Positions 1-64,000 of a DNA stretch of 64,000 nucleotides are shown one piece after another (position 1 is the stretch's first letter; every line of letters begins with the position of its first letter). Source of the stretch: an uncultured Candidatus Saccharibacteria bacterium (lineage in GTDB: Bacteria; Patescibacteriota; Dojkabacteria; J137). The notes under the pieces are model-generated. The model had not been told where the DNA came from, ran no database searches, and saw nothing but the letters and a program-made list of their open reading frames with translations. The position numbers were made by a program, and so were the translations under genes. The stretch spans positions 366,759 through 430,758 of the forward strand of contig CAZLOI010000001.1 of NCBI GenBank assembly GCA_964561155.1, in the 5' to 3' direction.

Positions 1-986
1 CTAAAAGCGAAGAAGTGTCAATAAATGAAGATGCGCTTGCCTTGGTGTATAAGAAGTCTGGAGGTAGTTTTAGAGATTCAGAAAGTCTACTTGGAAAGAT
101 ACTAAACAGCACTGCTACAAAGGATATCTCGTTAGTAGATGTACAGAGTGTATTAGGAATGATATCAGAGTCTGAGCTAAGACAGTACCTAGAAATTCTT
201 ATAGCAGGGGATGTTATTAACTTCTTAAATACAGTGAATACTCAAATTGATTCTGGTTTAGACCTAGCATACTTAATAGAGCAATTGTTAGAGCAGGCAA
301 GGGATATTCTACTTGAAACATATACAACAGATAAACAGCGATACTTAAGGGTTACAAAGATAGTTAGCGCTTTAATTAAGGCAAAGAAAGATAGCAAGGA
401 GTTTACGGACAAGAAGTTGGTACTCGAGATATACCTTGCTGAACTAATGGAGGGTAATTCAGGTTCGAATCAGAAAGTAGAAAGTCCAAGAATGATCGAG
501 AAGCTTCCAGAAAGTATTAATCAACCTAACGTAGAGGTTAGAAACGATGTAGAAATAAAGAGTGAAGAAGTAAATGAATCTGAAGTATCTCTAGACTCAC
601 AAGACTCAGAATTAGAAGTTGAAATAGATCTTCAGCCTGTAGTATCTGTTCAGTCATACAGCCATGATTCATTCTGCGATATTCTATTTGAAACAAATAA
701 AGGACTTGCATCTTTCGTAGATGCTGGAAGAACAGTTTATAACGGAGAAACACTTACTATATTTGTTGAAGGAGCACTTAAGCACAGAAAATTGACTGAG
801 GCAGCTAGTCAAATATTAATTAGGCAAACACTAGCTAGAATGGGACTTGCAGTTAATGATATACTTGTAGTGATTGAAACTGGCATGGTGACCGACTCAC
901 CAGTAGTTTCAGAAACAGCTATAACTGAGGTTAAGGATTCAAGTAAAATAAACGATAACTCTACCTTGGTAGAAGGTCTTTTTTAA
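1..986 (+). CDS. dnaX: DNA polymerase III gamma/tau subunit, C-terminal part (5' end lies upstream of window)
   Basis: Frame is open to position 1. Motif ALALVYKKSGGSFRDSESLLGKIL matches clamp-loader DnaX domain III (E. coli ALQLLARAAEGSLRDALSLT). Followed by the conserved ybaB-recR neighbours. Long acidic low-complexity stretch in the C-terminal half. Confidence 0.7.
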   Translation, partial: KSEEVSINEDALALVYKKSGGSFRDSESLLGKILNSTATKDISLVDVQSVLGMISESELRQYLEILIAGDVINFLNTVNTQIDSGLDLAYLIEQLLEQARDILLETYTTDKQRYLRVTKIVSALIKAKKDSKEFTDKKLVLEIYLAELMEGNSGSNQKVESPRMIEKLPESINQPNVEVRNDVEIKSEEVNESEVSLDSQDSELEVEIDLQPVVSVQSYSHDSFCDILFETNKGLASFVDAGRTVYNGETLTIFVEGALKHRKLTEAASQILIRQTLARMGLAVNDILVVIETGMVTDSPVVSETAITEVKDSSKINDNSTLVEGLF

Positions 987-1002
987 ATATTAAACAACAA
1001 AT

Positions 1003-1317
1003 ATGGGAGTATTAGATATGGCAAGAATGGCAAGACAGGCCATGGCAGCAAGAAGTAAGATGTCAAAGATTAAGGCAGCAGGAAAGCATGGATCATTAGC
1101 TATGGCTATTGATGGTCTATACAACACAACAGACGTAGAGATCAACAAAGAAGAGCTAAGAGCAGAGCTAGGAGAAGTAGATGATAGGATGCTAGATAAG
1201 ATTATTAGAGTTTTTGAGAATAATATTCAAAAAGCTAGTGCTGATACTAAGAAGTCTCTTGAGAAAGAACTTGCAAAGAATACCAGCATGGATGATTTAA
1301 GAAGCATGCTTCAATAA
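1003..1317 (+). CDS. ybaB: YbaB/EbfC family nucleoid-associated protein
   Basis: 104 aa. Position between dnaX and recR is the conserved operon slot. Pattern MARQAMAARSKM...INKEEL...EVDDRMLDKIIRVFENNIQKA resembles the YbaB consensus (MKQAQKMQ...IDPSLL...EMLEDLI..A.NDA.KKA). Confidence 0.55.
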   Translation: MGVLDMARMARQAMAARSKMSKIKAAGKHGSLAMAIDGLYNTTDVEINKEELRAELGEVDDRMLDKIIRVFENNIQKASADTKKSLEKELAKNTSMDDLRSMLQ

Positions 1318-1322
1318 TAGGT

Positions 1323-1928
1323 ATGGCTTTTCCAAGAGAGATACAAGAACTCAGTGATTCCTTTTCCTCTTTACCAGGTATAGGTCCTAAGTTATCTAAC
1401 CGTATCTCTCTTTATCTTTCTGTAGGTGGAAAGAATCTAGCAAAGAAGATTCAAACAGACATCTCTAATATGATATCTCAGGTAAGGCTATGTAGCGTTT
1501 GTAATAACGTTGCTACTGAAGAAGTCTGTGAAATATGTTCAGATAGTGCTAGAGATAAGGGTAGGGTAGTTATAGTAGAAGACTCTATGGATCTTTATAA
1601 TATCGAATCTAGTGGGGCATACAAGGGCTTATATCACGTTATCGGAGGTCTTATTTCTCCAATAAATGGAGTTACTCCAGATAAGTTATTCATTTCTTCG
1701 TTATTGGAAAGAGTTCAGAAAGATCCATTAATTACAGAGATAATATTTGCTCTAAACCCTTCTGTAGAAGGAGAATCAACAACTATCTATATTAGAGAAG
1801 GGCTTTCGGAGATAAGAGCTTCTATAGAGATTACACAGCTAGCCAAGGGGATACCTTTTGGTTCAGATATTGAGTATATTTCTGGTCAGACTCTAAGAGA
1901 TAGTTTATTTAGTAGAAACAAAATCTGA
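1323..1928 (+). CDS. recR: recombination protein RecR
   Basis: HhH motif LPGIGPKLSNRI. C4 zinc finger CSVCNNVATEEVCEIC. Toprim-like region VVIVEDSMD. 201 aa. Confidence 0.9.
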   Translation: MAFPREIQELSDSFSSLPGIGPKLSNRISLYLSVGGKNLAKKIQTDISNMISQVRLCSVCNNVATEEVCEICSDSARDKGRVVIVEDSMDLYNIESSGAYKGLYHVIGGLISPINGVTPDKLFISSLLERVQKDPLITEIIFALNPSVEGESTTIYIREGLSEIRASIEITQLAKGIPFGSDIEYISGQTLRDSLFSRNKI

Positions 1929-1998
1929 TAGAGTTTTTAGTAACTTCCGGATTCCTCACTTTGTTAACGCTTTTCCCTTGTCCTATCAATATCTTTTA

Positions 1999-2006
1999 TG
2001 TATAAT
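1999..2006 (+). promoter_or_regulatory. candidate -10 element (TGTATAAT) upstream of rpsF-ssb-rpsR
   Basis: TATAAT hexamer preceded by TG, about 27 nt upstream of the rpsF ATG in an AT-rich intergenic region. No experimental support. Confidence 0.25.
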
Positions 2007-2032
2007 TCAATGATTGTTTTTAGGTTATATAT

Positions 2033-2323
2033 ATGCAGAAATATGAGTTAGCGATAGTCTTGAAGCCTCTAAGTAACGAGGAAGTGAAAGATAAATTCGT
2101 AAGTAAACTTGAAGCCTTAGTAAAAAAGCTTGAAGGAAATGTAGGAAAGTTTAATTACCTTGGTAAAAGGCTATTGGCTTATCCAATAAAGAAACAGAAG
2201 GAAGGATATTACCTTTTCTGTAAGTTAGAAGTATCAAGAAATTCAGTAAAGGAACTAGATGGTTTCTTAAATTCACACGCTGAAGTATTGAGATCTCTAA
2301 GAATGAAGGAAGACCAACTGTAA
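2033..2323 (+). CDS. rpsF: 30S ribosomal protein S6
   Basis: MQKYELAIVLKP...GKRLLAYPIKKQKEGYYL matches the S6 family (HYEIVFMV...GRRQLAYPINK). Conserved rpsF-ssb-rpsR order. Confidence 0.9.
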   Translation: MQKYELAIVLKPLSNEEVKDKFVSKLEALVKKLEGNVGKFNYLGKRLLAYPIKKQKEGYYLFCKLEVSRNSVKELDGFLNSHAEVLRSLRMKEDQL

Positions 2324-2348
2324 TATTAATTATTGTTAATTTAAGAGT

Positions 2349-2837
2349 ATGTCAAAGTCGAGATCATTAAACAAAGTAATGTTGATCGGTAACTTAACAA
2401 GAAGCCCAATGTTAAAAGAAACATCAAGCGGAGTACAAATTTGTTCTTTTGGAGTTGCTACAAACACTTCATGGAAGGATAAGGATGGAAATGTAAAAGA
2501 AAAGGCTGAATATCACAACTTAATCGCATTCAATAAATTAGCAGAGATCTGCTCAATGGTATTGGATATCGGTATGTTAGTATATGTAGAAGGTGAATTG
2601 AGAAATAGAGTAATGGAAGGTGATGATGGAAAGAAGCAGTACAGAAGTGAAATCAAACTAAACGATATGTACGTTCTAGACAGCAAGGGAAAGAAAGGTG
2701 TTGGTGTAGATGCAGCAAAGACAGCAGGAGCAAAGAGTGAGGATATGGATGTAGAAATTGATGCTCCAGCAAGTACAAATACAGCGCCAGTAGGACCTGT
2801 AGTTGAAGATGAATTTAAAAGCGAAGATTTATTTTAA
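2349..2837 (+). CDS. ssb: single-stranded DNA-binding protein
   Basis: OB-fold N-terminus (LNKVMLIGNLTRSPMLKETSSGVQICSFGVATN...YHNLIAFNKLAE). Gly- and acid-rich tail ending EDEFKSEDLF, typical of the SSB C-terminal tip. Sits between rpsF and rpsR. Confidence 0.9.
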   Translation: MSKSRSLNKVMLIGNLTRSPMLKETSSGVQICSFGVATNTSWKDKDGNVKEKAEYHNLIAFNKLAEICSMVLDIGMLVYVEGELRNRVMEGDDGKKQYRSEIKLNDMYVLDSKGKKGVGVDAAKTAGAKSEDMDVEIDAPASTNTAPVGPVVEDEFKSEDLF

Positions 2838-2855
2838 TAAACTGAAACCAAGAAT

Positions 2856-3101
2856 ATGGCATTTAAGAAAAAAATAAAAAAGAAGTATGTGCCACAAGCT
2901 AAGCTTTCTTGCCCATTTGATGGTGATCCAACAAGAATTGACTACAAGGATGTTTCTACACTAAAGAAATATGTATCAACTAGAGGAAGGATTTTACCTC
3001 CAGATAAGACTGGAATTTCATCAAAGTGTCAACGAAAGTTTGCCTTATCTGTAAAAAGAGCTAGGTACATTGCCCTTTTACCATTTGTACAATACGTCTA
3101 A
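2856..3101 (+). CDS. rpsR: 30S ribosomal protein S18
   Basis: [49 protein letters not shown] is a strong S18 signature. Confidence 0.9.
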
Positions 3102-4354
3102 TGATCAAAGAAGAGATCGCAAAATTTGAGAGCGATGCTTCTCATAAAAATGGTGCTCCTATCTTGATTCTGCTAAGTTTTATAGTTGGAATCGGAGTAG
3201 GAGCTCTTCTTTTATCTATTTTTTCTAGTACATCAAACGTACTAAATTCATCACCAACAGTATCATCCGATCTTTCAGAGTATATAAACGAGCCTTATAT
3301 TGAGGAAGTTTTGAGTATATTTGAAGAGAGGTATCTAAATGAACTACCAAACAAAGATGAAGCAAGCTACGGTATTATTAAAGGCTTTATAACATCACTA
3401 GACGATAGATACACTAGTTTCCTAGATCCAGAAGAAGCAGATCAATATAGAGAGTCTAGAGACCCATCTTTTGATGGTATTGGTGTAACTTTAAGATATG
3501 AAGATGGATATACAACAGCAGAGACAGTTCTAAAAGGAAACCCAGCGGAAGCATCAGGAGTTCTCTCAGGAGATGTTGTTCTTGAAGTTGATGGCGAAGC
3601 TATGGATGAGAAGTTTCCAACATATGTTGCAAGCAAGATTAGAGGAGAAAGAGGTACGGAGGTCAAGTTAAAGCTATACAGAAAGTCTTCAGCAGAAGTG
3701 CTTGAGTTCACAATTAAAAGAGACAGGATAGAAACAACAAACATTTCATGGGTAGAACTTGAGAATGGAGTATTCCAGATATCTGTTGCTCAGTTTATCG
3801 ATGTATCTCCAGCAGCATTCAACGCTTCGTGGGACAAAGCAGTAGATGAAATTCTTGCAAAGAACCCAAACCCTACAGGTATTGTTATGGACCTTAGAGG
3901 TAACCCAGGTGGATACGTAGATAGCGTAAAGCATGTGACCGAAGAGTTCCTTTCAGATGACAAGGTTATGTTGATAGAAAACTCAAAAATCTACGGAAAG
4001 ATTGTCTACAAAGACAAAAGGGTAGGTAGATTAGAGAACATTCCTGTATCAGTGATTGTAAATGAGGGTAGTGCATCTGCATCAGAGATATTTGCTACAG
4101 CAATTCAAGAAAATGGTAGAGGAAAAGTGGTTGGAAAACCAACAGTTGGAAAGGGAGTAGAACAGGAGGTTAATGATAGTTTCGAAGATGGAAGTATCTT
4201 GGTTCTTGTATTTCAGGAATGGTTAACTCCAAAAGAGAATAGAATATCTGAAGAGAATCCTGTTAAACCAGACTTCGAAGTAGAGTATTCTGAAGAAGAT
4301 TATAGTGCAGGAAATGATACACAGCTAAATAAGGCTGTAGAGGTATTAAACTAA
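3101..4354 (+). CDS. C-terminal processing (tail-specific) peptidase, S41 family, with N-terminal membrane anchor and PDZ domain
   Basis: TM helix near residues 20-40. PDZ-like GNPAEASGVLSGDVVLEVDG. S41 signature MDLRGNPGGYVDSV. Catalytic region GSASASEIFA. Confidence 0.8.
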   Translation: MIKEEIAKFESDASHKNGAPILILLSFIVGIGVGALLLSIFSSTSNVLNSSPTVSSDLSEYINEPYIEEVLSIFEERYLNELPNKDEASYGIIKGFITSLDDRYTSFLDPEEADQYRESRDPSFDGIGVTLRYEDGYTTAETVLKGNPAEASGVLSGDVVLEVDGEAMDEKFPTYVASKIRGERGTEVKLKLYRKSSAEVLEFTIKRDRIETTNISWVELENGVFQISVAQFIDVSPAAFNASWDKAVDEILAKNPNPTGIVMDLRGNPGGYVDSVKHVTEEFLSDDKVMLIENSKIYGKIVYKDKRVGRLENIPVSVIVNEGSASASEIFATAIQENGRGKVVGKPTVGKGVEQEVNDSFEDGSILVLVFQEWLTPKENRISEENPVKPDFEVEYSEEDYSAGNDTQLNKAVEVLN

Positions 4355-4361
4355 CCAAAGA

Positions 4362-5459
4362 TTATTCTTCATCCTCATCAACATCACTTCCAACAGTACC
4401 AGCCCTCATTCCTTTCTGAGTTTCAATTATAATATCCTCAATAAGTCCTTCCATTACCTCTTCTATATTGAACCAAGACTTATGTATTCTATGGTCGGTA
4501 ATCCTTGATTGAGGGAAATTAAAGGTTCTAACTTTCGATGAACGTTCTGAGTTAGCTACTGCTTCCTGTTTTATTTCTTTAGCTGCTGTAGATCTCTTTT
4601 CAATTTCTAAGTCCTTTAGTTTACTTGCAAGCACACTCATAGCAAGGTCTTTATTCTTATGTTGCGATTTACCTTGTTGGCTTGTTACGATAATACCAGT
4701 AGGGATATGAAGAATCCTAACAGCAGAGTCTGTTGTATTAACAGATTGTCCACCTGGACCACTAGATCTATATACATCAATTCTAATGTCATTTGGGTTT
4801 ATACTGACGTCTTTGTATTCGAACTGAGGTAACACCGCAACTGTAACTGTAGAGGTATGTATGCGCCCCAGAGCCTCAGTTTTGGGTACTCTTTGAACCC
4901 TATGGACTCCGCTTTCAAATCTAAAGGATGCGTATGAACCAGCTTCATCAACTAGAAAGATAGCTTCTTGAATACCACCTTCTTGCTTCTGTTCCAATGA
5001 AAGTACTTCTACATTGTATTTCTTCGCAGCACAGTACTTGATATATACCTTGTACAGCTCCTCTGCAAAGAGAGCTGCTTCTATACCTCCAACACCTGGT
5101 CGAATTTCAAAGATAGCTTTCTTCTCATCGTTTTCCAAAGGAGTAGCTGTATATAGTTCCAACTTTGTCATAAGGTCCGTTAACTTTACTTCTATCTGGT
5201 CATTCTCTTCCTTGGCATCTGCTCCAAAGTCAGCATCCTGCATTAATTCCTGATTCCCATCGAACTGGCTTACCAGAGAACTAATCTCAGAATATAGTGT
5301 TAGTATTTCGTTAGTTCGTGTGAGTTCCTTATAGATACCAATACTCTCAGGAGAGTTATAATCACTGATGCTATTAGTTTTTTCGTTTAAAAGGTCTTTC
5401 TGTTCTTGGAACTTTTGAATATCAATACCCTCTAATTTTGCTTTTATTTCATCTATCAT
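4362..5459 (-). CDS. prfA: peptide chain release factor 1
   Basis: GGQ motif (SGPGGQSVNTTDSAVRILHIPTGIIV). RF1-type PxT region (VPKTEALGRIHTSTVTVAVLPQ). 365 aa. Confidence 0.9.
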   Translation of the reverse strand: MIDEIKAKLEGIDIQKFQEQKDLLNEKTNSISDYNSPESIGIYKELTRTNEILTLYSEISSLVSQFDGNQELMQDADFGADAKEENDQIEVKLTDLMTKLELYTATPLENDEKKAIFEIRPGVGGIEAALFAEELYKVYIKYCAAKKYNVEVLSLEQKQEGGIQEAIFLVDEAGSYASFRFESGVHRVQRVPKTEALGRIHTSTVTVAVLPQFEYKDVSINPNDIRIDVYRSSGPGGQSVNTTDSAVRILHIPTGIIVTSQQGKSQHKNKDLAMSVLASKLKDLEIEKRSTAAKEIKQEAVANSERSSKVRTFNFPQSRITDHRIHKSWFNIEEVMEGLIEDIIIETQKGMRAGTVGSDVDEDEE

Positions 5460-5533
5460 GCTTTTATTATAATCAAATATATATAAAAATACCTATGGAA
5501 TATCCATAGGTATTAAAATGCAGGGTAGAGTAT

Positions 5534-5842
5534 CTACTTAATGTTCATCAACATGTCCTTTAGAGACATACCTGTTGATTCCTTCTTAGCAATCTGCTTC
5601 TTTTCCTTCTTCTTTACTAGATTAGCAGACATTTCAGCAGCCTTAGCCTTTCTTTCATTGAACTTACCAACTAAGTCGTCTCTGTCTACAATAATGTCCT
5701 TTCCTGTATAGAAAGGGTGGCAGTTGCTGCATAGCTCAACCTTTAAATCTTCAGATGTAGATCCTAAGTGTCTTACTAAACCACAACTTGAGCAAGTCAC
5801 TGTTGACTCTGCGTTGTATTTTGGGTGTATTGATTTTTTCAT
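5534..5842 (-). CDS. rpmE: 50S ribosomal protein L31 (zinc-ribbon type) with extended basic C-terminus
   Basis: MKKSIHPKY start. CxxC...CxxCH pattern (CSSCG...CSNCHPFYTGK). Confidence 0.85.
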   Translation of the reverse strand: MKKSIHPKYNAESTVTCSSCGLVRHLGSTSEDLKVELCSNCHPFYTGKDIIVDRDDLVGKFNERKAKAAEMSANLVKKKEKKQIAKKESTGMSLKDMLMNIK

Positions 5843-5931
5843 AACCTTTTATATCCTATATAATGCTTTTAGTGTGCTAGAATTATATCTGTTAATATCG
5901 AAATAGTAAAGCTAAATTTTATATACCACTT

Positions 5932-6444
5932 ATGCAAATCAAGCTATCCGGAGGTCAACTTCTAATCGAAAATGTAAATGGCGACACTGCCACTGTCTCT
6001 CTAGATGAATCTATCAAGATTGAGATAGGTACAGAGACAATATCTAAGCCAGGAGAATACGAATACAAAAACATCGCTGTTAAGGCTAAGGACATGGGGT
6101 TAACTAAGTTAGCTAAAATAAATATATTGACTATAACTGTTGACGGATTCTCAGTACAGGTAATTCCTTCTACAAATGGACTGAAGGCAGATTTTGAGAA
6201 AGAACTAGAGGTTTCAGATCTATTATTCATGACTTCGGAGACTGGAGATGCAAAGAATATTGCAAATATTACAGATCCATACATTGTATTCACCGGTAAA
6301 CTAGGAGAGCTTAAGAGAATCGATGATGATGGCTTAAAGGCTATTTCACCTAATGTTCAGACAGCTAAAAATATAAAACTAAAAGAAGGTGAACTAGATT
6401 CAACAGCTGAAACTAGAGCGCTAAGCATATTCATAATTGAATAA
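5932..6444 (+). CDS. hypothetical protein, translationally coupled to dnaB (8-nt overlap)
   Basis: 170-aa ORF with no recognisable motifs. Occupies the position where rplI (L9) usually precedes the replicative helicase gene, but does not resemble L9. Confidence 0.5.
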   Translation: MQIKLSGGQLLIENVNGDTATVSLDESIKIEIGTETISKPGEYEYKNIAVKAKDMGLTKLAKINILTITVDGFSVQVIPSTNGLKADFEKELEVSDLLFMTSETGDAKNIANITDPYIVFTGKLGELKRIDDDGLKAISPNVQTAKNIKLKEGELDSTAETRALSIFIIE

Positions 6445-7780
6445 GATGAGCAAAGATAATCTTCCATTTAACCTCGAAGCCGAGAAGGCAGTGATAGGGT
6501 GTATTCTTATTGATAACGACAATATTATGAAGGTCGTTGATAAGATAAAGCCTGATCATTTCTACGATCCTAGAAACTTTCAGATATACGACACAATCAT
6601 AATGCTTCATAGCGGAGGAAAGGCAGTTGATCTTTTAACCCTTAACACAGAACTTGCTAAGAAAGGTAAGAAAGGAACTGAGCCTGCTTATATTTCAGAT
6701 ATTATAGATTCAGTCCCTGCTGTATCCAACGTAGAAGAGTATGCAATGATTGTACGAGAGAATGCTATCCGAAGATTCCTAATGAGATTGGGAGGTGACA
6801 TGGAGAGTAAGTCTAGGAACTTTGATAATGAGGTAGAGAGAGTTATAGACGAAGTAGAAAAGGATCTATTTAATATCTCAGAGAACTCAACTACTAGTGA
6901 TCTATACAACGCAGCAACCCTACTTGAGATGCAGATGAAAAGAGCAGATGAGTATGCAAAGAACCCTAATGCTATGCGAGGTATTCCAACTGGAATATCA
7001 ACACTAGATCATATTTTAAACGGTCTTCATAATTCAGACTTAATAATACTAGCCGCACGTCCCAGCGTTGGTAAATCAGCATTTGCTATAGATATAAGCA
7101 GGCACATAGGTGTACATGAAAAAAAGACTGTTTGTATATTCAGTCTCGAGATGCCTGCTATACAGGTCATGGACAGAATATTGGCTCAGCAAACAGGGAT
7201 TAGTATGTGGAATATAAAAACTGGAACTATGACTAAAGACGACTACAAGAAGTATTCCGTAGGTATTGGAAAGATATCAGAATCGAAACTTTTTATAGAT
7301 GAGACTCCAGGACTTAGTGCTATGCAACTTCGAAGTAAGGCGAGAAAGGTAAAGATGCAGCATGGTTTAGATTTAATCATTGTTGACTATTTACAGCTAA
7401 TGCAGGGTTCAGGTAGGACTGGAGACAACAGAGCACTTGAGATTGCGGAGATTTCAAGATCATTAAAGATTCTTGCTAGAGAGTTAAACATTCCTATAGT
7501 TGCACTTTCTCAGTTAAACAGAGCAGTGGAGAACAGACCAGACAAGACACCACAGTTATCTGACCTAAGAGAATCAGGTTCCATTGAACAAGATGCTGAC
7601 TTGGTTATGTTCTTAGGTAGAGATATTAATGAAGAACTTAGTGAAGAGAAGAGTTCTGACTATGGAGAGACTTTCTCAAAGGTTGATGTAATTATCGCCA
7701 AGCATAGAAATGGACCAGTTGGAAAGATTAAACTAAGATTTGATGGTGCAAAACAAAAGTTCTACGATCTAGTCGATTAA
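6437..7780 (+). CDS. dnaB: replicative DNA helicase DnaB
   Basis: N-terminal DnaB domain (FNLEAEKAVIGCILID). Walker A LAARPSVGKSAF. Walker B IIVDYLQLM. RecA-like core. 447 aa. Confidence 0.92.
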   Translation: MNKMSKDNLPFNLEAEKAVIGCILIDNDNIMKVVDKIKPDHFYDPRNFQIYDTIIMLHSGGKAVDLLTLNTELAKKGKKGTEPAYISDIIDSVPAVSNVEEYAMIVRENAIRRFLMRLGGDMESKSRNFDNEVERVIDEVEKDLFNISENSTTSDLYNAATLLEMQMKRADEYAKNPNAMRGIPTGISTLDHILNGLHNSDLIILAARPSVGKSAFAIDISRHIGVHEKKTVCIFSLEMPAIQVMDRILAQQTGISMWNIKTGTMTKDDYKKYSVGIGKISESKLFIDETPGLSAMQLRSKARKVKMQHGLDLIIVDYLQLMQGSGRTGDNRALEIAEISRSLKILARELNIPIVALSQLNRAVENRPDKTPQLSDLRESGSIEQDADLVMFLGRDINEELSEEKSSDYGETFSKVDVIIAKHRNGPVGKIKLRFDGAKQKFYDLVD

Positions 7781-7802
7781 TATTGTATAATCCTAATTAC
7801 TT

Positions 7803-7888
7803 GCCGAAGTGGTGGAACTGGTAGACACGTCAGACTCAAAATCTGGTGAAGCTCAAACTTCGTGAGGGTTCGAGTCCCTCCTTCGGTA
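7803..7888 (+). tRNA. tRNA-Leu (anticodon CAA)
   Basis: Cloverleaf folded by hand. Acceptor GCCGAAG/CTTCGGT(+A). Anticodon stem TCAGA/TCTGG with loop CTCAAAA. Long variable arm. T-arm GAGGGTTCGAGTCCCTC. 86 nt. Confidence 0.85.
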
Positions 7889-7962
7889 TAAATTACTATA
7901 TTCCTCCTTGCACTTTAACCCCTTATTTAATATCATTATGCATATCTATTGACCTATAAACT

Positions 7963-8598
7963 ATGGAAGATTTCATATCATCGATCTTAAATTCTACAGT
8001 CGATTTTAATCAGCTAGGCACTATTATTTTAATATGGATATTAGCTCTATGGGCTGTTTTCTGTGTATGGGTATTTACTGATGCAAATAAAAGATACAAA
8101 AATAGAAGATGGGGATTATTCTGGTTTATAGCTGTATTGATTATAAACTTCCCAGCCCTAGTTCTATATTTCATTGTTAGACCTGAGAATGAAGAGAATC
8201 ATGTCATATACCTTGCTAACGAAGGATCAAATACTCCAGGTGGTATCAACGTCCCTCTTATCAACTTCACAGGGGAAGATGGTATTGTTCAACTTTCATT
8301 GTCATTGAGTCTAAATAAAAATATTGGTGAGAATGTTCAATTCGACCTAAAAGTAAATGATACAGACAAGTATAAAGTACAGGAAAGAGAAGTAAGTGTA
8401 GAGGTAGAGACAAAAGAAGTTGAAGCAAAGGACTTGTCAGGTAATAAAACAGATGCACCTGTAGTAGAGCGAAAGATCACAGTATCAAAACTTAAGAACA
8501 AGGCTCAGTCCCTCAAGAATTCTTTCAAAGCTAAGCTTAAAGCTAGGAAGCAAGCTAAGCTTAATGATGAATCACCTACAGAAGAGAAATCAAACTAA
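7963..8598 (+). CDS. membrane protein with PLDc_N-like (YxlE-like) N-terminal two-helix domain and Lys-rich C-terminal tail
   Basis: LIWILALWAVFCVWVFTDANKRYKNRRWGLFWFIAVLIINFPALVLYFIV matches the small phospholipase-D N-terminal membrane domain pattern. The C-terminal half is charged and coiled-coil-like. Confidence 0.5.
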   Translation: MEDFISSILNSTVDFNQLGTIILIWILALWAVFCVWVFTDANKRYKNRRWGLFWFIAVLIINFPALVLYFIVRPENEENHVIYLANEGSNTPGGINVPLINFTGEDGIVQLSLSLSLNKNIGENVQFDLKVNDTDKYKVQEREVSVEVETKEVEAKDLSGNKTDAPVVERKITVSKLKNKAQSLKNSFKAKLKARKQAKLNDESPTEEKSN

Positions 8599-9734
8599 TG
8601 GATAAGAATATACAGAGTCTTTTTAACAAGGTAAAGAGGCGCGTATTAAAAAACAGAAAGAAGTTTGAGCTCCGAACATTCCTGCAAGACTTCTTCTTTA
8701 TCATCTATAGAACACTATCATCTGCAAGATTACCACTTATAATATTAGGTTTTGTAACCCTATTCATAGTTCTTTTCTTCTTCATTAAATATCTACTAAT
8801 TGCTCCTGTGAGTCTTGAGTATGATTCAGGGATTGAAGAGACGGTACTTAAAACATACGATTCCAATATCAATACAATCTTTATAGTAATGGATGATCGA
8901 GAGAGTGGCTATAAATTCATCAACACAATGAATGTAGTATTACTAGATAATGTCTCGAGAAGAGTTTCCAGTGTGTCAATTAGCCCAGATATGATTGTAC
9001 AACTTAACAAGGAGAGTATTCCAATTAGAAACCTATACAACTTCTTAGATGGATCAAGCATTCAAAGAGTAACAAATCTAATGGAGGTAGTTTCAGATTA
9101 CCTAGCAATTAGACTAGATAGATATTACATAGTTAACCTAAGCGACTTGGCAGTAATGGAATCAAATGCTGGGTTCTCCGCTACAGATCTAAGTGCTTAC
9201 ATCAACTACTTCAAGAACCCAATAAACTACCTAAAAGCAATTATTAACTTCGATGCATTTAAGTATGCGTTTAGAACAGATTTAAACAGGGTAGAGTATA
9301 CGAACTTAATAAACTCATTCGCTAACTTTGATATTCTAAACGGAACAATTGGTAAATCACAGGGTACTGTAGAGGGAGATAACATTATTCCAGATTTCCA
9401 GAAACTCGATTCCTCCCTATACCTCTTATTGAGGAATATAGACCTTTTAAAGGAGCAGGTTCGAATAGAGATCTATAATGCCACTCCGATCCAAGGAGCG
9501 GCTAATAAGGTCGCTAGGGCCCTAAAAGTACATGGTATGGATGTCATCAAGACTGGTAATTATCCAGAAGAAGTAGAAGAAACAAGTATCTATATTGCTG
9601 GAAACAAGAACCAGTTGATTGCAAACTACACGGAGATCCAAAGGTTGTTTAGAGGCGAGATCGTAGAGCTAAAGGAATACAAGTACAACTTCTCAGGAGA
9701 TATAATCCTGATAATTGGTTCAGACTACGAGTAA
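8598..9734 (+). CDS. LytR-CpsA-Psr (LCP) family protein
   Basis: Single N-terminal TM. LCP-like core (TIFIVMDDRESGYKFINTMNVVLLD...VSSVSISPDMIV). LytR_C-like C-terminal domain (IEIYNATPIQGAANKVARALKVHGMDVIKTGNY). Confidence 0.55.
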   Translation: MDKNIQSLFNKVKRRVLKNRKKFELRTFLQDFFFIIYRTLSSARLPLIILGFVTLFIVLFFFIKYLLIAPVSLEYDSGIEETVLKTYDSNINTIFIVMDDRESGYKFINTMNVVLLDNVSRRVSSVSISPDMIVQLNKESIPIRNLYNFLDGSSIQRVTNLMEVVSDYLAIRLDRYYIVNLSDLAVMESNAGFSATDLSAYINYFKNPINYLKAIINFDAFKYAFRTDLNRVEYTNLINSFANFDILNGTIGKSQGTVEGDNIIPDFQKLDSSLYLLLRNIDLLKEQVRIEIYNATPIQGAANKVARALKVHGMDVIKTGNYPEEVEETSIYIAGNKNQLIANYTEIQRLFRGEIVELKEYKYNFSGDIILIIGSDYE

Positions 9735-9745
9735 TCATCTATCCT

Positions 9746-10471
9746 ATGGCAGGTCATTCAAAGTGGAATAACATTAAACGAGTTAAAGCTTCAGAGGATT
9801 CTAAGAGAAACAAAGTCTTCACAAAACTATCCAAAGATATTTTTAATGCAGTCGCTTTGGGAGGCGGAAATGACCCAAAAATCAATACAGGACTGAAGTC
9901 TGCGATAGATCGTGCAAAATCTTACAACTTGCCCATGGACAAGATTCAAACTGCAATCAAAAAAGCTTCTGGAGAAAGAGATTCTTCAAACAGTTACGTA
10001 ACAAATATATACGAAGTTCGTTTTGAGAGTGGATTAGAGGGCTTGGTATTCTTTGAAACTACTAATGTAAACAGAACCTTTAATAATATTAGGATAGCTG
10101 TAAACAAACTAGAGGGTAAATTGTTAAGCCCTGCTTCAATAAAATGGAAGTTCCGAGAGTTCTACAAAGTCCGAATAGCGCTTCCGGAAGTTTACAATAT
10201 CGATGAACTTTATTCTCTTGATGGTCTAGAGAATATTGAATTGAACGAGGACTTGAGGAAAACGGAATTACTTCTGTTAAAGGAATCGACATTAAATATA
10301 GCTAAGTTGTACGATAAATTCCAAGATATTATGGTTGAGTCAATCTATCTTTCTGATAGTCCTATAGAAGTTTCTGATGAAGAACTTAATACAGTCATGG
10401 TAGTATTTGAAGAGCTAGAAGATTTCGAGGCAGTATTTTTTAATAATAAGTATGAAAGTTTTAGGGATTGA
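9746..10471 (+). CDS. yebC: YebC/PmpR family DNA-binding transcriptional regulator
   Basis: MAGHSKWNNIKRVKASEDSKRNK is the family signature. Precedes ruvC as in many bacteria. Confidence 0.9.
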   Translation: MAGHSKWNNIKRVKASEDSKRNKVFTKLSKDIFNAVALGGGNDPKINTGLKSAIDRAKSYNLPMDKIQTAIKKASGERDSSNSYVTNIYEVRFESGLEGLVFFETTNVNRTFNNIRIAVNKLEGKLLSPASIKWKFREFYKVRIALPEVYNIDELYSLDGLENIELNEDLRKTELLLLKESTLNIAKLYDKFQDIMVESIYLSDSPIEVSDEELNTVMVVFEELEDFEAVFFNNKYESFRD

Positions 10472-10928
10472 TGTAGGTTTTGCAATCTGTGGTTGGAGCA
10501 TAGTTGAGAAGAACGGCGCTAATATAAAGCTTATAGACTTTGGGGTTATAGAGAGCGATAAATCACTTGAGATACCAGAAAGATTAGAGATTATATATTC
10601 AGGCATTATTCAGATAATAAATAGCTTTAGCCCTACAGATATTGCGATTGAGGATATATTCTTTAGTAATAATGCGAAGACTGCAATTAATGTTGCTCAA
10701 GTAAGAGGTGTTATACTATTAGGTGCTTACCAACATAACCTGAAGATATTCAAGTATACGCCACCTCAAGTTAAGATGGCAGTAACTGGGTACGGAAGAG
10801 CTGAGAAGAAGCAGATACAAGAAATGGTTAAGAGAATTTTTAAGCTTTCACAGATACCAAAGCCTGATGATGCAGCTGATGCAGTAGCAATAGCGTATTG
10901 TCATATGAACAGTAAACAATATGATTAA
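10452..10928 (+). CDS. ruvC: crossover junction endodeoxyribonuclease RuvC
   Basis: MKVLGIDVGFAICGWSIV (catalytic Asp). EDIFFSNNAKTA. PKPDDAADAVAIAYCH. Confidence 0.9.
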   Translation: MKVLGIDVGFAICGWSIVEKNGANIKLIDFGVIESDKSLEIPERLEIIYSGIIQIINSFSPTDIAIEDIFFSNNAKTAINVAQVRGVILLGAYQHNLKIFKYTPPQVKMAVTGYGRAEKKQIQEMVKRIFKLSQIPKPDDAADAVAIAYCHMNSKQYD

Positions 10929-11460
10929 TTACATAAATGGAAAGGTAAAGTATAAATCTGGAGATTCAATCATTGTTGAGACATCAGGATTAGGCTTCAA
11001 AATAAACTTAGCTAATTCATCTAACATTCTACTTTCAAGTGAAGTAGAGCTCTGGGTGAAGGGCTACATCAAAGATGACTCATATACATACTACGGTTTT
11101 ACTTCTGAGAATGAATACACAATTTTCGAGAGGCTCATAAAGGTTGATGGAGTAGGGCCAAAGACTGCTTTAGCTATATTAGCTAAGATTCCGTTGAATG
11201 ATCTTGTATCCCTTATCTCTAAAGGCGATTACGCGAAAATCAAGAGCTATGGGATTTCAGACAAGATTGCTAAGAAATTGGTAGTAGATATGGCTAACTT
11301 AGATATAAATTTAATGAACGAATCTGATTCATTACCTAAAGAAGTAGTAGAAGGTTTAATAAACCTTGGATTCCAAAGAGAGGAGATAGTAGCTAAATTA
11401 GCTAACATTGAGCTTGGCTCAAGTGAAGAATATATTAAATTCTTTCTAAAAAATAGATGA
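10921..11460 (+). CDS. ruvA: Holliday junction branch migration protein RuvA
   Basis: HhH motifs (LIKVDGVGPKTALAIL, IKSYGISDKIAKKLV). RuvA domain III at the C-terminus. Confidence 0.88.
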   Translation: MINYINGKVKYKSGDSIIVETSGLGFKINLANSSNILLSSEVELWVKGYIKDDSYTYYGFTSENEYTIFERLIKVDGVGPKTALAILAKIPLNDLVSLISKGDYAKIKSYGISDKIAKKLVVDMANLDINLMNESDSLPKEVVEGLINLGFQREEIVAKLANIELGSSEEYIKFFLKNR

Positions 11461-12446
11461 ATAGAGGAGTAGTTTCAACAATGATAATTGAGGAGATCGA
11501 AGAAGTTATAGAGCAATCTCTAAGACCAAATTCTTTGGCCCAAATGATTGGAAGAGATAGGGAAAAAAGAAGTGTCGAAATGATGATTAATTCTGCGAAG
11601 ATAAAGAATAAGTCGATAGACCATATTCTTTTTCATGGACCTCCAGGGCTTGGAAAAACTTCTTTTGCTCATGTAATTGCAAAAGAGATGGGAGTACATA
11701 TTCATATAACTAATGGAACAGTTCTTGATAAGACTGGGGATCTTGCTGCAATACTTTCTAGTTTAGAACCAAACTCAATCCTATTCATAGACGAAATCCA
11801 TAGACTTAATGGGAGAATAGAGGAGATGCTATACCCCGCTATGGAAGACAAGGTTATAGACATAATTGTAGGGAAGGGTCCTAGTGCAAAATCATTGCGA
11901 ATTGATTTACCAGACTTCACTTTAATTGGTGCTACAACTAAGATTGCTTCAATTAGTGCGCCATTAAGAGATAGATTTGGTGCGCATTTTAGGTTGGATT
12001 TCTATTCCGACGATGAACTTGCACAGCTTATAGAGCAGAAGGCAAAGATATTAGGAGTGAAAGTAGATAAAGATGCAGCATTTTTAATGGCTAGATCCTC
12101 TAGGATGACTGCAAGAATTGCTATAAGGATATTAAAGAGAGCTATAGATATTTCAGTTGTTGATAATTCAAAGATGATTGATCTCTCTATTGTGCAGCGA
12201 ACATTAGAGCTCCTTGGAATAGATGACTCAGGCTTAGACCAAACTGATAGAAAAATAATTGAGATAATGTATTATAATTTTGATAACAAGCCTGTAGGTT
12301 TGAAGAACCTTGCAATGTCTTTGTCAGAAGATGAATCAACGATTGAAGATGTATACGAACCATACTTAATTAAGAGTGGTTATATAAAAAGAACACCAAA
12401 AGGTAGAGTTCTCACTAGTAACGGAGAGAAATTATTAATAAAATAG
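11457..12446 (+). CDS. ruvB: Holliday junction branch migration ATPase RuvB
   Basis: Walker A HGPPGLGKTSFA. Walker B LFIDEIHRL. Sensor ATTKIASISAPLRDRFG. Winged-helix C-terminus. Confidence 0.93.
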   Translation: MNRGVVSTMIIEEIEEVIEQSLRPNSLAQMIGRDREKRSVEMMINSAKIKNKSIDHILFHGPPGLGKTSFAHVIAKEMGVHIHITNGTVLDKTGDLAAILSSLEPNSILFIDEIHRLNGRIEEMLYPAMEDKVIDIIVGKGPSAKSLRIDLPDFTLIGATTKIASISAPLRDRFGAHFRLDFYSDDELAQLIEQKAKILGVKVDKDAAFLMARSSRMTARIAIRILKRAIDISVVDNSKMIDLSIVQRTLELLGIDDSGLDQTDRKIIEIMYYNFDNKPVGLKNLAMSLSEDESTIEDVYEPYLIKSGYIKRTPKGRVLTSNGEKLLIK

Positions 12447-12449
12447 AAT

Positions 12450-13595
12450 ATGCTAGCAAGAATGAGTACAAGACAAAGAGCTATATTTGGAGCCTTATTC
12501 CTAGGAGTAATAACCTTCATGGTAATCTCTGGTTTCTTTCAATTTGTAATTAGTTTCTTGTTACCACCAAGTTCCCCAACAAATGTAAGGGTAGAGGAGC
12601 GATACGGTGAGGTTTCCTTTACTTGGGACAAGGTTCAGGAATTTGATGTTGAAAACTACAGAATCTATGTGGATAACTCAGAGTATGTGAAACTTAGAAA
12701 TGATGTAGGAAACTACTTAATAACTGAGCTTGACTTGAATCAAAAGAATAACATTGAGCTTGTTGCAACTGACTCTACTGGTCGAGACTCCTCAAGGATA
12801 TCATACACAACATCTGGCAATGGTTCTCAGATAAGTGAGTTCCTTAATCCATTCGATGCCCAAGCAGTAAGCCTTAGAGACAACGTGATTTATTCATTAG
12901 TATTATCAGTGATCATTCTAATGATTAACTCATGGGTTCTATTCTTTAATCATTCAAGTAAAAGCTTCTCAGTTACAGGAGTGTACCCTTCAATAGCGCT
13001 TTTCCCTTTCTTTATTCTAGGATTCACATTGTTTGATAGTATCAACAACCAGGTAGCGAGGTTGGTACTAGTTCTAGCAATGTCAGCAGTGTTTGCTGTA
13101 TTAGGCTATATAACACTTTTAACAAACAATATCCTACACGGATCTATAAAGATGCAATTGCCACTAGAGCAGGCTGCAAAGGCAGTACAGTTCATTTTCT
13201 CATTGCTTTCAACATATCTGATTATGATCTTTGTCTTGGGAGCAGATATAGATATCTTTAGAAGGTTAGTATTCATACTACCTTTCATTTTCTATTACTC
13301 ATACTCATCTATCTGGTTCTTGAGACACTTAAGAAAGAAAGATGTCTTTAACAAGAGTATATTGCTTACTTTGTTAGTAGGATTATCGATAGTAGTAGTG
13401 GCAGTATGGCCTATAGATAGCGTGTATTCGATACTTTTCTCTGCTGTGGTCTACTACATTCTCCTCAATGTAGCTTTAGAAAACAGAAAAAAGATCCCTT
13501 ACGGATACTGGGTAGAGTACCTAGTATTAATTTCTCTCGCAATATTCATATTATTCACCACAGCATTCTGGGGAATAAACGGCAGCATTATTTAG
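12450..13595 (+). CDS. polytopic membrane protein with N-terminal TM plus FN3-like extracytoplasmic domain, unknown function
   Basis: TM near residues 10-35. FN3-like PTNVRVEERYGEVSFTWDKV...YRIYVDN. Then about 7 hydrophobic helices. Confidence 0.55.
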   Translation: MLARMSTRQRAIFGALFLGVITFMVISGFFQFVISFLLPPSSPTNVRVEERYGEVSFTWDKVQEFDVENYRIYVDNSEYVKLRNDVGNYLITELDLNQKNNIELVATDSTGRDSSRISYTTSGNGSQISEFLNPFDAQAVSLRDNVIYSLVLSVIILMINSWVLFFNHSSKSFSVTGVYPSIALFPFFILGFTLFDSINNQVARLVLVLAMSAVFAVLGYITLLTNNILHGSIKMQLPLEQAAKAVQFIFSLLSTYLIMIFVLGADIDIFRRLVFILPFIFYYSYSSIWFLRHLRKKDVFNKSILLTLLVGLSIVVVAVWPIDSVYSILFSAVVYYILLNVALENRKKIPYGYWVEYLVLISLAIFILFTTAFWGINGSII

Positions 13596-14023
13596 TAGAG
13601 TGACCTTAAAAAGGACAAAAACAAGGTCTTACTAAGTATAAGGTGCATTATACTCAGTAAGATTGACTCCTTCCTATCCTACTCTTTGAGCTTAAAAAAG
13701 CCCTCTACTCAATTAATATTTTAATTTTCTAAAATATTTTTCAAACTACTTTTAATTAATTATTAATTCCTTATTTTCACTACTTTCAATAATTCTTCCC
13801 TTTTTCTCTATTCTTGATATGCTCCTTCTTATTAACCTTACCTGTATTGAATATAGCCTCTGCTCTGCCTCGGGAACGCTTATCTAGTAAGGGATATAGC
13901 TATGTTAGAGATATTGCTAACTATAATTTAAGAGAATACATATAGTATAAATCCTAGTATTCAGTAGTGGGTTAAAGGATGCATAAATATGGGGTTTAAA
14001 TGCGTTTTAAGGCGTCTTGAGTA

Positions 14024-14554
14024 TTAAAGCTGAGTGTTAGTACCTCCCAAGAAATGAGCTAAGGTATCAGTTGCATGAAATTGACTCGGAACGTGAAGGA
14101 AATCAAAATATATTTTTGATTTTAGATCTTTAGGTAACTTTGAAATATATTCGTTAAGTTTATATGAAAATAAATTACAATAATTATTTCCCATTCCAGT
14201 ATTTTTTAATTTAAAAGAAATAGGAATTAACTTAGGATTCTTTAAATAAATATTTTCATAATATGAATTAAACTTATACGAAGGTTCTTGAGCTATATCT
14301 TTGTTTCTAAATTTATTCTTACAAACAAGTTCGATTCTGATTTCGTTATTGTTTCTTCCTGAATAATCTCCAATAGCTATTATGTGTAAAGGTTCCGTTG
14401 TGGTATTTATAGTCTCTAAAACAGGAGAAATTATCTGATTACAACTCTCTAAAGTCAATGTGGATAACTCAATAGAGGTGTAGAGAGTGGAAAGACTAGA
14501 AAAGGCAGTCCGGTGTATCGAACTGCCCTTAAAGAATACAAGTAACTTTTTCAT
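14024..14554 (-). CDS. pcp: pyroglutamyl-peptidase I-like (peptidase C15) protein
   Basis: IIAIGDYSGRNNNEIRIELVCKN, NNYCNLFSY (Cys) and DFLHVPS (His) parallel the C15 catalytic blocks (GQAGGR..ITLERVAIN, GTYLCN, FIHVP). Shorter (176 aa) than typical. Confidence 0.45.
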   Translation of the reverse strand: MKKLLVFFKGSSIHRTAFSSLSTLYTSIELSTLTLESCNQIISPVLETINTTTEPLHIIAIGDYSGRNNNEIRIELVCKNKFRNKDIAQEPSYKFNSYYENIYLKNPKLIPISFKLKNTGMGNNYCNLFSYKLNEYISKLPKDLKSKIYFDFLHVPSQFHATDTLAHFLGGTNTQL

Positions 14555-17223
14555 TAGACTATAGCAACTGCTGCTACTTTGTCTCCATCCTTAATTCTGA
14601 TTAGTATAACTCCTGTAGTCTGTCTACCTCTTAATGGTAGGTTATTAGTTGGAATCTTAATACCTTGTCCCTTTGTACTTAGGATTAATAGTTCCTTTTC
14701 AGGGTGATCAAGAATTCTTGCTACAACTAGTTTTCCAGTCTTTGAATTTACCTTTGCTGCAAATATACCAGAACCACCTCTATTCTGAACTGTAAATTGT
14801 GGAAGCTCAGTCATCTTACCGAATCCATTTTCAGATACAGTTAACATGAATGTTTCTGACTTCCGAACCACGTCCATAGAGATTACTACATCTGATTCCT
14901 TCATCTTGATTCCTCGAACACCTTGTGATGATCTACCAGTCTCTCTAACATCAGTTTCCTTGAAGTGAATTGATTTAGCATCTTGAGTTACAAGAATAAC
15001 AGTATTCTCACCTGTTGTTGGTTTAACCCAGATTAGCTCATCGTTATCAGTTAGAGTAATTGCAATCAAGCCATTAGCTCTAATATTATCGTATTCAGTT
15101 AATGTAGTTTTCTTAACAACTCCCTTCTTAGTAGCCATCATCAAGAACTTATAGTCTTTACCATGATTCTCTCTCTTCTCTTCTCCTTCTTGTAATTCTT
15201 CTTCATCAAGAATATGACCAGCTGCGCTTCTAGTTAAGACACTTGTTACGAGTTCGTTATTTGATATATTGATTAAGTTTACAACAGGTAAACCCTTTGC
15301 TGTTCGCTGATATTCAGGTATTTCATGTACCTTCAAAGCATATACTTTACCCAAATTTGTAAAGAATAGTATCTCGTCGTGAGTCTGACAGCTGAATACG
15401 TGTCTGATAGAGTCATCTTCCTTTGCAGTTATAGCAATTTTGCCTGTACCACCTCGGTGTTGAACTGTATAAGAATCACTCTTTATTCTTTTAATGTATC
15501 CTTGAGTACTGATCATTACAAATGCAGATTCGTTTGCTATAAGATCTTCCTGACTAAATTCATCTACGTCTCCTTTGAAAACCTTTGTCTTTCTTTCATC
15601 TCCGAACTTATCTTTAATTTCTTTCAATTCATCCTTAACAATAGTTAATACTGATTCAGGTGAATGAAGTATCTCGATAATCTCCTTAATTCTTTGCTTG
15701 ATCTCTTTGTATTCATTCTCAATCTTTTCTCTCTCAAGAGCAGCTAGCTTTCGTAACTGCATATCCAAGATTGCCTGTGCCTGAATTTCAGAAAGCTTGA
15801 ATTTCTTCATCAAGTTTTCCTTTGCTGAATCAGCATCTGCAGACTTTCTAATAAGTGCGATAACTTCATCTAAGTGATCAAGAGCGATCATTAAACCTTC
15901 TAGAATATGTTCTCTTTCTTTTGCCTTACCAAGTTCATGTTCAAATCTTCTAATTACAACTTCTTGTCTATGGGAAACGAAGTGTTCCAAATACTCTCGA
16001 AGAGTTAGTAATCTAGGCTCTCCATTAACCAATGCAAGCATATTAGCGTTGAATGATTTCTGAAGTTCTGTGTACTTGTACAATTGATTCTCAACTGTCT
16101 TTGGTTTTGCTTCCTTCTTTAACTCAACAACGATTCTAATTCCTTCTCTGTTAGACTCATCTCTTAAATCAGATATCCCCTCTACTTTCTTGTCTTTATA
16201 CAATTGAGCAATCTTTGCTAATAGCATAGATTTATTTACCTGGTATGGTAGCTCTGTAATGATTATTCTAAATCGACCACCCTTCATCTCTTCAATGTGA
16301 GACACAGCTCTCATAACTATTCCTCCTCTACCCGTTTCATAAACAGATTCAATGTTTTTTTGATTAAACATGTGAGCACCTGTAGGGAAGTCTGGACCTT
16401 TAATATCCTTCATTAATTCCTTAATATCTATTTCAGATAAGAATTTATGGAATCTTTCCTTTGGTAACTTTTGGATATCATCGATTGTTAAAACATCTTT
16501 GTTGTAGTCAATCTTTAGCTTTGTAACATTGTCAAAATTCCAAAGGTTTCCATTATCAATCGTTCGTATAGTTGCGTTAATAACCTCAGTTAGATTGTGT
16601 GGAGGTATCTTTGTAGCCATACCAACAGCGATACCTTCAGTACCGTTTATTAGTAAGTTAGGAATTGCAGTTGGTAAAACTACAGGTTCAACTTCGTTAC
16701 CATCGTAGTTTGGAATATAATCGACTGTATTCTCTACTCCTTCAAGCATCTTGGCTCCAAGCTTTGCAAGCCTTGCTTCGATATATCTGGCAGCAGCAGC
16801 AGGGTCTCCGTCAATAGATCCATAGTTACCCTGTCCTTCAACTAGAACGTATCTCATGTTGAAATCTTGAGCCATTCTTACCAATGCGTCGTTAATAGAA
16901 GCATCTCCGTGAGGATGGTATTTACCCATGGTGTCTCCTGAGATTCTTGCTACTTTTTTGTATGCAGAACCAGGCATAACACCCATCTTGTACATTGAAT
17001 ACAAGATTCTTCTATGAACAGGTTTTAAACCATCTCTAACATCTGGTAATGCTCTAGCGACAATAACGCTCATTGCGTAACTGATGTAGCTTTGTTTTAG
17101 TTCTGTTACGATATCTTGATTCTGAATGTTCTTCGTCTCAAGATGAACTCTTTCTTCTGTAACAACCTCTGGCTGAGTATCTTGTGTATCTAATGTTGGT
17201 TCTTCTGTGTTTTCGTTTTCCAT
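14554..17223 (-). CDS. gyrA: DNA gyrase subunit A
   Basis: AMSVIVARALPDVRDGLKPVHRRILYSM. Active-site Tyr region. C-terminal beta-pinwheel repeats. 889 aa. Follows gyrB. Confidence 0.95.
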   Translation of the reverse strand: MENENTEEPTLDTQDTQPEVVTEERVHLETKNIQNQDIVTELKQSYISYAMSVIVARALPDVRDGLKPVHRRILYSMYKMGVMPGSAYKKVARISGDTMGKYHPHGDASINDALVRMAQDFNMRYVLVEGQGNYGSIDGDPAAAARYIEARLAKLGAKMLEGVENTVDYIPNYDGNEVEPVVLPTAIPNLLINGTEGIAVGMATKIPPHNLTEVINATIRTIDNGNLWNFDNVTKLKIDYNKDVLTIDDIQKLPKERFHKFLSEIDIKELMKDIKGPDFPTGAHMFNQKNIESVYETGRGGIVMRAVSHIEEMKGGRFRIIITELPYQVNKSMLLAKIAQLYKDKKVEGISDLRDESNREGIRIVVELKKEAKPKTVENQLYKYTELQKSFNANMLALVNGEPRLLTLREYLEHFVSHRQEVVIRRFEHELGKAKEREHILEGLMIALDHLDEVIALIRKSADADSAKENLMKKFKLSEIQAQAILDMQLRKLAALEREKIENEYKEIKQRIKEIIEILHSPESVLTIVKDELKEIKDKFGDERKTKVFKGDVDEFSQEDLIANESAFVMISTQGYIKRIKSDSYTVQHRGGTGKIAITAKEDDSIRHVFSCQTHDEILFFTNLGKVYALKVHEIPEYQRTAKGLPVVNLINISNNELVTSVLTRSAAGHILDEEELQEGEEKRENHGKDYKFLMMATKKGVVKKTTLTEYDNIRANGLIAITLTDNDELIWVKPTTGENTVILVTQDAKSIHFKETDVRETGRSSQGVRGIKMKESDVVISMDVVRKSETFMLTVSENGFGKMTELPQFTVQNRGGSGIFAAKVNSKTGKLVVARILDHPEKELLILSTKGQGIKIPTNNLPLRGRQTTGVILIRIKDGDKVAAVAIV

Positions 17224-17226
17224 ATT

Positions 17227-19155
<1,929 letters not shown>

Positions 19156-19184
19156 CTAAAGATGCCAAATTTTGAACAATGTAA

Positions 19185-19694
19185 TTAGGTTATTGGAGGA
19201 AGTTTCCTATAGGATATGTAGATATTAGGAATATTGGATACTACCAAAGATTTATAGAGTTCACCTATCAATTGTTCTGAAGGTTCAATGTGATGAATCT
19301 CAAAGAAATTGTATTCCTCTACCCCATCTGGACGTAGGGTTTTTATGAGCAACGCTACCTTCCCTTCGACAGTTAGTTTTATTAGCTCTCTTTTAATTCG
19401 ATTGAATGTTTCCACTAGATATCTTTCTGAAGTGAAAGTATCTGAAATCTCAAGGCTCAATTCATCGATAAATGGAGATTCAGATATAGTATCCCAAGGG
19501 AAGCTTCTGAAACCTGCTGCGTAAACTATATAGTTCAAAACTAGATTTAAGCTCACAGCTTGTGACTTAAAACGGTTCATACTGGGATCGTTTTGGGATA
19601 ATAAATCAAAAACTGAATTGATAGTTTTCTCCAACCATTCAGGCTGATAACTCTCTGAAGGTATTGTGAAATCAGCGAATACAGGTATGTTCAT
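19185..19694 (-). CDS. hypothetical protein immediately upstream of gyrB
   Basis: 169-aa ORF with no recognisable motif. Sits in the slot often held by a DUF721/DciA-like gene before gyrB. This is positional inference only. Confidence 0.45.
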   Translation of the reverse strand: MNIPVFADFTIPSESYQPEWLEKTINSVFDLLSQNDPSMNRFKSQAVSLNLVLNYIVYAAGFRSFPWDTISESPFIDELSLEISDTFTSERYLVETFNRIKRELIKLTVEGKVALLIKTLRPDGVEEYNFFEIHHIEPSEQLIGELYKSLVVSNIPNIYISYRKLPPIT

Positions 19695-19758
19695 ATGTTG
19701 TCAAAACTGAATGACAAATATTAACACGGGTCACTTGGTTCTGTCAGTTCTTGGCGAC

Positions 19759-20916
19759 TTATTTCAAATAAAACTCAGAAGGTGATTCCCAGGCAACCTG
19801 GCTTGAGTTTAAGAAGTTATGATGGAAAATTGTTACTACGCAGGTAGATAGAACTAGAAGAATAACGAGGATTATCTTAGTAGTAAAGGATATTCTGTTG
19901 TTAAGAAAGTAAAGGAATGGTAACAATACCAAAGGAATTATAGGCATAAGAACTCTACCCGAAACAATAAAGTCACTAATCTTTCCCTCAAAGAAGTTGT
20001 AAGGGTACATTGAATACAGAAGAACTACTGTAGCGACAGGTAGTATAACTGCCCATTTAAGTCTGTGTTTGAATAATGGTAGTCCAAGAAGCATAAAAGG
20101 ATAAACTGTTAAGAGAAGCATCAGGTACCTAGGTAAGTTATGTACTATGTTTGCAAGATCAAAGACTTCTTCACTAGATAAGCTATAGCCTGATGCAAAG
20201 AATGAACCATATAAATCTTTGTTTATAAGCATTATGATTGCTCCAATAGGTATTGCACCAGCTGCTATGTATACCACTCTCTTGTACTCCTTGTTATATA
20301 TAGCGTATCCAAGAGTAAATGCGAAAAAGATTAGTAGATTTGTATACCTTATTAATGTTGCAAACCCTATTATTAGGCCTGCAAGTATATTCCAAGCTAC
20401 TCTATTCCTTGATTTAATGAATACATAGAGAAATAGGTTGATAAAAAGCAGAGAAAAAGTTTCTGAAAACAGTGTTCTTGAGAAGTAAATAAAAGGTGGA
20501 TAAAAGATGTATAAGATAACTAAAAATTCATTCAATTCTAGTAATCTTATAATCCTGCTAAAGATTATCGCGCTTAGGATAAAACTTAGGAATACAATAA
20601 CAAACGCGTATTGTTCCCCTAAGATAATGCTTGGAGTTAGTAAGAGAGATGCTCCTAGGTTATATTTAGAGACACACTCCCCTGTTTTTGATTCGTGTAG
20701 TCCTGGATACTCCGAAATATTGCTACAAGGAGTCTCAAGCTTTCCAGAAAGTATTCTTACACTATTGGCAAGATATTGATTCTCATCTATAGAGATATAC
20801 TTGGTTGGATAGAAGATTAGGAACAAAAGTGTAAGGAAAGTTATTCCCGCTATTAAGTACTTATTTGCTTTTAAGATTTTAACTAAGCTCTCCTTCATGC
20901 TGCTATTGTACAACAA
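19759..20916 (-). CDS. GT-C fold membrane glycosyltransferase-like protein (ArnT/PMT_2-like), paralog of the gene at 62289-64000
   Basis: About 10 TM helices. First extracytoplasmic loop carries a DE motif (ISIDENQYLANSVRILSG), as in ArnT/PMT-family GT-C enzymes. Shares YGSFFASGYSLSSEEVFDLANIVHNL with YGTFLASGYSTLRGEDFVSTSNILNIL of the 62289 ORF. Confidence 0.5.
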   Translation of the reverse strand: MLYNSSMKESLVKILKANKYLIAGITFLTLLFLIFYPTKYISIDENQYLANSVRILSGKLETPCSNISEYPGLHESKTGECVSKYNLGASLLLTPSIILGEQYAFVIVFLSFILSAIIFSRIIRLLELNEFLVILYIFYPPFIYFSRTLFSETFSLLFINLFLYVFIKSRNRVAWNILAGLIIGFATLIRYTNLLIFFAFTLGYAIYNKEYKRVVYIAAGAIPIGAIIMLINKDLYGSFFASGYSLSSEEVFDLANIVHNLPRYLMLLLTVYPFMLLGLPLFKHRLKWAVILPVATVVLLYSMYPYNFFEGKISDFIVSGRVLMPIIPLVLLPFLYFLNNRISFTTKIILVILLVLSTCVVTIFHHNFLNSSQVAWESPSEFYLK

Positions 20917-20976
20917 AAACTATAGATAAAAGAAACCCCTGCTTGCACAGGGGTCATATTACTTCTTGAAAGTATT

Positions 20977-21570
20977 TTAATCTTCTCTTCTTTTCTTTTT
21001 ATTACTCTCCATTACTGCTTCTATTCTATGCTTGATTCCCATTTCAAGTTCTCCAATAACTGGGATACTGTAAACTACTATAGCTGTTATTAGAGTTGCC
21101 ATAATACTTACTAGAACACCTTTATTAGCTTCATTAATTGCCTCTGCTGGAATATAAGCAACGCTTTTCCCTTCCTCCTCTACAACATAGTATGACTCAG
21201 TCGCATTTCTACCTTCAGTATAGAATTGAACGTTTTGCTCTATAAAAGCAAATCCAGTACAAACGAATACAACCATAACAACAACCAAAGTCTCGATGAT
21301 CAAAACGAATTCGTTGTCTTCCATTTCCTCTCTCTTACTTCTCCATTTAGCTAGTCTTTCAACGTTAGTCTTAAGAGTTAGGATTATAGATCTGTAGATT
21401 AAGATGAAAAGGATTGCGTACATTGTCATTCTGAAAATTATCTTGATCACTTCATCAGTAATCATATCCTCTCCAGCCTTTAGATTTGGAACTGTAGCTA
21501 ACCAGTAAACAAGGAATCCAAAAATAACTGTACTTCCCCAAGTGTATAACATGAACGCTAGTTTTCTCAT
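20977..21570 (-). CDS. membrane protein (possibly VanZ-like)
   Basis: 4-5 hydrophobic helices. FAFIEQNVQFYTEGRNATESYY loosely resembles the VanZ DE.HQ...R block. Weak. Confidence 0.35.
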   Translation of the reverse strand: MRKLAFMLYTWGSTVIFGFLVYWLATVPNLKAGEDMITDEVIKIIFRMTMYAILFILIYRSIILTLKTNVERLAKWRSKREEMEDNEFVLIIETLVVVMVVFVCTGFAFIEQNVQFYTEGRNATESYYVVEEEGKSVAYIPAEAINEANKGVLVSIMATLITAIVVYSIPVIGELEMGIKHRIEAVMESNKKKRRED

Positions 21571-21579
21571 TTTATTTAT

Positions 21580-22242
21580 TTAAGAAATATCTCTCAGTAA
21601 AATATTGATTTTAGTTAATCCTGCCTTGATATTAGCTGATCTTTTAACTCCCTTTAGAACTTTAACAATCTCTTCCATCTTAGTTCCACCAATCTTTCTT
21701 TCAACTGATTCTCTAAGCAACTGCTCTATAAACACAATTGTTTCCAATCTTGAGTTAGCTAATTTGTCTATTAGTTCTATTCTATCAGCAAAATTTAGAG
21801 AATAAAAGGAAGTAAAGTCAATTTTTTTCTCACTCTGCGTTTCTACAACTATGGTCCTTGAAAGTATTGTTTCTAGGAATCCTTCTACATTATTTGTTAC
21901 CAAAACTATCAATAACTGCTCGGAAGGCTCCTCCAATGTCTTGAGCAGATAGTTCTGAGCTTCGGTTGTGAGTTTTTCAGACGACCTTATTACAAGAAGT
22001 TTTATCCCTTCTGTTCGTAAAGTTAGTTCTTGTATTATGTCTCTAATCTCCTCTATTCCTATTGATGAGTCAGTATTTTCGATGATAATTTCTTTCTCTA
22101 CTTGCCTTAACTCGTAATGTAATTTATCTTTAAGTAAGTTTAGAATAGAACTGATCTCTATTGAGGCAGAATCAGATTTTATTATTACGGCTTGAAAATA
22201 CATAAAGATAGCTAAATGTACTATAATAACTAAAGTAAACAA
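21580..22242 (-). CDS. holB: DNA polymerase III delta-prime-like clamp-loader subunit, N-terminally short
   Basis: YLLKTLEEPSEQLLIVLVTNNVEGFLETILSRTIV matches the clamp-loader box VII/sensor-1 region (ANALLKTLEEPP...LLATLRSRC). No P-loop. The track start is a TTG at 22242; the first ATG is at 22203. Confidence 0.6.
   Translation of the reverse strand: MFTLVIIVHLAIFMYFQAVIIKSDSASIEISSILNLLKDKLHYELRQVEKEIIIENTDSSIGIEEIRDIIQELTLRTEGIKLLVIRSSEKLTTEAQNYLLKTLEEPSEQLLIVLVTNNVEGFLETILSRTIVVETQSEKKIDFTSFYSLNFADRIELIDKLANSRLETIVFIEQLLRESVERKIGGTKMEEIVKVLKGVKRSANIKAGLTKINILLRDIS
22222..22227 (+). promoter_or_regulatory. candidate -10 hexamer TATAAT upstream of pilB
   Basis: TATAAT is 22 nt upstream of the pilB ATG (22249), inside the very short divergent spacer shared with the holB-like gene. 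Confidence 0.25.
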
Positions 22243-22245
22243 AAT

Positions 22246-24030
22246 TTGATGAATCCAGCATTACCTAAATCACAAAACATAAGAGGTTTAAATTCAATCC
22301 TTGACGCCCTTTTGATCAAAGGTAAGATCACTCAAGATGATTATAACCTTATAAAGCTGGAATCTGTAAATAAGTCTGTAAGTGCTGATCAGATAATAAA
22401 AGAGAAGGCAATTGTTGATTCAGATGACATTGCGAAGCTCTACTCCGAAATGAAAGGTATCAGTTTTATAGACCTTTCCTCCATTGCAATCAATATAGAT
22501 GTCCTTCATAAATTAGAAAAAGAAGCTGCTAAAGCTTCTATGGCTATAGTATTCGAGGAACAGCCAAGTAGATTCAAAGTTGCAATGAGAGACCCTCTTG
22601 ATCTACAGAGAATCAAATATCTAGAGGCTATTCTAGGAAAGAAGATTGAGGTCTACTACGCCTCAGAAGATGATATTACTACTGTCTTGGAATCTAAGTA
22701 TGGTGCTCAGATAACAAAGGATGTTGATGAAGCGCTGGAACAAGTAGGAGGCGGTGATAATCTTCTAGATATTAATGCTCTACAGGAGAATGAAATAACA
22801 AAGGATCCTCAGAATGCTCCTATAATCAGGATCGTAAACATGATCCTAGACTATGGAATCAAGAATAAGGCATCTGATATTCACATTGAATCAAGAGAAA
22901 AGAAAGTTATAGTTAGGTTTAGAGTTAGAGGTATCCTAAGTGAAAAGCTAACTATTCCTAAGAAACTTCTTCCTGCAGTAGTATCAAGAATAAAGATTCT
23001 TTCAAACCTAAAGATAGACGAACATAGAGTTCCTCAGGATGGTAGGTTCCAAGTTAAGTTAGGTGAAGTGATTGTTGATATCAGAGTTTCAATAATGCCT
23101 AATATTTACGGTGAAAAGATTGTTATGAGGCTTCTTTCAAAGACTGAAAGTGTATTGAAGCTTGAAGAACTAGGAATGAGGGGAAGTAACTACCTAAGAA
23201 TGAGGGAGGCTCTAAAAAAGACTCAGGGTATAGTTATTGTGTCTGGACCTACAGGTTCTGGTAAGACACAGACTCTTGCTAGTTCACTAAAGATTTTGAA
23301 TACTCCTGAAGTTAATATAATGACACTTGAAGATCCTGTAGAAATTAGAGTTGATGGTGTTACGCAGGTACAGATTAATCCTGATGTAGGTCTAACTTTT
23401 GCCTCTGGATTACGATCTTTCTTAAGACAAGACCCGGATGTAATCATGGTTGGAGAAATTCGAGACTCAGAGACAGCAGGACTTGCTGTTCAATCAGCCC
23501 TAGTTGGTAGGTTGGTTCTCTCTACTTTACACACAAACAGTGCCTCAGGATCATTTGTGAGGCTTCTTGACATGGGTGTAGAACCGTTCCTGCTTTCATC
23601 TACAGTCAATGTAATATTGGGTCAGAGACTTGTTAGAGTTCTATGTGAATGTAAGCAACAAAAGGAAGCTACAGCTGAAGAAATGGCAGAATTGCATGGA
23701 GAACTAGATGTTCTTAACTCTTTTGATGTATTTAACCCTGATCATACAGTTAAGGTTCACTTCGACAAAGCAGTTAAGAAACTAATTATATACAAGCCAA
23801 AAGGCTGTCCAAAGTGTAATGATACTGGATATATCTCTAGAACTGGAATATTCGAGGCTTTGAAAATGAGTGAATCTATATCGAGAGCTGTTATTCAGAA
23901 GAAGACTATACAGGAAATCCAAGATCTTGCAATTTCAGAGGGAATGATTACAATGGTTCAAGATGGATACATTAAAGCTTTAGAAGGTATCACTACTTTA
24001 GAAGAAGTTATGAGAGTCAAAAATGAATAA
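22246..24030 (+). CDS. pilB: type IV pilus assembly ATPase PilB/GspE family
   Basis: N-terminal GSPII_E_N-like domain. Walker A VSGPTGSGKTQTL. Asp box TLEDPVEI. Walker B IMVGEIRD. His box LVLSTLHTN. Tetracysteine motif CECK...CPKC. The track start is TTG at 22246; the ATG is at 22249. Confidence 0.92.
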   Translation: MMNPALPKSQNIRGLNSILDALLIKGKITQDDYNLIKLESVNKSVSADQIIKEKAIVDSDDIAKLYSEMKGISFIDLSSIAINIDVLHKLEKEAAKASMAIVFEEQPSRFKVAMRDPLDLQRIKYLEAILGKKIEVYYASEDDITTVLESKYGAQITKDVDEALEQVGGGDNLLDINALQENEITKDPQNAPIIRIVNMILDYGIKNKASDIHIESREKKVIVRFRVRGILSEKLTIPKKLLPAVVSRIKILSNLKIDEHRVPQDGRFQVKLGEVIVDIRVSIMPNIYGEKIVMRLLSKTESVLKLEELGMRGSNYLRMREALKKTQGIVIVSGPTGSGKTQTLASSLKILNTPEVNIMTLEDPVEIRVDGVTQVQINPDVGLTFASGLRSFLRQDPDVIMVGEIRDSETAGLAVQSALVGRLVLSTLHTNSASGSFVRLLDMGVEPFLLSSTVNVILGQRLVRVLCECKQQKEATAEEMAELHGELDVLNSFDVFNPDHTVKVHFDKAVKKLIIYKPKGCPKCNDTGYISRTGIFEALKMSESISRAVIQKKTIQEIQDLAISEGMITMVQDGYIKALEGITTLEEVMRVKNE

Positions 24031-25156
24031 TCCTACGCAAGTAAAACAAGATCCAGAAGCAGTAAAGACATATACGTCTCCTGTTCAACAGGCAGATAGA
24101 GTTCTAGCACTTGATGATGTAATGACATTAGCAATACAGACAAAGGCTTCAGATATTCATATTACCGCTAACTACAAGCCAATCTTAAGGGTAAATGGAG
24201 TTCTGCAGCAGTTGAAGTATAGAGAGCTCTACCCAGAAGAAGTATTTAACTTCGCAAAGCAGATTCTCGCTAACAAGAAAGATATTGATTTTGATAATTT
24301 CTATCAGTTTGATACAACATACGTACTAAATGGACGAAGATTTAGAGTAAATATATTTAAACAAAGTGGTAACTACTCCATAGCTGCTAGAGTTATCTCT
24401 GATCAGATACCTCAGCTTGATATATTAGGTCTACCACCAGTTATAAAAGATTTCGCTAGATTCCCAAATGGATTGGTTCTACTAACAGGACCTACAGGAA
24501 GTGGTAAATCAACTACTCTAGCTTCTTTGATCAACTTAATAAATGTAACTGAAGCGAAACATGTAATAACTTTAGAGGATCCTATCGAATACATCTTCCC
24601 AAAAGGACAGTCCTTGATAGAGCAAAGAGAATATTTGAGCGACTTTGAGTCTTGGCCTAATGCCCTCAAAGCGGTCTTAAGACAAGATCCAAACATCGTT
24701 TTATTGGGCGAAATGAGAGATTCGGACACCATTGAATCTGCAATCAGAATAGCAGAAACTGGTCATTTGGTCTTCGCTACCCTGCACACGAATAGCGCAG
24801 CTCAAAGTATTGACCGTATAGTGGACATATTCCCTGGTGAAAAACAGGATCAAATCAAGGTTCAATTAGCTGCAGTTTTACAAGCTGTGGTATCACAGAA
24901 ACTTGTTAAGACAGTTCAAGGTAGTCAAAAGTTAGCTACAGAGGTTTTGATAGCAAACTCTGCTGTTAGAAACACAATTAGAGAGAGCAAGGGTTATCAA
25001 TTAGACAACATAATTCAAACAAGTAATGATCTTGGTATGCAAAGTCTAGAGAAGTCTCTTGTTAATCTTGTTAAGCAAGGTCACATTACTATGGAAACTG
25101 CACGTAATAATGCAAATAAGCCTGCAGATATAGAATCGTTATTAAATAGAAGCTAA
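24023..25156 (+). CDS. pilT: type IV pilus retraction ATPase PilT
   Basis: Walker A LLTGPTGSGKSTTL. TLEDPIEY. VLLGEMRD. FATLHTNSAAQSIDRIVD. 377 aa and lacks the Cys cluster, typical of PilT. Confidence 0.9.
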   Translation: MNNPTQVKQDPEAVKTYTSPVQQADRVLALDDVMTLAIQTKASDIHITANYKPILRVNGVLQQLKYRELYPEEVFNFAKQILANKKDIDFDNFYQFDTTYVLNGRRFRVNIFKQSGNYSIAARVISDQIPQLDILGLPPVIKDFARFPNGLVLLTGPTGSGKSTTLASLINLINVTEAKHVITLEDPIEYIFPKGQSLIEQREYLSDFESWPNALKAVLRQDPNIVLLGEMRDSDTIESAIRIAETGHLVFATLHTNSAAQSIDRIVDIFPGEKQDQIKVQLAAVLQAVVSQKLVKTVQGSQKLATEVLIANSAVRNTIRESKGYQLDNIIQTSNDLGMQSLEKSLVNLVKQGHITMETARNNANKPADIESLLNRS

Positions 25157-26388
25157 TGGCTGAATATAGATACATAGCATTAACAAACTCTGGTCAATCA
25201 GTTGAAGGTGTAAAAACCGCAGACTCAGAACAGGAGGTTATAGAGTCTCTAAAGTCTGGAGGATTAAACCCAGTATTAGTTGAAGAAAAGCTTACATTTA
25301 ATCTAAATAAAGCTTTCAATGTAGAAATTGGAGGTATCTCTCTTGCAGAGAAGGTTATATTCACAAAGCAGCTTTCTACAATGATTGGAGCTAATATCCC
25401 AATCGTACAAGCACTAGATATTTTGATACAGCAGACAGAGAAGACATCTATCAAAGAAAAATTTGTAAGAGTATATAAATCTGTAGAATCTGGAATAAGT
25501 TTGTCTGAAGCATTCAAAAAAGAAGGTGGGTTACTAAGTGAAGTACAGCTAAATCTTATGATGGCTGGTGAGAAATCAGGTAATCTTACTGAAATGATGC
25601 AGAAGATTGCAGATGACTTAGAGAAATCAAAGAAGTTGAAAGGAAAGGTAACAGGTGCTCTAATCTACCCTGCAATCATTATGGTTGTAATGGTTGGAGT
25701 AATGTTTGTGATGATAACCTTCATGGTTCCTCAGGTTAAACAACTCTACACTTCTCTTGGAGAAGATGAGCTTCCATTCATTACACAATTCTTGGTTACA
25801 ATCGGTGAATCATTTGGAAGGATCGAAACTATAATTATAATGATTATTCTTGGTGTTTCTGCGTATGCAGGGTATCGATACTACAATGGTACTCCAGCAG
25901 GAAGACTTAGAATCGATAGTTTCAAGCTACGAATCCCAGTATTTGGTAACTTATCTAGAAAGGTTGAAGTTGCAGAATTCTGTAGAATTATGTCCATGCT
26001 TCTAGGAAGCGGTATTCCTGTTATCGATGCTATGGATATTACAGGTAAAGCGATAGGTAATTCGATATTTAGAGAAATTGTGCTTAAGACAAAAGAAGAC
26101 GTTACTCTAGGTAATTCAATTTCTATTGGAATGGCGAAATATAATAAGAAGAATGGCTTCCCTCCTATCTTAATTAGAATGCTCGCTACTGCAGAAGAAT
26201 CCGGTAAGGTTGGATTTGTACTTGATGATCTTTCTAAGTTCTATCAAGAAGAAGTTGATCAAATAGCTGGTAATCTTTCGAAGTTAGTTGAACCTATTAT
26301 ATTAGTTGTAGTAGGACTAATGGTTGGTTTCTTGGCTGTTGCGATATATTTGCCAATCTATCAGGTTGGACAAATTGTTGGTCAATAA
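25156..26388 (+). CDS. pilC: type IV pilus inner-membrane platform protein PilC/GspF
   Basis: Two repeated GspF domains, each followed by TM helices (QLSTMIGANIPIVQAL...; RIMSMLLGSGIPVIDAM...). 410 aa. Confidence 0.88.
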   Translation: MAEYRYIALTNSGQSVEGVKTADSEQEVIESLKSGGLNPVLVEEKLTFNLNKAFNVEIGGISLAEKVIFTKQLSTMIGANIPIVQALDILIQQTEKTSIKEKFVRVYKSVESGISLSEAFKKEGGLLSEVQLNLMMAGEKSGNLTEMMQKIADDLEKSKKLKGKVTGALIYPAIIMVVMVGVMFVMITFMVPQVKQLYTSLGEDELPFITQFLVTIGESFGRIETIIIMIILGVSAYAGYRYYNGTPAGRLRIDSFKLRIPVFGNLSRKVEVAEFCRIMSMLLGSGIPVIDAMDITGKAIGNSIFREIVLKTKEDVTLGNSISIGMAKYNKKNGFPPILIRMLATAEESGKVGFVLDDLSKFYQEEVDQIAGNLSKLVEPIILVVVGLMVGFLAVAIYLPIYQVGQIVGQ

Positions 26389-26480
26389 TTTGTTGCTTCA
26401 AATTCTTTATCTCCCTATTGTACTTTACTTTTGATTCAATTAAACTGGATTTATATCTTATTTTTTATCTTAATTAGAAT

Positions 26481-26927
26481 ATGCATAAACAAAAAAATGC
26501 ATTCACACTAATAGAGTTGATGGTAGCTATGGGTATCATCGGTGTATTAGTAACTCTTTCTCTTTTGGGCATTACAATTGTTCAGAGATCATTAAGAGAT
26601 ACTCAGAGAAGAGACGCTGCAAGTGCTGTAAGGTTAGCTATAGAAAGTTTCTATACAGGTAGTGCTGTTTATCCATCTAGTCTTTCACAGGCTTCAGCTG
26701 GAACAGTTATGAACATAGGAACTTCTTCTGTTGCTCTTAACGGACCTGCAAAGGGTTGTCCAACAGCTACATTAACTGTAACTGGTGAATGTACTATTTA
26801 CTGTTATGTTTCAAACTCTCCAAACAGCGTTTACGCATTTGGTGCTCAACTAGAGGGTGGTTTGCAACAGTTCGGTAACTCAGGAAGTTCTTGTAGTATT
26901 ACAACTAACAGAGTTCCATACAACTAA
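26481..26927 (+). CDS. pilA: type IV pilin (class III signal peptide), candidate major pilin
   Basis: MHKQKNA/FTLIELMVAMGIIGVL has the prepilin leader with Glu+5. Ala rather than Gly at -1. 148 aa. First pilin after pilC and preceded by a 92-bp AT-rich spacer. Confidence 0.75.
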   Translation: MHKQKNAFTLIELMVAMGIIGVLVTLSLLGITIVQRSLRDTQRRDAASAVRLAIESFYTGSAVYPSSLSQASAGTVMNIGTSSVALNGPAKGCPTATLTVTGECTIYCYVSNSPNSVYAFGAQLEGGLQQFGNSGSSCSITTNRVPYN

Positions 26928-26930
26928 TAT

Positions 26931-27329
26931 ATGAAAGGATTTTCTTTAATAGAAATTCTGATCTTTATGGGAGTAGCAGCATTATTGCTGCTACTTTCCA
27001 TTACAGGTCTACAGATACTAAGTAAGAACAGCAGAGATAGCGAGCGAGTTTCGATTGCTGGAGAAATGAATAATCTAATTAACAAGTTTAGGAGAGAGAA
27101 ATTGAAATACCCATCTAATATTGAAGTATCCCTTCAGACGAGCCTGTTTTCAATAACGGGAATGACTGATAGTATAGCTTTGAATGGACATTTAAGATCA
27201 GAATCAACTACCACAAATGGTGGAACTAAATATATTTATACTTATGTAAGCTCTTCTGAATATCAGTTGTGTGTTGCCCTAGAGTCTGGTACATACAAGG
27301 GATTCGGGACTGCAGCTTGTCCGAATTAG
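26931..27329 (+). CDS. type IV pilin-like protein
   Basis: MKG/FSLIEILIFMGVAALL has Gly-1, Phe+1 and Glu+5. 132 aa. Confidence 0.75.
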   Translation: MKGFSLIEILIFMGVAALLLLLSITGLQILSKNSRDSERVSIAGEMNNLINKFRREKLKYPSNIEVSLQTSLFSITGMTDSIALNGHLRSESTTTNGGTKYIYTYVSSSEYQLCVALESGTYKGFGTAACPN

Positions 27330-27332
27330 ACT

Positions 27333-28061
27333 ATGACCGAATTCTTTGTATCCATAATCTTTGGCTTTCTAACCCTTATCCTCTGCACTATTGCTTCGAA
27401 GATAATACATGGAGAAAGACTTCAATTTAGTACAAAAATGAATGCGAAGGATATCTTGGGTAGCTTTGTTTACTTTGGTTCTGGTTCATTATTTGTCTTT
27501 CATCTGTTCTTTATAAATGCGAGAGAGGAAATCTGGATCTATCTACCTATATATTTAATAGTATTTGTAGGACTTCTCTACTTAGCAATATGGGATATCC
27601 AAACATTAACTATTCCATCTAACTTCACAAACTTATTCTTGTTATTTGTAGTGTTGATAAACTTCGTTGTAGGGCTTTCAAGCTACTTAGAGTATCGAAA
27701 TGGTGGAGTTAATACCTTATCTTCGCTACCAATAGGAACACTTGGAAATATCTTAGGAGGTTTAGGTTTAGGAGGTATTATTTTTCTTCTACATAGATTC
27801 ACAAAAGGTAAGGGTATAGGGGATGGTGATATTTATATCTATGCAGCAGTTGGTTTTGCGCTAGGTATCCCTATGACTCTTGGATTTCTAATAATATCGT
27901 CGTTAGTTGGAGGGTTTGTAGCTCTTGTCCTAATATTGATATACTGGAAGGAGAGGCAAAAGGTTCTACAGACAAGGATCCCTCTACTCCCAATTATTCT
28001 TGTAGGGTATGTCTTAACCCTGTTACTACAAAATCACATATATTTAATTTGGGGTCTATGA
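27333..28061 (+). CDS. pilD: prepilin peptidase (A24 family)
   Basis: 8 TM helices. Catalytic Asp blocks LAIWDIQTLTIP and GIGDGDIYIYAAVGFALG (compare GGGDVKL). No N-terminal Zn-finger/methyltransferase extension. Confidence 0.8.
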   Translation: MTEFFVSIIFGFLTLILCTIASKIIHGERLQFSTKMNAKDILGSFVYFGSGSLFVFHLFFINAREEIWIYLPIYLIVFVGLLYLAIWDIQTLTIPSNFTNLFLLFVVLINFVVGLSSYLEYRNGGVNTLSSLPIGTLGNILGGLGLGGIIFLLHRFTKGKGIGDGDIYIYAAVGFALGIPMTLGFLIISSLVGGFVALVLILIYWKERQKVLQTRIPLLPIILVGYVLTLLLQNHIYLIWGL

Positions 28062-28570
28062 AAGCATTTACGTTAATAGAATTGATGCTGATGCTAGGAG
28101 TAATAGCTTTAACGCTAGCCTTAAGTATCATTGGTTTAACCAGATTTAGAGCTAGTATTGAATTAAATACTACATATACAAACGTAGTCTCTTTTATAAG
28201 TGAGATCAAGAACAAATCTACTAACGCTTTTGGAACAACAACTGGTGGTGTTCTTAACCCAGTAGATTTATTCACAGTCTCATTTAACTCAGGTGCAGTT
28301 TCAGCCCTTGATTGTGATGGTAACTTTGATTTCACTTCATATTCTTGTGTAGCTTCAACAGAGCAATCTGTTAATACAGGAAGTGTTGCGGTATCAATCA
28401 CAGGATGCGACAACAGAATTGGTTTCAAAAGACTAACAGGAGATCTTGTAGCATTGAACGTAAATGGTGCTATTCAATCAAGTGGAGTTTGCACAGTGCA
28501 GCTTCAACATTCGTTTACAAACGAACTCAAAACAATTACTATAGACTTAGTTAAGAATACGTATAAATAA
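28049..28570 (+). CDS. type IV pilin-like protein
   Basis: MGSMKA/FTLIELMLMLGVIAL leader with Ala-1 and Glu+5. 173 aa. Several Cys residues in the C-terminal half. Confidence 0.72.
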   Translation: MGSMKAFTLIELMLMLGVIALTLALSIIGLTRFRASIELNTTYTNVVSFISEIKNKSTNAFGTTTGGVLNPVDLFTVSFNSGAVSALDCDGNFDFTSYSCVASTEQSVNTGSVAVSITGCDNRIGFKRLTGDLVALNVNGAIQSSGVCTVQLQHSFTNELKTITIDLVKNTYK

Positions 28571-28571
28571 C

Positions 28572-29282
28572 ATGAAGAAGATTGTAACGAAGAATGCATC
28601 GGGTTTGGTAGAAGCACTAATAGTTATGGCGATTATCGGTACTACTCTAGTTTCTTCAATGCTTCTAGTATCACAAGGTTTTATAGAGGTAAGGAATAAT
28701 CAAACTGAAGATACTATTAATGGTGTGTTGGTACAGGTATTGAACAAGGTAAAGAATTCTAATTCGTTAGCGATATCTTTAAGCGAGTACAATACAATTA
28801 CAAATACATCTGAAAGGCACTTTTATCTTCTACCTAATGATGGTTTGAAGTTAGATACAACTCAGTCTCCAAGTACAGCTATAACTACATGCGATGAGGA
28901 TAGCGTATATAACATCGTTGTAAGTCAGGCAATTGTCACCTCGATAGTTCAGAACCTATGTGTTCAAGTAACTATCAAGAAGGTTACAGCAGGTAACAAC
29001 GAAAGATTCACAGGTTCAATTAACTATGTATATCAAATAAACGAAGAAGTTGTTGTATCTAAGTTAAATTTTGCAAAGTACAGTGAATTTGATGTATCTG
29101 GTTTGGCAGAAGGGACATCATCTGGAACTTCTGGTACAGCTGGTCCAACAGGAGGATCTGCAACAAGTACTACCACTACAACAAATACAACAGGGGATCG
29201 TACTGTAGGTGGCCCTGCATCAGTTGTTGGAGGATCAACAGATGATAATAATTCAGTAACAGGAGGGTCGGTTTCATTCTAA
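28572..29282 (+). CDS. minor pilin-like protein with Ser/Thr/Gly-rich C-terminal tail
   Basis: MKKIVTKNASG/LVEALIVMAIIGTT leader. The last 60 aa are low-complexity (TSSGTSGTAGPTGGSATSTTTTTNTTG...GGSTDDNNSVTGGS). Confidence 0.7.
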   Translation: MKKIVTKNASGLVEALIVMAIIGTTLVSSMLLVSQGFIEVRNNQTEDTINGVLVQVLNKVKNSNSLAISLSEYNTITNTSERHFYLLPNDGLKLDTTQSPSTAITTCDEDSVYNIVVSQAIVTSIVQNLCVQVTIKKVTAGNNERFTGSINYVYQINEEVVVSKLNFAKYSEFDVSGLAEGTSSGTSGTAGPTGGSATSTTTTTNTTGDRTVGGPASVVGGSTDDNNSVTGGSVSF

Positions 29283-29767
29283 TGAAAACTATAAAGAAAT
29301 ATAAAGCATATTCGTTGGTGGAAGTCATAGTTACCTTAGGTATTATAGGTATCTTGATAGTCATGCTTTTTAATGTGATTCTACTAGCCCTAAGATCCAA
29401 CACTATTATTGCAGGAAGGAGTTACGTTAGAGAGCAAACATCATCAGTATTAAGTCAGATATCTAGAGAGATTCGAAATGCTGAAGAGGTTGAAAATTGT
29501 GCAGCAGGTTCCTGTGAATTTAGGCTTAATGGAAAGGATATTAAATGGGAATCATGTGGACTTAGCATTTGTAGGTATGAGAACGCACAGCTTTCCTTAC
29601 AAACTTCTGATACAATAAACATGAACTCACTGGTATTCGATGTGTATCCTGGAGTAAACCAAAATTCAGTAGTTCTAGTAACAATAACTGCTGGACATTC
29701 AAATCCTACATTGAATATAACGAGTGTAATAAATCAAATCTCAACAACAACTAGAAACTATGAATAG
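29282..29767 (+). CDS. minor pilin-like protein (PilV/PilW-like)
   Basis: MKTIKKYKA/YSLVEVIVTLGIIGIL leader with Glu+5 and Ala-1. 161 aa. Confidence 0.7.
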   Translation: MKTIKKYKAYSLVEVIVTLGIIGILIVMLFNVILLALRSNTIIAGRSYVREQTSSVLSQISREIRNAEEVENCAAGSCEFRLNGKDIKWESCGLSICRYENAQLSLQTSDTINMNSLVFDVYPGVNQNSVVLVTITAGHSNPTLNITSVINQISTTTRNYE

Positions 29768-30692
29768 GATGTATAAAGGACAAATACTGATAATAACGTT
29801 ACTAACACTAACAATTGTAGGAGTTCTAGTAACGACTATAGTTGTTGTAACTAGAAGAGACTTTAACCAGAGTGCCAATACAGAGAAATACGAGAGACTA
29901 TACAATACTGCAGATAACAATCTACAGAAGGTACTAGCTGATTACGCCTCTCCAACAGCTAATTTATCAACACTTGCTGCTTCTCAGTTACCAAATGGTA
30001 CATGCACAACATTGGTAAATCTAAACTACTATAAATGTACGTATTCAAATCAGGAGTTAACAGGGGGTTTTGTTTCTACAACTACTCTATTCGTTGAAAA
30101 CAAGAAAGAGATTAACGACTATGTACTTAAAAAAGATGCTGCCCTTATTCTAGATATATCTGGATATTTAGGTGGATTCTCTTTTCAATGGGACAGACCT
30201 AATGTAGCTTTGGAAGTAGGTATAGTTTTCTCGAATAACTTACCAAATGGAAGGCTTAATATAACAAGAGATATTTATGACAGGAATGGGACAAAAGTAA
30301 TAGATTCTCAGGCACAACCAGGATTTACAAACTTATTTCCGTTTATTCAAGACGCAGCAGATCCTACAAGAGGATTCTTTTTGGACATATCAGATGTATT
30401 CAATACACCAGGGGCAGTACCAGGTTATATAAATGCAAATCCATACTCTCCTTTCTATCTTGTTATTATCCCTAGATCTGACACAGCAAATGATGAAATC
30501 ATTCTAGATGTGACTCCTGACAACCCATCCGGATTAAAAGCACAGGTTCGGGAATTTAGATCTTTAGGTGAAGACTTACAAGATTCAACTGGTCCAAAAG
30601 CAAGTTTGATAACTCGTGTCCCATTGTTGCCAGAAATTCCTGCTGCAATATTGAATGGTATAACTACAAGTGGTAACCTAGTATTACAGTAA
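29760..30692 (+). CDS. PilX-like minor pilin / pilus tip-associated protein
   Basis: N-terminus KGQILIITLLTLTIVGVLVTTIVVVTRRDFNQSAN matches the PilX_N pattern (G.aLivaL.lL.vl....a...tr.e.q.a.N). No Glu+5. 310 aa. Confidence 0.6.
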   Translation: MNRMYKGQILIITLLTLTIVGVLVTTIVVVTRRDFNQSANTEKYERLYNTADNNLQKVLADYASPTANLSTLAASQLPNGTCTTLVNLNYYKCTYSNQELTGGFVSTTTLFVENKKEINDYVLKKDAALILDISGYLGGFSFQWDRPNVALEVGIVFSNNLPNGRLNITRDIYDRNGTKVIDSQAQPGFTNLFPFIQDAADPTRGFFLDISDVFNTPGAVPGYINANPYSPFYLVIIPRSDTANDEIILDVTPDNPSGLKAQVREFRSLGEDLQDSTGPKASLITRVPLLPEIPAAILNGITTSGNLVLQ

Positions 30693-30702
30693 AATTTTTT
30701 AT

Positions 30703-31746
30703 ATGGCAAATCTACCAGAATTCATAGGAATAAATATAGGTAATTACAGCATTAAGGCTGTAGAGCTTGCTCTTGCAGGTAATAAGTCATTCGAATTAGT
30801 AACGCTAGGTAAGGTTCCCTCTGCAACAGGAACTATAGAAAATATTAGTGTAGGAAATATTTCTGGACCGATATCAGATCTACAAAAGCTTATTAGAGAC
30901 ACAGGTTTTAAGACAAAGAACGTAGTGTTCTCAGTTCCTGAATCATTAGTCTTTTCAAGACTGATTACTATTCCAAAGGTAAAGGATGAAGAAGTTGATA
31001 ATGCAATTAACTTTGCTATGCGAAATCTTATTCCTGTTCCTTTAGAAAATCTTAATATTGCTTACGTATTCATAGAAGAGCGAAAAACTGATACCAATAT
31101 CTTCACTAGTTGGTATGTAGTAGGTATTCAGAAGAATCTTTCAGATAGATTTAAGGAGCTAGCAAGAGGTGCAGGCCTTAACCTATTAGCAATTGAAACA
31201 GAAGCAGTAGCGATTATTAGAAATATTAACTATAACTACTCAGATACAGTTAAGAAGAACTATCTAGTACTAGACTTAGGAGGTGAGTACTCGAATCTAA
31301 TAATATCTAGAAATGGTGCAGTACTCTACTCACAGAATATCTCAACTGGCTCAAATGCTATGACAAAAATTATAGCTACAGACCTTTCAGTAGATATTGC
31401 TCAAGCAGAAGCTTACAAAGAGAAAATTGGTTTGGACTTTACTCTTGGAGGAGGAAAGGTTTCAAAGACAATTGAGCCAATAGTTCAAATTATCGTGTCC
31501 GAAATTCTACGAACCGTATCATACTACAGCGACCGAATCGGAGGTGAACCTTTGTCCGAATTGTATATTACAGGTGGAGGCGGTGCTCTTCCAAAGCTAA
31601 CTCAATACTTAAGTGAGAAAACTAACTTGAAAGTATCTTTAGTTGAAAACTTCAAGAAAATTAAGGTAAAGGGTGAACTTAAAGCAAATCAATTGAGCTT
31701 TAACGTATCTACTGGCTTAGCACTTAAAAATTTAGAACTAATCTAA
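30703..31746 (+). CDS. pilM: type IV pilus assembly protein PilM (actin-like ATPase fold)
   Basis: FIGINIGNYSIKAVEL start. ASKHA-like second half (LVLDLGGEYSNLIISRNG; YITGGGGALPKL). Confidence 0.8.
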   Translation: MANLPEFIGINIGNYSIKAVELALAGNKSFELVTLGKVPSATGTIENISVGNISGPISDLQKLIRDTGFKTKNVVFSVPESLVFSRLITIPKVKDEEVDNAINFAMRNLIPVPLENLNIAYVFIEERKTDTNIFTSWYVVGIQKNLSDRFKELARGAGLNLLAIETEAVAIIRNINYNYSDTVKKNYLVLDLGGEYSNLIISRNGAVLYSQNISTGSNAMTKIIATDLSVDIAQAEAYKEKIGLDFTLGGGKVSKTIEPIVQIIVSEILRTVSYYSDRIGGEPLSELYITGGGGALPKLTQYLSEKTNLKVSLVENFKKIKVKGELKANQLSFNVSTGLALKNLELI

Positions 31747-32303
31747 TGGCTACTCAAAAGCAATTCAAGTTTAACTTGGTTACACCAATAACCAAAGAAG
31801 AGATTACAACTATAGAAGATAGAGATAATACTCTGGTTAATTCTTTTATACTAATCTTTGCTGGAGTATTCGTTTTCTCTGCCCTTACACTACTCAGTTC
31901 CCTATTAATTGAACCAGCGTTAGTGAATTCAGCAGCAGCACTAAGGAATAAACAGGCATCTTTAGCCCAATACAACCAAGTTAAGCTACTAAACGGAGAG
32001 TTTGTAATCAAAGCAAGAGCCCTTAGCCCCCTACTTGATCTAGATATTAAACCTGCAAAGCTTGTAGAGATAGTTGATAAGCTAGTTTCAACGTTGTCTT
32101 CAGAGGTAGATATAGAGAGTTTTGGTAGAGAAAGAACAGGAAACTTTGTTATTCAGGCGGATCTTAACGACTTTAGTAGTTTAGAGCTTGTTCAGGATTT
32201 CTTTAGGGAGAACAGCGAGGATGTAGGTAATTTGTTCTTTACTCAGGTTGCTAATACCGATGGAAGCTTATTCGTTTCAATGACTTTTGATATTCTAATT
32301 TAA
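31746..32303 (+). CDS. pilN: PilN-like bitopic inner-membrane pilus alignment protein
   Basis: Single TM (FILIFAGVFVFSALTLLSSLL) after a short cytoplasmic N-terminus. Position and 1-nt overlap with pilM. Confidence 0.5.
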   Translation: MATQKQFKFNLVTPITKEEITTIEDRDNTLVNSFILIFAGVFVFSALTLLSSLLIEPALVNSAAALRNKQASLAQYNQVKLLNGEFVIKARALSPLLDLDIKPAKLVEIVDKLVSTLSSEVDIESFGRERTGNFVIQADLNDFSSLELVQDFFRENSEDVGNLFFTQVANTDGSLFVSMTFDILI

Positions 32304-32986
32304 TGGAAAAAAGCAGAGCAAAGACAATTAGAATTTATATAGTACCAATAATAACGTTGGTAGTTTTCGTAGGTATAATCATATTCTTAATAGTACCTAA
32401 GATTAGTAGTATCTTTGGTGGCCTTGGTCAAATTGGACTAGATAATCAAGCTATCGCAGATACAGATGCTATGGCTACAGTTCTTGAGAACTTGGAAGCA
32501 AGGAAGCCAGCTCTTGAACTAGATCTAGAGAACTTGAATACTATAGCTTCCGGTGGAACAACTAGGGTAGTTGAGTTCAGAGACAAGATTGCAGGTGTTT
32601 TAACTAACTTTGATCTAACTATCGAGAGTCAAAACATTAGCGAATCTTCTTTTATAAATGCAGATCTTCAGGAAGATGTAATTCTAATTGAGATTCCATT
32701 CGATTTCGCAGTAACGGGTACACTTGATGATACCAAAGCCTTTATTAACTCTTTAAGTAATATTGATGACTTCGCTATCGTTAAGGAGCTAGATATCACT
32801 AAAGGAGATGGTAATCTATGGATCATGAATATAATCCTGATTAAGTATCAGTTTGGAACAAACCCAGATGAAGACGAGTTGTACCTAAGTGTAGATACTC
32901 AAGCCTCTGTACCAGACAATATTAGAGGCTACTTAGACTCTAGAGTTAACAATGCACTCCCTTCTATTGAGGAATCAGAGCTTTAA
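32303..32986 (+). CDS. pilO: PilO-like bitopic inner-membrane pilus alignment protein
   Basis: Single TM (IYIVPIITLVVFVGIIIFLIV). Coiled-coil segment, then a periplasmic-type domain. Last gene of the pilMNO-like triplet. Confidence 0.45.
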   Translation: MEKSRAKTIRIYIVPIITLVVFVGIIIFLIVPKISSIFGGLGQIGLDNQAIADTDAMATVLENLEARKPALELDLENLNTIASGGTTRVVEFRDKIAGVLTNFDLTIESQNISESSFINADLQEDVILIEIPFDFAVTGTLDDTKAFINSLSNIDDFAIVKELDITKGDGNLWIMNIILIKYQFGTNPDEDELYLSVDTQASVPDNIRGYLDSRVNNALPSIEESEL

Positions 32987-33007
32987 TAGTTTATGTTAAA
33001 GCCATTA

Positions 33008-33035
33008 AAAAAGACCCTTTCGGGTCTTTTCTTTT
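33008..33035. terminator. bidirectional rho-independent terminator between pilO (+) and rpsP (-)
   Basis: AAAAAAGACCCTTTCGGGTCTTTTCTTTT: a perfect 6-bp GC-rich stem with a 4-nt loop, flanked by an A-run and a T-run. Confidence 0.8.
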
Positions 33036-33047
33036 AAATTCGTTTGA

Positions 33048-33347
33048 TTATGCCTTTCTTTCAGTAGCTTTCTTTCCTGGTTTCTTTGAATATACTTTCT
33101 TTACAGGTACTGCTTCCATTATTCCTTTCTTAGCAAGCATGTATCTAACTGTGTCTGTAGGTTGAGCACCAACAGATAGCCAGTACTTAATTCTATCTTC
33201 TTTAACTACAATCTCCTTGTTTAAAGGTGAGTAATGTCCTACATTTTCAATGAATTTAGACTCTCTCTTCTCTCTAGCAGGTGTAACTACCATTCTAAAG
33301 AAAGGTGTATTTCTTTTTCCGAATCTTGATAATCTGATCTTTACCAT
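33048..33347 (-). CDS. rpsP: 30S ribosomal protein S16
   Basis: [41 protein letters not shown] is the S16 signature. Confidence 0.9.
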
Positions 33348-33385
33348 ACAAATATATATTAATTAAGCGTAGAATTTTATCATAA

Positions 33386-34102
33386 TCATTGGACTTTGTC
33401 GCTACTAATCTGCTGTTTTAGCTTTTCCCAGTGTTGAATTGCAAACTTAGCTGCATTTTGCTCAGCTTCTTGCTTACTCTTGCCAGTACCGCTACCAAAG
33501 GACTTTGATCCAATAAACACTTCCATCTTGAAAACCTTGTTGTGATCAGGGCCTGTTGCCTCGATGAGGGAATATGATGGAGTTACTCTAACCTCTTCTT
33601 GAGCAATTTCCTGAAGCTTTGTCTTCGCATCGATATCTCCTTCGTTGTGAATAATATCTTCAATCTTGTATAGAATGTTCTTTGTTATAAAGGCTTTGCA
33701 GGCATCGTACCCAAGCGTTAAATACATAGCACCAATGATGGCTTCTACAGTATTTGCAAGAATATATAATCTAGTCCTACCACCACTCATATCCTCTCCC
33801 TTGCTCATTAGAATATATTGACCTAGATTCAATCTCTTTGCCTCTTCAGCAAGTGATTCAGTCTTTACAAGAGCTGATCTATAGCTAGTTAGTACTCCTT
33901 CTGGGTCTTCTGGGAACTTTTCGAATAGGTATTGTGTAGCTACAAGCTCTAATACTGCATCTCCTAGAAACTCATATCTTTCGTTGTGTTCTAGCTGTTC
34001 TCTTGCTTCGTTGTGGTATGAACGATGCGTAAGAGCAACCTTTAAGTTACTTTCAGGTATATCTGCTTCTAATATTTTTCTTAGTTCATCAAAATTACTC
34101 AT
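33386..34102 (-). CDS. rnc: ribonuclease III
   Basis: ERYEFLGDAVLELVATQYLF signature. C-terminal dsRBD (KTKLQEIAQ...GTGKSKQEAEQNAAKFAI). Confidence 0.92.
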   Translation of the reverse strand: MSNFDELRKILEADIPESNLKVALTHRSYHNEAREQLEHNERYEFLGDAVLELVATQYLFEKFPEDPEGVLTSYRSALVKTESLAEEAKRLNLGQYILMSKGEDMSGGRTRLYILANTVEAIIGAMYLTLGYDACKAFITKNILYKIEDIIHNEGDIDAKTKLQEIAQEEVRVTPSYSLIEATGPDHNKVFKMEVFIGSKSFGSGTGKSKQEAEQNAAKFAIQHWEKLKQQISSDKVQ

Positions 34103-34556
34103 TTTTCTTTTTTAATGCCAATTTAAGATCTTCATCCTTAGCTATTGTACCCAAAACTCCATTGATAAAGCCAGCACCTTCGTCTGAACCAAGCTCCTTT
34201 TTAAGCTCAATAGCTTCGTTTATTACGATAGCTACTGGTGTAAGCTCAGCTATGAAAGCTTCAAATATTGAAACCCTAAGAATGATTAGGTTCAAAATAT
34301 TCATATCCTCTAAATGCCATGTAGGAGCCAATGCTTCGATAACTTTGTCTATCTGAGTCTGGTATTCCATTACTCCTTCAGTTATAACTTCATATAACCT
34401 AGTATCGTATTTCCTCTCTTCAAGAATATCTAATACAGAATTGGGTTCAAAAAATCCCAAGTCTACATTAGTATCTTGGGACTTATAATAGGTGTATAGG
34501 AAAGAAATGGATAATATTCTGGATAAATGTTTGTCCAGGTTTTTGCTATTAGTCAT
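34095..34556 (-). CDS. nusB: transcription antitermination factor NusB
   Basis: VAIVINEAIELKKELGSDEGAGFINGVLGTI matches NusB (VAINEAIELAK.FG....KFVNGVLDK). The track ORF extends to 34643, but the Met at 34556 follows immediately after the rpmF stop, giving a 154-aa protein. Confidence 0.8.
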   Translation of the reverse strand: MTNSKNLDKHLSRILSISFLYTYYKSQDTNVDLGFFEPNSVLDILEERKYDTRLYEVITEGVMEYQTQIDKVIEALAPTWHLEDMNILNLIILRVSIFEAFIAELTPVAIVINEAIELKKELGSDEGAGFINGVLGTIAKDEDLKLALKKKNE

Positions 34557-34764
34557 TAATAACTTTTCTACCTTTGTAACTAGGATCCTCTTTAGTAACT
34601 CTGTGTGAAAGAGTTGGAAGTCCTGTTTCTTTAGAGATAACAAAGAATTTGCCTCCCTTTTTCTTCATAGTTCTAGCTTTGTTTAAAACAACATCATATC
34701 TATTTGATGCTCTAGTTTTCCCAGCCTTTGACGATGATCTTTTATGTTTAGGTGTTGCTGCCAT
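34549..34764 (-). CDS. rpmF: 50S ribosomal protein L32 (Cys-less variant)
   Basis: MAATPKHKRSSSKAGKTRASNRYD...YKGRKV resembles L32 (MAVPKRKTSKSRRDKRRAH...YKGKQV). No zinc-ribbon cysteines. Confidence 0.6.
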   Translation of the reverse strand: MAATPKHKRSSSKAGKTRASNRYDVVLNKARTMKKKGGKFFVISKETGLPTLSHRVTKEDPSYKGRKVIND

Positions 34765-34783
34765 ACAAAATACTTCTTAATAT

Positions 34784-35353
34784 TCAAATCTGATCTATTT
34801 TAACAGAATTAATCGCTTTTAGGAAGTACAGTGTGTTGTTTCCGACCAATTTTGTGTCTAATAAATCAAAATATTCTTCGAATTCAGGTTTTTCTTCCAT
34901 TGTAGGGTGTTTCACCACTACCAAACCATCTGCTTTAACTAATTCCCTTAATGTAGAAAACTTTAAATCCCTTGCATTCTTAAAGGGTGGATCCGCTACC
35001 ACTAGGTCTACTAGATCCATCTGTGGGAGCTTGTTCTTTAAGCTTTTGTAGTCTGTCATAACAATACTCGTATTGCCCTTTTCCTCAACTGGCAGCTTCT
35101 CGATGTTCTTCTTTAGAAACATGATTGATTTGTCATCGTTGTCTGAGAATATAACTTTGCTAGCCCCTCTACTCAATGCTTCTAGACCAATTGAACCTGC
35201 TCCGCAGAATAGATCCAGCACTACTTTTCCTTGAATATAGTGGCTTAGGGTATCGAAAAGAACTAGCTTTGTTCTTTCTGTAAAAGGTCGCGTGTTCGTT
35301 GGAATATCCAATCTTAAATTCTTGAATTTACCTGCTGTGATTCTTGGGTTCAT
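34784..35353 (-). CDS. rsmD: 16S rRNA (guanine966-N2)-methyltransferase RsmD family
   Basis: VLDLFCGAGSIGLEALSRGA (SAM-binding). VVADPPF (DPPF motif). 189 aa. Confidence 0.85.
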   Translation of the reverse strand: MNPRITAGKFKNLRLDIPTNTRPFTERTKLVLFDTLSHYIQGKVVLDLFCGAGSIGLEALSRGASKVIFSDNDDKSIMFLKKNIEKLPVEEKGNTSIVMTDYKSLKNKLPQMDLVDLVVADPPFKNARDLKFSTLRELVKADGLVVVKHPTMEEKPEFEEYFDLLDTKLVGNNTLYFLKAINSVKIDQI

Positions 35354-35799
35354 GGAACGGCGTTGTAAAGGATAATACCAGTTGTTGTAGATACATTTAG
35401 TGAATTCTTTTTCCCAAGCATTGGTATTTCTGCAATATGATCAGATGCACTTAGCGTCGCCTCAGATACACCAGTGATCTCGTTCCCAAAAACAAACGCT
35501 ATTTTCTCTCCGTAGTTAATTTTCCTGTAATCCTCAGATTTCTCAGACTGCTCAACAGATACTATTTGAAACCCTTCCGCTTTAAGTTTTCCTAGTAGTT
35601 CTCCTGTATCCTTGACATGTTCCCATTGTATGAAGTTTTCAGCACCTAAAGCTGTCTTTACAACCTTTGGATGTTTACCATCTGGTGTAATTCCACACAT
35701 ATATACTTTAGATACTCCTGCTCCATCGGAAGTTCTGAGAACAGAACCCACATTAAAGGTTGATCTTACATCTTCTAGTACCACTACAATTTCTTTCAT
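35350..35799 (-). CDS. SpoU/TrmH-family RNA 2'-O-methyltransferase (TrmL-sized)
   Basis: SPOUT motifs: FNVGSVLRTSDGAGV, FVFGNEITGVS, IPMLGKKNSLNVSTTTGIILY. 149 aa. Confidence 0.8.
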   Translation of the reverse strand: MKEIVVVLEDVRSTFNVGSVLRTSDGAGVSKVYMCGITPDGKHPKVVKTALGAENFIQWEHVKDTGELLGKLKAEGFQIVSVEQSEKSEDYRKINYGEKIAFVFGNEITGVSEATLSASDHIAEIPMLGKKNSLNVSTTTGIILYNAVP

Positions 35800-35884
35800 A
35801 GAGTGAATTATATCATCTGATAAGGGTATTAACCACCAGGGACCAGTTCAGGTTCCCTCTGATTCTACTCTTACAAACTGGATG

Positions 35885-37879
35885 TTAAGAGAATATTGTT
35901 ATATTTCTGACACCAGAATCATATAGTTTCTTTGCAATGTCCTTTGTACTCATCATTGATTCAAAGTCAGAGAAGTCTGCAATCTTTAGATTAGGAATAC
36001 CAGATTGTTTGGTTCCATAGATTTCTCCAGGTCCTCTATTCTTGAGGTCAAACTGTGATATTGCCATACCATCTGAGGTTTCACAGAAGAACTTGAGTTT
36101 CTCTGCATAGGCTTCAGTCATGTTTTCTGATAAAGATAAGAAGCACCAGCTTTCTCTGTGACTACGTCCTACCCTACCCCTAATTTGGTGTAGTTGAGCT
36201 AGTCCAAATCGTTCTGGATTCTCTACGACCATAACAGTAGCTTCGGGAACATCTATACCTACCTCAATTACACTCGTTGATAGAAGTAGCTTGGTTGCAC
36301 CGGAAGCAAACTTGGCCATAGCTTCCTGTTTTTGATTCTCTTTCATTTTGCCATGCAATACCCCAATCTCTTCTTCCTTGAAGTGTTCCATGAGCTTTGC
36401 TTTAATTATTGGAATGTTTTTTAAGTTTGCTTCCTCACTTTCTATAGCAGGAACAACCCAATATACGCGGTCTCCTCCACTCATCTTTTCTTTAACCCAG
36501 TGAATTAGATCTTCTCTCTTTGATTCTTCAAATAGTCTCGTTTTAATCTCAGCTCTTCCAGAAGGCTTTGTTTTAATGTACTCAACAGCAACATCTCCGA
36601 ATATGAACTCAATAACCGTTCTTGGTATAGGGGTAGCGGACATATTTAAGAAATGAGGAAAGAAAGTATTTGAATACAAAGAATTGTATTCTTTAAGTAG
36701 CTCCTCTCTTTGATTAACTCCAAACTTGTGCTGTTCATCGACAATAACTAGGCCTGGTTTCTTTATTAGATCAGCTTTTCTAGAAAGAATAGCTGTTGTA
36801 CCAATTAAAATATCTGGGTTAGAGTTTGTAGTCTTTGAAGTAATGAGTCCTATATTTAAATCATTTCCTAAGTAGTTACTAAAGTTCTTGAAGTGCTGTT
36901 CAGCAAGTATTGTAGTTGGAGCAAGCACAATTACTTGATACCCAGACTTCGCAACAATTAAAGCTAGCAGGACTGCAATGATTGTTTTACCTGATCCAAC
37001 ATCTCCTTGGATCATAGAATCTATAAGTTCATTACCTATCATCTTATTCACAAGAGAATTAAGAACTGCTTGCTGATCTGTTGTTAATTCAAAGGGTAGG
37101 TTTTTAACAGCTTTATTCAGGGATTCTAGAGCGCTCTCTTTGTCTATGGTAGGGGATGGCGGAAGTTTCCTTGAGTTTCTCTTCTCTATTAGATGTAGCT
37201 GTATATTTGTAAATTCATAGAATGAAAGCTCTTTAACAGCCTTCTCCACCTGAGAGATATCATCTGGGAAATGTAGTTTAGCCAAAGAATCCTTTAGATT
37301 GTATCCATACTCCTCTAGTTCATTAGGAATATCTAGGTTATCTATATTCTTAACTAGGTACTGGATTCTGTTTCGTAACCACTTCTTTGAAATTCCTGAA
37401 GTTAGACTATATTCTGGAGCGAAATCTCGTAGGTGTACTATATCTTTTCCTTCTTTAAGTTGTTCGTAGTTATCTGGAAAGAATATTGTATGCTTGCCTT
37501 TAACCTTAACTCTTCCTGAAAGAAGATACTCCGTATTTGGTTTTAGTGTTTCTGGAAGGAATTTCTGATTAAACCATGAAAGCTTTATCTCTCCACTATC
37601 ATCATATCCAATACCTTCCTGCAGAGTCATTCGCCTTCCTCTTACAAAGATATTCTTCATTCCTCTAATCTGAACTCGAAGCAGGTATCTATCCTCTTCG
37701 TTTGGATCCAAAAGTATTTCGGATATAGTTTTAAGGTTAGTATTTTCTGTGTATCGGTATGGGAAGTATGTAAGTAGGTCTTTAACTGTGAATATATCTA
37801 GTTTCTCAAATTTTTTTGAGTATGCATCACTTATGAAAGGTATTGCGCTTACAGGTGATGTAAGTTCTATTTTGATCAT
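35885..37879 (-). CDS. recG: ATP-dependent DNA helicase RecG
   Basis: Wedge/OB N-terminal region. Walker A GDVGSGKTIIAVL. DExH VIVDEQHKFGV. Motif VI QLHQIRGRVGRS. 664 aa. Confidence 0.9.
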   Translation of the reverse strand: MIKIELTSPVSAIPFISDAYSKKFEKLDIFTVKDLLTYFPYRYTENTNLKTISEILLDPNEEDRYLLRVQIRGMKNIFVRGRRMTLQEGIGYDDSGEIKLSWFNQKFLPETLKPNTEYLLSGRVKVKGKHTIFFPDNYEQLKEGKDIVHLRDFAPEYSLTSGISKKWLRNRIQYLVKNIDNLDIPNELEEYGYNLKDSLAKLHFPDDISQVEKAVKELSFYEFTNIQLHLIEKRNSRKLPPSPTIDKESALESLNKAVKNLPFELTTDQQAVLNSLVNKMIGNELIDSMIQGDVGSGKTIIAVLLALIVAKSGYQVIVLAPTTILAEQHFKNFSNYLGNDLNIGLITSKTTNSNPDILIGTTAILSRKADLIKKPGLVIVDEQHKFGVNQREELLKEYNSLYSNTFFPHFLNMSATPIPRTVIEFIFGDVAVEYIKTKPSGRAEIKTRLFEESKREDLIHWVKEKMSGGDRVYWVVPAIESEEANLKNIPIIKAKLMEHFKEEEIGVLHGKMKENQKQEAMAKFASGATKLLLSTSVIEVGIDVPEATVMVVENPERFGLAQLHQIRGRVGRSHRESWCFLSLSENMTEAYAEKLKFFCETSDGMAISQFDLKNRGPGEIYGTKQSGIPNLKIADFSDFESMMSTKDIAKKLYDSGVRNITIFS

Positions 37880-38193
37880 GTAATGAACACTGAGAATATT
37901 GCTAGTACTGGAGGAAGTATTATTCCTGCTAGTATAGCGATTATAAAGAAGGATCTAATAAATGATCTTAGTTTCTTGTTTCCGTAGATTTTCTGTACGT
38001 GTCTTTGCATGGTTATAGTTTAACATTTGGTTGCGTAATAATTACATAGAATCGTAAGTTTTGTAAAGCTATGAGAACAGAAGTTGAATTGGTCATGTTC
38101 CTAATCAAAGTTATAGGAGATCGAGATATGTCACACACAATTGACAAATAGGGACTCTGACCCTAAACTCAACATTAGTTACAAATATAGATT

Positions 38194-39582
38194 ATGCAAA
38201 GACGTACTATCCTCCTAGTTACCCTTTTCGTTGTCGTTAGTGTTTCAGCAACAATATTAACAGCGTTTGGTATTGCCGATTATTCTGCTCCTGTAGCTAT
38301 GGCGCAATCACAGGGTACATATATTGAGGCTAGTGATGATCTGGCCAATGAGTTTGCTCAGGTAGTTTGTAGCGATGTGAAAGCGAATATAAATATTCAA
38401 GGAACTGAGTTAACATTAAAGACTAAAGAGAATGTAGGAGGTGCTATTGATGAACTAATGTATAAAGGTGTGGATCTTATAAATAGTTTCGATCATGGAA
38501 GACAGTTGCAATATGCTCTTTCTGTGAATAACGCTGGAGAATGTAATAACCCGACTGAAGGTGGTTCTATAGTTAATGGTCCAGTTAGTTCACCTTCAAC
38601 ATCTAAGTTACAAGCAAGTTGTAAGCTAGCTCCTAATCAACTCTTTACTAGAACTAGGATGGCATATTGGCTTCCAGCAGGATCTAGTTCTGGAGGTAAT
38701 TTCTGCAACGGTAATTCTTCCAAAACTATTAATACAACAAATCTTTCCGACTACAAAATATCGAAGATTGTAACGATTGGCTATGAAGGTAACGAAAATA
38801 TAGTCAGAATGGTTAGTAGATTAAAGATTCCTGAGGAGTTTAATTCTGCAAATATAGAGATTCCAACAATATATTTAGACAAGCAATACAACAAGGTATA
38901 TAAGTATGATCTCCTAACTCAAGACTTGGTAAGAATCCCAAATAGTGAGACAGAATCTACATCAAGCTACCTAACCTTTATGAAATACATAGGTAAATCA
39001 CCAGCTGTATTAAGCGATGGTACTAACTATGTGGCTATATACTCTCCTCGCGCTTCAACCAACGGTATCTTCAAGTTTGATCTTTCAGATCCAAGTTCTA
39101 CTGCAGATGGTTCAAAGATTCAGGCTATATATAGTATGGGATCTAGAAGAGCTGACCAAGTTGAATATTTCGAGAGTTTTGTAATAGTCGGTGGATATAA
39201 TAAGGTTGTAAGTTCACTAAAGTTCCTTCTTGAAAACAAACCAATAGAATCTGAAAGCACTGGTAGTGTAGATATACTCACTTGTTCAAGAATAGCAGGA
39301 TGGGCATGTAATCCTGGGGATCCTTCAGAAGTAATTAAAATCGAAGTACATACAGTAGATAAAGTTAGTGGAGCGTTAACTCTAGTTAGAAGTGTGGATG
39401 CAAATCAACATAGCGAGCCTGGTGTGAATACAATTTGCAATGGAAGCAACAAGAGGTTTGATGTTTCTATGGACACTCTTCTACAGGGATTGGATAGAAA
39501 TTTCGTAGAGGTATATGCAGTTAACGCCAAGGGTCAAAGTATAATTTTACCGAATGGTTCAAAGAAACTGACTTGCGAATAG
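38194..39582 (+). CDS. secreted hypothetical protein (signal peptide)
   Basis: Signal peptide MQRRTILLVTLFVVVSVSATILTAFGIA with an AxA-like cleavage region (AMAQSQ). Ser/Thr/Asn-rich. Several Cys residues. No recognisable catalytic motifs. Confidence 0.55.
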   Translation: MQRRTILLVTLFVVVSVSATILTAFGIADYSAPVAMAQSQGTYIEASDDLANEFAQVVCSDVKANINIQGTELTLKTKENVGGAIDELMYKGVDLINSFDHGRQLQYALSVNNAGECNNPTEGGSIVNGPVSSPSTSKLQASCKLAPNQLFTRTRMAYWLPAGSSSGGNFCNGNSSKTINTTNLSDYKISKIVTIGYEGNENIVRMVSRLKIPEEFNSANIEIPTIYLDKQYNKVYKYDLLTQDLVRIPNSETESTSSYLTFMKYIGKSPAVLSDGTNYVAIYSPRASTNGIFKFDLSDPSSTADGSKIQAIYSMGSRRADQVEYFESFVIVGGYNKVVSSLKFLLENKPIESESTGSVDILTCSRIAGWACNPGDPSEVIKIEVHTVDKVSGALTLVRSVDANQHSEPGVNTICNGSNKRFDVSMDTLLQGLDRNFVEVYAVNAKGQSIILPNGSKKLTCE

Positions 39583-39610
39583 TGTAGAGAATTAAAGAAG
39601 GATATTAATA

Positions 39611-40045
39611 TTACAAAGATGCGCCTTCTAAGGTTAGAAGGAGTTTCTTAACTTCGGATCCTCCCATACTATATTTTCCAATACTCCCATCTTTCCTTAC
39701 CACTCTATGGCATGGGATTATTATTGGGATTGGATTGCTCCTAACTGCAGTAGCGGTAGCTCGTACAGCTTTTTCATTGCCTGCTCTCTTCGCAAGTTCA
39801 GAATATGTAACAGTTTCTCCGTACCTAACCTTTGAAAGTGCATCCCATACTCTCTTTTGAAACTCTGTACCTTTTGGATTAATTTTGATATCAGAGAAAT
39901 CCTTTCTTGTTTTATTGAAATATTGTTCAAGTATTTGGGTATTCATAACATCGCTTAGTTTATGTTTAGCAGGTGACAAAGATGTTATTGAACCATCTTC
40001 TGTTGTAGTATCAAACCCGAAAGGGAATATTAGTTTATAGTCCAT
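39611..40045 (-). CDS. ogt: methylated-DNA--protein-cysteine methyltransferase (Ogt/MGMT)
   Basis: Active-site PCHRVV. HTH-like TVTYSELAKRAGNEKAVRATATAVRSNPIPIIIPCHRVV. Confidence 0.85.
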   Translation of the reverse strand: MDYKLIFPFGFDTTTEDGSITSLSPAKHKLSDVMNTQILEQYFNKTRKDFSDIKINPKGTEFQKRVWDALSKVRYGETVTYSELAKRAGNEKAVRATATAVRSNPIPIIIPCHRVVRKDGSIGKYSMGGSEVKKLLLTLEGASL

Positions 40046-40128
40046 ATACTTAATTTTATCATACAGCTAATAGATGACTGGGGAATGGAAAAGGTGTATA
40101 TTTCTAATAAGGTAACTAGTATAACAAT

Positions 40129-40692
40129 ATGACCAAAACAGAAAAATATGGAGGACTTTCAATACTAACAGCGTTTATAGGAATATCTATCTGCTTTATC
40201 ATTGAGCAACGCTTCTATCATGTGATATCTGTTTATGGAACACTAGATTCAACAAGAATTGTGTTTTTCGTAACCATGACAATGCTAACAATGTTCTTGT
40301 TTCTGTTCTTAAGATCATTTAAAACAACAGGAGTTACAAGAGTATTAAGTAACTTTGTAGCGATAAGCCCTTTAGGTATTGCCCTATTCCCTTTAAATGG
40401 AGATATGAACTTTCTAACAATACACTGGATGTTTGGAATATTGCTTTTCTTTGGATTACCATTAAACCTTATACTACTCTACAAGAATTTAAAGATAGCA
40501 AGAATTAACATTGCAGGTGTAGTCTACGCTCTATATATAGTGTTGTATCTAATACTCTTCTATACAGGACAATATCTTCTTGCTCAATTCATTGGTGCTG
40601 CATACTCTGCTATACTGATATTAAGAATATTAATTCCCAATCCAATCAAATACTATGGCATTCTACAAACCGATAAGACTGATGCACCCTAG
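40129..40692 (+). CDS. hypothetical polytopic membrane protein
   Basis: About 6 predicted TM helices. No motif recognised. Confidence 0.45.
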   Translation: MTKTEKYGGLSILTAFIGISICFIIEQRFYHVISVYGTLDSTRIVFFVTMTMLTMFLFLFLRSFKTTGVTRVLSNFVAISPLGIALFPLNGDMNFLTIHWMFGILLFFGLPLNLILLYKNLKIARINIAGVVYALYIVLYLILFYTGQYLLAQFIGAAYSAILILRILIPNPIKYYGILQTDKTDAP

Positions 40693-41107
40693 AACAAGTA
40701 ACCCTTTGTTCATATACTTCGAAGAAGGAACAGAAGATCTTGTAGACAGGAGAGATCCTGGTGCTTTGGATACATATCTACAAGAACTATATTCAAAAAA
40801 CGATGCGATTATTAATAGAGGTTCATACCAAATACTATTAATCTGGAACCTAGAAGGAACAATTATGTGCGATGTTTGGATGTTCTTTGTAAATGATGAA
40901 TGGGAACTTCCTACAAACATTGATGTAGCTAACTTTGCGGTTACTGAAGTTGAATTAACTAACGGAGTTACAAGTGGAGATGGATTAAACCTATTGGCTA
41001 CAGAAGAGAACTTGAGAGTTAGTGTAGATAACATTGATCAGTATTTGGCTGTAGATCGTGACTTCGCAGACGGTAGAATATTTAATGGTGAAGAATACTT
41101 CGCTTAA
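40655..41107 (+). CDS. hypothetical protein
   Basis: 150-aa ORF overlapping the previous gene by 38 nt (alternative Met at 40682). Acidic. No motif recognised. An antisense ORF (40663-41034) competes with it. Confidence 0.35.
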   Translation: MAFYKPIRLMHPRTSNPLFIYFEEGTEDLVDRRDPGALDTYLQELYSKNDAIINRGSYQILLIWNLEGTIMCDVWMFFVNDEWELPTNIDVANFAVTEVELTNGVTSGDGLNLLATEENLRVSVDNIDQYLAVDRDFADGRIFNGEEYFA

Positions 41108-41655
41108 GCCTCCTTCTCTATTGCATCCATACACAACCTGATTAGTACCTCCATATTTAATTTTGCTCTAGGTGTTGTTGAAAGCAGCTTTATGAACAGA
41201 GATGCAAGTTTCTTTGTAGCTTCAGGATTATCTAGCCTTGGGAGCTTTGTTCCTTGGAATAGTATCGCAAGAATCCTATCTAATGCTTTCTCAACATTCC
41301 CAATAGCAATATAGCTTTCAGCAGAAAATAGATCAGCAAGATACGCATCTTCAAAACACTTCATTATCTGTGAATTAGCTAAAAGCTTTTTAACCTTTTC
41401 TAAATCCTTAGGGGATTTCAAATTAAAGTGAGCAAGAAATATTTTTAAATTTGCAGCTCTGAAAGCAACTAGCTTTGGATTATTAAAGCTAGGCTTGGCA
41501 GGAGCTTCTTTGGCAAGGTAGTGTTTCTTCTGAAAGGGTTTCTTTGTAACATGAGAATTCAGAGCATCTTTTGTATCTGCAATCCTATCGTCCCAATCTT
41601 TATTATTTAAATCAGGCTGCGAATTTTTAACTTCAAACTCTCCCACGTCAAACAT
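41104..41655 (-). CDS. hypothetical protein (start trimmed to Met at 41655)
   Basis: The track ORF 41104-41820 overlaps the divergent GSDH-like gene start. Trimming to the internal ATG at 41655 gives 184 aa. Lys-rich. No motif recognised. Confidence 0.4.
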   Translation of the reverse strand: MFDVGEFEVKNSQPDLNNKDWDDRIADTKDALNSHVTKKPFQKKHYLAKEAPAKPSFNNPKLVAFRAANLKIFLAHFNLKSPKDLEKVKKLLANSQIMKCFEDAYLADLFSAESYIAIGNVEKALDRILAILFQGTKLPRLDNPEATKKLASLFIKLLSTTPRAKLNMEVLIRLCMDAIEKEA

Positions 41656-41674
41656 ATCTGGTACAATATAATAT

Positions 41675-42895
41675 ATGAATAAGAATCTAATAATATTCAT
41701 ACTTACTATAATAATAACATTCGTTCTTGTCACCCTATTCGTTCTCCTTTCAAGGCCAGTTCCAGAGGGTAGCTTAACGTCCTCAGATACCCAAGATTCA
41801 ATAGTTGAAGATAGTGACACGGAGGTTACCGAACCTTTTGTTTTGGCTACAGATATCGTTGTACCTGAACTTGAAATAACTAGTATAGTATCAGGACTTG
41901 ATCATGCTTGGGATATCGGCTTTCTACCCACTGGAGAAATTGTATTTACTGAAAGGAGTAATAAGCTAAATGTCTTTAGAGATGGAGCTATAGTTAAGAC
42001 ATTTAATTTTACCGATGCATTTGTTCAAGGTGAAGGAGGAGTACTGGGACTTGCTGTTGATTCTGAGTTTGAATTAAACAGCTATCTATATGTATGTTTG
42101 AATTCAAGGCTAGGGAACAATCCAGAAGTTAGGGTAGCAAGATTGAAACTAGATTCAACAAATACTGAAATATTAGAAAGAACAGATATCGTTACTGGAA
42201 TCCCTTCGAATGATTCGGGTAGACACTCAGGTTGTCAGTTAGAGTTTGATACCTTTGGAGATCTTTGGATTGGTACTGGAGATATAGCTGAGGGTACGAA
42301 TCCACAGGATCCAGGAAGCTTGGCAGGAAAGATTTTAAGGGTAGATAGAGATGGTAACGGTGTTGCAGGTAACCTAGATGGTCCATTCGATTCAAGAATA
42401 TTTTCATATGGTCACAGAAATGTTCAAGGTCTAGCATTCTTTCCTAAAGAACTTGGATTTGTAGCGCTTGGTATAAGTGTTGAGCAAGGACCAGGATCTG
42501 ATGATGAAGTTAATATGCTTTCTCCTGGTAACTATGGTTGGAATCCAGTTCCTGGATACAATGAAGGTGTTCCAATGACAGACAAGGAATCTTTCCCAGA
42601 TGCACACGAAGCTATATTCTCAACTCCTGGTAGAACATTCGCTCTTTCTGGAGGTACTATTATATTCGGAGAACAATGGGGAAGTCTACAAGGTGTAATT
42701 GTTGCAACGGCCTTAAAAGATGAGAAGTTAACCTTGATTCGAACAGACAAGAATGGGAAATTTCTAACTACAACAAATATTCTTGAAGGAGCATATGGGA
42801 GAATACGTACTGCTCAAACAGCTCCAGATGGATCTATATATTTCCTAACAGACAATGGAGGAAATGATTCTATATATAGGATGGTTCCAAAATAA
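41675..42895 (+). CDS. membrane-anchored PQQ-type glucose/sorbosone dehydrogenase-like beta-propeller protein
   Basis: N-terminal TM anchor. VSGLDHAWDIGFLPTGEIVFTERSNKL and GGVLGLAV match the GSDH family (GLDHPWGLAFLPDG.LLVTER.G). Six-bladed propeller repeats. Confidence 0.6.
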   Translation: MNKNLIIFILTIIITFVLVTLFVLLSRPVPEGSLTSSDTQDSIVEDSDTEVTEPFVLATDIVVPELEITSIVSGLDHAWDIGFLPTGEIVFTERSNKLNVFRDGAIVKTFNFTDAFVQGEGGVLGLAVDSEFELNSYLYVCLNSRLGNNPEVRVARLKLDSTNTEILERTDIVTGIPSNDSGRHSGCQLEFDTFGDLWIGTGDIAEGTNPQDPGSLAGKILRVDRDGNGVAGNLDGPFDSRIFSYGHRNVQGLAFFPKELGFVALGISVEQGPGSDDEVNMLSPGNYGWNPVPGYNEGVPMTDKESFPDAHEAIFSTPGRTFALSGGTIIFGEQWGSLQGVIVATALKDEKLTLIRTDKNGKFLTTTNILEGAYGRIRTAQTAPDGSIYFLTDNGGNDSIYRMVPK

Positions 42896-42992
42896 CTTCC
42901 CCACTACTCGACTGACAGGCTTTGAGATAGTATAATTCAACCGTAGCTTTTTACTTCTTGGTAACCCACCTTTAGGTTAAAAGCTACATAAT

Positions 42993-43077
42993 GGAGAGTT
43001 GACAGAGTGGTCTAACGTGCTCGTCTTGAAAACGAGAGTCCCGCAAGGGACCAGGGGTTCGAATCCCTTACTCTCCG
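42993..43077 (+). tRNA. tRNA-Ser (anticodon TGA)
   Basis: Acceptor GGAGAGT/ACTCTCC(+G). Anticodon stem CTCGT/ACGAG with loop CTTGAAA. Long variable arm AGTCCCGCAAGGGACC. T-arm GGGGTTCGAATCCCT. 85 nt. Confidence 0.85.
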
Positions 43078-43083
43078 AAGTAT

Positions 43084-44106
43084 TCATACTCCCTTCTCTT
43101 TAGATATCTCTTGTTCTAATTTTTGTAAAAAAACAATTTGATTGTAAATCATTGCTTTTCTGCTTTTTATAGCCCCTATTCTACCACTATACTCCTTTAT
43201 AATAGCTGCATTGTCAGGATTTGAAATATCCAAAGTCTGAAGAAATTTATCATAATACTCTACTGATTCATCTTCGTGTTTCTCGTAACTGTTAGCAGTT
43301 ACAATTCTCTCGATTAATACCTTCAAGATTTCACTTTTAACTAACCTTTTTTGCTGTAGAAGCAAATCAATTACTTTAGCTACATAGGCTGGACTCGAAT
43401 ATTTATTTGCTCCGGAAAATTCAATAATTCCAAGTAGAAGATCCAATTCTCGATTTTTTGTAAAGTCTACGTTTTTTAGTAATGTAGCAGGGGATGAATC
43501 TCTGATATGGTAAGTATGGTATGGATCAATAGCTATGGCTTTAACCCCATCTGCAGTATCCCAAATCAATGCTATATATGAATGAGTCTGAGCATCGTAT
43601 TTCCCATTATCTTGTGTAAAGGCAGCTCTAATCATCAACATCTTAAACTTATCTAAAAGTTCAGGACGCCCTAGTGATTTACATGCAGCTGTGAACAACA
43701 AAATAAAAGCGTTATTAAAATGATTACACTTTGTTCTAGGCGGGTTTTCAAAATCTACAAGCTCAGAAGCTTTATTGGGTGGTGATGGTCTATCATCACT
43801 TTCGTGATATCCAGTTAATCGCCACATTGCCCATATGGACAATTGTAAGATCTCTTGAAATGTTGGACTATCCGACAACTCTACTGGATATATCTCAAGA
43901 ATTTTTTTCAAATCAGATGAAATCTTCCTTTCATCTTCTTCTGACATAGCTACTAGATAGCTCTTTTTCCAATCTAGATTTAAGGTCATTGGTATAGCTT
44001 CCGATTCCTTTAGATTTGCTAATGAAGAGATTTGAGGGAGTAAAATATCGACTGACTCTACAATCGGAATTGAATCAGGATGTATTAGGGAATTGTTTGG
44101 ATTCAT
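43084..44106 (-). CDS. transglutaminase-like cysteine protease superfamily protein
   Basis: TKCNHFNNAFILLFTAACKSLGRP (Cys block, compare GVCRDFA.L.VALCRALGIPAR). HSYIALIWDTADGVKAIAIDP (His...W...DP block, compare HAWAEVY..GWVPFDPT). 340 aa. Confidence 0.5.
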   Translation of the reverse strand: MNPNNSLIHPDSIPIVESVDILLPQISSLANLKESEAIPMTLNLDWKKSYLVAMSEEDERKISSDLKKILEIYPVELSDSPTFQEILQLSIWAMWRLTGYHESDDRPSPPNKASELVDFENPPRTKCNHFNNAFILLFTAACKSLGRPELLDKFKMLMIRAAFTQDNGKYDAQTHSYIALIWDTADGVKAIAIDPYHTYHIRDSSPATLLKNVDFTKNRELDLLLGIIEFSGANKYSSPAYVAKVIDLLLQQKRLVKSEILKVLIERIVTANSYEKHEDESVEYYDKFLQTLDISNPDNAAIIKEYSGRIGAIKSRKAMIYNQIVFLQKLEQEISKEKGV

Positions 44107-44231
44107 ATGCTAATCAATTATCTATTACTATTCTACTACAGAAGTATCTAAGCCTTTCAAATAATTCCCACTACCTATATAATGGTTTGTAATGTACACC
44201 AAGTATTACTTAATAAGGATTACTAAGTTTC

Positions 44232-47228
44232 ATGAAAAAGGTTACTCTTACAAAGAAAAAGGTATCGGCGAGCAGATTTGATTCAATAAAATCTTCTAGA
44301 AGATTCTCCATAAAAAGAATAGGTAAATTTAGATTATCTAAACGAGCAAGAAAAGTTCTCCTAGTATTTTTAGGCGTATTTTTTGTGGCTGGAATAATTG
44401 GAACTATAATGTTTCTTTCATACCTACAGAAACTTGATGAGAAACTACCTACTCCTGACTCAGTATTTGAAGAACTACCTGTTGCCAGTGAGATATTTGA
44501 TAGGGTAGGTTTAGAAGGAGGTACTGGAACAAGACTCTGGAGAATGTTTAATGAATCTAACTCAGATGACTTCGATATTGCAGAGGTTCCCGATTCAGTT
44601 AAACTAGCATTCTTGGCTGGAGAAGATGAAGACTTCTATTTACACAGTGGATTTGATTTAAAGGGAATTATATTCTGCGGATTTGAATACATTAGAAAAT
44701 CTGGAGTTTCTTGCGGAGGAAGTACTATTACCCAACAGCTAGCAAAGCTTAGAGGGGTTGGTAACCAAGTTAACTTAGAAAGAAAGATTGAAGAGCTACT
44801 ACTTTCTATAAAGATTGAACAGAAATACACAAAAGATGAAATCCTAAACATGTACTTAAGATCTGCATCATATGGATCATCTATTGTTGGATTAAAGACA
44901 GCTGCAATCTTCTATTATGGAAAGGAACCTAAGGATTTAACTCTTGCAGAAGCTGTATCTTTAGCTTCTATTGTTAACAATCCAAACTATACATCCCCTA
45001 CTGTTCCTATTAGTAACGACATCGAAGATGCTAGAACTAGACTAAAGGCTAGAATGTCATTTGTTTTTGATCAATTAGAGCAAAATACTGAAAAGTTTAA
45101 TAACGATTTAGTAGACTATTACGACGATGAATCTAAATCTACAACCCTAACCGCTGAAAGTATTGAAGCTGCTAGGTCTGAAGATTGGGAAGCTAATCTA
45201 AAAACTCCAAGAATTGATATAAAGGCTGGTCACTTTGTTAACTGGGTTGTTGAAATACTTCAACAGAAGGGCTACAACAATGGTGAAGCATTCACATTAC
45301 AGGAACTACAAACAGGAGGATACAAGATCTATACAACTATGGACTATGGTCTACAACAGACTGCTGAGTTCTGGGTAAATAAAGGAGGAAGTGAACATCA
45401 ATGGAGAAATGCATATAACTCTGCGAGTATGACTACAGTACCATCAACAGGCCAGGTTATAACTTGGGTAGGTTCTAAGGATTTCTTTGGTGGTAAGCAG
45501 GAATGCGGGTCTGATGGAACATGTAAGTATGATGGAGAGGTAGACGTTTTAAGAAGTTTACAGGAACCTGGTTCTACAAATAAGCCTCTAGGATACTACG
45601 AAGCATACAAGGAAGCTAAGTTGTTCCCAGGAAGTGTATTGCCAGATATTGCGCTAACCTTTAAAGATCCAAACGGTACTAACTACGAACCTAAGAACTG
45701 GGATAGTAGTTTCTTTGGTATCAACTACTCTGCTAGACAAGCATTGAGGGATTCAAGAAATATCCCTGCAATTCAGGTTATATCGTTAATTGGTGTTGAA
45801 ACATATCTAAACGTAGCGAGAGAATTTGGTTACACTTCGTACACAGCATCATATGGTCCATCGGTAATACTAGGAGGAGGTTCTGTTTATCCATATGAGC
45901 ATGCTCAAGGATATGGTGTTTTTGCTAACGGAGGTGATTTAGTTACACTAAATCCAATATTAAGAATTGAAGACAAGAAGGGTAATGTAATTTATGAAGC
46001 GACTCCTGAAAAGAAAGCAGTTGGAGATCCTCAAGCTATATACCTTCTAAATCAGACGATAATGAACTACGATAACTATTCATGGGATGGTCGAGAGCTT
46101 GCAGGAAAGACTGGTACAACAGAAAACAATATTGATGCTTGGTATATGGGTTACACACCAGAAATGGTAACTGTTTGTTGGTCAGGAAATAATAATAATA
46201 ACCCTATGGCTGGAGACGCCTACCCTATTAATATCGTTCACCCTTGGTGTAAGGAAATGATGAGAGAGATTGGAAGTTCTAAGTACTTTACTTCTAAAAC
46301 TCCATTCGCTAGACCAGGAAACATACTTAATGGTGGTGGAGATTGTAATTCAGATGGTGATTGTTTAGGTTTGAATGCAGACTGGATGATTGCAGATAGA
46401 GTTCCACCAAGAGATATTCAAAGAAAGAATGTTGTTGTTTGTACAGATCAGCCAGACAAGTTGGCAAGGGATATTGATATTCAGTTAGGTTTCTCAAAGA
46501 ACTATCAAGTTGTGTTGTACAAGAGTCCTGTTGAAGATATTCAAAGACAATACAACGACTATCTAAGAGGTAGCGGTAATCTGGATAAGGTTCCTACAGA
46601 GTATTGTACTGCAGATAGAAGTAACGGTACTGTTGGTCCATTCTTTAGTATATCGGCTCCAGCAAATGGCGCTACAGTCTCAGGAAACAGTATTAATATT
46701 AGAGGTGGAGTCTTTGTAAACGGTTCTACAATTTCAAGTGTAGGATTCTATATCGATGGTGATCAAATACCATCTTGTACTACAACTAGTTACAACAACT
46801 TTGATATTACATGCGACATTAGTGGAATGGGTCTTGGGAATGGAACATATCCATTCTTCGCTAGAGCAACAGATGCATTGTCTCGAACAAATGATTCAGG
46901 AAGCGTTAGTATAATTGTAGGATCTACGGTTAATGCAGATATATCTGTAAGTATTGCAGGTAGTATGTCATGTTCTGGAGGCTGTAATAGAGCTATTTCA
47001 GCTAATGTATCTGGAGGTGGTATAAGTGGACCATATAGACTATATATTCTTAAAAACGGTGTAGCAGCAGGAGACCATGCAATGCCTGGAGGTAACTATT
47101 TGTTCACTGTAGCAAACCCAGGAGCAGGTGTAGTGGACAAGTATGTGTTCTATATAACTGCAGAAATTGGTAATTCAGGTACAACTAGATCTCCATCTTC
47201 AGGAGAATTAACTATAAACGGTACATAG
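44232..47228 (+). CDS. class A penicillin-binding protein (bifunctional GT51 transglycosylase / transpeptidase) with long Cys-rich, Ig-like C-terminal extension
   Basis: N-terminal TM. GT51 motifs EDEDFYLHSGFD, GGSTITQQLAK, RKIEE. Transpeptidase motifs STNK (SxxK), SRN, KTGTT. 998 aa. Confidence 0.9.
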   Translation: MKKVTLTKKKVSASRFDSIKSSRRFSIKRIGKFRLSKRARKVLLVFLGVFFVAGIIGTIMFLSYLQKLDEKLPTPDSVFEELPVASEIFDRVGLEGGTGTRLWRMFNESNSDDFDIAEVPDSVKLAFLAGEDEDFYLHSGFDLKGIIFCGFEYIRKSGVSCGGSTITQQLAKLRGVGNQVNLERKIEELLLSIKIEQKYTKDEILNMYLRSASYGSSIVGLKTAAIFYYGKEPKDLTLAEAVSLASIVNNPNYTSPTVPISNDIEDARTRLKARMSFVFDQLEQNTEKFNNDLVDYYDDESKSTTLTAESIEAARSEDWEANLKTPRIDIKAGHFVNWVVEILQQKGYNNGEAFTLQELQTGGYKIYTTMDYGLQQTAEFWVNKGGSEHQWRNAYNSASMTTVPSTGQVITWVGSKDFFGGKQECGSDGTCKYDGEVDVLRSLQEPGSTNKPLGYYEAYKEAKLFPGSVLPDIALTFKDPNGTNYEPKNWDSSFFGINYSARQALRDSRNIPAIQVISLIGVETYLNVAREFGYTSYTASYGPSVILGGGSVYPYEHAQGYGVFANGGDLVTLNPILRIEDKKGNVIYEATPEKKAVGDPQAIYLLNQTIMNYDNYSWDGRELAGKTGTTENNIDAWYMGYTPEMVTVCWSGNNNNNPMAGDAYPINIVHPWCKEMMREIGSSKYFTSKTPFARPGNILNGGGDCNSDGDCLGLNADWMIADRVPPRDIQRKNVVVCTDQPDKLARDIDIQLGFSKNYQVVLYKSPVEDIQRQYNDYLRGSGNLDKVPTEYCTADRSNGTVGPFFSISAPANGATVSGNSINIRGGVFVNGSTISSVGFYIDGDQIPSCTTTSYNNFDITCDISGMGLGNGTYPFFARATDALSRTNDSGSVSIIVGSTVNADISVSIAGSMSCSGGCNRAISANVSGGGISGPYRLYILKNGVAAGDHAMPGGNYLFTVANPGAGVVDKYVFYITAEIGNSGTTRSPSSGELTINGT

Positions 47229-47261
47229 TACCAATACTGAAAAGGTATAGTGTTTAGATAT

Positions 47262-47290
47262 AAAAAATCTCCCTTTTGGGAGATTAATTA
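47262..47290. terminator. bidirectional rho-independent terminator between PBP gene (+) and rplT (-)
   Basis: AAAAAATCTCCCTTTTGGGAGATTAATTATTT: a 7-bp stem (ATCTCCC/GGGAGAT) with a TTTT loop, flanked by an A-run and a T-rich run. Confidence 0.75.
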
Positions 47291-47307
47291 TTTATAGGAT
47301 TGAAGCT

Positions 47308-47652
47308 TTATGCTTTAACCTGCTCTACTAACTTTGTAAAGCTTTCTGGAGAGTTAACAGCCATTTCAGCTATTGTCTTTCTGTCTAAAGCAATCTCATT
47401 CTTCTTTAAAGCAGCGATAAACTTTGAGTAAGATAGATCTGTAGATGTTAATCCTGCAGAGATGATCTTAATCCATTCGTGTCTCATCTGAGCTCTCTTG
47501 TGTCTTCTATGAGCATATTCATATTGACCAGCATGCATAACAGCTTCCTTTGCTCTTCTGTATGACTTTGAATATGTCATTCTGAAGCCTTTAGCAAGCT
47601 TTAGTATTTTCTTATGTCTTTGCTTTTTTGTAATTCCTCTCTTTACTCTCAT
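47308..47652 (-). CDS. rplT: 50S ribosomal protein L20
   Basis: MRVKRGITKKQRHKKILKLAKGFRMTYSKSYRRAKEAV is the L20 signature. Last gene of the thrS-infC-rpmI-rplT cluster. Confidence 0.92.
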   Translation of the reverse strand: MRVKRGITKKQRHKKILKLAKGFRMTYSKSYRRAKEAVMHAGQYEYAHRRHKRAQMRHEWIKIISAGLTSTDLSYSKFIAALKKNEIALDRKTIAEMAVNSPESFTKLVEQVKA

Positions 47653-47653
47653 G

Positions 47654-47863
47654 TTAGATATTTAATAATTGTTTGATTCTTCTTACCTGACCTTTGGCAC
47701 TAATTACATAAGCGTGTGCATTCAATCTCTTCTGACTTCTACTCTTCTTACTCTTCAAGTGAGCATTACCTCTACCCTGTTGATGCGTTCTTTTAATCTT
47801 ACCAGTACCTGTAAGCTTAAATCTCTTTGCTGTTGCCTTATGTGTCTTTATTTTATTTCTCAT
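47654..47863 (-). CDS. rpmI: 50S ribosomal protein L35
   Basis: [25 protein letters not shown] matches L35 (MPKIKT.RGAAKRFKKTGKGG.KHR). 69 aa. Confidence 0.88.
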
Positions 47864-47864
47864 T

Positions 47865-48395
47865 TTAGTTTGATCTAATTATTAGACTTAAATTTCTTCC
47901 TTCTCTAGTAACATCTGTTGTTAACTTAGAAAAAGTTAAACTCTTTTCTTTAATTTTAGCCATTGTCTCGTACATTAATGCTGGGCTAGTCTTTCCTCTA
48001 GCTTTAAGAGTCAACTTTGCAGTTCCTCCTCCCTTAACAATAAAGTCCTTAACCTTCTCTAATCTAATTTCCATGTCTCTATCTTGAATGTTTGGATAAA
48101 ACCACCATTCCTTTGTTTCAACCTTTGTCTTAGCGTTTTTCTTTAATTTCTTAATCTTTTCGTACTTAGCTTTAGACAATTCTTCAATCTTTGCAACAGG
48201 ATTCTCTGGATTATCTGATACCAAGATCAGGTCCAATTCTCTCTCTCTTGCCATAGCCAAGGCTACTTCTCTCTTTATCTTCCCTAAATTATTACCTTCG
48301 TCATCGATCAGTATAAACTCCGGAAAGCTTATCCTATCATTGTAAATGAAATTAACATTGTACTTAGGGGTACTCTTTTTTCCTCTTCTTACAAT
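47865..48395 (-). CDS. infC: translation initiation factor IF-3, full frame with probable non-AUG (ATT/ATA) start
   Basis: The track ORF (47865-48260) begins at an internal TTG/Met. The same frame is open upstream to a stop at 48410-48408 and encodes ...[61 protein letters not shown]. This matches the IF3 N-domain (NEEIRAREVRLIDEDGEQLGV...ALQLAEEAGLDLVEV). No ATG, GTG or TTG exists in the extension. An ATT at 48395 (or ATA at 48407/48401) gives about 177 aa. Confidence 0.8.
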
Positions 48396-48451
48396 CTTTA
48401 TATTTATTTAGTTAACAACGTGTTTGATTTTACCAGAGAAAGAGCCTAATC

Positions 48452-49960
48452 TCAAGCCCCTATTTCGTTATCCAAATTCTCAAGGTATGAGATAAGCTCC
48501 TCGTTACTGACCAAACCAATATCCTCTTCAATCGTTCTTAAAGAAACAGAATTGTTCTGAACTTCCTTGCCTCCTAAAAGCATCGTATATCTCACATTGT
48601 GCTTGTATGACTGATGAATTCTGTGCTTCAAACTCCTTGTATTCTTCAAAACCTTTGTTACAAAACCTTTCTTTGATAGCTCTTCAGCTAGATCGAAGGC
48701 ATATGATTCAAACTTCCTTGCTATTGGAATCAAGAATATATCGTAATATGTTCTTGTAAATACCGGGTTGCTCTCCAAGTGAAACGCTATGTAGTTAATC
48801 AAAGGTAGAGTTAGCAGCATTAGAGATTTATCTCCATTTAGGGATATTCGAATCTCTGCTAGCTTCCATTGTCTGTTTAATTCATCGGCTACATTTATTC
48901 GAAGGATGATGTCTTCTGAATCAGTGATAACTCTGTCATGAGATATGTATCTATTCTGAAGAACTCCAGAGATTGCAGCAAAAAGACTATTGTCTGAATC
49001 TTTGTATTCAATTTCTGCATAAACGTTATTATTTTCAAAGTTTATCTCACTTAGGAACTCCTCAATTAAACTTGTATGTAGGAAAATCTCGGATTCCTTG
49101 CAATATACTGCAGCGAAATATGTGATTTGGTCAGATACAGAGTCTTTAAGTGGCTGAGATGCAAGCACTGTTTTTCCAGAAACCTTTAAAGCTGTTTTTT
49201 CCTTTGGTCTTTGAACCTGAAAGTCGATTCCCTTAAGCGTATTCAAGAACTCTTCTGTATTAGCACTCTTCTCAAAGAAATCTGTATGTAGGTTTGATGT
49301 TATTCCAAGTTTCTTGTTTAGCTCTAATGTTACTTTCTCTAAATACTTTGTACCCAAGATATTAAGTCTTCCATCTTTGTTTGCTAGTCCAACATTCTTT
49401 AAGATACTTAAGAAGCTTCGTTTTCTCTTCTCTTCTTCCATACTTTTGTATGATGCTAGCTCTTCTTGATTGTAGAAAGTCTTGCCCGAGATTCTAATCA
49501 TTGCTGGTCTATTCTCATCTTCATTCCAGTTAGTCTGTGAAACCTTTGTCAGTATTATCGGTCCAAGATCTCCTGTTGAACTTAAATGTGGTCCTCTACA
49601 TACATCTATGAAATCTTCTCCTGTTTTAAAGAAGCTGATTTCATCTTCAGGAACGATATTAATCAATTCCGACTTATATATCTGTCCCTTTTGAAGCATG
49701 TAGTTAAGGGCTGCATTCTTCGCCATGGTAACTTGTTTGAATGGAAGGTTTTCAAGAATAATCTTCTTAATTTCTTGTTCGATTTCTTCAAGATCGATCT
49801 TCTCTGGTGTTAGTTTCTTGTCACCAAGATCAAAATCGTAGTAGAAACCTTCTCTGTTTACAGGTCCGATTCCAATTTTAACTTTTGGATATATTCTCTG
49901 TACTGCTTGGGCAAGTACATGAGCTGCTGAGTGCTTAGCTTCATCTGTAATTGGGGTCAT
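48452..49960 (-). CDS. thrS: threonyl-tRNA synthetase-like protein (editing plus anticodon-binding domains retained; catalytic core apparently degenerate)
   Basis: N2 editing domain with HSAAH...GIGPVNREGFYYDFD and CRGPH zinc/editing motifs. C-terminus matches the ThrRS anticodon-binding domain (FDLAEELSKKGFVTKV...RYTMLLGGKEVQNNSVSLRT). The central region is collinear with the ThrRS class II core but lacks the PMNCPGH, FRNE, QDDAH and HRA motifs. 502 aa with no TGS domain. Conserved thrS-infC-rpmI-rplT gene order. Confidence 0.7.
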   Translation of the reverse strand: MTPITDEAKHSAAHVLAQAVQRIYPKVKIGIGPVNREGFYYDFDLGDKKLTPEKIDLEEIEQEIKKIILENLPFKQVTMAKNAALNYMLQKGQIYKSELINIVPEDEISFFKTGEDFIDVCRGPHLSSTGDLGPIILTKVSQTNWNEDENRPAMIRISGKTFYNQEELASYKSMEEEKRKRSFLSILKNVGLANKDGRLNILGTKYLEKVTLELNKKLGITSNLHTDFFEKSANTEEFLNTLKGIDFQVQRPKEKTALKVSGKTVLASQPLKDSVSDQITYFAAVYCKESEIFLHTSLIEEFLSEINFENNNVYAEIEYKDSDNSLFAAISGVLQNRYISHDRVITDSEDIILRINVADELNRQWKLAEIRISLNGDKSLMLLTLPLINYIAFHLESNPVFTRTYYDIFLIPIARKFESYAFDLAEELSKKGFVTKVLKNTRSLKHRIHQSYKHNVRYTMLLGGKEVQNNSVSLRTIEEDIGLVSNEELISYLENLDNEIGA

Positions 49961-49988
49961 AATTCAAATCTTTGTGATATATATTTAA

Positions 49989-50061
49989 TGGGTAACACAG
50001 GGCTCGAACCTGTAACCTTTTCTACGTCAAAGAAATGCTCTACCAGTTGAGCTAGCTACCC
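49989..50061 (-). tRNA. tRNA-Val (anticodon GAC)
   Basis: Reverse complement folds as a cloverleaf. Acceptor GGGTAGC/GTTACCC(+A). D-stem GCTC/GAGC. Anticodon stem TTTCT/AGAAA with loop TTGACGT. T-arm ACAGGTTCGAGCCCTGT. 73 nt. Confidence 0.85.
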
Positions 50062-50063
50062 GT

Positions 50064-60057: not shown

Positions 60058-60168
60058 GCAGATGATTTAAAGAAATGGTTAAAGGAGTCTTCTGAGATTC
60101 AATGGGACTACAAGAATATTGTTAAGAACAAAGGTTTACTTAATAGATTAAAATAGTTAACTAAACAT

Positions 60169-60594
60169 ATGGCAGAACTAAAAACAAAGAAAACAGAAGC
60201 TAGCGTTGAAGACTTCCTTAACTCTGTAGCAGATGAGAAAAAGAAAGCCGATGGATTAACGCTTCTAAAGATATTCAAAAAGGTAACCAAGGAGGAACCA
60301 AAGATGTGGGGAGAAAGTATTGTAGGGTTTGGGCAATATCACTATAAATCTGAACGAAGTAGCCAGCAAGGAGATTGGCCTCTTGTAGGATTTTCACCAA
60401 GAAAACAGAACCTAACACTCTACGTAATGTCTGGTTTTGACAAGCTATCTGGTCTCTTAGCGAAGCTTGGTAAACACAAAACAAGTGTAGGTTGTTTGTA
60501 TATTAATAAGCTAAGCGATGTAGATCTAGACGTACTTGAGGAGGTGGTAGAACTGGGTTTTGAAAATATGAAGAAACTACATTCAGTTAAGTAA
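60169..60594 (+). CDS. DUF1801 (YdhG-like) domain protein
   Basis: 141 aa. KMWGESIVGFGQYHYKSERSSQQGDWPLVGFSPRKQNLTLYVM matches the YdhG/DUF1801 core (W...i.GfG.Y.Y......g..p.iGFs.rK..lsLY). Confidence 0.6.
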   Translation: MAELKTKKTEASVEDFLNSVADEKKKADGLTLLKIFKKVTKEEPKMWGESIVGFGQYHYKSERSSQQGDWPLVGFSPRKQNLTLYVMSGFDKLSGLLAKLGKHKTSVGCLYINKLSDVDLDVLEEVVELGFENMKKLHSVK

Positions 60595-60984
60595 CTATAT
60601 CTCTCTCGGGAATATAAAGGACATACATTCCTTTAAGAACTCACTGAGTTCCTGGTGTTCCCTTATTATCCTGTCTCCCATCTCATCTAATACGTAATCT
60701 GGCATTGAATCTGGAAGAGCTATGAATTCATTAAGGGTCTCAAAGAAGCTGTCTACACTAAATACAATATCATGCATTGTTTGAATGTTCCCATGTATTC
60801 TAATCTGCTGGGCTGCATAGTCTCGAACATAGCGTATGAAAGGAAGGAAGGTTGTTGGTTGAATAATACTATCAATAAACTCTTCCCAATGCGTTACAGT
60901 ATCCATATCCTTCTCATACCTTGTCTTAGGTAACTCAAGGAGCTTAGCTTTGTATTTTTCTACATCTATTTCTTCAATGTTCAT
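60595..60984 (-). CDS. small acidic hypothetical protein, paralog A (ends FPREI)
   Basis: 129 aa. Homologous to the adjacent upstream ORF (HWEEFIDSIIQPTTFLPFIRYVRDY versus RWSQFVDNVAEPALIGTFLSYLLEY; both end FP[RV]EI). Separated from it by 1 nt. Confidence 0.55.
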   Translation of the reverse strand: MNIEEIDVEKYKAKLLELPKTRYEKDMDTVTHWEEFIDSIIQPTTFLPFIRYVRDYAAQQIRIHGNIQTMHDIVFSVDSFFETLNEFIALPDSMPDYVLDEMGDRIIREHQELSEFLKECMSFIFPREI

Positions 60985-60985
60985 A

Positions 60986-61369
60986 CTATATCTCTACTGG
61001 AAAAAGTTTAGGTAAAGTCTTGTGTAGAAGAACCTGTATCTTTAAATAACTTTCGAAGTATTCATTTGTTAGAATATTCCTCTGCTCTTCTGAAGCATAT
61101 TCTGTAGCACGTATAAAATCATGGGATTGCTGGAAGAATGCATATATTTCTACATACAACTCATACTCTATGAGATCAAGACCTGGATCTTCACACTTGT
61201 CTGAAAGATACTCGAGTAGATAGCTTAGGAAAGTTCCAATTAATGCTGGCTCTGCAACATTATCTACAAACTGAGACCAACGATATAGAATTCTTGATCT
61301 CTCAATTCTATGTTCGGCAACATCTATATCCTCTTCTACCGCTAAAGGTTTTATCTCTTTTATTCTCAT
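60986..61369 (-). CDS. small acidic hypothetical protein, paralog B (ends FPVEI)
   Basis: 127 aa. Tandem paralog of 60595-60984. No signal peptide. No known motif recognised. Confidence 0.55.
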   Translation of the reverse strand: MRIKEIKPLAVEEDIDVAEHRIERSRILYRWSQFVDNVAEPALIGTFLSYLLEYLSDKCEDPGLDLIEYELYVEIYAFFQQSHDFIRATEYASEEQRNILTNEYFESYLKIQVLLHKTLPKLFPVEI

Positions 61370-61479
61370 ATTCTTTATTAACGCCAGATTATAATAACAT
61401 CGTGTTAAATTTACAAACGCAATATCTAGAAACCCTTTTTTGGTGTATCATCAAAATGTATAAATATTAAATAGACCCA

Positions 61480-62118
61480 ATGAAAAAAACAGTATTCTTC
61501 GTTTCAATGATCATATTCGGATTGCTTGCTATATGTATGCTTGGTTTCTTTATGTTTGGATACTTCGAAATAGGAGGTGTCTGTAGATTCAAAGGTCCAT
61601 TGTCATCAGTTCAAGGTGGAGCATGTGCTGGAGTTCAGGGGAATTCATACAGTGGTAGATACAGCGATGATTTAAGCTTAACTATTCCTGCAAACTTCTT
61701 TGTTAACGAAGAAGTTGAAGAGAATGAAGAGTCTGAAATTACATTCATCTTTTCAAAGGATCCAGAAACTGTTGAAGAAGGAGAGTTTGCTCCAAACCTA
61801 AACATTATTAAATCTAAGGACTATATAGAGTTTTCAGATAGTGTTTGTGAGGAACTAATTGATGCAAGTATCGAACAACTAACACCATACTACGAAAGTA
61901 TAGATAACGGAGGAGCAGAAATGGAAGATATTAATGGAGTTGGTGCTTGTGTAACACAGTGGGAAGGTAAACTAAGCGGTTTAGAGCTATTTCAGAAGCA
62001 GTTTGCAGTACCTCATGAAGAGAGTCAGGTTGTTTACTACTTTACTATAACAACAGACAGAGAACTATCTGAACTAGAAGTTTTGAATAGTATTGTTGCT
62101 AGCTTAAAATTAATCTAA
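61480..62118 (+). CDS. secreted Cys-containing hypothetical protein
   Basis: N-terminal signal/TM MKKTVFFVSMIIFGLLAICMLGFFMFG. Five Cys residues. Acidic. No motif recognised. Confidence 0.5.
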   Translation: MKKTVFFVSMIIFGLLAICMLGFFMFGYFEIGGVCRFKGPLSSVQGGACAGVQGNSYSGRYSDDLSLTIPANFFVNEEVEENEESEITFIFSKDPETVEEGEFAPNLNIIKSKDYIEFSDSVCEELIDASIEQLTPYYESIDNGGAEMEDINGVGACVTQWEGKLSGLELFQKQFAVPHEESQVVYYFTITTDRELSELEVLNSIVASLKLI

Positions 62119-62171
62119 GAGGAGTTTTCAGTTAGGAATATTTAAGGTATAATTCAGGACACAGTGCCTTA

Positions 62172-62244
62172 GGGCAGTTAGCTCAGCTGGTAGAGCGCCC
62201 CGTTTACACCGGGATGGTCATAGGTTCGAATCCTATACTGCCCA
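62172..62244 (+). tRNA. tRNA-Val (anticodon TAC)
   Basis: Acceptor GGGCAGT/ACTGCCC(+A). D-arm GCTCAGCTGGTAGAGC. Anticodon loop TTTACAC. T-arm ATAGGTTCGAATCCTAT. 73 nt. Confidence 0.85.
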
Positions 62245-62288
62245 TATACTCAATTCCCCCTTTAAAAGTGATATGATTTAACGATCAT

Positions 62289-64000
62289 ATGACGATACTC
62301 AAAAGCTTAAAAACATCTAAAACTGCATTCATACTTCTATTCGTATTATTTCTATTCCTTTTTCTAACGCAAGGGGAACCATATATTCGATCAGACGGAT
62401 ACTGCTACTATCACCCTGCAAAGACACTTATATCTACTGGAAGCTTCGCTGCCAATACAAAGCCTGAATACTTCGAATATATGGGCTACAACGCAGAGGA
62501 ACAAGATGGAAAGTTTGTAACTGTATGTGCTCCAGGAACCTCTTTGTTTCTTGTACCAGGACTTGTTGTCGCCAATATACTGGATGAAGGCAAAAGCATA
62601 GAGAATGATTACTTCGTTGCATACAATGGCCATACACTTGAAGAAGGCATATCTATACTTGTAACAGCATCTATAGTTTCTTTTTTAACTGTAGTACTAA
62701 TCTACCTGACACTACTAAACTTTGAGATTAGAAAACGTTATGCATTTATATTCTCTGTAGCTGGATATCTTTCCTCCTATGCACTACTCTACACTTTCCT
62801 GCTACCTTCATTTACACATACATACGAAGCCTTTATTATTTCAATAATTCTTTACATGTTCTCATTAAAAGAGAAACTGCATAGCAAGAGAATGTTAATA
62901 CTAGGTTTTGTAACAGGAATACTTGTGTTAATTAGACCGATATTTGTAGTTCTAATACCTTTAATATTATTGGTAGTATTGCTAAAACCAAATAGCAATC
63001 TACTTAAAATGAAAAGATTAATACATTTTGGTTTAGGTGGTTTGGTACCATTCGTAATCTTTCTAATTTACAACTATCAATCTTACGGTACCTTTCTTGC
63101 ATCTGGATATTCAACGCTTCGAGGAGAAGACTTTGTATCAACTTCAAATATACTAAATATACTTTTTTCACCTAACAAAGGTTTCCTTGTCTTTACCCCA
63201 ATAGCGATAATTGGAGTCGCAGGATTATTGTATAGATTTAAGAAACACTGGGAGATAAAGCTAATATCTCTAGGTACCCTACTCTTAATATCACTCATAT
63301 ATTCTTTCTGGCAGGCATGGGAAGGTGGAGGAAGCTTTGGTTCAAGGTTCCTAATATTTGCATTTCCAATCACAACATTAGGTGTTGCACTACTCTTCAA
63401 GGAAACAGGAGGAAATATTAGAAAGATTCTCGTAGCATTAACTATTCTATTCACCATCTACAGCTCTTTAGTTACTGTTGCATACAGGTTCACAAGAGTT
63501 CCTGGAATACACTATTCACCTATAGATATCTTTAACTATCAAAAGAATGTAGCTACTAGTTCGAATAGTATTTCAGATTACTTAACCAAACAGTTTGATA
63601 ATTTACAAGGTGGAAGCGGTTTGTTTGCTCTACTGGCTGGATTTCAAAACAATGTGTTGGTTGTAAGTAACAGCGAAACCCTAACAATGAAACTGTATAT
63701 TCCAGAAGCATATCAAAGACGTGGTGTTCCAGAGGAACTTCTGCTTTATGTAAGGAACATAGGTAGCGATGCTTCGTACTCAGGGAAACTAGAATTAACA
63801 GAAGAACTTAATATTGAAGTTCCATTCACTGAGATTAACGATCGTTTAAACCTTCAAAGACTAGATGCAGAAACAATATTACCTATATCTGATTTCGAGG
63901 GAGTTAAGATATTCAATTCTACATTTGAAATATACATCTACAAAAGAGATAATGTTCAGATCCGCGGTGATCTTGTAGAATGGGATCCTCTCAAAGAAAA
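62289..64000 (+). CDS. GT-C fold membrane glycosyltransferase-like protein (3' end beyond window), paralog of 19759-20916
   Basis: Open frame from the ATG at 62289 to the window end (more than 570 codons, no stop). It is absent from the ORF track because it has no stop in the window. 10 or more TM helices. Large extracytoplasmic C-terminal part. Shared block with the 19759 gene (YGTFLASGYSTLRGEDFVSTSNILNIL). Confidence 0.7.
   Translation, partial: MTILKSLKTSKTAFILLFVLFLFLFLTQGEPYIRSDGYCYYHPAKTLISTGSFAANTKPEYFEYMGYNAEEQDGKFVTVCAPGTSLFLVPGLVVANILDEGKSIENDYFVAYNGHTLEEGISILVTASIVSFLTVVLIYLTLLNFEIRKRYAFIFSVAGYLSSYALLYTFLLPSFTHTYEAFIISIILYMFSLKEKLHSKRMLILGFVTGILVLIRPIFVVLIPLILLVVLLKPNSNLLKMKRLIHFGLGGLVPFVIFLIYNYQSYGTFLASGYSTLRGEDFVSTSNILNILFSPNKGFLVFTPIAIIGVAGLLYRFKKHWEIKLISLGTLLLISLIYSFWQAWEGGGSFGSRFLIFAFPITTLGVALLFKETGGNIRKILVALTILFTIYSSLVTVAYRFTRVPGIHYSPIDIFNYQKNVATSSNSISDYLTKQFDNLQGGSGLFALLAGFQNNVLVVSNSETLTMKLYIPEAYQRRGVPEELLLYVRNIGSDASYSGKLELTEELNIEVPFTEINDRLNLQRLDAETILPISDFEGVKIFNSTFEIYIYKRDNVQIRGDLVEWDPLKE

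What the first reader, a model, noticed from the sequence alone, without database searches (positions are those of the whole stretch)
22246..32986. Complete secretin-less type IV pilus operon with internal pilD and six pilin-like genes
The 13 collinear genes are pilB-pilT-pilC, two pilins, pilD, four minor pilins and pilM-pilN-pilO. Many junctions overlap by 1-20 nt, indicating a single translationally coupled unit. No pilQ, pilP or other outer-membrane component is present, consistent with a monoderm envelope. The cluster lies close to ssb, recR, ruvCAB and recG. That fits a DNA-uptake or host-attachment pilus in a reduced-genome organism.
Basis: partly seen in the sequence, partly recalled or inferred. 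Interest (0 to 1): 0.55.

Follow-up and report, generated by a model that had tools for sequence, protein, structure and literature searches.

The report
Ordinary Patescibacteria type IV pilus operon
This is an intact 13-gene type IV pilus operon without an outer-membrane pore, in an uncultured Dojkabacteria (CPR/Patescibacteria) genome; such operons are a published hallmark of this group, so the finding is correct but ordinary.

Summary
Window 22246-32986 (+) carries 13 collinear, tightly packed genes: pilB, pilT, pilC, two pilins, pilD, four more pilin-like genes, and pilM, pilN, pilO. An intrinsic-terminator-like hairpin follows at 33009-33030. Seven of the 12 junctions overlap, by 1-13 nt rather than 1-20. 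No secretin, pilP, comEC, comEA or dprA was found among the scanned ORFs of the 64-kb window.

The organism is a Candidatus Dojkabacteria (WS6, CPR/Patescibacteria) MAG. The same 13 genes, in the same order and with the same flanking genes, are intact in three other Dojkabacteria genomes (PilB identity 87, 67 and 63%).

This is a type IVa-like, monoderm-style retractile pilus machine. It has the same parts list as "T4P locus one" of Saccharibacteria TM7x, which was assigned to twitching and whose tested pilin genes could not be deleted.

The literature already reports that co-localised PilB/T/C/M/N/O/D plus pilins, without PilQ, are widespread in CPR (Méheust 2019; 2026 review). It also shows roles in motility and host attachment, and comEC-dependent transformation.

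These are housekeeping genes 3-20 kb away in a conserved core-gene neighbourhood.

Minor local features: a peptidase-only PilD, Ala at the -1 position of four prepilins, and a divergent PilN.

Verdict: real, correctly read, already known. Interest is low.

The parts
22246..24030 (+). pilB, the extension ATPase. The start is probably the ATG at 22249, giving 593 aa as in public records.
   Evidence: T2SSE 1e-124 plus MshEN. The best PDB relatives are PilB of Myxococcus and Geobacter. Walker A lies at 334-341, and the tetracysteine motif is C467/C469/C521/C524. The protein is 100% identical to P0001.
24023..25156 (+). pilT, the retraction ATPase
   Evidence: TIGR01420 PilT/PilU family, 417 bits, above the cutoff of 319. 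The best PDB hits are PilT of Aquifex, Geobacter and Pseudomonas. An AIRNLIRE-like motif, AVRNTIRE, lies at 314-321.
25156..26388 (+). pilC, the inner-membrane platform protein
   Evidence: Two T2SSF repeats, 7e-59. Full-length matches to GspF and PilC in NCBIfam.
26481..26927 (+). pilin 1, the probable major pilin (148 aa)
   Evidence: N_methyl 1.5e-6. The leader is MHKQKNA|FTLIE with E5. It has 4 Cys in the C-terminal domain. It is the first pilin after the only sizeable intergenic gap (92 nt). The first ~45 residues are nearly identical in the relatives.
26931..27329 (+). pilin 2 (132 aa)
   Evidence: Leader MKG|FSLIE with E5, and 2 Cys. Weak matches to N_methyl and GspG.
27333..28061 (+). 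pilD, a prepilin peptidase with the peptidase domain only
   Evidence: Peptidase_A24 1e-9 at residues 75-198, with no DiS_P_DiS N-domain. D88 and D166 are invariant in four Dojkabacteria orthologues. The protein has only one Cys.
28049..28570 (+). minor pilin-like 3, with weak GspH-like matches. The start is more likely the ATG at 28058.
   Evidence: Leader MKA|FTLIE with E5, and 4 Cys. Weak NCBIfam matches to GspH and PpdA-type proteins.
28572..29282 (+). minor pilin-like 4, with a Thr/Ser/Gly-rich C-terminal tail
   Evidence: Leader ...KNA|SGLVE with E5, conserved as KA|SSLVE in relatives. 2 Cys. No family match.
29282..29767 (+). minor pilin-like 5
   Evidence: N_methyl 1.3e-5. Leader KYKA|YSLVE with E5, and 4 Cys.
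29760..30692 (+). minor pilin-like 6 (310 aa), which lacks E5 and so resembles GspK/PilX
   Evidence: Leader MYKG|QILIITLL. Residue +5 is Ile or Leu in all four genomes. It is the largest pilin-like protein and has 2 Cys. The GspK/PilX analogy is an inference.
30703..31746 (+). pilM, the actin-like cytoplasmic alignment protein
   Evidence: PilM_2 2.7e-34 over its full length. The PDB hits are PilM of Myxococcus, Thermus and Pseudomonas.
31746..32303 (+). pilN-like gene, a divergent lineage-restricted family
   Evidence: No Pfam hit on its own. The AF2 model (pLDDT 63) shows a TM/coiled-coil helix followed by an alpha-beta-beta-alpha-beta-beta domain. The top Foldseek hits are GspL periplasmic domains, with Thermus PilN at rank 16. 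The family consensus N-terminus is FxFNLLP. 2 of 64 family members hit Pfam PilN, best 8e-6.
32303..32986 (+). pilO-like gene
   Evidence: Weak Pfam PilO match, 0.014. The top Foldseek hits for the AF2 model (pLDDT 59.5) are PilO of Myxococcus (3jc8_O) and of P. aeruginosa (2rjz, 5uvr). JGI names a 72%-identical homologue PilO.
33009..33030 (+). terminator-like hairpin at the operon end, between the convergent pilO and rpsP
   Evidence: A 9-bp stem, a 4-nt loop and a T-rich tail, beginning 23 nt after the pilO stop. This is a consensus match only.

Best explanation
The cluster encodes a complete, retractile, type IVa-like pilus machine of a cell without an outer membrane, in a Candidatus Dojkabacteria (CPR/Patescibacteria) bacterium.

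Proposed mechanism, inferred from the well-studied T4aP paradigm and shown here only at the level of gene content:
1. The prepilins insert into the membrane through their hydrophobic N-terminal helix.
2. The peptidase-only PilD removes the short leader after Gly or Ala at -1.
3. The four proteins encoded after pilD, including the E5-less 310-aa GspK/PilX-like one, form a priming or tip complex.
4. PilB drives assembly of pilin 1 (possibly with pilin 2) on the PilC platform.
5. PilM, PilN and PilO scaffold the machine in the membrane.
6. PilT depolymerises the fibre to retract it.
7. The fibre crosses the wall without a secretin.

The most likely biological role is surface or host-cell attachment and twitching, as for T4P-1 of Saccharibacteria. 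A secondary role in DNA capture, feeding a ComEC channel encoded elsewhere, is possible.

The 13 genes most likely form one transcription unit ending at the hairpin at 33009-33030. An internal promoter in the 92-nt gap before pilin 1 is possible.
For: - Gene content and order.
- Family assignments.
- PDB relatives of PilB, PilT and PilM are all T4aP components.
- The PilT signature motif, the PilB Zn-Cys motif and the PilD aspartates are present.
- Six class III signal peptides with an even number of Cys in each globular domain.
- PilN and PilO folds and transitive homology.
- The operon is intact and syntenic in three other Dojkabacteria genomes. The ATPases are the most conserved (63-87%) and the pilins the least (29-59%), which is the usual T4P pattern.
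- No secretin was found in the window.
- Méheust 2019 reports co-localised PilB/T/C/M/N/O/D plus pilins, and no PilQ, across CPR.
- Xie 2022 shows T4P-driven twitching and host adhesion in TM7i.
- Wang 2023 finds T4P genes essential and transformation comEC-dependent.
- In Grossman 2025, TM7x locus one has the same parts list: pilB, pilT, pilC, pilMNO, pilD and five pilins.
Against: - There is no experimental evidence for any Dojkabacteria. No expression or pilus imaging data were examined here.
- The PilN and PilO models are of low confidence (pLDDT 63 and 59.5).
- PilB and PilC score slightly higher against the GspE and GspF models than against the PilB and PilC models, and below all equivalog cutoffs.
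- Major versus minor pilin assignment is inferred only from gene position and conservation.
- The rest of the genome could not be searched, so a secretin, comEC or a second pilus system elsewhere cannot be excluded from these data alone.
Confidence: 0.78

Rival explanations
1. This is a dedicated competence (DNA-uptake) pilus, functionally linked to the nearby recombination genes. Its main job would be to capture DNA for ComEC-mediated import, either for nucleotide scavenging or for transformation.
For: - CPR genomes are enriched in ComEC and mostly cannot make nucleotides.
- Saccharibacteria are naturally transformable in a comEC-dependent way.
- TM7x T4P locus two sits next to recAX.
- ruvCAB and recG flank the locus here and in AP024679.1.
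- In Thermus, T4aP-type components serve competence. This last point is from general knowledge and was not tested here.
Against: - No comEC, comEA, comFC or dprA is in the window.
- The 'recombination' neighbours are universal housekeeping genes, 3-20 kb away, partly on the other strand and interleaved with gyrBA, holB, rpsP, rnc and nusB.
- Monoderm Com pili (ComG type) lack PilT and PilMNO, which are present here. ComGA and ComGB models score far below PilB/GspE and PilC/GspF.
- In S. epibionticum, T4P genes are essential while comEC is dispensable, so the authors concluded the essential role of T4P is unrelated to competence.
Confidence: 0.15
2. This is a type II secretion-like pseudopilus that exports proteins rather than building a long fibre.
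For: The PilB and PilC homologues score marginally higher against the GspE (544 vs 520 bits) and GspF (309 vs 300 bits) models. The four minor pilin-like genes resemble the GspH-I-J-K set, and the last one lacks E5 as GspK does. The top fold matches of the PilN-like protein are GspL periplasmic domains.
Against: - A bona fide PilT retraction ATPase scores above the curated cutoff, and T2SS lack PilT.
- A separate PilM is present rather than a GspL fusion.
- There is no GspC or GspD in the window.
- T2SS is by definition an outer-membrane secretion system, and the CPR envelope lacks an outer membrane according to the literature.
- All GspE and GspF scores are below the equivalog cutoffs.
Confidence: 0.05
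3. The operon is a decaying or non-functional remnant in a reduced genome.
For: PilN, PilO, PilD and several pilin-like proteins fall below family thresholds. No Shine-Dalgarno-like sequences lie upstream of the genes.
Against: All 13 ORFs are intact. Catalytic and signature motifs are retained. The order and reading frames are conserved in four genomes down to 63% PilB identity. Sequence divergence of pilins and PilN/PilO is typical for T4P.
Confidence: 0.02

Closest known systems
T4P locus one (T4P-1) of Saccharibacteria: Nanosynbacter lyticus TM7x TM7x_00415-00475 and Southlakia epibionticum SEML1_0104-0116
   Same: The parts list is the same: pilB, pilT, pilC, pilM, pilN, pilO, pilD and several pilins in one locus. 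There is no secretin, and both hosts are CPR bacteria with a monoderm-type envelope. The Saccharibacteria PilB loci fetched here are the closest non-Dojkabacteria matches, at 43-44% identity.
   Different: The gene order differs. In the Saccharibacteria loci fetched here, pilM lies upstream of pilB-pilT-pilC-pilins. In Dojkabacteria, pilMNO lies at the 3' end and pilD sits between the pilin genes. This locus has six pilin-like genes rather than five. Function has been tested only in Saccharibacteria.
Type IVa pili of monoderm Firmicutes, such as the Bacillus, Clostridium and Streptococcus sanguinis pil loci
   Same: The overall operon layout is shared. Bacillus alkalicola locus L061 reads pilB-pilT-pilC-pilin-pilD-pilM. 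These systems also lack a secretin and have PilT and PilMNO. Ala at -1 of prepilins is known from streptococcal ComGC (from memory, not tested here).
   Different: PilB identity is only about 39%. The Dojkabacteria PilD lacks the N-terminal Cys-rich domain. The block of four minor pilin-like genes lies between pilD and pilM.
Diderm type IVa pilus machines (Myxococcus xanthus, Pseudomonas aeruginosa, Thermus thermophilus)
   Same: PilB, PilT, PilC, PilM and PilO have their best solved-structure relatives there. The motifs for extension, retraction and the PilM-PilN interaction are shared.
   Different: There is no PilQ secretin, PilP, TsaP or PilY1 in the locus or window. PilN and PilO are highly divergent.
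ComG competence pseudopilus of Bacillus and Streptococcus
   Same: Both are monoderm systems with a prepilin peptidase, an ATPase, a platform protein and several pilin-like proteins. The pilin N-termini give weak ComGC and ComGE matches.
   Different: ComG systems have no PilT and no PilMNO. The ComGA and ComGB models score far lower than the PilB/GspE and PilC/GspF models.

Membership tests
Type IVa pilus (T4aP) machinery | Extension ATPase of the PilB/GspE clade with an N-terminal MshEN/T2SSE_N domain and a Zn-binding tetracysteine motif | tested here: met
   T2SSE 1e-124 plus MshEN 6e-12. Cys at 467, 469, 521 and 524. The top PDB hits are PilB.
Type IVa pilus (T4aP) machinery | Dedicated retraction ATPase PilT | tested here: met
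   TIGR01420, 417 bits against a cutoff of 319. AVRNTIRE motif. PDB PilT hits at 2.5e-90.
Type IVa pilus (T4aP) machinery | Polytopic platform protein PilC with two T2SSF repeats | tested here: met
   T2SSF, two stretches, 6.8e-59.
Type IVa pilus (T4aP) machinery | PilM-PilN-PilO alignment subcomplex | tested here: met
   PilM_2 2.7e-34. PilN-like: the FxFNLLP family motif, a GspL/PilN-type fold, and 2 of 64 relatives hitting Pfam PilN. PilO-like: the top Foldseek hits are PilO. The PilN and PilO models are of low confidence (pLDDT about 60), so this is met on combined evidence rather than on any single test.
Type IVa pilus (T4aP) machinery | Type IV prepilins with a short leader, Gly (or Ala) at -1, a hydrophobic N-terminal helix and Glu5 | tested here: met
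   Five of six have E5 and leaders of 2-9 residues. The -1 residue is Ala in four and Gly in two. The sixth lacks E5, as GspK/PilX-type minor pilins do.
Type IVa pilus (T4aP) machinery | Bifunctional prepilin peptidase/N-methyltransferase PilD (A24 domain plus an N-terminal Cys-rich domain) | tested here: inconclusive
   The A24 peptidase domain and both Asp residues are present. The N-terminal DiS_P_DiS/tetracysteine domain was not detected and the protein has one Cys only. So peptidase activity is likely and methyltransferase activity is doubtful.
Diderm T4aP / T2SS | Outer-membrane secretin (PilQ/GspD) with a pilotin or PilP | tested here: not met
   No Secretin or PilP domain was found in the window ORFs scanned. 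Absence from the whole genome could not be tested. The literature reports no PilQ in CPR.
ComG-type competence pseudopilus | ComGA/ComGB/ComGC-GG set without PilT or PilMNO, co-occurring with ComEA, ComEC and ComFA | tested here: not met
   PilT and PilMNO are present. The ComGA and ComGB models score 242 and 123 bits, below their cutoffs and far below the PilB/PilC-type models. No com genes are in the window.
CPR/Patescibacteria conserved T4P cluster (Méheust 2019; TM7x T4P-1) | Co-localised pilB, pilT, pilC, pilM, pilN, pilO, pilD and pilins in a CPR genome lacking pilQ | tested here: met
   Gene content. Taxon. Conservation in three Dojkabacteria genomes. Published descriptions.

The most novel reading that the evidence does not exclude
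The class-wide conserved block ruvCAB - gyrBA - holB-like - pil operon - rpsP/rnc - recG might reflect a functional coupling. In this reading the single Dojkabacteria T4P serves as the DNA-capture organelle of a competence and recombination pathway. It would be built from non-methylated, Ala(-1)-cleaved pilins processed by a peptidase-only PilD. That would make one machine serve attachment, motility and DNA uptake in this lineage.
Probability: 0.08. Interest if true: 0.4.

Novelty: already known. Interest (0 to 1): 0.15.

Why it matters
Type IV pili are thought to be the main organelle that CPR/Patescibacteria use to find and hold their hosts, and possibly to take up DNA. This locus adds a clean, complete and syntenically conserved example from Dojkabacteria, a class with no cultured member mentioned in the papers read here. 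It could serve as a reference for annotating the divergent PilN, PilO, PilD and minor pilins of that class. It does not change the current understanding. The arrangement, the lack of a secretin and the likely roles are already published for the phylum.

Tried and rejected
1. Exact-sequence look-ups of the window's PilT and PilC found no contig record. The source was traced instead through PilB (P0001) and the cluster tables, to an NCBI MAG contig of 462,563 bp with no accession returned.
It returned no Dojkabacteria, only Saccharibacteria and many unrelated phyla at 35-48% identity. Dojkabacteria synteny was obtained through the look-up of encoding contigs instead.
3. The word-indexed homologue searches for PilN and PilO gave only 7-8 close relatives, none with Pfam domains. 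An exhaustive profile search for PilN was needed.
4. The profile of 64 PilN-like proteins found no relative in the PDB by sequence.
6. The promoter scan found fewer sigma-70-like sites than shuffled sequence does (28 vs 41 ± 6). It gives no evidence for or against internal promoters.
7. T2SS, ComG-type and pseudogene readings were considered and rejected; see the rival explanations.
8. The idea that the recombination genes nearby are a functional signal was considered and rejected. They are housekeeping genes in a conserved core neighbourhood.

Full report
**Observation.** The gaps between consecutive genes are -8, -1, +92, +3, +3, -13, +1, -1, -8, +10, -1 and -1 nt. Seven of the twelve junctions therefore overlap, by 1-13 nt. 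If pilin 3 starts at its ATG at 28058, that overlap falls to 4 nt. The only real gap is 92 nt, just before the first pilin gene. A terminator-like hairpin (9-bp stem, T-rich tail) lies at 33009-33030, 23 nt after the last stop and before the convergent rpsP. None of the genes has an obvious Shine-Dalgarno sequence. A TATAAT box lies about 20 nt upstream of pilB, inside the predicted 5' end of the divergent holB-like ORF. That ORF's start is probably over-extended.

**Gene identities.** The Pfam and NCBIfam scans give these assignments:
- PilB: T2SSE 1e-124 plus MshEN.
- PilT: TIGR01420, 417 bits, above the curated cutoff of 319.
- PilC: two T2SSF repeats.
- PilD: Peptidase_A24, 1e-9.
- PilM: PilM_2, 2.7e-34.

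The closest solved structures are T4aP components:
- PilB of Myxococcus and Geobacter.
- PilT of Aquifex, Geobacter and Pseudomonas.
- PilM of Myxococcus, Thermus and Pseudomonas.

Signature motifs are intact:
- PilB has Walker A and the C467/C469/C521/C524 cluster.
- PilT has Walker A, the His box and an AIRNLIRE-like AVRNTIRE motif.
- PilD has D88 and D166, which are invariant in four orthologues.

**Pilin-like genes.** All six pilin-like ORFs carry class III signal peptides:

| Gene | Leader and cleavage site |
|---|---|
| pilin 1 | KNA\|FTLIE |
| pilin 2 | KG\|FSLIE |
| pilin 3 | KA\|FTLIE |
| pilin 4 | NA\|SGLVE |
| pilin 5 | KA\|YSLVE |
| pilin 6 | KG\|QILII |

The last is 310 aa and has no Glu5 in any of four genomes, which resembles GspK/PilX-type minor pilins. 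Each has 2 or 4 cysteines in its globular part, whereas the cytoplasmic components have none apart from the PilB zinc site. A six-frame motif scan of the whole window finds these six genes plus one spurious hit in a short minus-strand ORF.

**PilN and PilO.** These two calls could not be confirmed by direct family matches. PilN had none, and PilO matched at only 0.014. Close homologues are few. An exhaustive profile search found only 124 cluster representatives among 1.84 billion proteins, so this is a divergent, lineage-restricted family.

Its alignment shows a conserved N-terminal FxFNLLP motif. I recognise this as the INLLP-type PilM-binding peptide of PilN; that recognition is from general knowledge. 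Two of 64 members hit Pfam PilN, the best at 8e-6.

The AlphaFold models are of low confidence (pLDDT 63 and 59.5). Both nevertheless show the expected layout: a TM/coiled-coil helix followed by a ferredoxin-like domain. Foldseek places the PilN-like model next to GspL periplasmic domains and Thermus PilN. It places the PilO-like model next to Myxococcus and Pseudomonas PilO. Together with their position directly after pilM, I accept both assignments.

**Surroundings.** The rest of the window is housekeeping:
- dnaX fragment, recR, ssb, ctpA-like protease, prfB-like release factor and dnaB.
- yebC and ruvCAB.
- gyrBA and a holB-like gene.
- rpsP, rnc, nusB, rsmD-like and SpoU-type methyltransferases, and recG.
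- ogt, a PBP1-type protein, rplT, infC, thrS, clpP and mutL.
- five tRNAs.
- an 1858-aa multi-domain surface protein.

No secretin, PilP, ComEC, ComEA or DprA domain appeared in the scanned ORFs.

**Taxon and conservation.** The best named PilB homologues are from Candidatus Dojkabacteria (WS6), a class of the CPR/Patescibacteria. The window's proteins are on record from an NCBI MAG contig of 462,563 bp. The same 13 genes occur in the same order and intact in three other genomes:
- GCA_963169855.1, PilB 87% identical.
- GCA_040006935.1, 67%.
- The closed 862-kb genome AP024679.1, 63%.

Most of the neighbourhood is shared too. The gyrBA - holB-like - pil arrangement is seen in all three. rpsP/rnc follows downstream in two of them; the third locus ends just after pilO, so its downstream genes were not captured. 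ruvCAB lies upstream in AP024679.1. Identity falls from the ATPases (63-87%) through PilM/PilC to the pilins and PilN/PilO/PilD (29-72%), the usual T4P pattern.

**Comparison with other lineages.** In the Saccharibacteria loci fetched, the same components occur but pilM lies upstream of pilB-pilT-pilC-pilins. A Bacillus locus has the order pilB-pilT-pilC-pilin-pilD-pilM, much like the window.

**What it is and how it works.** This is a T4aP-type, secretin-less, retractile pilus system. The steps are inferred from the T4aP paradigm and shown here only as gene content and motifs:
1. PilD cleaves the prepilin leaders.
2. The four proteins encoded after pilD prime the fibre.
3. PilB, PilC and PilMNO assemble pilin 1, possibly with pilin 2.
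4. PilT retracts the fibre.

The likely role is attachment to a host or surface and twitching, with a possible contribution to DNA capture.

A dedicated competence pilus is less likely for three reasons. PilT and PilMNO are present. No com genes are nearby. In S. epibionticum, T4P genes are essential while comEC is dispensable. A T2SS reading is contradicted by PilT, by a separate PilM and by the lack of GspC and GspD. A pseudogene reading is contradicted by the conservation.

**What is already known.**
- Méheust et al. 2019 (PMC6744442) reported that PilB, PilT, PilC, PilO, PilN, PilM, PilD and pilins co-localise in numerous CPR genomes. They found no PilQ, consistent with a non-Gram-negative envelope, and found ComEC and DprA to be widespread.
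- A 2026 review calls the T4P core gene set a hallmark of the phylum (PMC13293708).
- Xie et al. 2022 showed T4P-dependent twitching and host adhesion in TM7i.
- Wang et al. 2023 showed natural transformation and T4P essentiality.
- Grossman et al. 2025 described TM7x T4P locus one with the same parts list, assigned to twitching, and reported that its tested pilin genes could not be deleted.

The finding is therefore a correct reading of an already described kind of locus.

**The argument from neighbouring recombination genes.** recR and ssb are about 20 kb away. ruvCAB is about 10 kb away. recG is 2.9 kb away on the opposite strand, with rpsP, rnc, nusB and two methyltransferase genes in between. 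All are universal housekeeping genes. In a genome of roughly 0.5-0.9 Mb, a 64-kb window is a large share of the chromosome. The block is conserved across the class, but that is expected for core genes. It does not by itself indicate a functional link to DNA uptake.

**Local peculiarities.** All are minor and none was pursued further:
- PilD has no recognisable N-terminal methyltransferase (DiS_P_DiS/tetracysteine) domain.
- Ala rather than Gly occupies the -1 position of four prepilins, and this is conserved in relatives.
- Pilin 4 has a Thr/Ser/Gly-rich tail that is absent from the two more distant orthologues (L085, L086).
- The PilN family is unusually divergent.

**Verdict.** Interest is about 0.15.

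Noticed in passing
window 54481-60057 (+): An 1858-aa protein with DUF2341, Laminin_G_3, Big_13 and CarboxypepD_reg/SpaA-like domains. It is a giant surface protein and a candidate adhesin of the kind common in CPR genomes.
   Followed up: no
window 27333-28061 (+): PilD has only the A24 peptidase domain. There is no DiS_P_DiS/tetracysteine N-terminal domain and only a single Cys. D88 and D166 are invariant in four Dojkabacteria orthologues. The pilins may be cleaved but not N-methylated.
   Followed up: partly
window 26481, 28049, 28572, 29282 (prepilin N-termini): Four of the six prepilins have Ala instead of the canonical Gly at position -1 of the cleavage site. G/A variation at this position is conserved in the orthologues of three other Dojkabacteria genomes.
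   Followed up: partly
window 28572-29282 (+), C-terminal ~60 residues: Pilin-like protein 4 ends in a Thr/Ser/Gly-rich low-complexity tail. The tail is absent from the shorter orthologues in L085 and L086 (188 and 179 aa). It could be a glycosylation region or a linker.
   Followed up: no
L085 12046-13752: The PilT orthologue in GCA_040006935.1 is 568 aa, against 377 aa here. This is either an N-terminal extension or a mis-called start.
   Followed up: no
P0169: A 5975-aa predicted protein has three stretches matching the C-terminal domain of the PilN-like family (E 1.9e-31). It may be a gene-calling artefact or a giant repeat protein that reuses this fold.
   Followed up: no
window 47865-48260 (-): The IF3 (infC) ORF lacks the first ~28 positions of the IF3_N domain when started at ATG, GTG or TTG. 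This is consistent with the atypical start codon usual for infC.
   Followed up: no
window 48452-49960 (-): A ThrRS-like ORF of 502 aa matches only the tRNA_SAD and anticodon-binding domains at E<=0.001. No class II catalytic-core family is listed. The protein is short and divergent.
   Followed up: no
L086 6731-8642: In the closed Dojkabacteria genome AP024679.1, gyrB is called as two ORFs of 276 and 331 aa. This is either a split gene or a frameshift.
   Followed up: no
window 19759-20916 (-) and 20977-21570 (-): Two conserved membrane proteins with no family match lie between gyrB and the holB-like gene. The 385-aa one is a polytopic protein that resembles ArnT/PMT-type glycosyltransferases by eye only.
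   Followed up: no
window 22243-22245: Only 3-6 nt separate the divergent holB-like ORF (TTG start) from pilB. A TATAAT box sits inside the predicted holB-like 5' end. Relatives have gaps of 45-88 nt, so the holB-like start here is probably over-extended.
   Followed up: partly

What the first reader, a model, noticed from the sequence alone, without database searches (positions are those of the whole stretch)
48452..49960. thrS in the conserved thrS-infC-rpmI-rplT operon appears to lack the class II catalytic motifs while keeping editing and anticodon-binding domains
The protein aligns collinearly with bacterial ThrRS. The N2 editing domain is intact, with both zinc/editing motifs (HSAAH, CRGPH). 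The C-terminal anticodon-binding domain is recognisable. The roughly 300-aa catalytic core is about 70 aa shorter than canonical. I could not find PMNC-PGH (Zn Cys), FRNE / QDDAH (motif 2, Zn His) or HRA-LGS-ERF (motif 3, Zn His); the collinear positions read ...LPLINYIAFHLES.... The TGS N1 domain is also absent. Either this is an extremely diverged but active ThrRS, or it is a non-aminoacylating paralog (editing or regulatory role) occupying the canonical operon position. The latter would imply a second thrS elsewhere, or an unusual route to Thr-tRNA.
Basis: partly seen in the sequence, partly recalled or inferred. Interest (0 to 1): 0.65.

Follow-up and report, generated by a model that had tools for sequence, protein, structure and literature searches.

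The report
Catalytically dead ThrRS that keeps proofreading
In one branch of the tiny-genome Dojkabacteria, the threonyl-tRNA synthetase gene has lost its whole tRNA-charging active site but kept its proofreading and tRNA-recognition domains, so it most likely works only as a proofreader and another, still unlocated enzyme must charge tRNA-Thr.

Summary
ORF 48452-49960 (-) encodes a 502-aa ThrRS-like protein. It has an intact N2 editing domain and an anticodon-binding domain. Its middle domain is 205 aa, against 281-285 aa in canonical relatives.

The middle domain still has the class II fold and is collinear with the ThrRS core (hhalign 97.9%). It has lost motifs 1-3, all three Zn ligands and the ATP-binding arginines. 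A ThrRS-core HMM scores it -0.1 bits.

It is neither an artefact nor a lone oddity:
- At least 32 protein clusters of 495-555 aa share the design.
- All editing-site residues are invariant across them.
- The degenerate core is under purifying selection.
- All family loci examined sit in the same mutL-DUF192-clpP-tRNAVal-thrS*-infC-rpmI-rplT neighbourhood.

A tree on N2+ABD columns nests the family inside Dojkabacteria ThrRS, with half-degenerate intermediates in the same operon slot. It is therefore the ancestral thrS decayed in place, not a paralog.

The best reading is a tRNA-Thr-specific Ser-tRNA-Thr deacylase acting in trans. That would be a bacterial analogue of crenarchaeal ThrRS-ed, built from a different editing fold.

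The required second ThrRS was not found in the 64-kb window or in ±10 kb of seven related genomes. Whole genomes could not be scanned. No description of this protein was found in the literature.

The parts
48452..49960 (-). thrS* gene: a 502-aa ThrRS-derived protein without an aminoacylation site
   Evidence: ORF; domain hits. Two AF2 models: pLDDT 90.9 and 88.3 with a family-only MSA. Foldseek best hit is E. coli ThrRS 1qf6_A, TM 0.69-0.75.
49469..49948 (-). N2 editing domain (residues 5-164), ThrRS type
   Evidence: Aligns to S. aureus ThrRS 73-240 and E. coli 71-240. Mean pairwise identity within the family is 0.60, the same as among canonical ThrRS (0.59). dN/dS about 0.03.
49919..49933 (-). 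HxxxH editing motif (H10-S-A-A-H14, equivalent to E. coli H73/H77)
   Evidence: Invariant in 64 of 64 aligned sequences.
49586..49600 (-). CxGxH editing motif (C121-R-G-P-H125, equivalent to E. coli C182/H186); D119 (D180) lies just before it
   Evidence: Invariant in 64 of 64 aligned sequences.
49376..49468 (-). Linker helix between N2 and the core (residues 165-195)
   Evidence: Helices 165-180 and 183-189 in both AF2 models. Aligned to ThrRS up to about residue 192.
48761..49375 (-). Degenerate class II core (residues 196-400): fold kept, motifs 1-3 and Zn site lost, 76-80 aa shorter than canonical
   Evidence: hhalign 97.9% to the canonical core, with no motif recovered. Canonical-core HMM scores -0.1 bits. 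Residue table. pN 0.14 against pS 0.72 versus the closest relative. phmmer against 1.84e9 representative proteins finds only 9 clusters; eight are ~500-525-aa family proteins and one is a 258-aa fragment.
48932..48970 (-). Family-specific conserved motif S331-x2-L-Q-x3-I-S340-H341-[DN]-[KR] inside the degenerate core
   Evidence: S331 in 31/32, Q335 in 28/32, S340 in 32/32 and H341 in 26/32 family members. Not conserved in canonical or intermediate proteins. A DNA pattern built on this motif hits every family locus once and none of 97 other loci.
48455..48760 (-). Anticodon-binding domain (residues 401-502)
   Evidence: Pfam HGTP_anticodon, E 4.5e-11. E466 and R475 (equivalent to E. coli E600 and R609) are invariant in the family. 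dN/dS about 0.04.
49989..50061 (-). tRNA-Val(GAC), ending 28 nt upstream of the thrS* start codon
   Evidence: ARAGORN and Rfam. The same tRNA sits directly upstream in all family loci and in the P0035 locus.
47865..48407 (-). infC (IF3), non-AUG start (ATA at 48407 or 48401, or ATT at 48395), 44 nt after the thrS* stop
   Evidence: Translation and sequence. IF3_N/IF3_C genes occupy the same position in related loci.
47654..47863 (-). rpmI (ribosomal protein L35)
   Evidence: ORF. Orthologous position carries Pfam Ribosomal_L35p in related loci.
47308..47652 (-). rplT (ribosomal protein L20)
   Evidence: ORF. Orthologous position carries Pfam Ribosomal_L20 in related loci.
50064..50648 (-). 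clpP, a conserved upstream neighbour
   Evidence: ORF. CLP_protease at the same position in all related loci.

Best explanation
The gene is the ancestral operon thrS of a Dojkabacteria (CPR/Patescibacteria) sublineage that has become a pseudo-synthetase.

Shown:
- The aminoacylation site has been erased: Zn site, motifs 1-3 and ATP/Thr contacts. About 80 residues are deleted.
- The class II scaffold, the N2 editing domain with every known catalytic residue, and the tRNA-Thr anticodon-binding domain are preserved under purifying selection.

Inferred mechanism:
- The protein still docks tRNA-Thr through the ABD, and probably through the remodelled core.
- It swings the CCA end into the N2 site and hydrolyses Ser-tRNA-Thr. 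It thus acts as a tRNA-Thr-specific trans-editing deacylase.
- It may work on its own, or as the proofreading subunit of a dimer with a separate aminoacylating ThrRS.

Inferred consequences:
- A second, catalytically active ThrRS must exist elsewhere in the genome. It is most economically one with weak or no editing, which would explain why the editing function of the old gene was retained.
- That partner was not located.
For: Loss of catalysis:
- No tRNA-synt_2b Pfam hit.
- TIGR00418 scores 159 bits against a 383.65 cut-off.
- A canonical-core HMM scores -0.1 bits.
- 0 of 32 family members keep the Zn ligands or the motif 2 Arg.

Fold and homology are retained:
- hhalign 97.9%, collinear.
- AF2 pLDDT 88-91. 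The model from the family-only MSA gives TM 0.75 to the E. coli ThrRS-tRNA complex.

Selection:
- 32 clusters at 29-85% identity keep the 495-555 aa design.
- N2 conservation equals that of canonical ThrRS (0.60 against 0.59). Core conservation drops from 0.53 to 0.28.
- dN/dS is about 0.03 for N2, 0.07 for the core and 0.04 for the ABD.
- Editing residues H73, H77, Y104, K156, D180, C182 and H186 and ABD residues E600 and R609 (E. coli numbering) are invariant.

In-situ decay:
- The mutL-DUF192-clpP-tRNAVal-thrS*-infC-rpmI-rplT synteny is the same in all family loci examined and in the P0035 and P0037 loci.
- In an NJ tree on N2+ABD columns the family is monophyletic (87%). Family plus intermediates get 84%. 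The whole group nests with Dojkabacteria ThrRS (89%).
- TIGR00418 scores form a ladder: 722 and 686 (canonical), 552, 535, 389, 238 (intermediates), 157-278 (family).

Taxonomy:
- GyrB hits are all named Candidatus Dojkabacteria.
- One family member, MBE0573827.1, is from a Dojkabacteria MAG.

Precedent:
- Crenarchaeal ThrRS-cat/ThrRS-ed split (PMC3592468, PMC7373986).
- Trans-editing by T1 subunits in Anabaena T1/T2 heterodimers (PMC4787780).

Need for Thr-tRNA:
- Thr makes up 5.6% of residues in eight large window genes.
Against: - No biochemical data exist.
- The partner ThrRS was not found. It is absent from the 64-kb window. It is also absent from about ±10 kb around the gene in five other family-bearing genomes and the two intermediate (P0035, P0037) genomes. 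A search for Dojkabacteria-type ThrRS lacking N2 found none.
- Motif 1, part of the canonical dimer interface, is also degenerate, so dimerisation is uncertain.
- The core carries a new conserved motif (S331, Q335, S340, H341) that the editing model does not explain.
- The editing-domain position equivalent to E. coli Y173 has changed to Phe in 26 of 32 members. The effect on activity is unknown.
Confidence: 0.6

Rival explanations
1. It is an obligate non-catalytic subunit. The protein heterodimerises with a separately encoded, active ThrRS through the retained class II scaffold. It supplies tRNA binding and editing within the heterodimer rather than acting as a free-standing factor.
For: - The core scaffold is conserved in length and fold and is under purifying selection, although catalytically dead.
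- Family-specific conserved surface residues in the core could form a new interface.
- Anabaena T1/T2 heterodimers edit in trans (PMC4787780).
Against: - Motif 1, central to the class II dimer interface, is degenerate in the family.
- No partner has been identified.
- No multimer model could be computed.
Confidence: 0.2
2. It has a non-editing role. The protein could be a tRNA-Thr-binding regulator or chaperone, for example for feedback control of the infC-rpmI-rplT operon or sequestration of uncharged tRNA-Thr. Alternatively it could have a new activity centred on the remodelled core.
For: - New family-specific invariant residues in the core: S340 in 32/32 and H341 in 26/32.
- The operon position is retained.
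- E. coli ThrRS is known to regulate its own mRNA (established knowledge).
Against: - Every catalytic residue of the editing site is invariant across deep divergence. N2 is as conserved as in working ThrRS. That is hard to explain without hydrolytic editing.
- Rfam finds no operator-like or T-box leader.
- Only 28 nt separate tRNA-Val from the start codon.
Confidence: 0.15
3. It is still the cell's only, extremely diverged but active, ThrRS with a rebuilt active site.
For: - No second thrS was seen in any sequence that could be inspected.
- The gene is conserved and sits in the canonical operon.
Against: - The motif 2 and motif 3 arginines, all Zn ligands, and the Thr- and A76-contacting residues are absent in all 32 members. 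The segments that carry them are deleted.
- Core conservation is relaxed from 0.53 to 0.28, the opposite of what an essential active site would show.
- The loss is stepwise through intermediates. That implies the function was already dispensable.
Confidence: 0.04
4. It is a decaying pseudogene or an assembly or frameshift artefact.
For: None beyond the missing motifs.
Against: - The reading frame is intact in 32 or more clusters from NCBI, JGI, ENA and Logan assemblies.
- dN/dS is far below 1 in every domain.
- AF2 models are confident.
Confidence: 0.01

Closest known systems
Crenarchaeal ThrRS-ed (Ser-tRNA(Thr) hydrolase; NCBIfam NF011500/PRK14938), partner of ThrRS-cat
   Same: - Both are ThrRS-derived proteins that cannot aminoacylate.
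- Both keep an editing domain plus the anticodon-binding domain.
- ThrRS-ed clears Ser-tRNA-Thr made by a separate catalytic ThrRS (PMC3592468, PMC7373986).
   Different: - The archaeal editing domain is a DTD-like fold. Here it is the bacterial N2 (AlaX-like, HxxxH/CxGxH) fold.
- The NF011500 model does not hit the window protein. It matches only the ABD of relatives, at 45-75 bits against a cut-off of 362.
- This is therefore an independent, convergent origin in Bacteria.
- A partner equivalent to ThrRS-cat has not been found here.
Canonical bacterial ThrRS (TIGR00418; E. coli 1QF6, S. aureus 1NYQ)
   Same: - Same operon (thrS-infC-rpmI-rplT).
- Same N2, core fold and ABD architecture, with collinear homology.
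   Different: - Lacks class II motifs 1-3, the catalytic Zn site and about 80 core residues.
- Fails the equivalog cut-off: 159 against 383.65 bits.
Anabaena duplicated ThrRS T1/T2 (Rubio et al. 2015, PMC4787780)
   Same: Aminoacylation and proofreading are divided between two ThrRS-type polypeptides, with editing supplied in trans.
   Different: - In Anabaena both proteins are complete synthetases and the split is conditional on low zinc.
- Here the loss of catalysis is permanent and structural.
AlaX / free-standing AlaRS-ThrRS second additional domain (tRNA_SAD) proteins
   Same: Homologous editing fold and HxxxH/CxGxH motif, with trans-editing of Ser-mischarged tRNA.
   Different: - AlaX proteins are single-domain, or have small additions, and have no ThrRS core or ABD.
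- The window protein scores 29 bits on AlaXM against 159 on the thrS N-terminus.
- It has an aromatic residue (Phe) at the E. coli Y173 position, where the AlaRS type has an aliphatic residue (PMC12003907).

Membership tests
Threonine--tRNA ligase (TIGR00418 equivalog; class IIa aaRS) | Whole-protein score above the curated equivalog cut-off | tested here: not met
   159 bits against a 383.65 cut-off. Canonical Dojkabacteria controls score 722 and 686.
Threonine--tRNA ligase (TIGR00418 equivalog; class IIa aaRS) | Class II motifs 1, 2 and 3, including the motif 2 and motif 3 arginines that bind ATP | tested here: not met
   No tRNA-synt_2b hit. Core HMM scores -0.1 bits. Motif 2 Arg is present in 0 of 32 members and motif 3 Arg in 3 of 32; the window protein has S and N at these positions.
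Threonine--tRNA ligase (TIGR00418 equivalog; class IIa aaRS) | Catalytic Zn site (E. coli C334, H385, H511; numbering from memory, mapped by motif) | tested here: not met
   The Cys and the first His lie in deleted segments, and the third His is replaced by Leu. 0 of 32 members keep any ligand.
Threonine--tRNA ligase (TIGR00418 equivalog; class IIa aaRS) | N2 editing domain with HxxxH and CxGxH | tested here: met
   H10, H14, D119, C121, G123 and H125 are invariant.
Threonine--tRNA ligase (TIGR00418 equivalog; class IIa aaRS) | HGTP-type anticodon-binding domain | tested here: met
   PF03129, E 4.5e-11. E466 and R475 are invariant in the family.
Threonine--tRNA ligase (TIGR00418 equivalog; class IIa aaRS) | Thr-AMP formation and tRNA-Thr charging activity | not testable with these tools
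   Needs an enzyme assay.
Crenarchaeal ThrRS-ed / Ser-tRNA(Thr) hydrolase (NF011500) | Match to the family model above its cut-off (362 bits) | tested here: not met
   Not among the hits at E<=10 for the window protein. Relatives score 45-75 bits, on the ABD only.
Crenarchaeal ThrRS-ed / Ser-tRNA(Thr) hydrolase (NF011500) | DTD-like N-terminal editing domain | tested here: not met
   The N-terminal domain is the bacterial N2/tRNA_SAD fold.
Crenarchaeal ThrRS-ed / Ser-tRNA(Thr) hydrolase (NF011500) | Co-occurrence with an editing-less catalytic ThrRS (ThrRS-cat) | tested here: inconclusive
   No second ThrRS core in the window or in ±10 kb of related loci. Whole genomes could not be searched.
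Crenarchaeal ThrRS-ed / Ser-tRNA(Thr) hydrolase (NF011500) | Ser-tRNA-Thr deacylase activity | not testable with these tools
   Needs a deacylation assay. Conservation of the active-site residues is the only proxy.
AlaX-type free-standing editing proteins | Stand-alone tRNA_SAD-type domain without a synthetase core or ABD; aliphatic residue at the position of ThrRS Y173 | tested here: not met
   The protein has a ThrRS core remnant and an ABD. The Y173 position is Phe or Tyr. AlaXM scores 29 bits against a cut-off of 300.

The most novel reading that the evidence does not exclude
This Dojkabacteria sublineage has no conventional ThrRS at all. On this reading, Thr-tRNA-Thr is produced by a non-homologous or unrecognisably diverged enzyme, or is obtained from the host. 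The dead ThrRS is kept as the only tRNA-Thr-specific quality-control or handling factor, possibly with a new function at the conserved S-x8-SH site in the remodelled core.
Probability: 0.06. Interest if true: 0.95.

Novelty: new variant of a known kind. Interest (0 to 1): 0.68.

Why it matters
Separation of tRNA charging from proofreading into two ThrRS-derived proteins is so far a crenarchaeal curiosity. Here the same outcome appears to have evolved independently in Bacteria. It starts from the bacterial N2 editing fold, and the intermediate stages of decay are still alive in sister lineages.

What this offers:
- A natural time series of how an essential enzyme becomes a pseudo-enzyme while one of its domains stays essential.
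- A prediction that these Dojkabacteria carry a displaced, probably horizontally acquired and possibly editing-deficient, ThrRS. Archaeal-type TyrRS is already documented in this phylum (PMC5370408).

Practical consequences:
- Genome annotation pipelines and completeness or aaRS-complement analyses can be misled. Family members are labelled 'threonyl-tRNA synthetase' or 'hypothetical protein'.
- The half-dead intermediates still pass the TIGR00418 cut-off.

Tried and rejected
Searches for a second ThrRS, none of which found one:
1. Within the window:
   - tblastn with three canonical ThrRS found nothing.
   - Pfam on 30 ORFs found no aaRS.
   - A canonical-core HMM against all six-frame ORFs found nothing.
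2. In ±6-10 kb around the gene in related contigs there was none.
3. I searched the P0034 catalytic+ABD region to find a Dojkabacteria-type ThrRS lacking N2, or one sharing a contig-length fingerprint with family contigs.
   - No fingerprint matched.
   - The only N2-less hit (P0145) is truncated by a contig end.
4. I tested whether the other Dojkabacteria-labelled canonical ThrRS (P0088, P0048, P0137) might be partners. They sit in their own thrS-infC operons in other genomes.
5. Comparing accession adjacency through cluster look-ups gave no co-occurrence.

- A hand-made DNA pattern worked but gave only 6 JGI contigs. Four carry the family gene (L113-L116) and none holds a second core.
- Encoding-contig look-ups were exhausted before the roughly 1.15-Mb Dojkabacteria contigs seen via GyrB (P0260, P0302) could be inspected.
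- No tRNA-Thr gene lay in any fetched locus, so tRNA identity elements could not be used to guess the partner's type.

Other checks:
- Rfam found no T-box, ThrRS operator or L20 leader.
- Literature searches found no description of a bacterial catalytically dead ThrRS.
Full report
**What is at the coordinates**

ORF 48452..49960 on the minus strand encodes 502 aa (ATG start, TGA stop).
- It lies 28 nt downstream of a tRNA-Val(GAC) gene at 49989-50061.
- It lies 44 nt upstream of infC, which starts at a non-AUG codon (ATA or ATT at 48395-48407). rpmI and rplT follow.
- clpP, a DUF192 gene and mutL lie upstream.

GC content is about 36% throughout the window. The window otherwise carries typical CPR housekeeping genes: gyrA/B, dnaB, ruvB, recG, prfA-like RF, a type IV pilus cluster and PBP1A. 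It carries no other aaRS.

All named GyrB relatives (62-78% identity) are from 'Candidatus Dojkabacteria'.

Domain and family searches:
- Pfam finds only tRNA_SAD (112-157) and HGTP_anticodon (408-495).
- NCBIfam thrS (TIGR00418) gives 159 bits against a cut-off of 383.65.
- phmmer against PDB aligns residues 8-192 with the N2 domain of S. aureus and E. coli ThrRS and 408-494 with their ABD. Nothing aligns between.

- An HMM built from 90 canonical ThrRS catalytic cores, run without filters on all six-frame ORFs of the window, gives this ORF -0.1 bits (E 4.7). It finds no other ORF.
- A profile-profile comparison of the family's middle region with the canonical core is significant and collinear from end to end (hhalign 97.9%, E 5e-13, 220 columns, 13% identity). 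No motif reappears at a shifted position.

Fate of the catalytic elements:

| Element | State in the family |
|---|---|
| KPMNCP loop (Zn Cys) | deleted |
| Motif 2 (fRyE...RVRgFtQDDAH, Zn His) | replaced, and the segment carrying D383/H385 deleted |
| FYGPK segment | largely deleted (Tyr gone, Lys replaced) |
| Motif 3 (HRA..GS.ERF, Zn His) | replaced by LMLLTL--PLINYIAF |
| Motif 1 (GY..V.TP) | gone |

Across 32 family members none retains a Zn ligand or the motif 2 arginine.

The core is 205 aa, against 281-285 aa in the nearest canonical enzymes. The missing TGS domain is not unusual, because all close canonical relatives lack it too.

**It is a real, conserved protein family**

The protein search returned at least 32 clusters of 495-555 aa with the same two Pfam domains and no PF00587. 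They are 29-85% identical to the window protein over its full length.

Conservation by region:

| Region | Mean pairwise identity, family | Mean pairwise identity, canonical ThrRS |
|---|---|---|
| N2 | 0.60 | 0.59 |
| Core | 0.28 | 0.53 |
| ABD | 0.40 | 0.49 |

Against the closest relative (85% identity; DNA from L091), the degenerate core has pN 0.14 against pS 0.72. dS is saturated. The dN/dS estimates are about 0.03 for N2, 0.07 for the core and 0.04 for the ABD.

The core alone, searched by phmmer against 1.84 billion representative proteins, finds only nine clusters. Eight are ~500-525-aa family proteins, one is a 258-aa fragment, and none is a canonical ThrRS.

AlphaFold2 results:
- The model built with canonical sequences in the MSA has pLDDT 90.9.
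- The model built with the family alone has pLDDT 88.3.
- The two share the same secondary structure.
- Foldseek places both on E. coli ThrRS 1qf6_A (TM 0.69 and 0.75) and on truncated catalytic+ABD constructs.

So the class II scaffold and the overall ThrRS architecture are kept.

**What is conserved**

Using the alignment to 1qf6, the following correspond to E. coli H73, H77, Y104, K156, D180, C182, G184 and H186: H10, H14, Y41, K96, D119, C121, G123 and H125. These are the editing-site residues (H73/H77: PMC3592468; C182: PMC4041444; the others from memory of the E. coli structures).
- All are invariant in the family, the intermediates and the canonical enzymes.
- In the ABD, E466 and R475 (equivalent to E600 and R609) are invariant in the family.

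The core has gained its own conserved motif: S331 (31/32), Q335 (28/32), S340 (32/32) and H341 (26/32). It is absent from canonical and intermediate proteins. This suggests a new constraint, such as an interface or a binding patch. I cannot explain it.

**How it arose**

Synteny:
- All family loci examined, down to 35% identity, show the same mutL-DUF192-clpP-tRNAVal-thrS*-infC-rpmI-rplT order, with PBP1A on the opposite strand.
- The same slot holds P0037 and P0035 in sister lineages. The loci of P0040 and P0036 were not examined.

| Protein | Length | State of the core |
|---|---|---|
| P0037 | 582 aa | only the Zn Cys and D383 lost |
| P0035 | 572 aa | two Zn ligands and the motif 2 Arg lost |
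| P0040 | 580 aa | more degenerate still |
| P0036 | 556 aa | more degenerate still |

- Canonical Dojkabacteria ThrRS (P0034, P0137, P0088, P0048) also precede infC.

Phylogeny, from an NJ tree on 271 N2+ABD columns:
- The family is monophyletic (87/100).
- Family plus intermediates form a clade (84/100).
- That clade groups with Dojkabacteria-named ThrRS (89/100).

TIGR00418 scores fall stepwise along this ladder: 722/686 for canonical enzymes, then 552, 535, 389 and 238 for the intermediates, and 157-278 for the family.

This is in-situ decay of the ancestral thrS, not a paralog inserted in the operon. The Zn site went first. Aminoacylation by this gene was therefore already dispensable at the base of the clade.

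**Most likely function**

A protein that keeps a ThrRS scaffold, a tRNA-Thr anticodon-binding domain and a perfectly conserved Ser-tRNA-Thr editing site, but has no aminoacylation site, is most simply a tRNA-Thr-specific trans-editing deacylase.

The precedent is crenarchaeal ThrRS-ed, which works with ThrRS-cat (PMC3592468, PMC7373986). Trans-editing within ThrRS heterodimers is documented in Anabaena (PMC4787780).

The resemblance to ThrRS-ed is functional, not familial:
- The archaeal protein uses a DTD-like editing fold.
- Its NCBIfam model (NF011500) does not match the window protein.

Shown: loss of catalytic determinants, retention and selection of N2 and the ABD, fold retention, and the evolutionary path. 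Inferred: deacylase activity, tRNA-Thr specificity, and the existence and nature of a partner.

**The open hole**

These organisms use Thr codons normally: 5.6% of residues in eight large window genes. Something must therefore make Thr-tRNA-Thr.

I could not find a second ThrRS in the window, or within about ±10 kb of the gene in seven related genomes. I also could not find one among Dojkabacteria-type ThrRS by contig fingerprint or accession adjacency.

Archaeal-type TyrRS is documented in Dojkabacteria (PMC5370408). A horizontally acquired ThrRS is therefore plausible, but it is untested.

**Novelty**

Six literature searches found no description of a bacterial ThrRS-derived pseudo-synthetase of this kind.

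In public databases members are labelled 'threonyl-tRNA synthetase' (CAG1022938.1) or 'hypothetical protein' (MBE0573827.1).

I rate it a new variant of a known kind: a trans-editing, catalytically dead aaRS derivative. It is convergent with ThrRS-ed and comes with an unusually complete series of evolutionary intermediates.

Noticed in passing
L006:3446-3520 (- strand; Logan SRR33479973 contig, a family-bearing Dojkabacteria relative): A well-folded tRNA (cloverleaf MFE -31.3 kcal/mol, z -4.4) has the anticodon loop UUUUAGA. Its anticodon is therefore UUA, which would read the UAA stop codon. It sits between tRNA-Phe and tRNA-Ile. No counterpart was found in the window.
   Followed up: partly
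window 49628-49630 (residue F111): This editing-domain position corresponds to E. coli Y173. PMC12003907 reports that Tyr as invariant in ThrRS editing domains and responsible for keeping them Zn-free. It is Phe in 26/32 family members and 3/4 intermediates, but Tyr in 8/8 canonical relatives.
   Followed up: partly
L001:11509-12294 (GCA_963169855.1, CAUJCN010000001.1): A 261-aa ORF with no Pfam match is inserted between thrS* and infC, and its start overlaps the thrS* stop. It occurs only in this lineage and is absent from the window and the other family loci.
   Followed up: partly
window 48395-48407: infC has no in-frame AUG/GUG/UUG start that would include the IF3 N-terminal domain. It must start at ATA or ATT, the unusual start-codon class known for infC autoregulation.
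   Followed up: partly
proteins P0037, P0035, P0040 (loci L100, L089): These half-degenerate ThrRS have lost Zn ligands, and P0035 and P0040 have also lost the motif 2 Arg. They still score 552, 535 and 389 bits on TIGR00418 (cut-off 383.65). Automatic annotation would therefore call them functional threonine--tRNA ligase.
   Followed up: yes
window 48930-48970 and all family loci: The degenerate DNA pattern TCN7YTNCARARN7ATHTCNCAYRAYARRRT hits each family locus exactly once. It hits none of 97 other fetched loci and only 6 JGI metagenome contigs. It is a usable marker for the family.
   Followed up: yes
L103/L104:1-894 (Dojkabacteria GCA_020632375.1): A 653-aa TyrRS carries an N-terminal PheRS-beta B3_4-type domain. 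It resembles the B2-TyrRS fusion reported for WS6 bacteria in PMC5370408.
   Followed up: no
L100:2206-4113 (GCA_964444125.1): The AlaRS is only 635 aa (tRNA-synt_2c + tRNA_SAD), well short of the usual ~870 aa.
   Followed up: no
window 54481-60057 (+): An 1858-aa ORF has LamG-like, DUF2341 and carboxypeptidase-regulatory-like domains. It is probably a giant surface protein.
   Followed up: no
window 38194-39582 (+); also L005:18923-20311: A 462-aa ORF with no Pfam match even at E<=1. A no-Pfam ORF of the same length lies near thrS* in a distant relative (homology not tested). Its function is unknown.
   Followed up: no
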